IMG/VR virus record: IMGVR_UViG_3300020212_000062
Coordinates: 1 to 45,052 of that record
DNA: 45,052 nucleotides
Origin: a virus
Strand: one strand, 5' to 3'
In this document: positions 1-45,052 of the stretch, piece after piece
Position numbering within the stretch: position 1 is the first letter of the stretch
Layout of the letters: each line of letters begins with the position of its first letter
The notes under the pieces: model-generated
Told to the model about the DNA's origin: nothing
Databases searched by the model: none
The model's input: the letters and a program-made list of their open reading frames with translations, nothing else
Position numbers and translations under genes: made by a program

Positions 1-55
1 CCCTTCAGCGAGACGCCGGCGGGCCAAGCGCCGTTGACCTTGGGCCCGTACAGGA
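1..55. repeat. Terminal 55-bp direct repeat, copy 1 (overlap of a circular assembly)
   Basis: Bases 1-55 (cccttcagcgagacgccggcgggccaagcgccgttgaccttgggcccgtacagga) are identical to 44998-45052 when compared base by base. Confidence 0.9.
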
Positions 56-317
56 TCGGATTACCGTTGTTCGGCCAGATAGCGTACTCCCCATCATTGC
101 CGGTCGCCGCGGTCGGCGGCGCCGACAGGGTGATGATGGCCGCGCCGCTGATGTAGGAAAGATCGTTGTACCGCTTGATGCCGTCGCCCAGCTTCATGCG
201 CTTGGTGTCGACCTCCACCACCAGCTCACGGGCCATCGGGATTTCGTTCACCACAGCCAGGTCAGCGGCGGTACCGCCGCGCACCAGGAATCGGTAGTGG
301 ATGACGGTGTCAGCCAT
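1..317 (-). CDS. Tail fibre protein, N-terminal part. The gene crosses the window junction and continues at 44997 down to 44487.
   Basis: ATG at 317-315 overlaps the J-like stop. My translation is MADTVIHYRFLVRGGTAADLAVVNEIPMARELVVEVDTKRMKLGDGIKRYNDLSYISGA... This matches the conserved N-terminal domain of many phage tail fibres (Mtd_N / hyaluronidase-type: YRFxVRRGTxA...GExxxExDTxxxKxGDGxxxxxxLxY). The frame stays open to base 1 and joins ORF 44487..44921 in frame through the 55-bp overlap. Confidence 0.75.
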   Translation of the reverse strand, partial: MADTVIHYRFLVRGGTAADLAVVNEIPMARELVVEVDTKRMKLGDGIKRYNDLSYISGAAIITLSAPPTAATGNDGEYAIWPNNGNPILYGPKVNGAWPAGVSLK

Positions 318-2673
318 TCGGGGTTACCTCGCCGCCGTCAATGATGGTTTCGGGTCGTTTCCAGGTCGGCGCCTCGATCACATTCTGCGTCGGGCCAGGC
401 TCGGGCGTGAAAATGAAGCTGCGCCGCCAGCGCTGCCACGACGTGCCGTCATCGTTGATCGCCCACAGCTCCATGTCGACGCGCCCAGCCACCACCAGGG
501 TGACGGTGGCCTGGGTGCCGGCGATATCGCCGCGGGCCACGATATCCGCGCCGGTGCTGTCGATGAACCGCAGCCCGTAGCGGGTCAGCGGATCCGGGCC
601 GGCGCCGGCGTCCTCCTGGCCGATGACCTGGTCAGACTGCAGCACGCGGTCGCGGTGTCGCCATGTGACGGTGAAAGTGCCGGTGATGGCCCCAGGATCG
701 TCAGCGCCGGCCATCCGCATGCGCGCCGGGGGGTAGGGCAGGGCCTGGCGCCCGGCGATCGTGACGGACGCCTGGGGAGCCACGTCGATGGGCAGGCCGC
801 CGGTGCTGGAGTTGGTCACAGCGCGCGCTGTGATCTGCTCGCCGATCGCGTACTGCGTCTGCGACAGCACACTGTCGTTGTCGTAGGCCCACAGGCGCAC
901 GCCGGTACCCCAATCCTGGGGCAGCGTGTCCAGGCAACCGCGGGCCACGGTCAGCTGGGTGCCGTCCTGGCTCATGCCATCGATGCGCACGCACTCGGCA
1001 TCGGGGTGGGTGCCCAGCCAGGCCGTGCTGCCGATTTCCAGGTAATCCCACTGGCCCAGCTTGTTGGTGATCTTCAGGACGGTTTCCTGCCGCCCAGCGG
1101 GCGCCGACAGCGTGGCGGTCGGGGTCAGGTCGCCGGCGCCGGCGTCGAGCCAGTCGGCGCCCTGCCGCACAAAGGCGTTGAAGTTGACCGCGAAGCCAGG
1201 CGGCTTGCTGGCGCACATGCCGAAGAAGCCCACCATAGGGTCCAGCTGCTTTGCCGCGTCCAGCCCCAGCGCCTGCACCAGGTCGCGGAACGGAACCTCG
1301 AAAGCCTGGACGAACGCCGGCGGCTGAACGGCACCGTTCGGGTCGACCCAGCCCGGTGGCTGCGGCTTGACGTAGGACGTAAGGCCGAACTTGAACACGT
1401 CCTCTGTGCCCTCGATCGTGATCCCGTCACCGTCCTGGCTGTTGTCGGTCACCTTCAGCACGCGAACGGGCATGTTCAAGATGCCCTCCTCTGGCCAGGA
1501 CAGGCGGATGACCTGGCCAGGCACCACCTTGTAGGCCTTGCGGTTCGTGCGCAGGCGGACGCGCGCCAGCATCGCCGACAGCACGTCAACGTCGCGCTGG
1601 GCCAGGCGCGCGGCGATCGCCTCGGTGGGACAGCAGGCGTAGGCCTTGGTCTGGTTGATGACGCCGCCAGTTGCCTGGATCGCGGCCAGGTTGGCCACGG
1701 TGATGCCGCGCTCGGCGTTGTTGGCCGAATCGTTCCAGGTGACGGTCACCTCATTGACGGTTTCCTCTGCGGTGACGCGCTCCAGGTTCTCCAGCACACA
1801 GTCGACGTCGTAGCCCTGGGCGCGCGGCCCGAAGTGCACCAGCTGGTCCAGCTCGTAATCCCCACGCATGGGGATGATGCGCCACTGCAGGTTTTCAGGA
1901 TCCTGGATCAGCATGGCGTTGCAGTGGTCCAGCACCTGCTGGAGCGTGTCCTGGATCTTGTCCGACTGCACCCACTTCACCCACAGGCCCAGGCCCTCGG
2001 CGTGGAACAGGTCGGCCGCTGCCCGGAAACTCGCATCGTTCAGATTTCCGGGCGGGTGGCTCATCCCGTCCTCTGTGTCGGTCAGGATTTCGTAGATGAC
2101 GTGGGCCGGGTTGGCGCACAGGATCCGCGTGGGCACGTCCACGCGCGGAAGGTCCACCTTCACCTCAGCGCCCAGGAACTTGAAGGCGCGCGTAGCACGC
2201 CCCTGCGGCTGCAGGTCGGGCGCTGGGCCCACGTCTACCTCTGCCTTTTCCGGGTACCAGCACACGCCGGTTTCCCATCCGGCCTTGGTCCTGCGGATCC
2301 GGTATGCCCAGGCCTTCAGGTATGGCGTGATGGCGCCCACCTTGCCCTGGCGGAAAACGGTGCTGAAGATGCCCCTATAGGCGGGGTTGTAGGTGCCGCC
2401 CTGCACGCTGGCCAGGTAGTCGTTGGGCTGCTGCGTGGGGCCGCCCATCATCACGTCCAGCTGGCCATCGATGCCGCCCTCCTTTTCATCGCCGCCCCAC
2501 AGTTGGGACGCATCGATGCGGATGCGCTCGTTACCGGTGACCTTTCCCGACCAGGCGATGCGTTCGCCGCCCATGATCGAAATCAGCATGTCGATGGGGC
2601 CCTTACAGATGCCCATGTGCAGGCCCATCAAGTACCAGTAGCCAATGGTCTGCTTTTTGCTCTTACCGCCCAT
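310..2673 (-). CDS. Host-specificity / tail-tip protein (lambda J / RcGTA g15-like)
   Basis: 787 aa. N-terminus MGGKSKKQTIGYWYLMGLHMGICKGPID is typical of J-like tail-tip proteins. It lies last in the tail-tip block, after the BR0599 hub and gpI-like genes. Confidence 0.8.
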   Translation of the reverse strand: MGGKSKKQTIGYWYLMGLHMGICKGPIDMLISIMGGERIAWSGKVTGNERIRIDASQLWGGDEKEGGIDGQLDVMMGGPTQQPNDYLASVQGGTYNPAYRGIFSTVFRQGKVGAITPYLKAWAYRIRRTKAGWETGVCWYPEKAEVDVGPAPDLQPQGRATRAFKFLGAEVKVDLPRVDVPTRILCANPAHVIYEILTDTEDGMSHPPGNLNDASFRAAADLFHAEGLGLWVKWVQSDKIQDTLQQVLDHCNAMLIQDPENLQWRIIPMRGDYELDQLVHFGPRAQGYDVDCVLENLERVTAEETVNEVTVTWNDSANNAERGITVANLAAIQATGGVINQTKAYACCPTEAIAARLAQRDVDVLSAMLARVRLRTNRKAYKVVPGQVIRLSWPEEGILNMPVRVLKVTDNSQDGDGITIEGTEDVFKFGLTSYVKPQPPGWVDPNGAVQPPAFVQAFEVPFRDLVQALGLDAAKQLDPMVGFFGMCASKPPGFAVNFNAFVRQGADWLDAGAGDLTPTATLSAPAGRQETVLKITNKLGQWDYLEIGSTAWLGTHPDAECVRIDGMSQDGTQLTVARGCLDTLPQDWGTGVRLWAYDNDSVLSQTQYAIGEQITARAVTNSSTGGLPIDVAPQASVTIAGRQALPYPPARMRMAGADDPGAITGTFTVTWRHRDRVLQSDQVIGQEDAGAGPDPLTRYGLRFIDSTGADIVARGDIAGTQATVTLVVAGRVDMELWAINDDGTSWQRWRRSFIFTPEPGPTQNVIEAPTWKRPETIIDGGEVTPNG

Positions 2674-2872
2674 CGCTGGCGCTCCTCTTGCGGACGTCTT
2701 CCACCAGTTGCCTGGCCATGTCGTTGCCGGTGGCCAGCATCACGCTGCAGGGCAAGCCCTCGCGCACGAACTGCTGCCAATCCAGTTGATGCGCGCGGCA
2801 AAACTCGCGCGCGCCGCTGACACACCAGCGCCTGGCGCGAACGTCCGCGATCGTCACCACGTCGTGGGTCAC
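2663..2872 (-). CDS. Hypothetical small tail-module protein
   Basis: ORF 2663..2926. GTG at 2872 forms a GTGA overlap with the stop of the upstream gene (2869). Protein-like composition; no motif recognised. Confidence 0.5.
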   Translation of the reverse strand: MTHDVVTIADVRARRWCVSGAREFCRAHQLDWQQFVREGLPCSVMLATGNDMARQLVEDVRKRSASDGR

Positions 2873-3102
2873 TTCTTGCCCCCGGAACTCTTTTTGATGG
2901 CCAGCGTGGCCAGGTCGCCATACCAAAGCACGTTGTAGCCCGTAAGCCAGCCTTCACCGAAACACCAGGGGATCGCGCGGCCCTCCTCGGCGGTCGGCAC
3001 GTCGAAGTCGCTCAACGACGGAGGCTTGGGAATCGGGGGCTTCGGCGCCATCGCGTAGCCGATAATCAGCGCCACGATGAGGATCACAATCTGAACGTAC
3101 AT
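2869..3102 (-). CDS. Tail assembly protein, lambda gpI C-terminal-like
   Basis: Internal start MYVQIVILIVALIIGYAMAPKPP... A hydrophobic segment is followed by APKP..., a ...EGRAIPWCFGE... core and a GGKK tail. This resembles the C-terminal part of lambda gpI-type proteins. Located directly before the J-like gene. Confidence 0.55.
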   Translation of the reverse strand: MYVQIVILIVALIIGYAMAPKPPIPKPPSLSDFDVPTAEEGRAIPWCFGEGWLTGYNVLWYGDLATLAIKKSSGGKK

Positions 3103-3110
3103 GTCAGGCC

Positions 3111-3935
3111 TCAGTAAACCGGCGAGCCGCCGAACGGGTTTTTTTCGGGGAAGTACGGGAAGCCGCCATAGTTGGCGACGTTGTCGAACTTCGTTGCACA
3201 TGTTGCCAGGGTGTGATCGTCGCCTGGGTAGGCCTTCAGCGTCATGCCGGCGACCAGGCCCAGGGGGAAGTTGGTCAGCGTGAAGCGTGTGCCCACATGC
3301 TCACGGATCGGGCGCCGATCGATCACGCCCGGGGTGATTTCGTAGACGATGAATCCACCCATGAACCACCCATCTGCGCGGCCGGCAACGCTGGACACCG
3401 TCAGCTGCAGGCCCTGCACCTCCTGGGCGATCACCTCGATGGCGAAGGCCTCCAGGTTGATGCCGCAGCGGCGGCCGCCGGTCAGCAGCGGGCACAGGCG
3501 CTGGTAGGCGCGGCGCAGCCCCATGCGCTGCAGGCTGGTGTAGGTCGGTTCGTGGGTTAGCACCGCCTCGCGCGTCTCCATGTCCCACGCCACGCTGGTG
3601 ACGCGGCCCTGCCACACCGCCCGGCGGTCGGTGGGGTCATCCATCTGCACCTCGCGGATGGTCAGCAGAACCGTGTCGATCGGCGGCGTGGACCGGAACA
3701 GCTGGGCCACGGGATTGTCGGATTCCATCGTGACGTCGATCGGCGACCGGATCGGGTCGCCGCCCTGTTCGATGGGGCCGTGTCGCATCGTGCCGCTGGC
3801 CTTGTAGGTCTGGAACTGCAGGACCAAATCCTGGTCGGCGTTGGTGTAGCGGTACACGTTGCCCCCGCGCGCCCAGGTGTAGGTGTAGACCTTGCGGCCC
3901 TGGTACTGGCTGCGCTCCAGGGAATCAAAACTCAT
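3111..3935 (-). CDS. Tail hub protein, DUF2163 / phage BR0599 family (RcGTA g13-like)
   Basis: 274 aa. The C-terminal motif DDHTLATCATKFDNVANYGGFPYFP is the BR0599 signature. N-terminus MSFDSLERSQYQGRKVYTYTW... is typical of DUF2163. Confidence 0.8.
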   Translation of the reverse strand: MSFDSLERSQYQGRKVYTYTWARGGNVYRYTNADQDLVLQFQTYKASGTMRHGPIEQGGDPIRSPIDVTMESDNPVAQLFRSTPPIDTVLLTIREVQMDDPTDRRAVWQGRVTSVAWDMETREAVLTHEPTYTSLQRMGLRRAYQRLCPLLTGGRRCGINLEAFAIEVIAQEVQGLQLTVSSVAGRADGWFMGGFIVYEITPGVIDRRPIREHVGTRFTLTNFPLGLVAGMTLKAYPGDDHTLATCATKFDNVANYGGFPYFPEKNPFGGSPVY

Positions 3936-5625
3936 GGCGGTAAGTCCTCATCGGCATGGGTGAATCGGCATGCGCATTGTCGCCGCCCATGTCACCGGAC
4001 CACCACGCCCATTCGATCCGATCGCTACTCCCGCGCATCACCGACAGGAAGCTGATTTGCACGCCGGCGGCCGGATCCAGCAGCAGCTGCAGCGGCGCAG
4101 CCAGGCCGATGCGCTCGCGGCCGTTGCCCAGGTCGGTGCTGCCGGTGATCTGGCGATACTGGATGCCGGCCGACGTCTCGATGCGGATATCCGTTCGGCC
4201 GACCAGGCCGCGCAGGTATGCGGTGTAACCCATGAATGCAACGTCGATGTTCGTTGCGCCCGGGGCGGCCAGCACCTGCAGGTCCATGTCGTTGGCGTAG
4301 GAAGGCACCCACAGCGGCCGCTGCTGCCCGGCCAGGTAGTACTGGATGCGACGTAGCCTGTCGATCTGCGCGCGCCCCAGCGGCGCGTAGCGGAGCGTCT
4401 GGCGCATGGTCGGGTAGCCGGATCGGTCGACCCAGCGCGGCACGCCGTCGTTGTTGTCGGTGATGGCCAGGCGCCGCTCGGGCGACAGCTGCGGGGCGTT
4501 GGACCAGTCCGGCCGATCCTCCAGCACCGGCAGGCCGCGGTGTTGCGGCATGGTGGCCGGGTCGATCGCCGGATAGGGGTTGGCCGCGGCTACCTGGAAC
4601 GTCACCGACACGTCGCTGCAGGATCCGGTGAACCGGACCACGCCGGCGTCTGTGATGCGGGCCGACTTCGCCGGGTACACCACGCTGCCAGCTGGCCAGC
4701 TCCTGGCCAGGTCGCGCTTGACCTGCAGGCCGCTGTCCAGCACCTGGTCGATTTCCACCACTTCGCTGGTAAAGGCATCCTCGCCCAGCAGCATGGCCAG
4801 GCCGCCGGCGACGAACTCACGCCCGATGGTTGGCGGCAGCTGCAGGAGGCGATCGCCGGCGGCTGCAGTCGCCTGCAGGTCGGCGCCGTGTGGCCACAGC
4901 GGCAGGGCCCAGGCGCGCGCAGTCCAGCCCAGCAGGGCGGCCTCCATCGCCTGGCGCTCCACGTCGGTGGCGGTGGCGGTGAAATCCCAGGTTTGCCGCG
5001 GCGTCAGGCGCCTGGCCACGCGCTGTTCGTCGCCCTCCTCGGCTTCCATCACGTCGGTGAGCCATTCCAGCGACTCGCCGATGCCGCGGCCCCAATCGGG
5101 GCGCCAGGTCCACGGGCTCACGCGGTTGCCGGTGATGTGCATCACCAGGGTGGTTCCGGTGTCGAAGCTCCACGACACCGTCGCATCGATCGTCGGCGGA
5201 CCCTCGGGCGACACACGCACCGACCAGGCACGTTCCTGCAGGGGGCCGAACGCCAGCGGCGGCGATCCCTGGCCCACCAGCTCGATGCCCTCGCCGTTGG
5301 CCAGCACCAGGCTGTCCAGGCGCACGCCGTAGCTAAAGGCGTTCCACACCGACACGGTGCGCTGCTGCTCGCCCACCACGTTGCCCAGGGCCATCGTGGT
5401 GATCGACAGGTGCAGGCGGTTGTAGAAATCCAGGTCGAAAACCGGCTGGAAGGTGCCGGCCAGGGCCGCCTGCGGCGGCGCGATCGGCGACTGGCCGAGC
5501 GGCGTCAGCACGCCACTGCCGCGGCCCGCCATACGCGCCACGCTGGCGTCCCGCCCATTCCACGGCGTGCCGACCTGCCACGAAAGCGGGTTCGGCGGAT
5601 CCGGTGCCCACAATGCCCAGGACAT
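3925..5625 (-). CDS. Tail-tip/baseplate-associated protein, function unassigned (positional analogue of lambda M/L or GTA g12)
   Basis: In ORF 3925..5931, ATG at 5625 (MSWALWAPDPPNPL...) lies 2 nt after the upstream stop at 5628. 566 aa. High GC3. Confidence 0.6.
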   Translation of the reverse strand: MSWALWAPDPPNPLSWQVGTPWNGRDASVARMAGRGSGVLTPLGQSPIAPPQAALAGTFQPVFDLDFYNRLHLSITTMALGNVVGEQQRTVSVWNAFSYGVRLDSLVLANGEGIELVGQGSPPLAFGPLQERAWSVRVSPEGPPTIDATVSWSFDTGTTLVMHITGNRVSPWTWRPDWGRGIGESLEWLTDVMEAEEGDEQRVARRLTPRQTWDFTATATDVERQAMEAALLGWTARAWALPLWPHGADLQATAAAGDRLLQLPPTIGREFVAGGLAMLLGEDAFTSEVVEIDQVLDSGLQVKRDLARSWPAGSVVYPAKSARITDAGVVRFTGSCSDVSVTFQVAAANPYPAIDPATMPQHRGLPVLEDRPDWSNAPQLSPERRLAITDNNDGVPRWVDRSGYPTMRQTLRYAPLGRAQIDRLRRIQYYLAGQQRPLWVPSYANDMDLQVLAAPGATNIDVAFMGYTAYLRGLVGRTDIRIETSAGIQYRQITGSTDLGNGRERIGLAAPLQLLLDPAAGVQISFLSVMRGSSDRIEWAWWSGDMGGDNAHADSPMPMRTYRHEF

Positions 5626-5627
5626 GG

Positions 5628-6572
5628 TCAGCCCTCGCGCCGGTAGGCGTAGCCGTACACGCCCGAATTGACCGTGCCGGCGGCGCCGTTCTTCCTGGCC
5701 ACGGGGAACACCAGCCAGGTGTCGGTACCGAGTGGGTAATCCTGGCCAGGCTCCATGTTGTCCAGGCGGACCAGGCGCATGTCGACCGGGTAGCCGATAT
5801 CGGACCAAAGGGAGCTGCCGCGGGAGACGGCGCACCACAGCGGGATCAGCGGCGCGCGGCCGGTGATGATGCTCGCCGCCGACTGGTAGGGCAGCAGCAC
5901 GGTGCCGCGCTGAGCCTGGTCCTGTCGCCATCCGCAGCGCAAGGGTTGCGCCGCGTTGTAGTCGCCGACGTGGTACCGCGGCGACACGCCGTCATAGTCG
6001 GCGCGCACCACAGTGGCGTTTCCGCTGGCCCAGCTCAGGCTCCCGGCGTCATCGAAGGGCACGCCGTGGTAGACGGAATCGGGCTGGTCGATACCGGAAT
6101 TAACCTGGGTGGTCCAGTTAGAAGCGAACACGAACTGGCCGCCGGTGTAGGCGCCCACTTTCTTCAGCACGCCCATGCCCAGGTGGCGGTAGGTGCCCGG
6201 GTCCGTCTCCACCACCATGTAGGCGTACTTTCCGCTGGGCGCTTCGCCGGCGAAGAAGTGGTAAGCCTGCATGGGCGCGGTCAGGCGGTTGGAACGCACA
6301 TAAGGCGACACGCCAGGCTGCACCGTGTCGCCGGCGTTGGAGAAAGCCGTGTGCTGGGCAATCTGGATCGACGGGCCGCTGTTGGTCGTGGTGGTGTCGC
6401 TGAACCAGGAATAGAACAGGCCTGCAGCGTTCACCTGCAGGGCCTTGCCCTGGCCCGCGCTGTTGAGGCGATCGCCCCAATAGTCGATGCCCCAGCCTGC
6501 CGCCTGCAGGAACAGGCGGAAGCGGTCCAGTAGGTCGTTTACGTCCAGGGCGGTGCCGGTTTGGTAGCTCAT
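5628..6572 (-). CDS. Virion tail-associated protein, paralogue family member 1
   Basis: 314 aa. The C-terminal segment VRLDNMEPGQDYPLGTDTWLVFPV is related to the C-termini of 6579..8153 and 43353..44315. Confidence 0.6.
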   Translation of the reverse strand: MSYQTGTALDVNDLLDRFRLFLQAAGWGIDYWGDRLNSAGQGKALQVNAAGLFYSWFSDTTTTNSGPSIQIAQHTAFSNAGDTVQPGVSPYVRSNRLTAPMQAYHFFAGEAPSGKYAYMVVETDPGTYRHLGMGVLKKVGAYTGGQFVFASNWTTQVNSGIDQPDSVYHGVPFDDAGSLSWASGNATVVRADYDGVSPRYHVGDYNAAQPLRCGWRQDQAQRGTVLLPYQSAASIITGRAPLIPLWCAVSRGSSLWSDIGYPVDMRLVRLDNMEPGQDYPLGTDTWLVFPVARKNGAAGTVNSGVYGYAYRREG

Positions 6573-6578
6573 GGGGGA

Positions 6579-8153
6579 TCAGTCCTGGCGGATGGCGAAG
6601 AAGTCGGCTGCAGCGTTGCGGAAAGTGTTCTGGAACACCAGGTGGTCGAAGCCATCCATGCGGATGGTCGTCTCGGGCACCAGGTTGAAACCGGGGGTGA
6701 AATAGCAGCCGTCCAGCTCGCCCCACATGTGGCGCGGATCGTTGCTGGTCAGCACGATTTCGTACAGCACACGCGTGCCGTCCAGGGCTTCGCGGAAATC
6801 GGCCTCGCGGCCGCTGTTGTTGATCGCTGCCGGGTACACCTTGCCGCGCGTCTCGCTGTCGCCGGTGTCGTTGCTGCTCAGGTAGCGATTGGAGTGTGGG
6901 CGCCAGACGCCATCCGGGTACCGGGCAACCATGCCGTAGCGCCCCGGGCTGCTGAAGCCGCGGAAATTGGCGCTGGTGCTGGTGGCCACGCCGGCGGCGT
7001 CATTGCCGGTACCGGCGTTGATTGCGGGATACGGGTGCACGCTGGGCAGCTCGTAGGGCTTGCCCAGGCCCTGGTAGAACGGCACGTACACTGCGCCGAT
7101 CTTGGCCACCCCGGTGATGCGCCGACCGTTCACCGCTGCCCACCAGTTGAAATTGTTGGACGTCAGCGGGACGTTGCGCAGGCCACTGTTGGCCCCCTGG
7201 CTGCGCACCATCACCTGCGGGTCATAGGCCCGGAACTGGTAGAAATTGAACGATCGCGCCGCCACTGCGGCGTCCTCGTACAGCTCCACGCCCAGGAAAA
7301 TGGCATCGAGCCCATCATTCCCAGGAGCCGACACGATCCACTCTGGCCGGCGCTGCAGCTCAATATCGCCGGTGGTGCCCTTCAGGAACCGCAGCTCGGT
7401 GATTTCCACCTGGCCGCTGGTCGATGCGGTGAACACCGCGCGCCAGTAAAGGTGCTGGCCAACGCTGGGAACGTTGAACGTGCGCGACTCGCCGGCGTTG
7501 GCCCACTGGATGCCGGTAAACGTAGCTGCGGCCTGCCAGGCCTGGCCATCGTCGGAGTACTCGACACGGAACGCGGTTGGATAGCGCGACGGCGCGTCGT
7601 AGATGCTCACATTCACCCGGCGCACGTCCGCCGGGCCGATCATCGAGAAACCGGCGCTCGCCGGCAGCGTGGCCGCCAGCGCCTGGTAGTTGGTGCTGGT
7701 GCCGGCCTGGTTGTCCCACAGCCTGGACGGGTTGGCGAACCCATCGGAGAAACGCATGCTCGGCAGCGCCCCGTGCCGGCGTACCAGCGACCACCGCGGC
7801 GACGTCGACAGCTTGAACGCATCGCCCACGGCAAAGGGCGTGGTGCCGCCGTTTATGCGGAATGCCACCTGGCCGCTGGTGAAAGGCTGGTCGGTAGTGG
7901 CCACGCCGATATCGCCGGCGAGACTGCCCACCACCTGGAACGTGCTGGAGCTGGTGGCGGTGATGGTGAAGGTTTCGGCGGCTGATGCGGATCCGCCGGT
8001 GTACCCGCCAGGAACGCCCGTGGTGCCGGTCAGCGTTCCGTTGCCGGTACCGGAATACACCAGGCCGAACGCATGCCCGGTATCGCACAGCAGCGCCTGC
8101 AGCTGGTCCATGAAGTTGATGTAGCCGGTGGCCACGCCGGTTGCCCAGGTCAT
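6579..8153 (-). CDS. Virion tail-associated protein, paralogue family member 2, with an inserted discoidin/galactose-binding-like segment
   Basis: 524 aa. The central RRVNVSIYDAPSRYPTAFRVEYSDDGQAWQAAATF resembles an F5/8 type C (discoidin) domain. C-terminus ...IRMDGFDHLVFQN... is related to members 1 and 3. Confidence 0.6.
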   Translation of the reverse strand: MTWATGVATGYINFMDQLQALLCDTGHAFGLVYSGTGNGTLTGTTGVPGGYTGGSASAAETFTITATSSSTFQVVGSLAGDIGVATTDQPFTSGQVAFRINGGTTPFAVGDAFKLSTSPRWSLVRRHGALPSMRFSDGFANPSRLWDNQAGTSTNYQALAATLPASAGFSMIGPADVRRVNVSIYDAPSRYPTAFRVEYSDDGQAWQAAATFTGIQWANAGESRTFNVPSVGQHLYWRAVFTASTSGQVEITELRFLKGTTGDIELQRRPEWIVSAPGNDGLDAIFLGVELYEDAAVAARSFNFYQFRAYDPQVMVRSQGANSGLRNVPLTSNNFNWWAAVNGRRITGVAKIGAVYVPFYQGLGKPYELPSVHPYPAINAGTGNDAAGVATSTSANFRGFSSPGRYGMVARYPDGVWRPHSNRYLSSNDTGDSETRGKVYPAAINNSGREADFREALDGTRVLYEIVLTSNDPRHMWGELDGCYFTPGFNLVPETTIRMDGFDHLVFQNTFRNAAADFFAIRQD

Positions 8154-8156
8154 TGC

Positions 8157-11100
8157 TTACCCCTTGTTTGCGTTCGTGAGTCGGTTCCGCTGCATGTGAC
8201 GCACCACGATGCGTTCGCCTGCAGCGCTTTCCAGGAATTTTTCAGCCGAGCGGGAATCATCCACCAGGACGATGCGCGTTGCGCCGTCGCTGCCGGGCTC
8301 CCCGTCCCTGCCGCCGTTGAGGCGGTGCCGCGGATCCATTCGCGTGATGACCTCCTCGCCTTTCTGCAGGACCGCCGGCACTTCGTCCGGGGCCAGGCCG
8401 GCCACGCCGCCGGTGTGGTACCGCGGCGCTGCCGACCACAGGTAGGCAGGCAGCTGGCGCGTGTGGCCACCCTCGCCGACCACGCCACCCGAGTGCTTGA
8501 CGTTGCCAGCAACGGCCGCCGTCATCTTGCCCAGGCCCGGATAGATGGCGTCCAGCAGCTGCAGCACCAGGTAGGTGGCCAGCGCATCGGCAGCAATCTG
8601 CGCCATGCCCCGGGCGAAGTTGACCACGAAATCCCGCAGCGACTCGCCGGCGCTCTTGGTGCCGCTGGCCAGGTCGGTGAACAGCTGCGTTACGGACCCC
8701 TTCAGCACCTGGGTTGCCTTGTAGCCCAGGCTGTCGGTGTTGATGGCCATCTGCGCGATCTGGCCGTTGATTTCCTGCAGCGAGTCGACCGCGCGCTGCT
8801 CGCTCATGGCGTCATTGGCCTGGCGTGCGGCAACGGCGATCGCCTGGTATTCGTCGCGCATCTTGACCAGGGTGGCCAGCGCGGTTTCCCGCTGGGCCTG
8901 CACGCGCGCGGATCCGTCATCCTTGCCGAGAATGCCGGCATCGACCTGGGCGCCCACGGCGGTTTCGGTCTGCTGGAAGCGCTGCACGGTCTGCTGCACA
9001 CGCTGGTCGACCTCATCAAGGCGAGCCTTGAATGTCTCCATGTCGATCAGCTTGTTTACCAGGTCGATTCCGTCCTGGTCGGCGTTGGCCATCAACCGTG
9101 ATTTCAGCTCCAGGAACTCGCTTTCCAGCTGGGCGGTGGTCGCCTTTCCGGTCTGCCCCATCGCCTGCAGGATGCGGATCTGCACCGCGCCCAGCTCTTT
9201 GCTGATTTCCTCCAGCGCCAGGCGCTGCTCGCGCGCGTTGTCCTGGGCCAGGTTCCGGCGTGCGCGCTCCAGGATGATGATATCGGTGAGCGCCGCCTTG
9301 CGTGCCTGGTCGGTCGTGGCGGTGGCAGCGCGGGCGCGTGCCTCGGCAATGTCGGCATCAATGCTGGCCTGCTGCAGGCGCGTTTTTTCCGCGTAGTACT
9401 CGCGGGTGGATACCTGCCAGTCGTCGTAGCGCTGCTGCAGCACCACCAGCGCGCGCTCGGCCGCATCCTTCAGCAGCTTGAACTGGTCGGCTGCAGCCTT
9501 GGCGCCCTTGGCGGTACCGCCGCCGCTCGCGTCGCCGTCCAGGGTGTCCTCGGCGGCCTTGTTGGCCTGGCCTGCCAGCTCGAAAAGGTCGAAGTACGCC
9601 GAATCGATCTGCGCCAGCTCGGCCTGGGCCGTGGCGGTCGTGCGCTTGTAGGCGTCTTCCATCGTCTCGGTGGCCACCACCGAATCGCGCAGCGCCTGGG
9701 ACACCCGCGCCGATGCGTTGGCCAGCTTGTCGCCGACCAGCGGCACCGCGCGCTGCAGGCCCTGGATACTGTCGTAAAAACTGGCCACCCGCGTGGCCAC
9801 CTCGTTGAACGCGCCCAGGGCGCCAGCCTTCAGGGTGGCCCAGGTCACAATGAAGCTGTTTTTGATGATGTTCGCCGCCTTGGTCAGGCCTGCAGTCAGC
9901 GCCACGCCCGCCTGGCGCACCACTACGAACTCATTGGACAGGTAGGTGCCGATTTCCCAGCCGGTGAACGCCGCGAAGGCGACCGCGGCCGCCGCCTTCA
10001 GCTTTGTGGCCCAGCCAGCCGCCGCCAGGGCGGATCCGTTCATGGACAGGCTGAAGGCGTTTACCGCAGTGGTGGTGCCGTTGATCGTGGTCGTCAGCGC
10101 CAGGGCCTGCACCTGGAAAGCGCGCATGGCCGGGGTGTTCAGGGCAATGGACGTGCGCAGCGCGGTGAAGGCGGCAGCGGCGCCGGCGACGATCGCCGGC
10201 ACCAGGCGGAATGCCGCGTACCAGGTAACCCACAGCTTTGCGCCGGTCAGCAGCAGGTTGGCCACCAGCTGCAGGTTGTTGGCCAGCGCCAGGATGGCAT
10301 CGGCCAGCTGCCGGCTGGCGCCGTGCGCGCTGTCGGTGTCGCCCACGAACTTGATTACCGCGTTGCGCAGCGACGTGAAGGCATCCGACACGGTGGGCGG
10401 CAGCTTGGCGAACTCATCGCGCAGCGTCTGCTGCTGGGTCTGGATGGCCTGCACCACCAGGTCGCTGGTGAGCTTGCCGTCCGCGGCGAACTTGCGCAGC
10501 TGGTCGGTGGTCTTGATCTGGCCCAGCTTCACCAGGCCTTCGGCGATCGCCGACGCAAGGCGCGGCGTCTGCTCCAGTACCGAATTCAGCTCCTCGCCGC
10601 GCAGCTGGCCGCTGGCCAGGCCCTGGCCGAGCTGGAACAACGCGGCCTCGCCGGCCTGCGCGGTGGTGAACGAAAGCGCCACCGCCTGGTTAATCGCCTC
10701 GGTCAGGCCCAGGGTCTGCTGCTGGGTAGTGCGGCCGGCGCGGGCAATGCGGGCGTACAGGTTTACGGTGCCCTCCAGGCTCTGCCTGGTGCGCTGGGCG
10801 ATCACGAACGTCTGCGCCTGGGCGCGGTTGAACTCCTCCTGGCTCTTGGTGGCCAGGGTCAGCTGGCCGCGCAGGCGGGTGGCGGTGTCGGCGTAGTTGA
10901 CCAGGGCCTTGATGGCGCCCAGCACGCCGATGCCGGCGACCAGGAGCCGGGCCTGGGTGACCGCGCCGGCGATGCTGGACCGCACGGATTCGGCCGCGGT
11001 GGCAGTCTGCCGTGCCGCGGCCGTGGTCCGGTTCAAGCTGCTGGTAAGCGCGTTGGCGCCGTTGGCCGACTGCTGCGCCTTCGTGTTGACCTGTTGGAAC

Positions 11101-11180
11101 TGCCCGGAGAGCTGGGCGAGCGCCGCCCTGATTTCTGACAGCTGGGCGGTTACTCGGATTTCCAGCTCGGTGCTGCTCAT
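8157..11180 (-). CDS. Tail tape measure protein
   Basis: 1007 aa, Ala/Gln-rich and helical. Located immediately after the G/T chaperone pair. C-terminal YHTGGVAGLAPDEVPAVLQKGEEV is a typical tape-measure motif. Confidence 0.9.
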   Translation of the reverse strand: MSSTELEIRVTAQLSEIRAALAQLSGQFQQVNTKAQQSANGANALTSSLNRTTAAARQTATAAESVRSSIAGAVTQARLLVAGIGVLGAIKALVNYADTATRLRGQLTLATKSQEEFNRAQAQTFVIAQRTRQSLEGTVNLYARIARAGRTTQQQTLGLTEAINQAVALSFTTAQAGEAALFQLGQGLASGQLRGEELNSVLEQTPRLASAIAEGLVKLGQIKTTDQLRKFAADGKLTSDLVVQAIQTQQQTLRDEFAKLPPTVSDAFTSLRNAVIKFVGDTDSAHGASRQLADAILALANNLQLVANLLLTGAKLWVTWYAAFRLVPAIVAGAAAAFTALRTSIALNTPAMRAFQVQALALTTTINGTTTAVNAFSLSMNGSALAAAGWATKLKAAAAVAFAAFTGWEIGTYLSNEFVVVRQAGVALTAGLTKAANIIKNSFIVTWATLKAGALGAFNEVATRVASFYDSIQGLQRAVPLVGDKLANASARVSQALRDSVVATETMEDAYKRTTATAQAELAQIDSAYFDLFELAGQANKAAEDTLDGDASGGGTAKGAKAAADQFKLLKDAAERALVVLQQRYDDWQVSTREYYAEKTRLQQASIDADIAEARARAATATTDQARKAALTDIIILERARRNLAQDNAREQRLALEEISKELGAVQIRILQAMGQTGKATTAQLESEFLELKSRLMANADQDGIDLVNKLIDMETFKARLDEVDQRVQQTVQRFQQTETAVGAQVDAGILGKDDGSARVQAQRETALATLVKMRDEYQAIAVAARQANDAMSEQRAVDSLQEINGQIAQMAINTDSLGYKATQVLKGSVTQLFTDLASGTKSAGESLRDFVVNFARGMAQIAADALATYLVLQLLDAIYPGLGKMTAAVAGNVKHSGGVVGEGGHTRQLPAYLWSAAPRYHTGGVAGLAPDEVPAVLQKGEEVITRMDPRHRLNGGRDGEPGSDGATRIVLVDDSRSAEKFLESAAGERIVVRHMQRNRLTNANKG

Positions 11181-11389
11181 TGCTGCGGGCTCCCTGTGAT
11201 TAGCTTTTCAAAGTCTTTCGATTCGTAGTGCTGGGCCGCGCGCAGCAGGATGGCCAACGCTGTTTGATCGCGCTTCCTTGCGCGATCGATTGCGGCACTG
11301 AAGGCGTGCACCTGGTCGAGCGTGTAGCCGTCGACTCGATCAGGCGGGTGGCCGTGGTCGTACAGCTGCTGCAGCGTGTCCGACCACAA
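11177..11389 (-). CDS. Tail assembly chaperone T segment (probably expressed as a G-T fusion by -1 frameshift)
   Basis: This ORF is in the -1 frame relative to 11404..11982. I translated that frame and it stays open from the slippery site at 11470-11464 to the stop at 11177. A stand-alone start would be TTG at 11389. Confidence 0.6.
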   Translation of the reverse strand: MWSDTLQQLYDHGHPPDRVDGYTLDQVHAFSAAIDRARKRDQTALAILLRAAQHYESKDFEKLITGSPQQ

Positions 11390-11403
11390 CCATGTCGCCT
11401 CTG

Positions 11404-11982
11404 TCAGCGCGTCAGCAGTCCGCCGAGCCCGCCGTTTCGGCCCAGGGTCAAGCCCTGGGCCACGAAAAAACCGGCGTTGACCACGACAACGTGCTTCACC
11501 AGCACCAGCACGCTGACCAGCTCCAGGTCATCGAACTGCTGCAGCAGCTGCCGCTGGGTGTCCTCGTTGTGGTTGGTGTCCAGGGCGCAGGCCAGGGCCT
11601 TCAGCACGCTGGGGCCGTGTTCTTCCAGCACGGAAATAAGCCAGTCGCCATCGTTCAGGACGTTCTGGACGTGCGGCGGCAGCGATTCGGCGGCCTGTGC
11701 GGCCGGCTGTGCGTCTTTCGGGGTGCCACCCTGCCCAGGGGTAGCGGCGGACGGGGGAAGGCCCGCACCGGCGCTGGTGGGCGCCTTGGACAGGGTGGCG
11801 AAAATGGGTCGTACCAGCTTCAGGAACGGGAACACCTGCCGCATCTTCAGCGGGCGAACGGTGAACGTGTACTGGCCCAGCTCGACGGTGACGGGCTCGC
11901 CGCTGCCGCTGGCCAGCTGGTCGACGTCGCGCTGGACGTCCTGGGCTGCATTGGGGATCTGCTGCTGATGGCGCTTGCTCAT
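11404..11982 (-). CDS. Tail assembly chaperone G
   Basis: In ORF 11404..12042, the start MSKRHQQQIPN... is at 11982. Located between the tail tube and tape measure genes. Carries the slippery heptamer near its 3' end. Confidence 0.7.
   Translation of the reverse strand: MSKRHQQQIPNAAQDVQRDVDQLASGSGEPVTVELGQYTFTVRPLKMRQVFPFLKLVRPIFATLSKAPTSAGAGLPPSAATPGQGGTPKDAQPAAQAAESLPPHVQNVLNDGDWLISVLEEHGPSVLKALACALDTNHNEDTQRQLLQQFDDLELVSVLVLVKHVVVVNAGFFVAQGLTLGRNGGLGGLLTR
11464..11470 (-). promoter_or_regulatory. -1 programmed frameshift slippery heptamer T_TTT_TTC
   Basis: The plus strand reads gaaaaaa at 11464-11470. On the minus strand this is GGT TTT TTC in the zero frame of chaperone G, 58 nt before its stop codon. 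Confidence 0.6.
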
Positions 11983-12075
11983 GGTGTGGGCCTCCTTCCA
12001 GGCCTGGGGGTCAGTGGATCGGGTGGAACGGTGATGGTGCACGCCGGAACATTCGCGCCGGCGTGCACCAGGTGC

Positions 12076-12840
12076 TTACGCGGTGGTGTCTTCGATGAAC
12101 GTCTGGAAGTACTGCGACGTGCCGGCCGGACGGCTGGCATCGGCCATCGCCGCGCCGGTCATTTCCAGGGCGGCGTAGTCGTCGCCGATCAGCGGGATGG
12201 ACTGCGCCGGGCCGAGCTTCGCGCGCCACAGGTTGACGGTCACGGCGCTGCCGCTGTCCGCTTCGTTCAGGCCCAGGAACATGAACTCCAGCTCGGGGGC
12301 GGCCGTCATCAACGCCTGTACCAGGTTGCCCTTCTTCTGCGCGTAGGTGACTTTGATGTTCGGCGTGTTACCGGTCGCTGCCGGGATGGCCGACGCCTCG
12401 GGGATCCACAGGCCGCCGTGCTGGAACACGTAATCGACACCGGCCACATACGGGTCGGTACCGGAACCGCTCGCCGGCGACACGCTGGTGATGGCGGACG
12501 GCTGGCCAGCCAGGCCCACATAGCTGCCCTTGGTGGCCACGGCGTTTTCGTCGGTCACCGGGCCGCCGGTCACGGCGGTGGTGGTGCCGTACAGCGCCAG
12601 CGACAGGTTGAGCGGCGACAGGTCGTGCGCGGTCAGCGAGACATTCACCGCGGTGATGCGGTCAACGCGGTTGTAGGTGCCACCGCCCGGGGCGCGGAAG
12701 TCGCGCAGCTGCTTGACCTCCGATTCAACGGCCAGGGCCAGGGCGCTGCAGTTGCCCATTTCGACAAAGCCGGCGCCGGCGACGTTCCGGCGGCGGACCA
12801 GGATACGGCCGGAGCCGATGTAGGAATAATCAGTGCGCAT
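12076..12840 (-). CDS. Major tail (tube) protein
   Basis: 254 aa. Located between the head-tail joining genes and the chaperones. No sheath gene is present. Confidence 0.7.
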   Translation of the reverse strand: MRTDYSYIGSGRILVRRRNVAGAGFVEMGNCSALALAVESEVKQLRDFRAPGGGTYNRVDRITAVNVSLTAHDLSPLNLSLALYGTTTAVTGGPVTDENAVATKGSYVGLAGQPSAITSVSPASGSGTDPYVAGVDYVFQHGGLWIPEASAIPAATGNTPNIKVTYAQKKGNLVQALMTAAPELEFMFLGLNEADSGSAVTVNLWRAKLGPAQSIPLIGDDYAALEMTGAAMADASRPAGTSQYFQTFIEDTTA

Positions 12841-12852
12841 GTGTATCTCCGA

Positions 12853-13332
12853 TCAGGGGGTGCCGACGTAGCTTGCGGCGGTGGTGAAAGCGATTGGGTA
12901 GTAACCGAACCCTGCCGACGAAACGGCAGCGCCCGGGGCGGGATCCAGCGTCATGGGCAGGAAGCCCTGCAGGGGCCGGAAACCCAGCAGGGCCTTTAGC
13001 ACCGCATCGAACAACGGTGAAACTTCGTCCTGGATGCCTTCAGCGGTGGCGGTGTCGTAGGCGCTGGAGACGTTGAGCACTACCAGGAACTGGAAACCCA
13101 CCTGCTGCCGGTTGGCCTGGTTGGCGGCCTGGCCAGGGCGCTGGATCGGGGTGTACCCGCTGTAGATGACGGCCACGGACGGGCAAAGCATGTTGTTCTC
13201 GGCCACCGCGTCGTACTCGCGCGCGCTGTAGACGGTTTCGGCCAGGGCCGGCTGGCCGGCGGCGGTAGGGGCATCGATCAGCACCTGGCGCAGGCGCGCC
13301 TGCAGGGCCTTGCTGATGGCGGCAACACTCAT
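12853..13332 (-). CDS. Head-tail joining / tail terminator-like protein (Mu gp37 / DUF1834-like)
   Basis: 159 aa, MSVAAISKALQARLRQVL... Called from position and overall likeness to gp37-type proteins. Confidence 0.5.
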   Translation of the reverse strand: MSVAAISKALQARLRQVLIDAPTAAGQPALAETVYSAREYDAVAENNMLCPSVAVIYSGYTPIQRPGQAANQANRQQVGFQFLVVLNVSSAYDTATAEGIQDEVSPLFDAVLKALLGFRPLQGFLPMTLDPAPGAAVSSAGFGYYPIAFTTAASYVGTP

Positions 13333-13874
13333 GCGGGAAGCTCCAGGGCTCGGGCCATTGCCTGCAGCGCGGACTGCGCCCAGGACGGCGGAAGGTTGAC
13401 GCGGCCGGTTGCGTCCATCGGCATGAACGGACGCGCGGGGATCACGGCGCGTTTCAAGAAAACGAACCCCTTATCTGCGGTGGGGATTGGGCCCAGCAGG
13501 CGGCCGCGGTAGGTCTGCCCCGGCCCTTCCCTGGGCTCGACAACGGCACCGAACTGGTGGATAGCGCCCAGGCTGTGATGGCCGTCCGGCGTGCGCAGGT
13601 TCGTGCCGACCAGGACCGCGTCACCCACGCGGCGCGCCTGGATCGAGCCGTACAGGCGGCCGGTGTCGCGCAGTGGCTGGCCAACGCGGAAGAACGGGTT
13701 AAGCGGCTTCCAGGCGGCGCCGCTCGGCGACCGGCCGGTGCGGAACCCCATCTGGATCCGGGTGCGCAGGACGCGGGCGAAGGCATCAACGGCGCGGCGC
13801 ACCTCGGGGCTGTCGCTCGACAGCTGCCGCAGGCGCGCCTCGACCTGGTCGGCCAGGAGCTGGAACTTAACCAC
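13329..13874 (-). CDS. Virion morphogenesis / tail completion protein (Mu gpG-like)
   Basis: GRSPSGAAWKPL...LRDTGRLYGSI...GAIHQFG matches the virion morphogenesis family pattern. GTG start at 13874. Confidence 0.7.
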   Translation of the reverse strand: MVKFQLLADQVEARLRQLSSDSPEVRRAVDAFARVLRTRIQMGFRTGRSPSGAAWKPLNPFFRVGQPLRDTGRLYGSIQARRVGDAVLVGTNLRTPDGHHSLGAIHQFGAVVEPREGPGQTYRGRLLGPIPTADKGFVFLKRAVIPARPFMPMDATGRVNLPPSWAQSALQAMARALELPA

Positions 13875-14337
13875 GGCGCCACCTGCCGCCGCGCTCGCCC
13901 GGCACGCCTACGAAATCGCGCAGGCTGCAGTCGGTGAAGGTGCGGCCGTTCGTGCGGTAGCCCACGCGGTAGATCGGGTTTCCGGTGTTGTCCACCGGGG
14001 TTTCCTCATCGACCACCAGGCGCGCCTTTCCGGCTACCAGGTCTTTCAGGTAGGAAATCGCCTGGTCGTAGCGGCGCTGCACTTCCTCGCTGGCGCTCTG
14101 CGCCCACAGCTCGTAGCGGGCGATATCGGCCGTGACGCCCTTGATCTTGGCGGGCGGCACGGTCAGGGGAAGGGTGAAGGCACGCCCAGGGATGGCCGCC
14201 AGGTAGCTGTCCACCGTCTCGGTGGCGTCCGATGCCGCGGCGTCCAGCTTCAGGGATCCGCCGGCGGTCTGCAGCAGCTGCTGCAGCTCGCGCTGGGTGA
14301 AGCGTTCGGCGTAGTCGGTGGCGGTGATGTAGGCCAT
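13867..14337 (-). CDS. Head-tail connector protein, DUF1320 (Mu gp36-like)
   Basis: N-terminus MAYITATDYAERFTQRELQQL is typical of DUF1320. Confidence 0.7.
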   Translation of the reverse strand: MAYITATDYAERFTQRELQQLLQTAGGSLKLDAAASDATETVDSYLAAIPGRAFTLPLTVPPAKIKGVTADIARYELWAQSASEEVQRRYDQAISYLKDLVAGKARLVVDEETPVDNTGNPIYRVGYRTNGRTFTDCSLRDFVGVPGERGGRWRRG

Positions 14338-14362
14338 GTGGGCGTGCCCTCAGTTGCTGCGG

Positions 14363-14809
14363 TTACTTGGTTTCGTCGGCGCCGGCGCCGGCGGTACCGG
14401 CCGGATCCTGCGGCGGGGTGTTGCCGTCGTCTTCGCCTTCGCCGTCGTCTTCCTCGACGTCGTCCAGCTCGATCACATGGCCACTGGCCAGGAAGCGCTC
14501 GGCGTCAGCCGGGCCCAGGTCGATGAAATCGCCCAGGTCGCCGCGGTAGGTGACGCCGCCCTTGCGGATGGACTGGCCCTTGGCCACGGCGAAACGGGTT
14601 TCCTGGACGTCGCCGGCGGCGCGTTCCTGCGCAGCCTTGGCCAGGGTCTTGACCGCATCGGCCTTGGCATGGCCGCCGGTGGCGCCTTCCAGGGCGGCCT
14701 GGTCGATGGCCTGGGTGTGGGCGTTGTCGCCAGCCTTGGCGGTGGTCTTCGGCGCAGCCTTCGGCTTGGCGGCGGGCTTGGCGGGCTTGGTGGTGGTGGT
14801 CTTGGCCAC
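14363..14809 (-). CDS. Hypothetical head-module protein with a Lys/Ala/Pro-rich N-terminus and an acidic C-terminus
   Basis: MAKTTTTKPAKPAAKPKAAPKTTAKAG... followed by ...ELDDVEEDDGEGEDDG... GAGGA ribosome-binding site upstream. Confidence 0.6.
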   Translation of the reverse strand: MAKTTTTKPAKPAAKPKAAPKTTAKAGDNAHTQAIDQAALEGATGGHAKADAVKTLAKAAQERAAGDVQETRFAVAKGQSIRKGGVTYRGDLGDFIDLGPADAERFLASGHVIELDDVEEDDGEGEDDGNTPPQDPAGTAGAGADETK

Positions 14810-14856
14810 GGTTGTTTCCTCGCTGGTTGCGGTGGAGTACTTCGGTTGGAACTACG

Positions 14857-14878
14857 GCGCCCAGGTTGCCCTGGGCGC
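14857..14878 (-). terminator. Stable hairpin just downstream of the major capsid gene (attenuator or RNA-stabilising element)
   Basis: gcgcccagg-ttgc-cctgggcgc: a 9-bp perfect GC-rich stem, 18 nt after the capsid gene stop. There is no long U-run on the minus strand. Confidence 0.4.
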
Positions 14879-14895
14879 TTTCACGCTGGCTGGGT

Positions 14896-15825
14896 TCAGC
14901 CGATCACGCCCTGCAGCAGGTAGCCGGCTTCCTTGGACTGGATGACCTCGCCCACCGACTCGCCGACACGCACGCGCACGGCACCGCGAAGGCCGGTCTT
15001 CGGCTCCGGGATCTGCTTGGCCACGCGGGTGCCCCACTCGGCGGTCATGCCCCAGGACGGTTCAGTGACGCCGCGCAGGCCCAGGTTGCGGCCGCGGCGA
15101 ATCAGGCTGAAGTCGTTGCCCCACACGCGCGAATACACCGGCGTCTGGCCCGGCTTGGCGGTGTTCGCGTAGGCCTGGCCAATCTCGATGGCCTCCAGCT
15201 CGAAGTAGGCGGCCAGCTGCTGGGCGCTCACGATGCCGCGGCCGCTGGTGTTGCCGGTGATGGCCGAAACGATGGCCACATTCTTGCGCAGGATGTTCAG
15301 CACACCCAGCGAAGTAACGGCGACGTTCGGGCGCACCAGCGGGGTGCTGATGGCGTCCAGGATCTGCACGGACGGGTCGCTGTTCGGGTCGGTCCAGCGG
15401 TCGCCGGCGGCCACCACTTCATGGTGGTTGTAGTTGGCCGGATCGCGCGACAGGCCAGCCACGCGGATTTCGCGGCCCAGGGCGATCAGGTCGGTAAGGC
15501 CTTCGGTGGCACGGCCCAGCGGGTCCAGCGTCGAGCCCGGCGGAATGTCGTTGATATCGTCCAGCGGGATCACGTCATCCAGGCCGTGATCCTCGACCGA
15601 GCCATCACGCTGCACCGAGCTGAACTCAACCTCGGTCGGGCGGCCCTTGCGGCCCACCTTGGTGACCGGCAGGGCCAGGCCCTCGGCGAAGTCCCATTCG
15701 TCCCACTTGAAAGACGACGTGGGAACCTCGACGCGCGGCATGACGCGATCGGCGATGAAATCCGGGTTGCGGTAGGCGATCGTCAGGCCGGTCAGGCGGA
15801 CGTCGTTGGGGTAGGGGCGCTGCAT
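14896..15825 (-). CDS. Major capsid protein
   Basis: 309 aa. N-terminus MQRPYPNDVRLTGLTIAYRNPDFIADRVMPRVEV is typical of capsid proteins paired with DUF2190. Located after the protease-scaffold and decoration genes. Confidence 0.8.
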   Translation of the reverse strand: MQRPYPNDVRLTGLTIAYRNPDFIADRVMPRVEVPTSSFKWDEWDFAEGLALPVTKVGRKGRPTEVEFSSVQRDGSVEDHGLDDVIPLDDINDIPPGSTLDPLGRATEGLTDLIALGREIRVAGLSRDPANYNHHEVVAAGDRWTDPNSDPSVQILDAISTPLVRPNVAVTSLGVLNILRKNVAIVSAITGNTSGRGIVSAQQLAAYFELEAIEIGQAYANTAKPGQTPVYSRVWGNDFSLIRRGRNLGLRGVTEPSWGMTAEWGTRVAKQIPEPKTGLRGAVRVRVGESVGEVIQSKEAGYLLQGVIG

Positions 15826-15884
15826 GGTTTCTATCCTCTAATCGGGTTGAGGGGTTACTGCATTTCGGGCTGGATCAACCAGGA

Positions 15885-16268
15885 TCAGGCGCCGGCGACG
15901 GCGTTGATACCCAGGGTGACGTGGACAGTGCCCAGGTCGCCGACGACGCCCGACAGGACGGCGAAGCCGACCAGGCGCTGGCCGGCGGCGGTGGCCGCGA
16001 TCGCGCGGCCCTGGGCGTCCGACGTCAGCGGCTGGCCGCGGGTCACGGCGCCGCCGTATTCCACGGTGGCGTAGCCGCTCACAACGGTATCCGTCACGTC
16101 GCCGGCGACCGCCGGCAGCGAGCCATGCACGCCCATGATGGCGTCGGTGGCAGCGGCGGCCTGGGCGGTGTTGGAGTCGGTGGAACCGGCCTTGACGATG
16201 CGATGCGGCGCAATCGCGGCATCGGCGGTGTAAGACTTGATGAGTCCGTCAGTGCGCATGCTGGTCAT
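15885..16268 (-). CDS. DUF2190-family head decoration/cement protein
   Basis: Internal ATG at 16268 with a GAGG site upstream. MTSMRTDGLIKSYTADAAIAPHRIVKAGSTDS...GVHGS...GDVTDTVVSGYATVEYGGAVTRGQPLTSDAQGRA is the DUF2190 pattern. Confidence 0.75.
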   Translation of the reverse strand: MTSMRTDGLIKSYTADAAIAPHRIVKAGSTDSNTAQAAAATDAIMGVHGSLPAVAGDVTDTVVSGYATVEYGGAVTRGQPLTSDAQGRAIAATAAGQRLVGFAVLSGVVGDLGTVHVTLGINAVAGA

Positions 16269-16329
16269 TGGTAGAACCTCGTTTCTCTGCTTGGGTTGGT
16301 ACTGCGGGGATGTGCCGGGTTCTACCTGG

Positions 16330-17604
16330 TCACACGTTCGGGGTGCCGTCCTGGGCGACCACTTCAAAGTCCGCGGCCACCTGCAGGGATGCCGCGGCAA
16401 ACGACAGCTCAACGCCATTGGCCTTGGCTTCGTTCACCTTGGCGGTGATCTTCTCGGCGTACTCGCGCTGGCTGATGGTGCCCTTGCCGCCGGTGTTGGC
16501 GTTGGAGCGTTCCTTGAAGTCCACGGCCTTGGGCAGCTTGCCCAGGAAAGCGTCCATGAAGGCATACGGCGACAGCTTCGGCGCCTGCTGGCCTTCGGCG
16601 GCCTCGCCGAACTCGACCACCTGGGCCGAATCGTCAAGGGTGGCCATGAAGGCGGCGACCTGCGGGCGCTGCGCCGGCAGCAGGCGGCCAGCGTCCACAT
16701 GCGGCTGCAGGGCAGCGTTGATGCGCGCCAGCTTGGCCTCGGATTCGGCCTTGCGGATGTTCTCCTCGCGCTCGCTGAACTCACGATTGCTCGCGGCCAG
16801 GCGCTCGTTTTCCTTCTTCATGGCTTCGATTTCGGCAGGGGTCATGGTGCTGTCTCCGGTGGTGTCGGTCGTGGTGACCTGGGGGCCGGTCTTGCCGGCG
16901 GGTTCGGTATAGGACGGGCTGCGGCTTTCCGCCTCAGCGCGCGCGCGCTCCTCCATTCGCACCGACTGGCGGGTGGGGTCTTCCACCTCCCATTCGGGCA
17001 GGATGCGGTCGGCCTCCTCCTGGCCCTTTTCCGCGATCAGGAAGTTTTTCACCGTGCGCAGGGTGCGGCCCACGCTGGCCAGCGCGCTGGCCATCGACCA
17101 GCGGTCATCCGCGGTCATGTCGGCGAACTCCAGCAGCAGCTCCGGGTGCGGATCCTCGGCGAAGTCCACGGGGCTGGCCTGCTCGTTGAACTGGATATCA
17201 CCCAGGCCCTTCAGCGCCGGCGGCACCGCGCCCAGGAATCCGATGTGCTTGGGGTACAGGTTGCCCGGGGATGGGTTGTTCGGGTGGTCGGGCATGTACC
17301 AGGACGCGCTGCGGTTGCGGAACGCCTTGTTTTCCACCAGCTCGGCGAACTGCGGTTCCACATGCTCCGGGTTCACCCACAGGTGACCGTCGCTGTAGGA
17401 CAGGCTGGCGGCCCAGCCATAGGCGCGATCCTCCTGCTTGGGGTGGCCGATCACCAGCGGGGTGGCGTACAGGCCGGGGTCGTACACCTTCACCGCATCC
17501 AGCAGCTGCTGCTCGGTGAACTCCACCACGGTGCCGCACGATGCGGTGTGCTTACCGGGGCGAAAAATCTTGAAAGACTTCATGGGCTTGCGATCGGTGG
17601 GCAT
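16330..17604 (-). CDS. Head maturation protease / scaffold fusion (Mu gpI or P2 gpO-like)
   Basis: FKIFRPGKHTASCGTVVEFTEQQLLDAVKVYDPGLYATPLVIGHP matches the N-terminus of the protease-scaffold family. The C-terminal half is coiled-coil (EIEAMKKENERLAASNREFSEREENIRKAE). The start could instead be the ATG at 17583. Confidence 0.7.
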   Translation of the reverse strand: MPTDRKPMKSFKIFRPGKHTASCGTVVEFTEQQLLDAVKVYDPGLYATPLVIGHPKQEDRAYGWAASLSYSDGHLWVNPEHVEPQFAELVENKAFRNRSASWYMPDHPNNPSPGNLYPKHIGFLGAVPPALKGLGDIQFNEQASPVDFAEDPHPELLLEFADMTADDRWSMASALASVGRTLRTVKNFLIAEKGQEEADRILPEWEVEDPTRQSVRMEERARAEAESRSPSYTEPAGKTGPQVTTTDTTGDSTMTPAEIEAMKKENERLAASNREFSEREENIRKAESEAKLARINAALQPHVDAGRLLPAQRPQVAAFMATLDDSAQVVEFGEAAEGQQAPKLSPYAFMDAFLGKLPKAVDFKERSNANTGGKGTISQREYAEKITAKVNEAKANGVELSFAAASLQVAADFEVVAQDGTPNV

Positions 17605-17732
17605 CTTGGTGGGCTCGCGCTCCTGGGGACGGTGCGAAATGTACGGGCCCAGGGCGAAGGGGGGTAGGTGCGGCCTCCCGCACCGATCGACGGGGCCGGC
17701 GATATCATCCCCACGGGACGCATCGATACTTG

Positions 17733-17761
17733 TTGCATCGCCTCGCTACTCTGTGTAGCAT
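17733..17761 (+). promoter_or_regulatory. Sigma70-like promoter for the plus-strand cassette (TTGCAT-17 nt-TAGCAT)
   Basis: TTGCAT at 17733-17738 and TAGCAT at 17756-17761, 45 nt upstream of the first cassette ATG. Its architecture is shared with 39064-39092. Confidence 0.4.
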
Positions 17762-17805
17762 TCAATTCACGGCCACGCCCGGCCGCATTCCCAGGAGCAA
17801 AACCC

Positions 17806-18060
17806 ATGTACGCATCCGTCCTCCGCACCGATTCCGCGCAGATTGCCCGCGATGGCCAGATTTTCCTGAACCGTGCGAACTACGGCAGCATGTCAGCTGA
17901 AGCTGTGCGCACCCATGTGCGCGATTGGGCTGTGTCTGAAGGCGTGATCGACCCGGAAGTGATCGTGCATGCCACCTCCGACGAACCGCTGTACCTGGGC
18001 AAGGTCGTGAGCGATCAGGGCGACGAACTGCACGCCTTTAACGTCGCGTTTGAGCTGTAA
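17806..18060 (+). CDS. Cassette gene 1, hypothetical 84-aa protein
   Basis: ATG at 17806 preceded by caggag. MYASVLRTDSAQIARDGQIF... Protein-like composition. Confidence 0.65.
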   Translation: MYASVLRTDSAQIARDGQIFLNRANYGSMSAEAVRTHVRDWAVSEGVIDPEVIVHATSDEPLYLGKVVSDQGDELHAFNVAFEL

Positions 18061-18089
18061 CCCTTACCCAATTCCCAGGAGCAATACCC

Positions 18090-18581
18090 ATGACCGCTTT
18101 CGCCTCGACCCTCGCCCCGCTGGCCGCCGACGTCCGCGAAGTCGCATTCGCTGACATGAACCAGGCGCAGGCCGGCGAGCTGGGCAACCACGCCCGCCGC
18201 CTGGCCAACGAAACCCTGCTTGGCATCATCCCGTTCCTGGGCAGCATGGGTGCCCGCGAACACGCCGGCATCATCGACCGCAGCGTGGCCTATGCCTACG
18301 GCGAGGCATATCTGCAGCATGTCCAGCGGAACACCGACTCGGTGCTGTGCGACGACAACAACTGGCTGCACAGCAGCGCCCTGTCGTCGGGTTACGTCGA
18401 CCTGCAGGTGGCGTATCACACCGCGTTCAAGTCCATGCAGGAAATGCTGGACGCGCACGCCGGCTACCGCCCGAGTCTGGACATGCGCGAGCCGGTGATG
18501 GTCCGCATTGCCGACGTCTACGACGCCCTGCAGGCCGAACGCGGCGATGCCCGCCGCGCCTACCGCTACGGGACGAACTGA
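18090..18581 (+). CDS. Cassette gene 2, hypothetical 163-aa protein
   Basis: ATG at 18090 is preceded by the same 19-nt leader as gene 1. I checked the codons and third positions are almost all G/C. Confidence 0.7.
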   Translation: MTAFASTLAPLAADVREVAFADMNQAQAGELGNHARRLANETLLGIIPFLGSMGAREHAGIIDRSVAYAYGEAYLQHVQRNTDSVLCDDNNWLHSSALSSGYVDLQVAYHTAFKSMQEMLDAHAGYRPSLDMREPVMVRIADVYDALQAERGDARRAYRYGTN

Positions 18582-18694
18582 TGAACCGCCGCCACGTCGA
18601 GGCGCGCACCCGCGCGCCGCTGGTGGCCCTGCTGGCCGTGGTCGACCTGGTGTCGATCGCGGCCGCCTGCAGGGCCGTGCTGGGGCTGCTGTGA
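18581..18694 (+). CDS. Cassette gene 3, 37-aa hydrophobic micro-protein
   Basis: TGATG overlap with gene 2. MNRRHVEARTRAPLVALLAVVDLVSIAAACRAVLGLL has one predicted transmembrane helix. Its stop overlaps the next ATG. Confidence 0.4.
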   Translation: MNRRHVEARTRAPLVALLAVVDLVSIAAACRAVLGLL

Positions 18695-18951
18695 TGGCCC
18701 GGCCCGCCAGCATGCAGGGCGGCCAGGTGACGCTTACCCTGACCGGATCCCAGGACAAGCTGCTGCGGCGCGCGCTGGAAGGCGGCCGCGACTGCTGGGC
18801 CGCCCTGGCCATCCAGGCCAAGGCCACCGCCGAGCGCCGCGACAAGCGCATTCCAGGCACCGAGCGCGAACGCAACATGGCCCGATCCGCCGAGTACCAA
18901 CGCCGCGCCGAACAGGTGCAGGCACTCATCGACCAACTGCCCCAGGAGTGA
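18694..18951 (+). CDS. Cassette gene 4, hypothetical 85-aa protein
   Basis: TGATG overlap. MARPASMQGGQVTLTLTGSQDKLLRRALEGG... Confidence 0.55.
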   Translation: MARPASMQGGQVTLTLTGSQDKLLRRALEGGRDCWAALAIQAKATAERRDKRIPGTERERNMARSAEYQRRAEQVQALIDQLPQE

Positions 18952-18956
18952 ATCCC

Positions 18957-19136
18957 ATGCACCCGCAAGCTGTCCGCCGCCCGCCCTCTTTCTTCGCCAA
19001 GCGCGCCAGGCTGCGCGCCATCGTCCGCTGGTACCGCGGCCTGGATCTGCAGACGCAAGCCGATGCCGCGTTCGGCGCCGCCGTGATCGTTGGTTTCTTC
19101 CTGGTGGGCATTGGCCTGCAGGTGGTGGGCAAGTGA
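18957..19136 (+). CDS. Cassette gene 5, 59-aa protein with a C-terminal transmembrane helix
   Basis: caggag lies 8 nt before the ATG at 18957. ...FGAAVIVGFFLVGIGLQVVGK. Confidence 0.5.
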   Translation: MHPQAVRRPPSFFAKRARLRAIVRWYRGLDLQTQADAAFGAAVIVGFFLVGIGLQVVGK

Positions 19137-19609
19137 GCGCGCCGCATCCGACCGACACCATAGGCTGGCGCTGCCGCGGCTGCGGCTGCACCGACACCCA
19201 GGCGTGCCCAGGCGGTTGCCATTGGGTCGACGTGGAGCTGTGCAGCGCCTGCGTCCAGGATCCGCCGGTACCGGCACCGCTTCCCCTGCTGCGCATCGGC
19301 ATCGAGGATTGGCAGGCGCTGCCCGATGCGGTGCTGCCGCGGTGCGCCACTGGCGGCGGCGTCACCCACGACGTTTACAGCGCCACCATGTACCTGTCGC
19401 GCGAGCGCTTCAGGCCGGAAAGCGCGCAGCCCCTGCCGGCGTTCGTGGCGGTACCGCAGGATCTGATGGCCGAGCTGCAGCGCGCGCTGCATGACGCCCA
19501 GGTGCAGCTGTCCAGGGCCGGGCGTGGCCTTCGACTCAACCCCCTGAAGGCCGGCAAGGCATGCGGCGCCCTGGCCGTGGTGGCTGAAAAGCTCGGGGGT
19601 GGCGAGTGA
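19133..19609 (+). CDS. Cassette gene 6, 158-aa protein with an N-terminal Cys-rich (metal-binding-like) module
   Basis: GTG start at 19133. WRCRGCGCTDTQACPGGCHWVDVELCSAC has 7 Cys and 1 His within 29 residues. Confidence 0.6.
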   Translation: MSAPHPTDTIGWRCRGCGCTDTQACPGGCHWVDVELCSACVQDPPVPAPLPLLRIGIEDWQALPDAVLPRCATGGGVTHDVYSATMYLSRERFRPESAQPLPAFVAVPQDLMAELQRALHDAQVQLSRAGRGLRLNPLKAGKACGALAVVAEKLGGGE

Positions 19610-19770
19610 GCCGGCGCAACCGCAGCGAGGCATGGGCCAACCAACAGCTGGCCCAGCGTCCGGTACCGGTGGCGCCTCGGATCATGTCGAGAAAACCGCC
19701 CACCGTCTGGCAGCGCCTGCGCGCGCTGGCCAAGCGCCTGGGCCTGGGGGTGCACCGTGGCGACGTTTGA
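19606..19770 (+). CDS. Cassette gene 7, 54-aa Arg-rich micro-protein (not in the ORF track because it is under 60 aa)
   Basis: GTGA overlap with gene 6. My translation is MSRRNRSEAWANQQLAQRPVPVAPRIMSRKPPTVWQRLRALAKRLGLGVHRGDV. Confidence 0.35.
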   Translation: MSRRNRSEAWANQQLAQRPVPVAPRIMSRKPPTVWQRLRALAKRLGLGVHRGDV

Positions 19771-20179
19771 CCCCAAAACCTTCCTGCAGGACATGGCCAG
19801 GCCGCGATCGCTGGCCGAGCTGGTGGCCGCCGGTGACCTGGTCGACTGCACGCTGATGGCCAACTGGCACGGCTTCCAGTTTCCGTGTTTCCTCACGATC
19901 GGCGCCTGGGAAGCGGTCATCGGCCCGCGGGGCAAGGTCAGCGCCATGCTGCCGCCGGCGGAAATGCGGCGCCAGGGCGAACGCCAGCACTCGCTCTGGC
20001 GCATTGCCGCGCAGCAGATGAACCGCTACGCCGCCACCGCCAAGGGCAAGCGCGTGCCCGATGCTGTGCCGCTGCATGTGCCCGGGGTGAACTCGGCCGA
20101 CCTGCAGCGCCTGGAAATCCGCGTGGCCACCGACAGCGCCGGCCAGCTCTATGTAACCGTCCGCCTCACTGGAGAATGA
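19757..20179 (+). CDS. Cassette gene 8, 140-aa protein resembling a small family common on ICEs/conjugative plasmids (possibly DUF6573)
   Basis: LVAAGDLVDCTLMANWHGFQFPCFLTIGAWEAVI...SLWRI...ATDSAGQLYVTVRLTGE fits my recalled pattern G.LVDVT..A...GF..PVA.T..VW..V...LWD.L...GPGD.GEPV.TI.LP.ED. Confidence 0.55.
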   Translation: MATFDPKTFLQDMARPRSLAELVAAGDLVDCTLMANWHGFQFPCFLTIGAWEAVIGPRGKVSAMLPPAEMRRQGERQHSLWRIAAQQMNRYAATAKGKRVPDAVPLHVPGVNSADLQRLEIRVATDSAGQLYVTVRLTGE

Positions 20180-20182
20180 CCA

Positions 20183-20545
20183 ATGGCAGAACACCATATG
20201 ACCCCGGAACAGCAAGCGCGCTGGCACGCCGTTGGCCAGCAGCTGAAGCGATTGGGACCGCCGGAGCCGCCGGCGCCGTTGCCGTTCCTGCAGTGCCGGT
20301 GCGTGATCCGGCCGCAGACGGAGCTGGCCATGCGCCGCCGCCTGTTCCAAACGCGCATGGCCGCAATCCGGTACCGAGTGGAAGACATGGGCCGCCAGGC
20401 CGCCGACCAGGTCATGGCCCAGCGCATCGAGCGCCACGCCCGCACCGATCGATACCTGCGCAACGCCGGCCTGGCGCTGGGCGTGCTGGCGCTCCTGGCT
20501 GGCCTGGCTGCGATCGCCGCCGGCACGATCGGGGGTGCTGCATGA
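20183..20545 (+). CDS. Cassette gene 9, 120-aa protein with a C-terminal transmembrane helix
   Basis: ggag upstream of the ATG at 20183. ...LALGVLALLAGLAAIAAGTIGGAA. Confidence 0.6.
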   Translation: MAEHHMTPEQQARWHAVGQQLKRLGPPEPPAPLPFLQCRCVIRPQTELAMRRRLFQTRMAAIRYRVEDMGRQAADQVMAQRIERHARTDRYLRNAGLALGVLALLAGLAAIAAGTIGGAA

Positions 20546-20844
20546 AGGCGCTGCCGACCACGAACCGCCCGTGCAAGGGCCGCGGCGTAGCCTGGTCGCG
20601 CACGGTCACGCCGGACGTCATCACCGTGCGCGCGTTCAAGCGCGACAGCACCGGGCGAAGCCACATGCACGCCCGTGAACTGCCAGTGCGCGAGCTGGCC
20701 AGGCATCGGCACCCGCGCACGGTGCTGGCCCTGCAGCTGCTCGCCTGCAGGGCGCAGGTGCGGTGGGCGGTCGACCAGGTCGATTTCCAGCTGCTCGGCC
20801 TGGTCGACACCACGCCGCGGCCGCGTGCCGGGGTGGTGCTGTGA
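20542..20844 (+). CDS. Cassette gene 10, hypothetical 100-aa protein
   Basis: ATGA overlap with gene 9. I checked the codons and GC3 is high. Confidence 0.5.
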   Translation: MKALPTTNRPCKGRGVAWSRTVTPDVITVRAFKRDSTGRSHMHARELPVRELARHRHPRTVLALQLLACRAQVRWAVDQVDFQLLGLVDTTPRPRAGVVL

Positions 20845-21326
20845 ACCGCCGGATGCGCCGCGAGCGCGAACGGGCGAAGTTTGAGGCGGCCAGGCAGCGC
20901 GCGCTGCTGCGCATGGTGGCGAAGTGGAACACGCTCAACACCGAATGGCGCGTGCGCGGGATGGACGACGAAATGGCACAGGTGAAAACCGCCCTGAACA
21001 ACCTGGCCAGCGCGTACCGCGGCACTGCCCGCGTGCTGCTGATTGGCCCCGGCGGTGTCACCACGAACCTGGGCCCCGCCGGCGTGGCGTTCGCCGCTGG
21101 GCTGCGGTACCAGGCACAGCAGCAGGCCGACCAGGTGCGCGAGCGGGCATTCATCGACACCGGCATGGCCACTGGTAGTTCGCCGGCGGATCTGTGGCCA
21201 TGCGGCGACTGCATGGTGGAAACGCGGCAGCAGCCCATCCTGGGTGGCCGAGCCTGGCGAACGATCGAGCGCACCCGCACCTGCGACATGTGCCGCGCCC
21301 AGGGCGCGCCGGAGTACTTGCCATGA
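20841..21326 (+). CDS. Cassette gene 11, 161-aa protein with a C-terminal CxxC...CxxC zinc-ribbon-like motif
   Basis: GTGA overlap. ...WPCGDCMVETRQQPILGGRAWRTIERTRTCDMCRAQG. Confidence 0.55.
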   Translation: MNRRMRRERERAKFEAARQRALLRMVAKWNTLNTEWRVRGMDDEMAQVKTALNNLASAYRGTARVLLIGPGGVTTNLGPAGVAFAAGLRYQAQQQADQVRERAFIDTGMATGSSPADLWPCGDCMVETRQQPILGGRAWRTIERTRTCDMCRAQGAPEYLP

Positions 21327-21721
21327 CCCTGGACCAGCTCGACCTGTTCACCGAGCGCGAACACCGCGCCCTGGGTGCGCCGCCGGTACCGAACCGGTAC
21401 GGCGTGTTTGAGCCCGACGAAACCCTGACCCTGGACAGCCCTGGCCGCTTCGCCATGCCCGTGGCCGAAATCGACCTGGTACATGTGCCGGCGTTCGGTT
21501 GGATCTTCGCCACGTCGTACCACCTGGGCGACTGCGGCGCGTCGTCGCCGCTGGTGCTGGACAGGGCCGACCGCGGGGACAGCAGGCGCGATGCCCTGGT
21601 GCGTGCCGTCGACCAGCTGTGCGGCCGCATGGACGGCTACCTGCAGTGCAGCAACGACAGCGCCACGCGCAAGGGCACCGCCCGCAAGGTCAAGGCCTGG
21701 GCCAAGGGGCTGCTGGCCTAA
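21323..21721 (+). CDS. Cassette gene 12, hypothetical 132-aa protein
   Basis: ATGA overlap. MTLDQLDLFTEREHRALGAPPVPNRYGVFEPDE... Confidence 0.6.
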   Translation: MTLDQLDLFTEREHRALGAPPVPNRYGVFEPDETLTLDSPGRFAMPVAEIDLVHVPAFGWIFATSYHLGDCGASSPLVLDRADRGDSRRDALVRAVDQLCGRMDGYLQCSNDSATRKGTARKVKAWAKGLLA

Positions 21722-21761
21722 AACCTGCAGCTGCTGCACCACCTGGTCCACTCAACGCGCA

Positions 21762-21787
21762 AGCCCCGGATTCCCGGGGCTTTTTTC
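21762..21787 (+). terminator. Rho-independent terminator closing the plus-strand cassette
   Basis: AGCCCCGG-attc-CCGGGGCT followed by TTTTTT. It sits between the convergent stops at 21721 and 21812 and is nested inside a 10-bp inverted repeat (21743-21752 / 21797-21806). Confidence 0.85.
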
Positions 21788-21811
21788 GTGGGCGAAAGTG
21801 GACCAGTGCGG

Positions 21812-23332
21812 CTACACCAGGCCACGGCCTGCGCGGATCCGCGCGACCAGCGCCTGCAGCTGCTCCTCGGGCAGGTCGACGCCGGCGGCCTTCAGCTCGG
21901 CGCGCAGCTCCTGCAGCAGCGCGGCGGCCAGCGCCTGGCGCGACTCGGCCGTGCGCAGCTCGACCATGACCGCGGCCAGCAGCTCGCTGGGCTTGGCATC
22001 ACCGGCGTATGCCTCCACGGCCTCCAGGACGGCCCGCTGCGGGCTTTGCAGGGCCATGCCGCGGATATCCTCCAGCTCGGCCCGCGCGGCCGCCTGCAGC
22101 GCGCTGTCGGCCCGCTGCGCGTCGATGGTCGACCGTAGGGCGGCCTTCGCCTCATCCGGCAGGGCATCGAAAGCGGCCTGTGCGCGCGCGCTGGGCTTGC
22201 GGTCGGCCAGCAGCGCCTTGCGGTAGGCCTGCAGGCCTGCAGACGCCTGCAGGCGGTCGGCCTGGGCCTGGGCCTGCAGCAGCTGCTGCGATGCCGGCAG
22301 CGCCTTGCCCTTGTCGGTCGCCTGCAGGTTGCGCAGCGCCGGCGCCAGGTACGGCGTGTTTTCGTCCAGGGCGGCCATGATCTTGCGCTGGGCCGATCGC
22401 TCGGCCGCCCTGCTGGTGCCCTTGGCCAACCCGCTGGCGGCCAGTCCGGTGCTGGTGCTGGCGCCGGACTGTGCCGCGGCCTGCTTGCCGGCGGCCGCTG
22501 CCGCCTCCAGGCCCTTGGCAGCTGGGCCCTGCAGCGCCGGCGGGTATCCCTGCAGCTTCTCCTTCACGGCCTTGGCCAGCGCGCGGTTGCGGGCCTCGCC
22601 GACGTTGGTTTGCCAGCCAGGGTCGATGCCTTCGGGGATCCGCTCCACCTTGCCGGTGTTCGGGTTCGTCCAGGGCACGGTCGGCGATGCCGGCGCCTTC
22701 GACACCTGCAGGCCCATGTCGGCCAGGTCGTCGGCCGACAGCTGGATGACGCTACACCGGCAATTCCACCCGTTGGGCGGGTAGTGCGTCTGCCACCACA
22801 CATGGCCAACGGGCAGCACCGTGCCGTCCCAGGCCTTGTGTTCGGGCCGCGTGCGGCCATCGTCCACGGCGTCGTACAGCAGGTAGGGCGCCAGCTCGGC
22901 CTGGTCGGCGATCGCATCCCAGGCGCCGGCGGCGTAGGCGCTCTGCACGTTGCTGCGGTAGATGGTCTGCAGGCGCGCCGGCGAACCCAGCTGTACGTTG
23001 ACCGGGTTCCCACCTGGTGCAACGACGTCGCGCCGCCCCCACCAGCCGCGCTCCTGCAGCGCCGGCGCCAGCTGCTCGGCCCACGCCTTGAACGGCACGC
23101 CGTTGGCCAGCGCCTGGTCGAGGGACTGCTGCACGAACGCCAGCAGGTCGGTGTCGGTCAGCTTGGCCACGGTGAACGCTCGGGCGTGTTCCTCGCCCAG
23201 CATTTCGTACCAGTTGAACGTCGGTTGCAGGCCGCGGTTGCGGAAGTACTCCACGGCCTGCTCAGGCGACAGCATCCAGGACGCGCCGGTGGGCACGTCC
23301 ACGAACTCCAGCACCTGGCGGGCCAGGTTCAT
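21812..23332 (-). CDS. MuF-like (SPP1 gp7 family) minor head protein with a long C-terminal extension
   Basis: ATG at 23332 (MNLARQVLEF...) forms an ATGA overlap with the portal stop. DDGRTRPEHKAWDGTVLPVGHVWWQTHYPPNGWNCRCSV is the Phage_Mu_F signature. Confidence 0.85.
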   Translation of the reverse strand: MNLARQVLEFVDVPTGASWMLSPEQAVEYFRNRGLQPTFNWYEMLGEEHARAFTVAKLTDTDLLAFVQQSLDQALANGVPFKAWAEQLAPALQERGWWGRRDVVAPGGNPVNVQLGSPARLQTIYRSNVQSAYAAGAWDAIADQAELAPYLLYDAVDDGRTRPEHKAWDGTVLPVGHVWWQTHYPPNGWNCRCSVIQLSADDLADMGLQVSKAPASPTVPWTNPNTGKVERIPEGIDPGWQTNVGEARNRALAKAVKEKLQGYPPALQGPAAKGLEAAAAAGKQAAAQSGASTSTGLAASGLAKGTSRAAERSAQRKIMAALDENTPYLAPALRNLQATDKGKALPASQQLLQAQAQADRLQASAGLQAYRKALLADRKPSARAQAAFDALPDEAKAALRSTIDAQRADSALQAAARAELEDIRGMALQSPQRAVLEAVEAYAGDAKPSELLAAVMVELRTAESRQALAAALLQELRAELKAAGVDLPEEQLQALVARIRAGRGLV

Positions 23333-24846
23333 GCGTTGCCCCGGAACCTGGCCAGCAGGCGGGCAAAGAACGTGGCATTGCGCATTTCCAGCACGCCGTC
23401 GTTGTCCGGCAGCTGCTGGGCCAGGCGCTGCAGCTCGCCGGCCATGTCGGCGTAGTCGACGCCCTCGCCCTGGGAGTACGCCAGGATCTGCGCCACGCGC
23501 GCGCCGACCAGGCCGCCGCGGTTGGCCAGGAACTCGGCCGCCTCCTTCATGGACTGCTGGTCTGCGCGCTTGCCGGCCTTCAGGATGGCCACCGCGCCCA
23601 GCTCGGCGAAGTCCGCCGCGGCACCGATCGGGCCAGGCTGCGCGGCGAAGGATCCGCCGGCGCCCAGGTTCAGCGGCTCGGCCTTTTCCCAATGCTCGCC
23701 ATAGCGCTGCTTGATGTACTCCTCAGACGGCTGAAACCCCAGCTCTTTGATGGCCTTGTCAGTGGCAGCGGCCTTGCCCAGGTCTTCCTCGGGCTCGACC
23801 TTGCGCCACACGCGCGGCGGCTTCGCACCAGGGAAATTCCACTCGGTGAGCCAGGCGCACACCTGGCGATTGAAACTGTCGGTAATCAGGTCGGCGTCGG
23901 CCTTCACCAGGTCGCTGCGCACCTCGGCCTGCAGCTCCTCGTTGCCGAGCCGGCCGGGCGTGCCCTGGCTGCTGGCGGTCTGGCCAATAATCAGCTTGGC
24001 CAGTGCGGCGTCCATCTTGTCGTACAGGTCGCCGTAGGTCGCCGTCCCCGATCGCGTGGCCTCCAGCAGCTCCACGGTGGTTTCCTCGGGCACCACAATT
24101 GCGGCCTCGGTGCTGAACTGCAGGAGCGCCTCCAGTACGGCCTCCTTCAGCGCCTCATCATCCCATTTGCCGCCGGGCACCTTGCCGATCGCCGTGGGCG
24201 CGCCGAATTTCTCGATGAACACCAGCCAGAACTTCAGGCCGTTGCGCTTGAAGAACACCGGCCAGTAGCAGTAATGGGCCAGGCCCAGGCCGTAGGGCTC
24301 ATCATCGTTATCTGCGCCGACAGCGACGTGCCAGAACTTGCGCTCGGGCATCGGCTCCCACTGCCCGCGATCGCCCAGCAGCCAGATGCCGCCCTCGGTG
24401 TCGTACAGGAAGCGGCCGCGGTCCCGTACCTTGATCTTGTCCAGGCGCACCAGGTTGCCATCGATGCGGTACAGGCATTCGGCCACCGAATGGCCGTACC
24501 AGCGCGCGTAGAGCATTTTATCGGTGACGGAATCCCAGCCGATCCTGGTCAGCTCCTCGCGGATGAAGTCGGCCGCGGCGACGTCCAGCGGATCCTCGCT
24601 GGCGGCATCCACTACCCACTCCTTTGACGTCACCGCCAGGCGGCGATCGTTGAACGTGGCGGCGCACTGGTCGTCGCGCAGCGTCTCCCGGTAAATCTTC
24701 AGGTCTTTGCCGCCCTTGGCGATCAGCACCGAGTCGGTGGGCTGCAGCAGCTCCACGAACCGGCCGCCGACCGGTACACCGATCTGGCGCGACTTGGCGA
24801 ATTCAGCGGGGGATGGGCGCTTGGGGGTGGGCAGTTGGTCGGCCAT
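23329..24846 (-). CDS. Portal protein (DUF935, Mu gp29-like)
   Basis: ATG at 24846 (MADQLPTPKRPSPAEF...) lies 2 nt after the TerL stop. Size and position fit. ...YGLGLAHYCYWPVFFKRNGLKFWLVFIEKFG... is typical of DUF935. Confidence 0.8.
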   Translation of the reverse strand: MADQLPTPKRPSPAEFAKSRQIGVPVGGRFVELLQPTDSVLIAKGGKDLKIYRETLRDDQCAATFNDRRLAVTSKEWVVDAASEDPLDVAAADFIREELTRIGWDSVTDKMLYARWYGHSVAECLYRIDGNLVRLDKIKVRDRGRFLYDTEGGIWLLGDRGQWEPMPERKFWHVAVGADNDDEPYGLGLAHYCYWPVFFKRNGLKFWLVFIEKFGAPTAIGKVPGGKWDDEALKEAVLEALLQFSTEAAIVVPEETTVELLEATRSGTATYGDLYDKMDAALAKLIIGQTASSQGTPGRLGNEELQAEVRSDLVKADADLITDSFNRQVCAWLTEWNFPGAKPPRVWRKVEPEEDLGKAAATDKAIKELGFQPSEEYIKQRYGEHWEKAEPLNLGAGGSFAAQPGPIGAAADFAELGAVAILKAGKRADQQSMKEAAEFLANRGGLVGARVAQILAYSQGEGVDYADMAGELQRLAQQLPDNDGVLEMRNATFFARLLARFRGNA

Positions 24847-24848
24847 TT

Positions 24849-26396
24849 CTAGAATCCTTCGGTTCCTGCGGGTCCGCGGCGAACTGTACGCGATCGCGGT
24901 TTGGGGGTTCGGGTGCGGCTGGCCGCATCCCTGGTTTCGCGCTTCTCGCTCAGGGCGCCCGGCGCGGCGGTGCCCTCGCTGGTCAGGCCCATGCGGGTGC
25001 CGGCGCTGGCCACCTGCGGGATGTGGGTAAGCGGGAAGGTCCGCAGCCACATGAGGAACTGGCTCACGCTGTCCACCTGGTCGTCGTGCACGCCCTTGGT
25101 GGGGAAGCTGGTCAGCTCGTTTTCAAAGTCCAGCAGCCAGGTGGCGCGGGTCGGGAGCCACATGCGGCCGGCTTCCATCAACAGGGTGGCGCTGACAGCG
25201 CGCGTCACCTTGTTGCCGTCCGGTTCCACGGGTTTCACGGGCAGCTTTGTGCTGGCGCGTAGATCCTGGATCAGGGACGTGCCGCTGGCCTTGTCCTCGA
25301 TCAGCACCACGTCGGCGCCCCACTTGTCGTACAGGTCCGTGGCGGCTTTCTTCAGCTCGGGGTACGTCATGCGCTCGCGCACGACGTCGACCAGGTAGGC
25401 GTTGCCCGTCTCATGGACGGCCCACACCGTGCCCACGCTGTAGTCGTTTACCTCGTTATCTTTCTGCGCCGTGTCCCAGCTGTGCACCCAAGCCACGATC
25501 TTGCCCGGCGGCAGCGCCAGGCGGCGCTCCAGGGGCGTGGCGTCGGGCTCATCGATGGCGTACCGCTTCCACCATTTCGACTTGATGACGCCGCCCTCCT
25601 GGGTGGCGTACCAATCGCCGTTCAACCACGCGGCCACCAGCCAGGACGGGCCCGAGCCGCGTAGGCGGCGCATGTACCCCGGATCGTTGGCCAGCAGCGC
25701 CTGGTTGTCGGTCAGCCGGCTGGGGATGTAGACGCGCACGCGGCCCGTTTCGGGGTCGCGCCACGGGACCATAGGCTGGCGGTTGCGTATGTACCGATCA
25801 ACGATCCAGGGCTGGCCAGGACCGCCCGGGTTGGCCGTCATAATCTCCCGGATGGGCACGCCGTTGCGATCGCGCAGGGTGGCAGACAGCTTGTCCAGCG
25901 GCCGCACGTCGGGGAAGTTGCCGCCCTCATCCTTGCCCAGCCAGTTGTAGCTGTGGCCCTGGTACCGGCTCGCGTCTTCGTCGCGCTTCAGGTAGCGCAT
26001 TTTCAGGAAGCCGCCCCACGGGAAACGCCAGGTGTAGCGGCCCGCCTGCCACTTCGCGCCCAAGGGCAGGAACAGCTCCTGGCTGCGCGCCACCACTTCG
26101 TCCAGCTCATCGTAGGTACGGCGGATCAGCATCCCGCGGAAGTGCGGCGCGTAGGCCTGGCTGTAAATGCCGGCATCGCCCAGGAGCGCGTCTGTCTTGC
26201 CGCCGCCGCGCGCGCCGCCGAACAGGATATCGTCGGCCGGACACGCGATCAGGAGCGTCTGCGGGCCAGCCTGCGGACGCCACACCAGGTTTACGGGGAA
26301 GCCGCCGGCCTGCAGCTCGGCGGCGGTGCCGGTTAGCCCGCCTTTCCGGCGCGCGCTTGCTGTTCGTGCCATACCTTCTCTGCCTGCTCCTGCCAT
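24849..26396 (-). CDS. terL: Terminase large subunit
   Basis: Walker A GGARGGGKT and Walker B-like NWLGKDEGG. ~510 aa. The start is ambiguous between the ATGs at 26396 and 26372; both overlap the end of terS. Confidence 0.85.
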   Translation of the reverse strand: MAGAGREGMARTASARRKGGLTGTAAELQAGGFPVNLVWRPQAGPQTLLIACPADDILFGGARGGGKTDALLGDAGIYSQAYAPHFRGMLIRRTYDELDEVVARSQELFLPLGAKWQAGRYTWRFPWGGFLKMRYLKRDEDASRYQGHSYNWLGKDEGGNFPDVRPLDKLSATLRDRNGVPIREIMTANPGGPGQPWIVDRYIRNRQPMVPWRDPETGRVRVYIPSRLTDNQALLANDPGYMRRLRGSGPSWLVAAWLNGDWYATQEGGVIKSKWWKRYAIDEPDATPLERRLALPPGKIVAWVHSWDTAQKDNEVNDYSVGTVWAVHETGNAYLVDVVRERMTYPELKKAATDLYDKWGADVVLIEDKASGTSLIQDLRASTKLPVKPVEPDGNKVTRAVSATLLMEAGRMWLPTRATWLLDFENELTSFPTKGVHDDQVDSVSQFLMWLRTFPLTHIPQVASAGTRMGLTSEGTAAPGALSEKRETRDAASRTRTPKPRSRTVRRGPAGTEGF

Positions 26397-26890
26397 GCGC
26401 CCAGGTCGACCGTGGGACGCATGGGCAGCGTCCAGTGCCCCGGCGGTACGCCGTCGCCACCTTCGCCCAGCGGCACGCCCGTTTCCGGGTTGACCTTGGC
26501 GAAGTTGCCCCAGCCCATCAACCGGCCTTGCTGGCCGATCAGGCGCTGGACCTCACGCATGCACTTCACGTCGCCTTTGATGGCGCCAAGCATTGCCCTG
26601 GCCAGTACCTTCTCCAGGCGGGCATAGGCCAGCGCGCGCAGGCGGTCGCTGGCCTCTTTCTGTTCTTCGTCCAGCTCCTGCAGGGCGTGCGTCAGGTGGG
26701 TGTGCACCACCGACTTGCTGCGGTTCACGCGGGCCGCGATTTCATCAAGGGTCAGCCCCAGCGTGCGGTACGCCAGGATTTCGCTGCGCAGCTGTGCGGC
26801 CTCGGCGTAGCGCGGCTGTGCGGTACGCCTGGAACGCTTCGCCCCCGGCTTGGCCGGGGGCGTCTTCGGGGTCTTTCCCTTGCTTGGCAT
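26333..26890 (-). CDS. terS: Terminase small subunit (HTH DNA-binding)
   Basis: ATG at 26890 (MPSKGKTPKTPPAKPGAKRS...). HTH LGLTLDEIAARVNRSKSVVHTHLTHA. Located immediately upstream of terL. Confidence 0.65.
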   Translation of the reverse strand: MPSKGKTPKTPPAKPGAKRSRRTAQPRYAEAAQLRSEILAYRTLGLTLDEIAARVNRSKSVVHTHLTHALQELDEEQKEASDRLRALAYARLEKVLARAMLGAIKGDVKCMREVQRLIGQQGRLMGWGNFAKVNPETGVPLGEGGDGVPPGHWTLPMRPTVDLGAWQEQAEKVWHEQQARAGKAG

Positions 26891-26891
26891 G

Positions 26892-27191
26892 TCAGCCCTG
26901 GTCGTGGTCGGTAGCGGCCGGATCCTGCACCACGGTGCGCAGGTTGATTGCCTCGCGCAATGCCCACTCATCCAGGCGCTTTCCGCGGTCGACCACCTCC
27001 GCATCACCGATGGCCTGCAACACGATAGCCGCATCCTCGCGCACCGTCAGCGGGTGGTCGCGGCCCTCCAGGGCAACGCTGGCGCGCGCTGCATTGCCGT
27101 CGCGCACCTGCAGCCTGGTGATGGTCACCACGCGATCGGCGCGGACGTGGACCTCATCCCCGTTGGAGTTGGTCAGAACGATGAAAGCCAT
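26892..27191 (-). CDS. Hypothetical protein (99 aa)
   Basis: GGGAGGA ribosome-binding site. MAFIVLTNSNGDEVHVRADRVV... Confidence 0.6.
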   Translation of the reverse strand: MAFIVLTNSNGDEVHVRADRVVTITRLQVRDGNAARASVALEGRDHPLTVREDAAIVLQAIGDAEVVDRGKRLDEWALREAINLRTVVQDPAATDHDQG

Positions 27192-27194
27192 AGG

Positions 27195-27485
27195 TCAGTC
27201 CTCCCGCCAGCCGCCGGCGGTCATGCCGGCATGTGAAAAGTCCACGATGGTGTCGCCATCCAGGTGAACGTCGATCGTGCTGGTGCCGTCGTCGCCTGGG
27301 TTGATGTAAACCTGCTCGACCGGCAGATACTCGCCGCCGATGTTGACCAGGTCGCCAACGCGCGGCACCACGTCCAGGGTGATGTGCTGGGCCCAATCCA
27401 TGCCATCCAGCATCTGCTCGCCCGGCTTCTTCTCCCGGTCAGCTGGCCAGGCGGTTTGCGCCGTGAACTTGATGGATTTCAGCAT
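27195..27485 (-). CDS. Hypothetical protein (96 aa)
   Basis: AGGA ribosome-binding site. MLKSIKFTAQTAWPADREKKPGE... Confidence 0.6.
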   Translation of the reverse strand: MLKSIKFTAQTAWPADREKKPGEQMLDGMDWAQHITLDVVPRVGDLVNIGGEYLPVEQVYINPGDDGTSTIDVHLDGDTIVDFSHAGMTAGGWRED

Positions 27486-27489
27486 GGCA

Positions 27490-28191
27490 TCAATCCTGCG
27501 GGTCGCTGTGGACCACGCCCGAGTCGCCCAGGTCGAGCCCCGGCTGCTGCAGGTCGGCCTGCGGCTGCTGGATTTCGTCGGCGGCGTTCAGCTCGCCGGC
27601 CAGCACCAGGATGACCTGCTGCTGTACCGACTCGGTCAGGTTCTCATCGATCAGGTGGGCGGGGATGGCCAGCACGGCCTTGGCGCCTTTCTTGATCGTG
27701 ATCTGCTCCAGGGTGGCCACGATGTGGTGCGTGCCGCGGGCGGCCAGCTCGCGCACGGTCAGGCGGGCGACCTCGCGCACGCGCTGGGTGGCGCGCTCCA
27801 GGATGGTTTCCTGCTGGTCCTCGGTCAGGGTCTGCCACGGCTTCGACAGCGCGCGCAGCTCCTGCACCACCACGTCCATCAAGCCGTCGCCCAGCACCAG
27901 CTCGGCCTTGGGGGCAACGGTGGCCAGCAGGTTGCGCTGGTCGTCGCGGGCGGCGGCGTCGATCGCGGCCTGGTCCAGCTTGTCGAACGCCTGGATGCAG
28001 TAGCCGCGGCGCTCCACGTCGCTGGCCGCGTTCCAGGCTGCAGGCACCTGGGATTCGTCCAGGCCAGGGAATGCCTGGTGGTACAGCTTCACCGCGTGTT
28101 CGGCGATCAGCTCGCCGGCGGAGATTACCCGGCCGCTGGCCAGGGTGAACTCGGGTTCCATGCCAGCGTAGCCGGCGTAAGTGGGCGACAT
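27490..28191 (-). CDS. Hypothetical protein (233 aa)
   Basis: GGAG ribosome-binding site. Acidic, protein-like composition. No motif recognised. Confidence 0.6.
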   Translation of the reverse strand: MSPTYAGYAGMEPEFTLASGRVISAGELIAEHAVKLYHQAFPGLDESQVPAAWNAASDVERRGYCIQAFDKLDQAAIDAAARDDQRNLLATVAPKAELVLGDGLMDVVVQELRALSKPWQTLTEDQQETILERATQRVREVARLTVRELAARGTHHIVATLEQITIKKGAKAVLAIPAHLIDENLTESVQQQVILVLAGELNAADEIQQPQADLQQPGLDLGDSGVVHSDPQD

Positions 28192-28318
28192 GCGTTTTTC
28201 TCCAGTAAGGGTGTTGGTGTTCGGGGGATTCGTGTTTCGTCCCGCTTTTCCCCCGTGCCCAGCTCGGGCGTGGTCACTGTATCAGCTCGCTTATCGCTGT
28301 AGCAATGACGCCGGGGTG

Positions 28319-29068
28319 TCAGACGGGTGGCAATCGCTCGCAGGCCTTGCCGGTCATGGCCTCCCACACCGTCACCATTGAGTCGCACAGGTGCGCGTCG
28401 TCGGTGATGATGAACAGCGGGCCGGCGGATTTCGTCCTGGCCAGGGCGGTGATGATGGCCGATGCAATGTCCAGAACGGGTGCCCCGGGTTGTCCTGCAG
28501 TTACCGCCAGGCGGTGCGCGTCGTCGTCAATGTCGCCACACAGCAGCCGGTGCTGGCCCAGGGCGATGATTTCGCCCCACACCGTGGTGGGCTCCTCGGG
28601 CTTGCTCTTGCCGCCACCGTCGCCACCGTCGCCGGTACCGAGCTGGGGCTGCAGCTCCTGCAGGAACTCCAGCAGCGGCTCGTTGGTCGCTTCGACCTGG
28701 GCCAGCAGCTCGTTGAGCAAGTCGGCGTCGGTACCGGCCATTGCAGCGATCGGGTCGAGGGTGGCCAGCGCAATGCGCTCCTCGTTCTCGGTCAGCTCGA
28801 CGTACACCACGGGGATGGTGGGCTCGTTGCGCCGCAGGGCGCGGCTGACCCGCAGGTGGCCATCAACGACGTGGCCGGTAGTGCGGTTGACGATCACGCG
28901 CTGGATCCAGCCGATTTCGTCCAGGGCGCCGTCGATCGCGCGGCCCTGCTCGGTGCTGTGCACTCGGAAGTTGTAGGGGTTGGCCAACAGGTCGGCCGGG
29001 GAGATTTCCCCCTCCCCAACGATCCGCGATCGCCAGGTGTCAGGGGTGGGCTTCTTCTTACGGGGCAT
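28319..29068 (-). CDS. ParB-like nuclease domain protein fused to a degenerate (internally deleted) DNA methyltransferase remnant
   Basis: The N-terminal half, NPYNFRVHSTEQGRAIDGALDEIGWIQRVIVNRTTGHVVDGHLRV, is ParBc-like. The C-terminal half keeps GQHRLLCGD and ...VLD...DDAHLCDSMVTVWEAMTGKA, which are flanks of ParB-methylase fusions. It has no DPPY motif and no FGGSGT-type SAM loop. Confidence 0.6.
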   Translation of the reverse strand: MPRKKKPTPDTWRSRIVGEGEISPADLLANPYNFRVHSTEQGRAIDGALDEIGWIQRVIVNRTTGHVVDGHLRVSRALRRNEPTIPVVYVELTENEERIALATLDPIAAMAGTDADLLNELLAQVEATNEPLLEFLQELQPQLGTGDGGDGGGKSKPEEPTTVWGEIIALGQHRLLCGDIDDDAHRLAVTAGQPGAPVLDIASAIITALARTKSAGPLFIITDDAHLCDSMVTVWEAMTGKACERLPPV

Positions 29069-29260
29069 GGGTCCGCGCTCCAGGTGGGTGGCGCGCGCAG
29101 TGTACGCCCAGGGCTGGGCTGTTCGCGGAATGGCCGGAATGCGTCACTGAACAGGCGCGGAGCGTCCACAAAAATCGAAAAAGCGTGTGTGGGTGGCGCG
29201 GATCCGGCCGAGCCGAGCCTGGCTCTGCTCATAGTCGACTCGGCTCAACCCTGGAAAGAA

Positions 29261-29293
29261 GAAGGCCCCGACCAGGGGGTGGTCGGGGCCTTC
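29261..29293 (-). terminator. 13-bp-stem hairpin followed on the minus strand by TTCTTTCC (terminator-like)
   Basis: gaaggccccgacc-aggggg t-ggtcggggccttc, with a perfect stem. Confidence 0.45.
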
Positions 29294-29370
29294 GGGGGGC
29301 GGATAGCTGGCTCGACAGGATCCGCGGGTGGCCAGGGGATTGGCCTGTGCTGTGGAAGGGCACGGGGCGA

Positions 29371-29409
29371 TCCTAAAACGAAAAACCCCCGGGGTGCAAT
29401 CCCCGGGGG
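29371..29409 (-). terminator. Rho-independent terminator downstream of the lysis cassette
   Basis: Minus strand: CCCCCGGGG-attgca-CCCCGGGGG followed by TTTTTCGTTTT. Confidence 0.75.
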
Positions 29410-29672
29410 TAGTCGGCCTGTGCCTTGGGCCGCAGGGTGGCACCCCTTTGGCTTGGTCCCGGTCGCCCCCGGGTCCGCGGCTCCTATCGCTCACTGGAGA
29501 GTGAGTGGAACCTGGCTGTCAGCTTCCCATGTACCGCCAGCCAGTTGTTGCTCGAAAGGTTCGCGCGCCACTTGATGCCGCCGAGTGTCCCGGTTTGTCC
29601 CTGTCCGCAATGCTGAGTTGCGGGGCGGCGGTGACCCGTTTTTTTCTGCCCGGGTGAACCTTGGGCCGAATC

Positions 29673-30062
29673 CTACGGGGGCGTGCCGGCGTCGTCAATC
29701 GCGGCCTGCAGCGCGCGCCTGGTGCGCAGGCATCGCCACTGGTACCAGCTGCAGCTCGGCAGGCGCGATTGCTCGATGCGGAGCGTGGCGGCGTTGACGA
29801 ACCGGCGAATGCGGCGCTTGTCGTCATTCTGCAGCCAGTTGGTGTCCTCCAGGGCGATGGCCAGGCCGAACAGCTGTTCGCCGTCCTTCGCGTCTTCAGT
29901 CCTGGTCACCACTCCCTGGGGCTCGCGCTCCCTGGTCAGCTGCTCCACGCCCAGCCGCACCAGTTGCAAGTCGGTCGCGGGCTTCACGTCGCTGGCGGGC
30001 AAGCTCGCGCAGCTGCACAGGAATGTCAGCGCGCATCCAATGATCCAGGCTCGGGTTTTCAC
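29673..30062 (-). CDS. o-spanin (outer-membrane lipoprotein), overlapped with the i-spanin gene
   Basis: GTG at 30060-30062 lies inside the i-spanin gene in another frame. VKTRAWIIGCALTFLCSCAS is a signal peptide plus a lipobox-like LCSC. The gene extends 223 nt past the i-spanin stop. Confidence 0.55.
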   Translation of the reverse strand: MKTRAWIIGCALTFLCSCASLPASDVKPATDLQLVRLGVEQLTREREPQGVVTRTEDAKDGEQLFGLAIALEDTNWLQNDDKRRIRRFVNAATLRIEQSRLPSCSWYQWRCLRTRRALQAAIDDAGTPP

Positions 30063-30342
30063 GGCGCAGCTTCTCCAGGTCGCGGGCCATCTGCGCGGTG
30101 TCGGCGGTGATGCGGACCTCCACGCGCTGGCGGTCGGTGGTGGTGGTGGCCAGGTCATCGGCGATCGCGCCGGCGGCCGCGGCGGTGTTGTCGCGCTGCT
30201 CGATGCGCTCGGCACCGGTGCGGGCGTCCTCGCGCCAGGTGCGGATCTGCAGCCAGGTGGCCACCAGGACGATGGCCAGCAGCAGGTAGATGGCCAGGCG
30301 GGCGGCGTTGCGGGCGGCCCAGCTCTGCGGGGTATCGATCAC
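29896..30342 (-). CDS. i-spanin (Rz-like)
   Basis: N-terminal transmembrane helix AARLAIYLLLAIVLVATWL followed by a charged helical periplasmic domain. Located after the holin and endolysin genes. Confidence 0.65.
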   Translation of the reverse strand: MIDTPQSWAARNAARLAIYLLLAIVLVATWLQIRTWREDARTGAERIEQRDNTAAAAGAIADDLATTTTDRQRVEVRITADTAQMARDLEKLRRENPSLDHWMRADIPVQLRELARQRREARDRLATGAAGRGAADQGARAPGSGDQD

Positions 30343-30767
30343 GGCAGCGGCCCCTGCGGGCCGGCCATCGGCTTGCGGCTGCGGCGCGGGCGGAAGCTAT
30401 CGCGCAGCGCGCGCCACTCGCCGCGGATCCGGGCGCGCAGGCCCTGGTCGCGCCATTCGTGGGTGCGGCGGTGCACGCCCAGGATGAAGTCCCACCACGG
30501 CGGCATGCCCGGGGTCGTCAACCACACCAGCGCCCAGGACCAGGCCAGGCCTGCAGTGCGCCAGGTTGCGCTCGGGTACGCCCATCCATCCTTGGTGAAC
30601 GGCATGGCCAGCATGATGATGCCCATGCCCCCCACGCCGATCATGCCCAGGCGCCGGACGTGGTCAGTTGTGGCCCATTGCGCGCGGTCCATGTCAGCCA
30701 GGCGCGCAACGGCGGTGATGAACAGGATTACCCACGCGGGGGCAGCGATCAGATACCAGGAATTCAT
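30339..30767 (-). CDS. Membrane protein of the lysis cassette (holin/antiholin candidate)
   Basis: 142 aa with three hydrophobic helices. ATGA overlaps on both sides. Confidence 0.55.
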   Translation of the reverse strand: MNSWYLIAAPAWVILFITAVARLADMDRAQWATTDHVRRLGMIGVGGMGIIMLAMPFTKDGWAYPSATWRTAGLAWSWALVWLTTPGMPPWWDFILGVHRRTHEWRDQGLRARIRGEWRALRDSFRPRRSRKPMAGPQGPLP

Positions 30768-31243
30768 GGGCGGGGGCCCTCATCGTCGGACGGGGCATTC
30801 TGCCCCGGGTTGGCGGGGGTTGGCGTGCGCTTGCGCATCCAGGGGATGAAATCGGACAGCTTCAGGTCAGCCGTGAACTGGCCCTGCGCCCATTTCTTGA
30901 TCGGGTCGAACAGGTAATACACCGCGATCGCGGTCAACCCGGTGACGGCGCCCTCTGCGGCCTGGACGTCCCAATGCCAGCCGGTGATCGCCGGCACGCC
31001 GCCCACCAGCAGGCTGGCCATGACGATGGTGGACAGGGAGCGGATGACCAGGCGCCCGCCTGGCCGCGGCGGGTTGTTGTCGTAGCCCAGGGCGGCCAGC
31101 GTGCCCAGGGCGGCGCCCACGATCGTGGTTGCTCCCACGCCGATCACGGGCACCGTCATGTCGTTGGACAGGCTGGACAGGAACGCCGGCACGCCGGCGA
31201 TCACCGTCACCGCGATGCCGGCGGCTTTCTCCGCGGCCATCAC
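30764..31243 (-). CDS. Holin candidate (multi-pass membrane protein)
   Basis: 159 aa with about four hydrophobic helices and a charged C-terminus. Located directly downstream of the endolysin gene. Confidence 0.6.
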   Translation of the reverse strand: MMAAEKAAGIAVTVIAGVPAFLSSLSNDMTVPVIGVGATTIVGAALGTLAALGYDNNPPRPGGRLVIRSLSTIVMASLLVGGVPAITGWHWDVQAAEGAVTGLTAIAVYYLFDPIKKWAQGQFTADLKLSDFIPWMRKRTPTPANPGQNAPSDDEGPRP

Positions 31244-31719
31244 CGGGCGACCGCCTGCAGCTCAAAATGCGGGCCATCCAGGAACGCCTTACGGCCTGCG
31301 CGCTTGCGCTCGGCGGTGTAGGCCTGGCGCGCGGCCAGGATCTGCGCCGGGCTGGCCAGCTGGTTGAGATTGAACCACCCGCCGCCCCACCGGATCTGTA
31401 CGCCCAGCTGGATGGCCGCGCGGCGCATGGCGTCGGCGATCACGTCGTAACGCTCCCAGGGATCCCATGCCACCTTGCCATTCACCCAGGCGGCCAGGTC
31501 GACGGCGTGGCCGTAGCCGTCGCCCTGCACCAGGTGCTTGCTGTCCATCGTCTGGCTGGAGCCCTTGGCCACGTTCGCTTTCTGCGCCGCCAGGCTGCGC
31601 ACGCCCTCCAGGACGGTGAAGTCCTGGGCGGACAGGGTGATGGCCAGCTGCACCACCTGGACCAGGCGCGGGTGCACGCCCTTCAGGTTGGCCAGCGATC
31701 GTGAACCGAGTTGATACAT
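31240..31719 (-). CDS. Endolysin, L-alanyl-D-glutamate peptidase (M15 / VanY-like, T5-type)
   Basis: MYQLGSRSLANLKGVHPRLVQVV...DFTVLEGVRS...SKHLVQGDGYGHAVDLA...GKVAWD...DGPHFEL aligns with the T5 endolysin pattern, including the metal ligands. An alternative upstream ATG is at 31749. Confidence 0.85.
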   Translation of the reverse strand: MYQLGSRSLANLKGVHPRLVQVVQLAITLSAQDFTVLEGVRSLAAQKANVAKGSSQTMDSKHLVQGDGYGHAVDLAAWVNGKVAWDPWERYDVIADAMRRAAIQLGVQIRWGGGWFNLNQLASPAQILAARQAYTAERKRAGRKAFLDGPHFELQAVAR

Positions 31720-31723
31720 GGTG

Positions 31724-31749
31724 ATGCCCCCGTGTGGAATGGGGGGCAT
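31724..31749 (-). promoter_or_regulatory. Hairpin covering the endolysin ribosome-binding region
   Basis: Minus strand: ATGCCCCC-10 nt loop-GGGGGCAT. The 3' arm ends 4 nt before the ATG at 31719. Confidence 0.35.
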
Positions 31750-31772
31750 TGTTCACCGATTGGCCGCCGGCG

Positions 31773-32150
31773 TCAGGTGCGGGAACCCGCACGCTGCAGG
31801 CGCAGCTCGCGGTGCCCCATCGCGTCCAGGATTGTCTGGATCTGCCGGCGGCTCACGCCGTACAGGCACGACAGGGACAGAATGCTGCTCCCCGCCGTGA
31901 AGTCGCTCACGATCGCCGCATTGCGCAGGTCGATCAGGAAATTACGCTCGGCCGGCAGGTCGAGCTCGGTGCTGCCGTAGCGCCTGGCCAGCTTCTGCGC
32001 CGACTCCAGCCCAACGACAAAGGCCAGGGGGTGGTCCTGGCCCAGGGATTCGGGAACCTTGATGCGTCGACCACCCCAGGCGCGCAGCAGCTCGATGGCG
32101 TGGTGGTGGCCGATCAGCTGCACCAGGTCATCCAGAATCGCGCTTGCCAT
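31773..32150 (-). CDS. mor: Mor/C-family transcriptional activator (late gene activator)
   Basis: ...LLRAWGGRRIKVPES... and ...RNAAIVSDFTAGSSILSLSCLYGVSRRQIQTIL fit the Mor family pattern (GGxxIYIP ... RNxxIxxDFxxGxSxxxLAxxYGxSxRxIYxI). Confidence 0.65.
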   Translation of the reverse strand: MASAILDDLVQLIGHHHAIELLRAWGGRRIKVPESLGQDHPLAFVVGLESAQKLARRYGSTELDLPAERNFLIDLRNAAIVSDFTAGSSILSLSCLYGVSRRQIQTILDAMGHRELRLQRAGSRT

Positions 32151-32168
32151 CGTTTCCCCTTCGCTTCA

Positions 32169-32594
32169 CTAAACCGCAGAAAGCCTATCACCTGTAGCGG
32201 ATTGCTGCAGGACAAAGGCCTGGACCTCGATAAGCTCCAGCTCGGTGCCGAACGTCTCGCGGAACTCCCGGCCGTTGTCATGCAGGTTCGGGCCCCAGCG
32301 CGCGCGGGCCTCCTCCTTCGACATGCCAAGGGCATGCAGCTGCTGGGTGCCAAAGTGGTGCCACAGACAGCACCCGTAGCCGTCCAGGTGGCCCATGCGC
32401 AGGTTTCCGCTCTTGCAGTGCTGGTAGGTGACCATTGGCAGCGGCATGCCGTCGTCGTCGTCGCCACCGCGCACGGCGTGCGCTGGGTCGATCAGGCCCA
32501 GCTGCACGCCGACCAGGCAGGGGATGCACACCCGGGTCTTGCACGCCTCCATGTGCGCCCATTCGCGCTTGCTGGCTCGCTTGCTGCCGATCAT
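32169..32594 (-). CDS. Ref-like RecA-dependent nuclease (HNH-related)
   Basis: CIPCLVG...QHCKSGNLRMGHLDGYGCCLWHHFG...ARARWGPNLHDNGREFRETFGTELELIE parallels P1 Ref (LPCIAC...HHIAGRT..G.H...LPLC.WHH...YPWL.P.H..GGKKEF...E.ELL). The ATG at 32594 forms an ATGA overlap. Confidence 0.5.
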   Translation of the reverse strand: MIGSKRASKREWAHMEACKTRVCIPCLVGVQLGLIDPAHAVRGGDDDDGMPLPMVTYQHCKSGNLRMGHLDGYGCCLWHHFGTQQLHALGMSKEEARARWGPNLHDNGREFRETFGTELELIEVQAFVLQQSATGDRLSAV

Positions 32595-32860
32595 ACGTCC
32601 CACCCTTCATGGCGCGCGGCCAGGCGGTGCAGCAGCTGTCGATCGACGCCCAGGTGATTGGCGATCGCCGTCACCTGGTGCGGCTGCAGTGAGCGCTTGC
32701 CGCGTGACTTCGACAGCCTGGCTCGGATGGTATCCGGCTTCATGCCAACCGCCTTGGCCAGGGCGGTGAGCGTGACGTCCTTTTGCCAGGCCGCCAGCTT
32801 GACCATGCCGGCGAACGTCTCCGGGTCGTATCCGTGCTGGCGGACGGGATCCAGCCTCAC
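32591..32860 (-). CDS. HTH DNA-binding protein
   Basis: GTGA overlap start at 32860. LTALAKAVGMKPDTIRARLS is helix-turn-helix-like. Confidence 0.5.
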   Translation of the reverse strand: MRLDPVRQHGYDPETFAGMVKLAAWQKDVTLTALAKAVGMKPDTIRARLSKSRGKRSLQPHQVTAIANHLGVDRQLLHRLAARHEGWDV

Positions 32861-33882
32861 AGCGGCACCGTGCGCTTGATGGCGCCCTCGCCCTTGCACA
32901 TGCGGCAGTCGATGTGCGCCGGCCCAGTTACGCCGCGCCCGTCGCAGCTCGGGCAGATGACCAGGCCGTGGTCGTCTTCGTCCTCCTCGGCCGCCGGCGG
33001 ATCCTCGGCGACTACCGCCGGGCCTGCAGGGCGATCGCCGGTGTAGCCGCCCGGCACGAACGATCGGGCGCCGCCCAGCAGGTTGGCCAGCCCGCCCTCC
33101 TGCAGCTCGGCCCGGGCAATGCGTGCCGCGGTAGGCTCCGGGTTCACGGTGACGGTGATCGTTTTGGATTCGACGTTCTCCGGTACCGGCGTGGCGAGCA
33201 TCTTCTGCACCAGCGGATGGCTGACCGGCAGGATTGCCTCGCCGCGGGTAAGCACGGGCTCTGCCAGCGCCTCGGGGGACAGCGTGACCATGCCCCCGGT
33301 GTGCCGCTGGGTGGCGTCCTCGATCACTTCCAGCACGCGCCCGTTTGCGTCCAGCACCACCATGCCCGTGTCGTCGTCATCTGCCGGCAGGATCACCCCG
33401 GCGCCGCCGGCCAGGCGGTCGAACGTCTCCAGCGTTTCCTGCAGCTCGGCCGGGCCCATCGGCCTGCAGGTGGCCACCGCGGCGCTGGCAGCCTGGACGG
33501 CGCCGCGGATGCACCGCTGGACCTCCAGCAGCGGCATGCGCTGCAGCAGCGCGCGCAGCAGCCGCTCATCGAGCTGGTGCTGCTCGGCCAGGTCCAGCAC
33601 GTCCTCGAGGATCTGCTGCCGGCGCTCCTCGCCCGTGCGCAGGTCCAGCTCGCCGCGCTGGCCAGCGTCCCAGGCCTGCAGCGCTCGCGTGCCAAGGTCG
33701 GTGATTCGCACCTTGATCCCGATCGCCGGCACCTGCTCGACCCATCCCAGCTGGCGCATGGCAGTGCATGCAGCACCGAAAGCGGCGCCGCGCGCCCTGC
33801 AGCCCACGCTGCCGGCGGCGTTCACCAGCTGCAGGAACTCGTGCCGGTTCTTCGTGTAGGTCGGCTTTGCGTCGCCCATCAT
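32857..33882 (-). CDS. Hypothetical 341-aa protein with a C-terminal DnaJ-type CxxCxGxG zinc finger
   Basis: ...ICPSCDGRGVTGPAHIDCRMCKGEGAIKR at the C-terminus. No other motif recognised. Confidence 0.6.
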   Translation of the reverse strand: MMGDAKPTYTKNRHEFLQLVNAAGSVGCRARGAAFGAACTAMRQLGWVEQVPAIGIKVRITDLGTRALQAWDAGQRGELDLRTGEERRQQILEDVLDLAEQHQLDERLLRALLQRMPLLEVQRCIRGAVQAASAAVATCRPMGPAELQETLETFDRLAGGAGVILPADDDDTGMVVLDANGRVLEVIEDATQRHTGGMVTLSPEALAEPVLTRGEAILPVSHPLVQKMLATPVPENVESKTITVTVNPEPTAARIARAELQEGGLANLLGGARSFVPGGYTGDRPAGPAVVAEDPPAAEEDEDDHGLVICPSCDGRGVTGPAHIDCRMCKGEGAIKRTVPL

Positions 33883-34100
33883 GGCTTTTGTCTCCGTTGC
33901 TCGATGTGGTGGGCGGCGGCCAGTGCGGCCGCCTCCGTTGGGTGGTACTGCCCGACCACGCCCTGGGTTGCCCCGGGGCCGGTCCAGTTGATGGCCAGGC
34001 CGCGATCGGTCGACCTGGTGCGGTAGGTGCGGCCGCCGGCCTGCAGGAGGGGCGGCGGATCCGCCGGCGCCGGCGCGGCGGCGAACAGGTCAGCCTGCAC
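33879..34100 (-). CDS. Hypothetical protein (73 aa)
   Basis: ATGA-type overlaps on both sides. MQADLFAAAPAPADPPPLLQAGGRTYRTRS... Confidence 0.45.
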   Translation of the reverse strand: MQADLFAAAPAPADPPPLLQAGGRTYRTRSTDRGLAINWTGPGATQGVVGQYHPTEAAALAAAHHIEQRRQKP

Positions 34101-34533
34101 GTTCTATCCCCTTCAGTCGCTCGACCAGCGCGGCCACTCGCCGATGCCCGTACACCATCTGCGGCGGCTGGCCGGATCCCTTCGTGAAAACCTGGGCCTT
34201 GCCGCCACTCGGCCACCAGTCCACCCGGGTGTCGTAGAACCACCGGCGGTAGTGGTACGGCGACAGCTGCTGCCAGCCGGTGGTGTCGGCCTTGGCCAGC
34301 ATCGCCGCCCGGTGTTCCTTGTTTTGCTGGGCCAGGGCACGGAACACCCAGGCTGCGCCGTCGTCATCGTCCTGGGCCGGCTTGGGCTTGGGCTTCGCCT
34401 GGGCCTGCGCCGCGGCCACCAGGTTGCCGGCATCGCGGCGCGTGATGTGGTGCAGGTCGCGCATGTGGTCCAGCACGCCCTGGCGGCTGTAGTAGCGCCC
34501 GCACCGCGGGCATGGAATGTCGCCGTTGCTCAT
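34090..34533 (-). CDS. Hypothetical 147-aa protein with an N-terminal C2H2-like zinc finger
   Basis: CPRCGRYYSRQGVLDHMRDLHH. Confidence 0.55.
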   Translation of the reverse strand: MSNGDIPCPRCGRYYSRQGVLDHMRDLHHITRRDAGNLVAAAQAQAKPKPKPAQDDDDGAAWVFRALAQQNKEHRAAMLAKADTTGWQQLSPYHYRRWFYDTRVDWWPSGGKAQVFTKGSGQPPQMVYGHRRVAALVERLKGIERAG

Positions 34534-35930
34534 CGCGGCGTGTCCTGGGTACTGGTGAAGCGCACGCCACCGGTGGGCACCTGCAGCTGCTGCAGCTTCT
34601 TACCGCGCCAGTCCGTGGTGGCCAACACCGACTGCCCCAGCTCCACGCTGCCGCCGGCGGCGTCGACCAACGCCCACGCCAGGCGCTGGGCATCGACCAG
34701 GCGGCGCCCGCTGTCCTCCAGCTGGGACTGCAGGGACACGATGCGGCCGCGCATCCCGCCGATGTTGGCGCGGGCGGTGGTGTGGTCCTTCGCCTGCAGC
34801 ACTGCCAGCAGGTCGTCGTAAAGGCTCGTTCCGCCGCCCATGCGCTGCAGCGCCTCGGTCGCCCATTCCGGCCACTCTGCCGGCGGCACGCGGCTGAAGT
34901 GCACCAGGCCGGCGCCGTCGTGGGTGTAGTACTCCGGGGCGAAGTAGTCGAAGGCGGGCGGCACCTTGGTGCCGGTCAGCAGCTCACACACGATTTCCTC
35001 TACCGACTTCAGCACCTGCTGGGCGTGGGTGACTTCGTGCTGCATGTTGGCCAGGCGCAGCCGGTCATCGTTGTTGCCCGGTACCAGGTGCCTGGCGCTC
35101 GACTCAATGCTGCCCAGGTTCAGGCGGATCACTTCCAGGCAGTGGCCCAGCCGGCGAGCGTTGACCGCGATCGGCAGCGTGTCGGCGACGTGGTACAGGC
35201 CGCGTTCCTGGCTGGCGCGGGCGCGCTGCAGGGCGGCGATGATGGCCACCTGCAGTTCGGCGCGCTTGCGCGGTTCGTTCTCCGAAGTGAACTGCGTGGC
35301 CACCTGCAGGGCTGCGGTGTCGTCGTCGCTGTCGGCAATGAACTGGCGCTCGCTGTCGCCGGCGTTGACGAACGCGCGGCCCGTGGCCACGGCGCTGGCG
35401 CCGGCCATGAACCACCGCCGCTGCTCGGCCGTCTTCGGGCTCGGCAGCTGGCCGTCGACCGCCTTGGGAATGCGCCGATCGATCACGTCCAGCACCGAGT
35501 TACGCATCACGACGTCGTGCCCATCGAACTGGCCGACGACGCCGACAACGCCGACCGCGCGGCGCAGCTCCTCGCCGTCGAGGATTGCCTGCGGCGGCCA
35601 TGCAGTCAGCGCGCGCACCGCGCTGAAAATCTGCTCGGGGTCGGTGAACGTGGCGAAGCCCAGCAGCTTGGCCAGCTGCGACCAGTCTTCGCGCATGTCC
35701 TCCATTTGCTCCAGGCAGGCCTGGGTCGTGGCGGGGTGCCAATCGCTGCTGCGCTGCCACCAGGCGTTCGTACCGGGACAGGCCTGCAGGCCGATGCCGG
35801 ACAGGTCCAGCAGCCCGTCGTCGCCGATCGCGTGGACGTAGTCGGCCTCCTGCAGGCGGCGCAGGATCGCGGCGTGCATGGCCGCGGGGATTTCCATCGT
35901 GGCGATGGTGTGGGTGTGGGTATTAGACAT
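34530..35930 (-). CDS. Hypothetical 466-aa early protein
   Basis: ATG at 35930 (MSNTHTHTIATMEIPAAMH...) gives an 8-nt overlap with the upstream gene. No motif recognised. Confidence 0.6.
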   Translation of the reverse strand: MSNTHTHTIATMEIPAAMHAAILRRLQEADYVHAIGDDGLLDLSGIGLQACPGTNAWWQRSSDWHPATTQACLEQMEDMREDWSQLAKLLGFATFTDPEQIFSAVRALTAWPPQAILDGEELRRAVGVVGVVGQFDGHDVVMRNSVLDVIDRRIPKAVDGQLPSPKTAEQRRWFMAGASAVATGRAFVNAGDSERQFIADSDDDTAALQVATQFTSENEPRKRAELQVAIIAALQRARASQERGLYHVADTLPIAVNARRLGHCLEVIRLNLGSIESSARHLVPGNNDDRLRLANMQHEVTHAQQVLKSVEEIVCELLTGTKVPPAFDYFAPEYYTHDGAGLVHFSRVPPAEWPEWATEALQRMGGGTSLYDDLLAVLQAKDHTTARANIGGMRGRIVSLQSQLEDSGRRLVDAQRLAWALVDAAGGSVELGQSVLATTDWRGKKLQQLQVPTGGVRFTSTQDTPR

Positions 35931-36339
35931 GGCGGGAAAGCTCCAGTAGCAGATGGTTGATGTGGCGGTGCGCGTCGACCAGGTAGCGGTCGCGGGCGTG
36001 GTCGGGAAGGTCGGCCCAACGGCGGCCGTCCTCGGTTGCAATCGACTTGGCCACCCGCTCGGCGATCGCCTGGTGGATCGCCGGCGGGGTTTCCACCAGC
36101 TGCGCGTCCTGCATGCGCAGCCTGGCGGTGGCCACCCTGTGCCAGGTGTCGACGGTGTGGCGTGCCCTGGCCATCGCCAGCATGGTCATGTCGGTGCTGC
36201 CCAGCTCGCCCAGCCTCACGCGGTTGCCGCCGGTGGTCAGCAGCGTGCGCGGCACGTCGTCGGCCAGGTTCAGTGTGAGTTGAGCCACCGGCAGCGGCAC
36301 CAGGCGCGGCCGCAGGTAGTCGAGCGGGGAAGTAGACAT
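35923..36339 (-). CDS. Hypothetical protein (138 aa)
   Basis: GGAG lies 6 nt before the ATG at 36339. Confidence 0.55.
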   Translation of the reverse strand: MSTSPLDYLRPRLVPLPVAQLTLNLADDVPRTLLTTGGNRVRLGELGSTDMTMLAMARARHTVDTWHRVATARLRMQDAQLVETPPAIHQAIAERVAKSIATEDGRRWADLPDHARDRYLVDAHRHINHLLLELSRHV

Positions 36340-36368
36340 AGGGGCTCCAGGGCGATGGCGCTGCAGGC

Positions 36369-36704
36369 TCAGGCCTGCGGGGTTTCGTCAATCTTCGTGT
36401 AGGGGAACAGGGCCTCGTTGGCCTTGATCTGCTTGATGAAGAAGCTACCCACCGACTCGGCGGCGCAGAACTCGGCGAACTGGTCGGCGTTGAAGTTGGC
36501 GTAGTGGTACAGCGAGCCGGGCTTGTCATCCCAGCCCGGGAAGCGGATGGCCAGGGTGTTGGTGGCGGGGTCGTGGCCGATGGCCTGGACCTGGCTGGAC
36601 ACGACGGGCTCCAGGCGGATCTGCGGCACCTCGCTGATGTGCTTGGTAGGCACGATCTTGCGCGGCTTGGCGGGCAGCTTCGGGGTGGTCAGCTTACGGG
36701 GCAT
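36369..36704 (-). CDS. KTSC domain protein
   Basis: SSQVQAIGHDPATNTLAIRFPG...GSLYHYANFNADQFAEFCAAESVGSFFIKQIK matches the KTSC pattern. Confidence 0.65.
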   Translation of the reverse strand: MPRKLTTPKLPAKPRKIVPTKHISEVPQIRLEPVVSSQVQAIGHDPATNTLAIRFPGWDDKPGSLYHYANFNADQFAEFCAAESVGSFFIKQIKANEALFPYTKIDETPQA

Positions 36705-36951
36705 GGTGGTGGTCCTCGTTGAGTGGCACGTCATGGAAACAGCGGGGGCAGCGGTTGCCGGGGTTGTAGGCCGCGGGCCGGTACCAGGTGGGGCGCGCTC
36801 TACCGCGGGGCCTGGGTGTCCAGCCGCAGCGCGCGGTGTAGCTGGCCAGGTGCTTGCCTTCGTCATCGGTGGGCAGCAGGTGGACGATGTACGCCCGAGC
36901 TGCACGCGCCACCATGAAGCCGGCGGGGGTCTTTTCTTCTTCAGGGGTCAT
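36694..36951 (-). CDS. Hypothetical 85-aa protein with a Cys pair ...CGW...CPRC
   Basis: MTPEEEKTPAGFMVARAARAYIVHLLPTDDEGKHL... Confidence 0.5.
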   Translation of the reverse strand: MTPEEEKTPAGFMVARAARAYIVHLLPTDDEGKHLASYTARCGWTPRPRGRARPTWYRPAAYNPGNRCPRCFHDVPLNEDHHHAP

Positions 36952-37162
36952 GGGTCACCTGTCGGGCAAAGTGCAGCGCGCGGTAACACTCGACCTGGGC
37001 GCAGACGGCGTGCTGCAGCACCGACGTGCCCAGGGTGAACTGCGCGGCCACCAGGCGATTCACGGCGGCCAGCGCTTCCTCTGCCAGGCGGATCTGCTCG
37101 GCCGCCGGCAGCTGCTGGTCGGCGAACAGGTCATCGTCCTGGAAGTCGTCGCCGGCGTTCAC
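36941..37162 (-). CDS. Hypothetical acidic 73-aa protein
   Basis: GTG at 37162 forms a GTGA overlap with the rusA stop. Confidence 0.45.
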   Translation of the reverse strand: MNAGDDFQDDDLFADQQLPAAEQIRLAEEALAAVNRLVAAQFTLGTSVLQHAVCAQVECYRALHFARQVTHDP

Positions 37163-37761
37163 CGGCCCACCAGGCGCATGGTGCGCATGCGCGTACCCAG
37201 CCCCAGGTGATTCATGCGGATGGATGGCGTGGGGTAGTTGGCCAGGAAGTCGACGGCCTCGGCGCGCGTGGCGGTGCAGCTCACGCCGGCGCGGCGGTAC
37301 CCGTGCACCACGATGCACTCCTGCTCAGTGGTGAATGCCTTGTCGGTGATGCAGCCGACCACCTGGCCGTCATCCTTGAACAGCACGCCGTTGCAGGCGT
37401 CTTCGATGGCCTTTACCAGGTTGCTGCAGTCCGGCTTTTTCGTGTGGTGCAGCAGGCCCTCGGCGGCCAGGTCGCGCTGCCACTTCGTGTAGCTGGACGG
37501 GATCTTGAAACGGAACTGCACCAGCAGGTCTACAGGGCACGTCAGCAGCTCGCCGCGCGCTGCCTGCTGGGCGTAGTCGCGCACCAGCGCCTCAAAATTG
37601 CGGGTTGTCTCCGGGGTGTACGTGTCGATGATGGGCTGGCCGCGGCCGTCCAGGATCGGTTTACCACCCTTGGCACGCTTGATCGTGGAGCGTGCGCGGC
37701 CCTTGGCCACGGGCGTGTGGGGGATGATGAAGTGGAACAGCAGGGCGGGCTGGTCGGGCAT
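37159..37761 (-). CDS. rusA: RusA-family Holliday junction resolvase with a C-terminal extension
   Basis: ...PHTPVAKGRARS... and KKPDCSNLVKAIEDACNGVLFKDDGQVV (RusA motif KPDxDNLxKxxxDxLxGxxxxDDxQI). Confidence 0.75.
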   Translation of the reverse strand: MPDQPALLFHFIIPHTPVAKGRARSTIKRAKGGKPILDGRGQPIIDTYTPETTRNFEALVRDYAQQAARGELLTCPVDLLVQFRFKIPSSYTKWQRDLAAEGLLHHTKKPDCSNLVKAIEDACNGVLFKDDGQVVGCITDKAFTTEQECIVVHGYRRAGVSCTATRAEAVDFLANYPTPSIRMNHLGLGTRMRTMRLVGR

Positions 37762-37781
37762 GGGCGATTGCTCCAGTGGGG

Positions 37782-38648
37782 TTACTTCAGCAGGGCAAAC
37801 GCTTCGGCGAAGCGCTTGCGGTTCTCATCGGGCGATAGGGGGCTGGACGGGGTAAACGCTGCGATCACTTCAGCGGCCGGCGGCTGTCGGCCTTGCTGGG
37901 TTTCTACGGGCGGCCCCGGGGTACCGGGGTAGCGCGGGCGGTACGGCTCGGGCTTGCCGGCGGCCTTGGCCGCCATCGCGTCGCGCTGCTGCTTTTTCTC
38001 GGCCTGGGTGCGGACGTGCCAGCAGAAAACCGAATCCCAATCCTTGGCATCGCCGCGCTTGGTCCAGTAGGTGCGGAACTCGGGCAGCAGGCTGGCCGCG
38101 AACTCAGGATTGAACCCGGCAATGCGCAGCTCGTTTTGGCATTGGTCGCTCGGAAGCCAGCCCATCGGCATGGGCTTTTCGGTGTTATCCACACCCCCCT
38201 GTAGTTGTAGAGTCTCTGAATCTAAAACCTCTTTAATAGTGACCCTACCCACAATGGGTAGGGTACCCACCCCATCCTGGGTAGGGGCCCTACCCACATT
38301 GGGGCGCCCCATTTTGGGTAGGGGGTTGTCCAGCACCGCGGTGATCGCTTCGTATTCCAGGCGGTACCGGTTCGGCTGGCCAGACTGTTCCTTGATGGTC
38401 AGCAGGCCCGCGTCGCGGAGCTTGTAAACAGCGCGAAACAGGGTGTTTTTGCTCAGGAATGGGAACGTGTGCTGCAGGTCGGCATTGCCCATTTCCACCC
38501 AGCGTTCACCGCCGCGGCCAGGCCGCCGGCAGTTGGCCAGGAAATGCAGCTGCTGCAACACCATTGCCTCATTCAGCCCGACAGCCACCGCCAGGCTGGG
38601 CAGTACCAGCAATGGCGGCTCGGGGATCAGGGCACGGCTGCTGCTCAC
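37782..38648 (-). CDS. Replication initiator / replisome organiser (N-terminal winged-helix O/DnaD-like, C-terminal DnaT-like domain)
   Basis: GTGA overlap start at 38648. N-terminus ...LPSLAVAVGLNEAMVLQQLHFL...FPFLSKNTLFRAVYKLRDAGLL. C-terminus WLPSDQCQNELRIAGFNPEFAASLLPEFRTYWTKRGDAKDWDSVFCWHV is the DnaT_2 pattern. Contains iterons. Confidence 0.7.
   Translation of the reverse strand: MSSSRALIPEPPLLVLPSLAVAVGLNEAMVLQQLHFLANCRRPGRGGERWVEMGNADLQHTFPFLSKNTLFRAVYKLRDAGLLTIKEQSGQPNRYRLEYEAITAVLDNPLPKMGRPNVGRAPTQDGVGTLPIVGRVTIKEVLDSETLQLQGGVDNTEKPMPMGWLPSDQCQNELRIAGFNPEFAASLLPEFRTYWTKRGDAKDWDSVFCWHVRTQAEKKQQRDAMAAKAAGKPEPYRPRYPGTPGPPVETQQGRQPPAAEVIAAFTPSSPLSPDENRKRFAEAFALLK
38201..38325. repeat. 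Putative origin of replication: an A/T-rich tract plus 9-10-mer iterons inside the initiator gene
   Basis: A/T-rich tract at 38201-38242 (gtagttgtagagtctctgaatctaaaacctctttaatagtga). CCCTACCCAC at 38243 and 38288. TGGGTAGGG at 38255, 38278 and 38315. GGTACCCAC at 38262. Confidence 0.6.
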
Positions 38649-38950
38649 TCCTGCGGCGCTCCTTCGGGGGTGTAACCCAGCTCTTTGCAGGTCAGGCCGC
38701 CATACACGGACGGCAGGATTTCCTGCAGGGTGACGACGCCGCCGCACAGCTTCACCAGCTTGCGGGCCTGCTCGGGCTTCGGGTGGCTGTTGGTGTTCTT
38801 CCACCAGCGGCTCACGCTTTCGTGATTCTGCAGGCCGACGCCCTGGGCCACCTTGGTGACGCCGCCGGCAGAACGGATGGCGACATAGCGAGCGCGCAGG
38901 ACAGGGTCCAGGGGCAGCTCGGGGTTGGTGGTGTCGTGTTCGTTGCTCAT
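38645..38950 (-). CDS. Cro/YdaS-like HTH early regulator
   Basis: ATG at 38950 (MSNEHDTTNPELPL...). AGGVTKVAQGVGLQNHESVSRWWK...KLCGGVVTLQEILP fits the YdaS/Cro-like pattern. It is the first gene of the leftward early operon. Confidence 0.55.
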   Translation of the reverse strand: MSNEHDTTNPELPLDPVLRARYVAIRSAGGVTKVAQGVGLQNHESVSRWWKNTNSHPKPEQARKLVKLCGGVVTLQEILPSVYGGLTCKELGYTPEGAPQE

Positions 38951-39063
38951 GGGGTGAAACGCTCCGGGTTGTGGGTGCCGGTGGACTGTATCAGGACGAT
39001 GCACGGATTAGCAACATGCCACACGATTGTCGCAGTCGGTTTATGGGCTGCGCTGCATGGGTG

Positions 39064-39092
39064 TTGCATTCCGCTACTTTGCGCATCATCAT
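39064..39092 (+). promoter_or_regulatory. Sigma70-like promoter of the plus-strand recombination operon (TTGCAT-17 nt-CATCAT)
   Basis: TTGCAT at 39064-39069 and catcatcat at 39084-39092, 48 nt before the erf ATG. Shares tgTTGCAT...CTACT... with the cassette promoter at 17731. Confidence 0.4.
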
Positions 39093-39139
39093 GTGCCGGC
39101 GCCAGCAATCCCGCTGGCCAGCACTGGAGATTCCCACCC

Positions 39140-40042
39140 ATGAACGATGAAACCCCGCAGCAGCTGCCGCCGATCAGGTGCAGCACCACGTTTGCCCAGG
39201 TGGCCACCGCCCTGGCCAAAGCCCAGGGCGCATTCCCGCCGATCCCCCGCGATCGCACGGTAACCGTCGATATCAAAGACAGGGAAACCCGCCGGATCGT
39301 CGGTAACTACAGCTACAAATACGCCCCGCTGGAAACGATCATCGAGAAAACCCGGCCGGCGCTGTCGGAGGCGCAGCTGGCCACGCTGCAAAGCCCCGAG
39401 CTGGTGCCGGTCGACGGCAAGATGGTGGAAGTGGTCCGCACGGTCCTGGTGCACTCCAGCGGCGAATGGATGGCGGTGGATATCCCGTTGTTCTTCAGCC
39501 GCGGCCAGAATGCCGCGCAGGACTACGGCAGCTCGCTGACCTACGCCCGCCGCTACGGCATGACCCTGATTCTGTGCGTGGCTGCAGACGACGACGACGA
39601 CGCCAAGCACCTGGAAGGATCGGAGCGCCCGGGGCATACCGGCAGCGGCCGCGGTAGCTCGGATGTGGCAATGCCGGCGCGCCGCAGCCAGCAGCCTGGG
39701 CATGACGAACTCGACCAGGCCATGCGCGAGCTGCAGACACAGCTGGACCAGCGCCGCGCACCGATCACCAGCGCCGCACCGGAAGACGCCGAGCCCAGCG
39801 CGCTGCCGCCGCGCCAGGACGCCCCGGCGGATCCGGCGGTGGACGTGGCCACCGGTGAGTGCACCAGCCCGTGGGGCTCGGATCTGACAGACGGCCAGCT
39901 GTCGATGGCCAAGCAACGCGCCAAGGTTGCCGGCATGTCGGACCCGGCGGTGTTTGAGGCGTTCGGCATCATCACCCAGGCCAATATCCGCGAGTCGCTG
40001 GCGGGCCTGAAGCAACGCGCCGACGCGGCGCTGGGCGTCTGA
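39140..40042 (+). CDS. erf: ERF-family single-strand annealing recombinase
   Basis: ...YSYKYAPLETIIEKTRPALSEAQL... and ...AQDYGSSLTYARRYGMTLILCV... are ERF signatures. ATG at 39140. Confidence 0.8.
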   Translation: MNDETPQQLPPIRCSTTFAQVATALAKAQGAFPPIPRDRTVTVDIKDRETRRIVGNYSYKYAPLETIIEKTRPALSEAQLATLQSPELVPVDGKMVEVVRTVLVHSSGEWMAVDIPLFFSRGQNAAQDYGSSLTYARRYGMTLILCVAADDDDDAKHLEGSERPGHTGSGRGSSDVAMPARRSQQPGHDELDQAMRELQTQLDQRRAPITSAAPEDAEPSALPPRQDAPADPAVDVATGECTSPWGSDLTDGQLSMAKQRAKVAGMSDPAVFEAFGIITQANIRESLAGLKQRADAALGV

Positions 40043-40044
40043 CC

Positions 40045-40674
40045 ATGCGCGGCTTGACCTTCGATGAAGCCCGGCATGAGTACCGCCTGGACGGCGTCAA
40101 GCTGCCAGGCGTCACCACGGTGCTGAAGCCGATCAGCTCGGCCCACTACGCCGGCGTGGATCCCGACGTGATGGCGCGCGCCGCAGCGCTTGGCCAGGCC
40201 GTGCACAAGGTGATCGAGCTGGACCTGCAGCAGGATCTGGACACGGACAGCCTCGACCCCGAGCTGGTGCCCTACTACCGCGGCTGGCGCATGTTCCTGC
40301 GCCAGTCCGGTTTCCAGGCGTACCTGTCGGAAAAGAAGCTGGCCAGCGTCCAGGGCCGCTACGCCGGCACGCTCGACCTCATGGGCGTGCTGAACGGCCT
40401 GCCGTCGCTCATCGATGCCAAGCGCGTGGCCGTGGTGACTCCCAGCACCGGCCCGCAGACGTTCGCCTATGGCCAGCTGGTCCGGGAAAACTGCCCCGAG
40501 CTGCTGGGCCCCACCACCCCGCTGCGGCGCTACGCCCTGCAGCTGAAGAAAGCTGTTCCCAACGCCGTTACTGCCGACTGGCAGCTGCTCCCCTTCACCA
40601 ACGATTCGCGCGACCGCCTTGTGTGGCAGTCGTGCCTCAACATTGCCCATTACCTCCAGGAATCCAAAGCATGA
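40045..40674 (+). CDS. PD-(D/E)XK family exonuclease
   Basis: HEYRLDGVKLPGVTTVLKP... and GTLDLMG...SLIDAKR (D...D-x-K). Confidence 0.65.
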   Translation: MRGLTFDEARHEYRLDGVKLPGVTTVLKPISSAHYAGVDPDVMARAAALGQAVHKVIELDLQQDLDTDSLDPELVPYYRGWRMFLRQSGFQAYLSEKKLASVQGRYAGTLDLMGVLNGLPSLIDAKRVAVVTPSTGPQTFAYGQLVRENCPELLGPTTPLRRYALQLKKAVPNAVTADWQLLPFTNDSRDRLVWQSCLNIAHYLQESKA

Positions 40675-41603
40675 ACGCACCCACCGCAACCCCTATCGCC
40701 CAAGCCGTTGCCGAGCTGGTCAAGCCGCAGGAAGTGATCGCCGCCGAGCGCCAGGCCCAGGCCGCGATCGACGGCGCACGCCTGCTGGTGATCGACTCCC
40801 GCGAAGGCTACGAGGCGGCCGCCGATGACCTGCAGTCGCTGAAGGATCGTTTTCGTGCCGTCGAGGCGCAGCGCGTCCACCTGAAGGAGCCATTCCTGGA
40901 AGGCGGCCGCCGCGTTGACGCCTTTTTCAAGGTGCCCCTTGACCGCCTGAAGGAGGCGGCCGATATCGTCTCCCGCGGCATGCTCGACTATGACCGCCGC
41001 GAACAGGAACGCCTGCGGAAGGAGCGCGAGGAAGCCGACCGGAAGGAGCGCGAGCGCCTGGCGGAAGTGAAGCGCCAGCAGGAGGAGGCGGACAAGGCCG
41101 CGCGCCAGGCCGCTGAAGCCCAGGCCGCTGCGGACAAGGCCGCGCGGCAGGCCGCTGAAGCCGCCCAGGCCGCCACCGATGCCGCTGCCCAGGAAGCGGC
41201 ACAGGCAGCTGCCGCTGCCGCTGAAGCTGCAGCCGCTGAAGCTGCAGCCGCGACCCAGGCCGCCCAGGCCCAGGCGGTGCAGGTCCAGGAAACGGTCGAC
41301 CTGCTGGCCGTGACGCCGGCCGCACCGGTGGCCACGTCGCAGGCGCGCGCTGCAGGCACGTCCACCGTGCGCACCTGGAAGGCCGTAAGCATCGACCTGC
41401 GCGAGCTGGTGTTGGGTGCGGCCAAGGCCATCCAGGAAGGCAGCGAGCGCGCGGACGAACTGCTGTCCTACCTGCAGGCCAACGAAAGCGCGCTGAACGC
41501 CACCGCCAAGGGCCTGAAGGGCGCAGCGCGCGTGCCTGGCGTCCTGTTCGGAGAGTCGGCGAGCATCCGCGCCTCCAGCCGCGGCAAGGGCCGCGCGGGC
41601 TGA
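40671..41603 (+). CDS. Hypothetical coiled-coil protein with an Ala/Gln/Glu-rich repeat core (DUF1351-like by position)
   Basis: ATGA overlap start at 40671. Contains 42-nt and 15-nt tandem repeats at about 41088-41249. Confidence 0.55.
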   Translation: MNAPTATPIAQAVAELVKPQEVIAAERQAQAAIDGARLLVIDSREGYEAAADDLQSLKDRFRAVEAQRVHLKEPFLEGGRRVDAFFKVPLDRLKEAADIVSRGMLDYDRREQERLRKEREEADRKERERLAEVKRQQEEADKAARQAAEAQAAADKAARQAAEAAQAATDAAAQEAAQAAAAAAEAAAAEAAAATQAAQAQAVQVQETVDLLAVTPAAPVATSQARAAGTSTVRTWKAVSIDLRELVLGAAKAIQEGSERADELLSYLQANESALNATAKGLKGAARVPGVLFGESASIRASSRGKGRAG

Positions 41604-41657
41604 CAATGACGGGGCGCCGGCAGCGGCGCCCCTACAACCTGGACGGAGAAAATCAAC

Positions 41658-42164
41658 ATGGCACGCGGCATCAACAAGGTGATCCTGGTGGGGAACCTGG
41701 GGAATGACCCCGATGTGAAGTACACCCAGGGCGGGATGTGCATCACCCGCATTTCGCTGGCCACCACCAGCGTGCGCAAGGCGCGCGACGGGGAAATGCA
41801 GGAGCGCACCGAGTGGCACCGGGTGGTGTTCTTCGGGAAGCTGGGCGAAATCGCCGGCGAGTACCTGCGCAAGGGCAGCTCGGTGTACGTCGAGGGGGCC
41901 CTGCGCTACGACAAGTACACCGGCCAGGACGGGGTGGAGAAGTACACCACCGACATTGTGGCCGACGAAATGCAGATGCTCGGCGGCCGCGTGAGCGGTG
42001 AAGGGAGCCAGGACCGGCCCCAGCGACAGCGCCAGCCTGCGCAGGCGCCCCGCCAGGAGTACGGGCAGGGCGGTGGTGGCGGGTACAGCCAGGCGGCCGG
42101 CACAGGCTCATACAGTGCGCCGCCGCCTATGGATGACTTCGCCGACGACGACATTCCGTTTTAG
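41658..42164 (+). CDS. ssb: Single-stranded DNA-binding protein
   Basis: MARGINKVILVGNLGNDPDVKYTQGG...TEWHRVVFFGKLGEIAGEYLRKGSSVYVEG... with a Gly/Gln-rich tail ending in DDDIPF. Confidence 0.95.
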   Translation: MARGINKVILVGNLGNDPDVKYTQGGMCITRISLATTSVRKARDGEMQERTEWHRVVFFGKLGEIAGEYLRKGSSVYVEGALRYDKYTGQDGVEKYTTDIVADEMQMLGGRVSGEGSQDRPQRQRQPAQAPRQEYGQGGGGGYSQAAGTGSYSAPPPMDDFADDDIPF

Positions 42165-42172
42165 GGGGCACC

Positions 42173-42487
42173 GTGGCCACAACCTTCACCCGCGGCCAGC
42201 TGGTCCGCTGGCACACCCAGGGCAACGGCAGTCGCGTGAACCACGTTGGGGTCGTGGTGCTGCAGGTGCCCGCCGGCGTGCCGCTGGGGCCGCTCATGGA
42301 CAGCCTGCAGAAACGCTACAACACCCGGGCCATCGTCGGCCGCGGGCCCAGGTCGGAAACGTCCTACCTGGTCGCCCGCACCGGCGGCCGCGGCCTGGCC
42401 AAACTCCACTGGCCGCACGCCGCGGCCATCCGCCCTTATGAGGATCCGTGCAATGCGACAGACGAAACGCCGCCCCTTGTGGGCTGA
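42173..42487 (+). CDS. Hypothetical protein (104 aa)
   Basis: GTG start 9 nt after the ssb stop. Protein-like composition. Confidence 0.5.
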   Translation: MATTFTRGQLVRWHTQGNGSRVNHVGVVVLQVPAGVPLGPLMDSLQKRYNTRAIVGRGPRSETSYLVARTGGRGLAKLHWPHAAAIRPYEDPCNATDETPPLVG

Positions 42488-42536
42488 TGTGGTCACCCTG
42501 GTGCTGGTCGGCCTGGCCATCATGGTGAAGTGGTGA
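42453..42536 (+). CDS. 27-aa hydrophobic micro-protein
   Basis: gagga lies about 8 nt before the ATG at 42453. MRQTKRRPLWADVVTLVLVGLAIMVKW. Confidence 0.35.
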   Translation: MRQTKRRPLWADVVTLVLVGLAIMVKW

Positions 42537-42841
42537 GCGCCTACGGCCCCGGGATGCCGCCGCGGAATCCGGCCGCGGAAGCCAGGCGAGTGCAGCAGGA
42601 GCTGCAACGCCACCAGCGCCGGCTGCTGATGCGGCAGCAGGTCGAGGCATCGGCCGTTGGCCTGCTGGAGCTGGCCAGGATCGTGGGCGCGGTGCTGCTG
42701 GTGCTGGATCTGCACGGGCTCACGCCGGTGCCGATGCTGGCCAGCCTGGTGCTGGCCTTTGCCCCCAACCTGGCCAGCTTGGCCAGCCTGGCCTGGGTGC
42801 TGTACCGAGCCCGGCGCGCTCGCCGCCTCGGCGATCGGTAA
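42530..42841 (+). CDS. Membrane protein (103 aa)
   Basis: Hydrophobic segments VGLLELARIVGAVLLVLDL and MLASLVLAFAPNLASLASLAWVLY. The start could instead be the ATG at 42554. Confidence 0.5.
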   Translation: MVSAYGPGMPPRNPAAEARRVQQELQRHQRRLLMRQQVEASAVGLLELARIVGAVLLVLDLHGLTPVPMLASLVLAFAPNLASLASLAWVLYRARRARRLGDR

Positions 42842-42848
42842 CTGCAGC

Positions 42849-42871
42849 GGTGCCGGCGCTATGCCGGCACC
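42849..42871. terminator. 9-bp-stem hairpin at the convergent junction of the recombination operon and the tail operon
   Basis: GGTGCCGGC-gctat-GCCGGCACC. There is no U-run on either strand. The minus-strand stop codon lies in the loop. Confidence 0.35.
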
Positions 42872-43353
42872 GTCGACAGCTTGTCGAGGATCACGGCGTT
42901 TTGGTTCACGCCGCCGTCCGGGTCGAACGCCACCACGTAGTAGGACGCGGCGTCAGGCATCAAATCCTTGAAGCGATAGAACCCGTTCGCATCGGTCTTG
43001 GTTGTGGCGATCGCCACACCATTGGCCCGGTAATGCAGGCGCACACGGCACAGGTAAACCGGGGTGTCGTTGCCCTCATCGTCGCGCTGGTAGACGTGAC
43101 CCTCAATCTTGAAATCAGGAAGCGGCAGCGTGCCGATGGGGCGCGACCCCCACCACGTTGGGGTAAAAATGGTTCGCCGCGTAAGGTCGATGTATTTAGT
43201 TGTCTGTAACGTGGTGAACCACGGTACAAACAGCACGGGGATGAATCGTGAAATGACCCTGCCAGGAATCTGGCCCGGTCCAACAAACCGGGCCGAAATC
43301 AACGGCAGGCGCGCACCTTTCGGCAGTCCAGCGATCGCGCCAAGGTCTGCCAT
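42859..43353 (-). CDS. Tail-associated protein with a carboxypeptidase-regulatory-like (Ig-like) C-terminal domain
   Basis: ...VRLHYRANGVAIATTKTDANGFYRFKDLMPDAASYYVVAFDP... fits the CarboxypepD_reg pattern. Confidence 0.55.
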   Translation of the reverse strand: MADLGAIAGLPKGARLPLISARFVGPGQIPGRVISRFIPVLFVPWFTTLQTTKYIDLTRRTIFTPTWWGSRPIGTLPLPDFKIEGHVYQRDDEGNDTPVYLCRVRLHYRANGVAIATTKTDANGFYRFKDLMPDAASYYVVAFDPDGGVNQNAVILDKLSTVPA

Positions 43354-44315
43354 TACGTTCCCCAGGTGTCGCTAATTTCGATCGCGGCGCGCGCGGTGTA
43401 GTGCTGCCATACAAGAAAATTCTTTCCGGCGAGCTGACCCTGTCCGGCGAAGTTGTCAAGCCTCGCAAGGCCACGCTGCAGCGGAACCCACACACCAGGA
43501 AGCGTGCCGCGAATTGCTGCGGCATTGGACCCGCCTGGCTGATGAACCCACACAGGTGACATGTAGAGCGCGCCGTCAGGGCCATGCGGATACTGCAAAT
43601 AGCTGTTGTCCGATCCCCAATCCGTAACGCCGGATTTGACGTAGTCGTGGTGCCATCCGCCTTGGATTTCTCCGCCGATACCGGTGTAAGCACGCGGCAT
43701 ATACAGGCCGGATCGGGCGCTGGACACGTTTACCGAGTCCATCGGCCAGATTTGCGAGCTGTTCCCGCTGGTCGCCGTCTCGCCAAGAATAATCGTTGCA
43801 TAGGCGTCATTGGGTCCGGTGTTCTGCAGGTCGCCGAACATGAAAATCTCAGAGTAGTACCCTGGGCTGCTATTCCACTGTTCCGGGTACGTCTGAATCA
43901 TGAAAATCATGAACGATTCGCTTGCAACAACCCACCACTGGCGAGGGTTTGAATCAGTCGAGCCGGAATATTTCTTGTACCAAAACAACCCATTCGGCAA
44001 GCGACTGGGCGCGGGGAACGGACCATTTCCGGTGTTTACGTCGGTCATGGTTTCGTAGCCGCGCACCTTGGCGCTGGGATAGCTGGTGTTCGTATCCACC
44101 GGCTCCTCAATCCGCAGATACATGCCATTGGATCCAGCGCCGGTCTTGAACGCGGCCACGTTGGTGCCGGTAAACGGCTTCGTCCAGCCGGCGCCTGCCT
44201 TGCTGCCGTAGCCGGTGACCAGGCACTTGTCCATCAAGTTGATGATATCGCCGGCGGTGTTGCCGCGAACTGCAGGCGCTCCGGGATCTGCGGATGAATA
44301 AACGCGAACGGTCAT
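43353..44315 (-). CDS. Virion tail-associated protein, paralogue family member 3 (receptor-binding candidate)
   Basis: 320 aa. C-terminus ARLDNFAGQGQLAGKNFLVWQH is related to 5628..6572 and 6579..8153. Lies in a visibly more A/T-rich stretch. Confidence 0.6.
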   Translation of the reverse strand: MTVRVYSSADPGAPAVRGNTAGDIINLMDKCLVTGYGSKAGAGWTKPFTGTNVAAFKTGAGSNGMYLRIEEPVDTNTSYPSAKVRGYETMTDVNTGNGPFPAPSRLPNGLFWYKKYSGSTDSNPRQWWVVASESFMIFMIQTYPEQWNSSPGYYSEIFMFGDLQNTGPNDAYATIILGETATSGNSSQIWPMDSVNVSSARSGLYMPRAYTGIGGEIQGGWHHDYVKSGVTDWGSDNSYLQYPHGPDGALYMSPVWVHQPGGSNAAAIRGTLPGVWVPLQRGLARLDNFAGQGQLAGKNFLVWQHYTARAAIEISDTWGT

Positions 44316-44322
44316 GGTTGCC

Positions 44323-44490
44323 TCACATAGGGATAAAGATCAGAAAATTGGTCTGCAGGATCAGGTCGCCGGCGTCGTCATCGTCGGCACCGAAAATCAG
44401 GTCTGCAGCATCGGGAAGCGGCGAGACGTAGGGTTTACCCCTGAAAACCAGGTCGGCCGCATCGGGCAGTGGTGGTGTGTACTCGCTCAC
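44323..44490 (-). CDS. 55-aa acidic repeat-containing micro-protein (not in the ORF track)
   Basis: GTGA overlap with the tail fibre stop. My translation is MSEYTPPLPDAADLVFRGKPYVSPLPDAADLIFGADDDDAGDLILQTNFLIFIPM. The underlying DNA repeat has a 51-nt period. Confidence 0.45.
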   Translation of the reverse strand: MSEYTPPLPDAADLVFRGKPYVSPLPDAADLIFGADDDDAGDLILQTNFLIFIPM

Positions 44491-45052
44491 GTTCCAGGGA
44501 TACCTCGCGTCAGCGCGATCAGGTCATAGCGCGAATCGGTGCCATCGTATCGGAAGCCCAGCAGGTCGGAGACGTTGGCGCCCAGGCTAGGGTTGTACGA
44601 CGGGATATTCAGATTGAACCGCATCACCAGCACCGGCAGGGCGATGGTATGGCCGCCGGCACTGTCCTGGCGGATCTTCAGCATGCAGCCCTGCCCATTG
44701 CGCGCCCCGGTGAAAGTGAAAGTGGTGTCGGTGGTGACGGTCACCCGGATTTCGTCGTATGCGTCCCAATCGCAGGCCACCGTGCCGGTGCCGCTGTTGG
44801 CGATCACCTGCACACGGCGATCGGCGGAGATACCCGCCGGGCCCTGCTCGCCTCGGTCGCCTTTCTCGCCCTTCAGGCTGGCCAACCACTGCGCCTGGGT
44901 ACCCGCAAAGCCGTTGGCCACCGCGACCTGGTAGGCCGACAGGCCCTGCGGCCCTTGCGGGCCAGTTGAACCGGTCGGCCCACGATCGCCCTGCGGACCC
45001 TTCAGCGAGACGCCGGCGGGCCAAGCGCCGTTGACCTTGGGCCCGTACAGGA
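44487..45052 (-). CDS. Tail fibre protein, C-terminal part (continuation of 317..1 across the circular junction)
   Basis: The frame of ORF 44487..44921 stays open upstream to the window edge. Collagen-like G-X-Y runs: GPQGDRGPTGSTGPQGPQG and KGEKGDRGEQGPAG. Joined to 1..317 the gene is 828 nt (275 aa). Confidence 0.75.
   Translation of the reverse strand, partial: LYGPKVNGAWPAGVSLKGPQGDRGPTGSTGPQGPQGLSAYQVAVANGFAGTQAQWLASLKGEKGDRGEQGPAGISADRRVQVIANSGTGTVACDWDAYDEIRVTVTTDTTFTFTGARNGQGCMLKIRQDSAGGHTIALPVLVMRFNLNIPSYNPSLGANVSDLLGFRYDGTDSRYDLIALTRGIPGT
44998..45052. repeat. Terminal 55-bp direct repeat, copy 2
   Basis: Identical to bases 1-55. Confidence 0.9.

Follow-up and report, generated by a model that had tools for sequence, protein, structure and literature searches.

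A conserved antisense operon of twelve small genes within the head-morphogenesis region of a Stenotrophomonas/Xanthomonas phage genome

What does a block of small genes do that runs against the strand of the head genes enclosing it? The window, i.e. the whole stretch of 45,052 nucleotides analyzed here, is the complete genome, assembled as a circle, of a Stenotrophomonas/Xanthomonas phage of the StM171/Suso/HXX_Dennis group. Collinearity with Suso bears out the initial annotation, according to which the minus strand carries everything from packaging through tail fibre, with the exception of one cassette of 12 plus-strand genes (17806-21721, Table 1). The cassette is flanked by the MuF-like gene on one side and the protease/scaffold gene on the other. 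The second and only other plus-strand block of the genome is the SSB/RecA-like operon (approximately 39140-42841). In published records of this phage group the cassette genes are labelled "hypothetical".

Anatomy of the cassette

Coding calls were made by GC3 frame analysis and inspection of starts and stops, and the GenBank annotations of Suso, StM171 and QH16, made independently, give nearly identical genes. This is in accordance with the initial description of 12 reading frames chained by stop-start overlaps. The junctions are TGATG at g2/g3 and g3/g4, GTGA at g5/g6 and g6/g7, and ATGA at g9/g10 and g11/g12, g7 and g8 overlap by 14 nt, and the remaining ones are gaps of 3-8 nt, except for a single 29-nt gap between g1 and g2, where g2 has its own ribosome-binding site. 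The ribosome-binding-site blocks in front of g1 and g2 are identical in 21 of 22 nt; the operon of relatives opens with either g1 or g2, while the window has both in tandem. GC content is 0.63 over g1 and the spacer before it, which make up the first ~500 bp, and at or above the genome average in the rest of the cassette.

Table 1. Features of the cassette and its surroundings, with their presence in variants and dN/dS.
Feature	Position	Strand	Description	Variants	dN/dS
Conserved dyad	17665..17684		AGGTGCGG-N4-CCGCAC; between protease start codon and cassette promoter	10/10	
Promoter-like element	17733-17761	+	TTGCAT-N17-TAGCAT	10/10	
Palindrome	17770..17785	+	CGGCC-ACGCCC-GGCCG; presumed 5' leader	9/10	
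RBS block, copy 1	17787..17808	+	ATTCCCAGGAGCAAAACCCATG; before g1		
RBS block, copy 2	18071..18092	+	before g2		
g1	17806-18060	+	84 aa, acidic (pI 4.6), soluble; GC3 frame	5/11	0.12
g2	18090-18581	+	163 aa; insertion/deletion gene		0.05
g3	18581-18694	+	37 aa; one hydrophobic, membrane-type segment		
g4	18694-18951	+	85 aa, basic; universal core gene	11/11	0.8-1.05 (close relatives)
g5	18957-19136	+	59 aa; basic N-terminus, hydrophobic segment at C-terminus	8/11	
g6	19133-19609	+	158 aa; N-terminal 7-Cys module, C-terminal helical hairpin		
g7	19606-19770	+	54 aa, very basic (pI 12, net charge +10)	7/11 (BLAST)	
g8	19757-20179	+	140 aa; universal core gene; distant DUF6573 relative	11/11	0.05
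g9	20183-20545	+	120 aa, basic; hydrophobic anchor at C-terminus	7/11	~0.6
g10	20542-20844	+	100 aa, very basic (net charge +11)	10/11 (one family with g11)	0.23-0.32
g11	20853-21326	+	157 aa; basic N-terminus, CxxC...CxxC C-terminus; most variable gene	10/11 (one family with g10)	~0.6
g12	21323-21721	+	132 aa; final gene	7/11	0.14-0.18
Intrinsic terminator	21761..21790	+	hairpin 21761-21782, then TTTTTCG		

The sigma70-like promoter that had been assigned to the cassette holds in part. The element is there: TTGCAT is invariant, a yAnnAT hexamer stays 17 nt away from it amid diverged flanks, and the pattern, expected 0.01 times in the window, occurs there once, but its fit to the sigma-70 consensus is poor (7/12). 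A sigma-70 scan at a threshold of at least 9/12 found no site before the cassette; this threshold tells little, because the remainder of the genome has only one such site. Being non-canonical, the cassette promoter could be of an activator-dependent middle or late type, comparable to the Mu mom promoter. In StM171 and L011 the arms of the leader palindrome are shortened jointly; its fold is unexceptional (z = -0.6) and an Rfam search with it gave no match. At the opposite end the strong intrinsic terminator is confirmed, having a 9-bp stem with 7 G-C pairs, a 4-nt loop and a T-run on the plus strand and none on the minus strand.

The dyad next to the protease start codon is also preserved within diverged surrounding DNA, and on its own it is not significant (3 matches against 1.6 expected). 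It is a flanking element, outside the cassette proper, and we infer it to be a candidate late (Mor-type) promoter or operator of the protease-to-tail operon. A similar dyad is present at 31776-31793, at the 3' end of a mor-like gene and upstream of the endolysin.

That the cassette is a self-contained non-structural transcription unit is supported. Its location within the head-morphogenesis region would suit a role in the virion or its assembly, for instance as internal proteins or head-assembly chaperones that happen to be coded on the opposite strand. This is highly improbable in view of the antisense direction, the separate promoter-like element and terminator, and the membrane segments carried by peptides of only 37-59 aa. 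As initially proposed, the products do not resemble virion proteins: none of the 12 matches a virion protein family, whereas the flanking genes match strongly, and homologous Mu-type head modules are without cassette-like genes.

Conservation, selection and exchange

The same slot, strand and gene order are found in Suso, StM171, QH16, L011, L012, L014, L019, L023 and L024, as well as in L022, a truncated contig with the protease side outside it. Structural proteins are only 48-70% identical across cassette-bearing variants, and the core order g4-g5-(g6)-g7-g8-(g9)-g10/g11 is kept in 11 variants, with protease identity down to 48%. Eight of the 12 genes (g1, g2, g5, g6, g7, g8, g10 and g12) have dN/dS values of 0.05-0.32 and are under purifying selection as strong as that on structural genes (0.05-0.25 for portal, capsid, MuF and protease).

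Compared with Suso, 24% of the cassette length is non-homologous, against ~3.5% elsewhere (about 7-fold), and 27 gene families are restricted to at most three variants. Gene g2 is missing in Suso, StM171 and Dennis and found in QH16, L011 and L019, QH16 is without g1, and L014 is without g6, g9, g10 and g12, so many members are dispensable. Short membrane-type peptides occupy the g3 position in L004, L012 and L014, and the last of these has a positional analogue of g7 with an identical ...LGVHRG C-terminus. Between the window and Suso g11 is replaced (34% identity) although the genomes are near-identical, and extra small ORFs follow g11 in Suso, StM171, QH16 and L011. The 3' end of the cassette in L023 and L024 holds an HNH gene and two mutually unrelated DNA methyltransferases, of the Dam class and the N6/N4 class; the methyltransferases were found in these two distant relatives only and the window is without them. 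Exchange points are the first gene, the g10-g12 stretch and the 3' end, and we take the core g4-g10 to be vertically inherited. The idea of a variable slot is true of the edges, which exchange genes, but not of the core, and because core order is kept at 48-70% identity we regard the cassette as a lineage-conserved operon with flexible edges and not as a free cargo hot spot.

These patterns bear on the possibility of a dedicated anti-defence island. On this view the 12 genes, or most of them, would block host immunity (restriction-modification, CRISPR, CBASS and others), could stand in for one another, and would have collected at a hot spot that is the counterpart of the anti-CRISPR (acr) locus in Mu-like phages. 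The excess of replaced DNA among close relatives, the methyltransferases within the same operon, small proteins without known relatives, the fast evolution of g4, g9 and g11, and a conserved promoter-like element of its own, as in acr operons (PMC3993853), are in accordance with such an island. We nevertheless consider it unlikely, since the fixed core is not of a mix-and-match kind, eight genes are under strong purifying selection, and no cassette protein matches an anti-defence family in PHROGs, Pfam or PDB. The dN/dS near 1 of g4, and the values of g9 and g11, may stem from recombination or a relaxation of constraint and not from an arms race.

Products and possible roles

None of the 12 proteins, g1 included, matched anything in Pfam, PHROGs, NCBIfam, PADLOC or PDB sequences. 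Where three or four tiny membrane peptides had been predicted, there are three, g3, g5 and g9, each with one strongly hydrophobic segment (Kyte-Doolittle values in a 19-residue window of 2.31 for g3, with 2.34 for g5 and 2.35 for residues 95-113 of g9). The 7-Cys module claimed earlier is at the N-terminus of g6 (C14, C17, C19, C25, C29, C37 and C40, all invariant), and the CxxC...CxxC ribbon is at the C-terminus of g11 as CGDC...CDMC. Relatives of g6 number only nine among 5.8 billion proteins, and its AF2 model is poor outside residues 109-154; the module by itself is widespread in phages, with 189 stretches in IMG/VR, and is elsewhere fused to ParB_N+HTH_ParB, winged-helix and HTH domains. 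The protein likened at first to a family of ICE and conjugative-plasmid accessory regions is g8: 8 of 15 members of its family match DUF6573 (PF20213) weakly (best E 2.4e-5), but the g8 of the window itself has no such match. Its predicted model is confident (pLDDT 92.6), a fold search with it against PDB and BFVD gave no match, and its relatives are 16-21 in all out of billions of proteins. For g12, the name "5-formyltetrahydrofolate cyclo-ligase" that GenBank gives it in StM171 and QH16 is without support.

The C-terminal domain of g2 (~60 aa) is mobile: unrelated phages carry it, on eight IMG/VR contigs, and so does phage Rb1. In contig L037 it lies together with a relative of an L014/L024 cassette family in a run of small ORFs. 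Directly downstream of this run is a gene with a borderline likeness to Mor (24.1 bits for PF08765, where the cut-off is 24.9, with HTH_23 scoring about equally), so that the run has a position equal to that of the semi-essential early region of Mu. In Sanovirus Bhz60 a run of 11 small hypothetical genes, all in one direction, opens with a gene that shares the N-terminal part of g2; we read this run as an early operon. Both this shared part and the L037 run speak for a link to an early accessory gene pool.

The same proteins could be claimed for an essential or near-essential developmental module of early-to-late switch regulators, replication or DNA-modification helpers or lysis-timing factors, serving a need of the phage and not directed at host defences. 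The universal core genes in conserved order and dN/dS as low as in capsid genes would agree with this, basic g7 and g10 and the cysteine-cluster proteins g6 and g11 could bind nucleic acid, the 7-Cys module has the fusions mentioned, and the promoter could depend on an activator. Still, we find such a module rather doubtful: no DNA-binding, replication or regulatory domain was detected in the 12 proteins, recognisable replication, recombination, regulatory and lysis genes are located elsewhere in the genome, and many members can be missing.

Promoter and terminator within a late region are the classic layout of morons, and three small membrane peptides have a form like that of exclusion proteins. 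Conversion or exclusion genes that have a promoter of their own, are expressed in a lysogen or carrier state and guard the host against other phages would also agree with a repressor-like gene annotated in Suso. This is improbable, as integrase and transposase are both absent (PMC10747581) and no integrated copies were found among representative genomes of 185,579 species, in which close relatives are limited to two contigs of phage size that had been binned into MAGs. Likewise, no relative of g6 or g8 is on a chromosome-sized contig; the longest contigs are of 20-59 kb, and those with g8 relatives are phage-sized (~44 kb).

We therefore return to the reading we prefer, to which we give a probability of roughly 0.55: the cassette is a lineage-inherited, separately transcribed non-structural operon for host takeover, counter-defence and/or exclusion of competitor phages. 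What we infer in it concerns timing, targets and biological role, anti-defence function included. Host RNA polymerase would initiate at the conserved TTGCAT-N17-TAnnAT element and produce one polycistronic mRNA of 12 mostly translationally coupled cistrons, before or separately from the late genes. Transcription would end at the hairpin 21761-21782, with no run-in to the converging packaging/MuF operon, and the protease-to-tail operon would restart from its own promoter within the same 200-bp spacer. The products would be small effectors acting on the host rather than the virion, namely the membrane-anchored short peptides (g3, g5, g9), cysteine-cluster proteins (g6, g11), very basic proteins (g7, g10) and several small soluble ones including the lineage-universal g8. 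Accessory genes, among them the DNA methyltransferases of relatives, would enter and leave at exchange points flanking the g4-g10 core. Against this reading counts that a conserved core in the same order fits an essential developmental module equally well as host-directed effectors.

Comparison with Mu-like phages

B3, the JBD phages and BcepMu have proteases 33-35% identical to the one encoded here, and Mu-like phages have a homologous head module. Late promoters of Mu are Plys, PI, PP and Pmom, with P_I located upstream of gene I. The acr operons run in the direction of the head genes, while the cassette is antisense to them, which argues against a dedicated anti-defence island. In Mu-like Pseudomonas phages the anti-CRISPR operon, described as a unique operon inserted between head genes and terminating in an HTH gene, has the G homologue on one side and the protease/scaffold gene on the other (PMC3993853), so that the acr slot is directly upstream of the latter (PMC3993853, PMC4378225). 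The initial proposal that the cassette occupies this slot is thus upheld, and the equivalence speaks for an anti-defence island. On the other hand, no HTH aca-like gene is detectable in the cassette, and past the first ~500 bp its GC content is not low, unlike that of the acr region RGP G (PMC4378225). The slot shared by the two systems is best explained as a natural border between operons that lies immediately ahead of the protease/scaffold gene.

Organization of the cassette and its transcription signals

In a GC3 frame plot the plus strand of the window is coding without a break between approximately 17800 and 21720, and the minus-strand signal resumes on both sides, which agrees with the initial annotation of a self-contained antisense block inside a head-morphogenesis operon. 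Inspection of start and stop codons gave the same 12 ORFs of 37-163 aa (here g1 to g12) and the same chaining of stops and starts: the junctions are TGATG, GTGA or ATGA, one 14-nt overlap, or gaps of 3-8 nt, with g1/g2 (29 nt) as the sole wider gap, where g2 has its own ribosome-binding site. Nearly the same genes were called by GenBank annotators in the phages Suso, StM171 and QH16. The 37-aa membrane-peptide ORF g3 is present in Suso as well (locus L001, 6453-6566, 92% identity) but is not annotated there. The start codon of the protease/scaffold gene is uncertain across annotations: in QH16 and in the IMG/VR contig L012 it is the Met equivalent to window position 17583 (MK[PS]F..IFRPGKH), while the annotated start is 17604 in StM171 and approximately 17658 in Suso, the latter of which would overlap the conserved dyad.

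Positions of the cassette features, its flanks and other sites in the window
Feature	Position in the window	Other loci	Description
Protease/scaffold gene	16330-17604		flank; phrog_976, 1e-91
Conserved dyad	17665-17684		GTGCGG-N2-6-CCGCAC; upstream of the protease gene
Promoter-like element	17733-17761		TTGCAT-N17-TAGCAT
g2 C-terminal domain, ~60 aa	18387-18578	L009 3644-4216; L037-L043	..YRPSLD..P..IAD.YD..QA.RGD.RRAYRYG
7-Cys module, 27-28 residues	19172-19252	L046-L122	g6 residues 14-40; CRxCGCTDxxACPGGCxWVExDLCSxC
Cassette terminator	21761-21782		9-bp stem, 7 G-C pairs; T-run on the plus strand only
MuF-like gene	from 21812		flank; PF04233, 7e-23
Mu-type portal gene			next after the MuF-like gene; PF06074, 7e-102
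Dyad	24912-24929		near the terminase/portal junction
Methylase gene	~28319-29068		
Terminator	29261-29293		minus strand, 14-bp stem
Terminator	29385-29410		minus strand, 10-bp stem
Dyad	31776-31793		3' end of the mor-like gene, just upstream of the endolysin

The proposed intrinsic terminator was recovered at the 3' end of the cassette. For the proposed sigma-70 promoter the result is divided, as the element exists and is conserved but agrees with the consensus at only 7 of 12 positions, and a sigma-70 scan at 9/12 did not pick it up. The same scan gave one site in the other 41 kb, so it is not discriminating in a genome of ~68% GC. The spacer between protease and cassette was aligned from eight variants and checked in ten, and all ten retain TTGCAT, the 17-nt spacing and a yAnnAT hexamer in otherwise diverged surroundings; the pattern occurs once in the window, where 0.01 occurrences are expected. 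This conservation is better evidence for the predicted promoter than its match to the consensus. An Rfam search of the cassette and its leader gave no match, and the leader hairpin is thermodynamically not unusual. The conserved dyad on the protease-proximal side of the 200-bp spacer could be a restart promoter or an operator for the head operon. Dyads of this GC-rich pattern may be binding sites of a late activator, but their number in the window (three, with 1.6 expected) is not significant and for this reason they are kept as a lead only. Two strong intrinsic terminators, close to each other, were also observed on the minus strand, ~200-350 bp upstream of the methylase gene and downstream of the lysis genes.

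Inheritance of the core and exchange at the edges

All relatives recovered by way of the protease gene or g6/g8 have the cassette, without change of slot or strand. They are Suso, StM171 and QH16, the IMG/VR contigs L011, L012 and L014, and the contigs L019, L023 and L024 from other public assemblies, while a fourth IMG/VR contig, L013, holds only a fragment and in the short L022 only the cassette with its 3' side is visible. Across them identity falls to 48% for the protease and to 61-71% for portal and capsid. The first 55 nucleotides of the window are repeated as its last 55 (44998-45052), from which it is a circularly assembled complete genome of ~44,997 bp, and it is collinear with Suso over its full length. 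StM171, Suso and HXX_Dennis have been proposed as the genus 'Nordvirus', and the StM171 paper reports no integrase or transposase (PMC10747581); searches of its text returned no passage on the block. The block is already in these three published genomes, at 91-97% nucleotide identity, and in QH16, at 82%, with its genes recorded as 'hypothetical proteins'. Unlike these four, the window has g1 followed by g2, and a g11 allele of its own.

Clustering of all cassette proteins placed g4 and g8 in 11/11 variants, the g10/g11 family in 10/11, g5 and g6 in 8/11, g7, g9 and g12 in 7/11, g1 in 5/11, and g2 and g3 in 4/11, and the gene order is the same throughout. Between L012 and the window the cassette proteins are 33-69% identical and the structural proteins 57-71%. 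On the other hand, 27 gene families are restricted to three or fewer variants, and two of the six segments in the whole genome that are non-homologous between the window and Suso belong to the cassette, one being g2 and the other the g11 region, so that 24% of the cassette length is non-homologous as against ~3.5% elsewhere. Some relatives begin the cassette with g1 and others with g2, while the window has both; a 22-nt block precedes each of them with 21/22 identity, which looks like an exchange of the first gene by recombination at this block. At the 3' end of the cassette L023 has a Dam-class methyltransferase (PF02086, 1.8e-19) and L024 an N6/N4 methyltransferase (PF01555, 1.4e-46) together with an HNH gene (phrog_1571). 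For the cargo hot spot suggested in the initial annotation the outcome is mixed, as the edges swap genes and the core keeps its order; this is a conserved operon with flexible edges and not a free cargo hot spot. A recent horizontal origin of the whole block was rejected, since its GC is not low and the core is inherited by the lineage. In the neighboring MuF gene the length also varies, from ~506 aa in the window to ~1,090 aa in the distant relatives L014 (1726-5010) and L024 (8362-11637), the latter with the ADP-ribosyltransferase toxin domains PF01129 and PF03496.

With StM171 and L011 as references, more distant comparisons being near saturation and less reliable, dN/dS is 0.05 for g2 and g8, 0.12 for g1, 0.07-0.31 for g5, 0.16-0.21 for g6, 0.14-0.27 for g7, 0.23-0.32 for g10 and 0.14-0.18 for g12. 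The values for portal, capsid, MuF and protease are 0.05-0.25, and the faster-evolving cassette genes are g4 (0.8-1.05), g9 (~0.6) and g11 (0.34-0.61). Conservation of the core points to a function kept by the lineage. An essential developmental module, which would also fit such conservation, we consider quite unlikely.

Protein families of the cassette

Scans of all 12 proteins against Pfam and PHROGs gave no match, nor did NCBIfam and PADLOC scans of the ten larger ones or a PDB sequence search with g2, g6, g8, g11 and g12. That none of them resembles a virion protein, as was proposed, is in accordance with these scans: all 12 are without a PHROGs or Pfam structural match, while flanking genes score 1e-88 to 1e-102. 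Their location inside the head region notwithstanding, it is extremely improbable that they are structural proteins. An HTH or other DNA-binding family was not detectable in any of the 12 at E up to 0.1. Three of the tiny membrane peptides noted before are supported, as a single strongly hydrophobic segment is present in each of g3, g5 and g9. Of the other proteins, g1 is acidic, and g7 and g10 are very basic. The GenBank label '5-formyltetrahydrofolate cyclo-ligase' on the g12 homologue of StM171 and QH16 was rejected, having no support in Pfam, NCBIfam or PDB.

The protein said to resemble a family of ICE and conjugative-plasmid accessory regions is probably g8, by way of DUF6573 (PF20213), and the likeness holds for part of its family only: 8/15 members match this profile weakly and over the same part (best E 2.4e-5), but the window's own g8 has no match at E up to 0.1. 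The three listed scores, 16.8-19.0 bits, are all below the Pfam gathering threshold of 27 bits, and we read the g8 family as a probable distant relative of DUF6573 that is not a member by the Pfam criterion. Relatives of g8 number 16 in a library of 1.84 billion representatives and 21 in a collection of 5.8 billion proteins, and those on long contigs are all on phage-sized ones; the profile search of the latter collection did not reach annotated DUF6573 members. To our knowledge DUF6573 has no known function, and a literature search for it found no mention. The AlphaFold model of g8 is confident (pLDDT 92.6, pTM 0.82), and its fold search gave no neighbor in PDB (best E 0.017, TM 0.23) or in BFVD (best E 0.11), with nothing below E 0.01 or above TM 0.3.

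For g6 a search of 5.8 billion proteins gave only nine relatives, of which eight lie on contigs of 12-59 kb, and the structure prediction of g6 is poor (pLDDT 59.8). Its N-terminal module with seven invariant Cys is, on its own, widespread, being found with near letter-for-letter conservation in at least 189 IMG/VR stretches. The 79 ORFs inspected are from phages of 32-72% GC and encode otherwise unrelated proteins of 50-736 aa with the module usually C-terminal, and the seven Cys, one Gly and one Trp are invariant in 71 module proteins. Most partners of the module are without a Pfam domain; the others include ParB_N+HTH_ParB (4), Trans_reg_C (2), HTH_3, DUF5131 and DUF3102, in one metagenomic protein ASCH, and an ORF on Enterococcus plasmids also ends in the module. 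By hmmscan no Pfam family was found for the module itself.

Eight other IMG/VR contigs, with 40-67% GC, encode the C-terminal domain of g2, as does an unannotated 190-aa ORF of Xanthomonas phage Rb1. It is a mobile domain, found with different N-termini. The N-terminal part of g2 recurs in the gene that opens a co-directional run of 11 small hypothetical genes in Sanovirus Bhz60, a run whose layout would suit, as a guess, an early operon. The contig L037 has a run of small ORFs that includes the C-terminal domain of g2 together with a relative of another cassette family. This run directly precedes a Mor-like gene, which scores 24.1 bits for PF08765, just below the cut-off of 24.9; the ORFs after that gene we read as probable lysis genes. 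The semi-essential early genes of Mu occupy a position equivalent to that of the L037 run. These are hints, rather than proof of timing, that place the cassette genes in the early accessory gene pool.

Probable role and comparison with known systems

We estimate at about 0.55 the probability that the cassette encodes, on an autonomous transcript, small effectors for host takeover, counter-defence or exclusion. It is unlikely to be a dedicated anti-defence island. The anti-defence reading of the initial annotation is possible for the edges and unproven for the conserved core. More tentatively, it may be an old, vertically inherited operon for host takeover or counter-defence, made of undescribed families including g8 and located at a boundary of the anti-CRISPR (acr) type. 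If so, anti-host genes would have a general landing site at this boundary in Mu-type head modules, and several new inhibitors would be found in the cassette. It is known that phage accessory operons are the source of most known inhibitors of bacterial immunity and host machinery. The cassette is a tractable candidate set because it is compact, cleanly bounded, comparable in 11 variants and made only of families without assigned function, and these candidates sit in phages considered for therapy against Stenotrophomonas maltophilia. The 7-Cys module, with its ParB-like, HTH and other fusions, and the g8 model without a PDB or BFVD fold match may be of wider use than for this phage alone. In phages an antisense cluster of orphan genes is in itself unsurprising; slot equivalence, deep conservation, the unmatched g8 model and the 7-Cys module are what make this one a reasonable experimental lead. 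Should it be an ordinary early operon, the gain would be better annotation of published genomes, including removal of the wrong enzyme label of g12.

The head module is of the Mu type, with a protease 33-35% identical to its counterparts in B3, the JBD phages and BcepMu. In true Mu-like phages the order is portal, F, G and protease with little or nothing between. Since the Mu late promoter P_I is upstream of gene I, the junction upstream of the protease is an operon boundary and an insertion there breaks no transcript. In Mu-like Pseudomonas phages the acr operon, which begins with a conserved promoter and ends with an HTH gene, lies between G and the protease/scaffold gene (PMC3993853), its region RGP G is of low GC, and variable regions have zero to six accessory ORFs each (PMC4378225). 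The equivalence of slots proposed in the initial annotation was borne out by the homology of the protease, directly upstream of which the cassette lies. This boundary hosts non-structural genes in two distant phage groups.

The acr-aca operons of JBD30, D3112 and MP29 (region RGP G) resemble the cassette in their place directly ahead of the protease/scaffold gene within a homologous Mu-type head module, in a conserved 5' promoter-like element (here predicted from conservation), and in small proteins without wider homologues, some of which are swapped between close relatives. Whereas acr operons run in the direction of the head genes, all 12 cassette genes are antisense to them. With 12 genes over 3.9 kb the cassette is also four or more times larger, it has no detectable HTH aca gene at its 3' end, it shows no lowered GC apart from the first ~500 bp, and its core order is conserved across a deep lineage. 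Its left neighbor is the F (MuF) homologue instead of G, because the G homologue is here downstream of the capsid gene. Searches of PHROGs, Pfam and PDB sequences revealed no similarity to known Acr proteins. With respect to anti-restriction by self-modification, a methyltransferase domain is absent from the window's cassette and only L023 and L024 have such genes, at the 3' end.

With the morons of lambdoid phages the cassette shares a promoter-like element of its own (by conservation) and a terminator amid late genes, as well as the presence or absence, among relatives, of g2 and of small ORFs after g11. A moron in the sense of Hendrix and Juhala is usually one or two genes in some relatives only, unlike this operon of 10-14 genes in every relative found. 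Furthermore, the representative genomes of 185,579 species yielded no more than two close relatives, each of them a phage-sized contig assigned to a MAG, for which reason a prophage origin was rejected, prophage-expressed conversion genes are unlikely and prophage morons are a very unlikely reading. Near-identical copies of the phage, with a 100% identical protease, were observed in MAGs labelled Nevskiaceae and 'Rickettsia endosymbiont of Bradysia coprophila' (SSEB01000020.1 and JAHXDM010000022.1); these placements are probably binning contaminants, and the 59-kb contig among them may be a concatemer.

Early host-takeover operons differ in position, as the cassette is inside the head region and away from replication and regulatory genes, and its early timing is putative; Pfam scans of the cassette for homology to Mu kil, gam and gemA found none. 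Nevertheless, the dozen packed and mostly lineage-specific small genes are alike to the semi-essential early region of Mu, the accessory genes of lambda pL and the host-takeover module of SPO1, and the likeness to Mu extends to the g2 C-terminal domain and the second cassette family found together upstream of a borderline Mor-like gene in L037.
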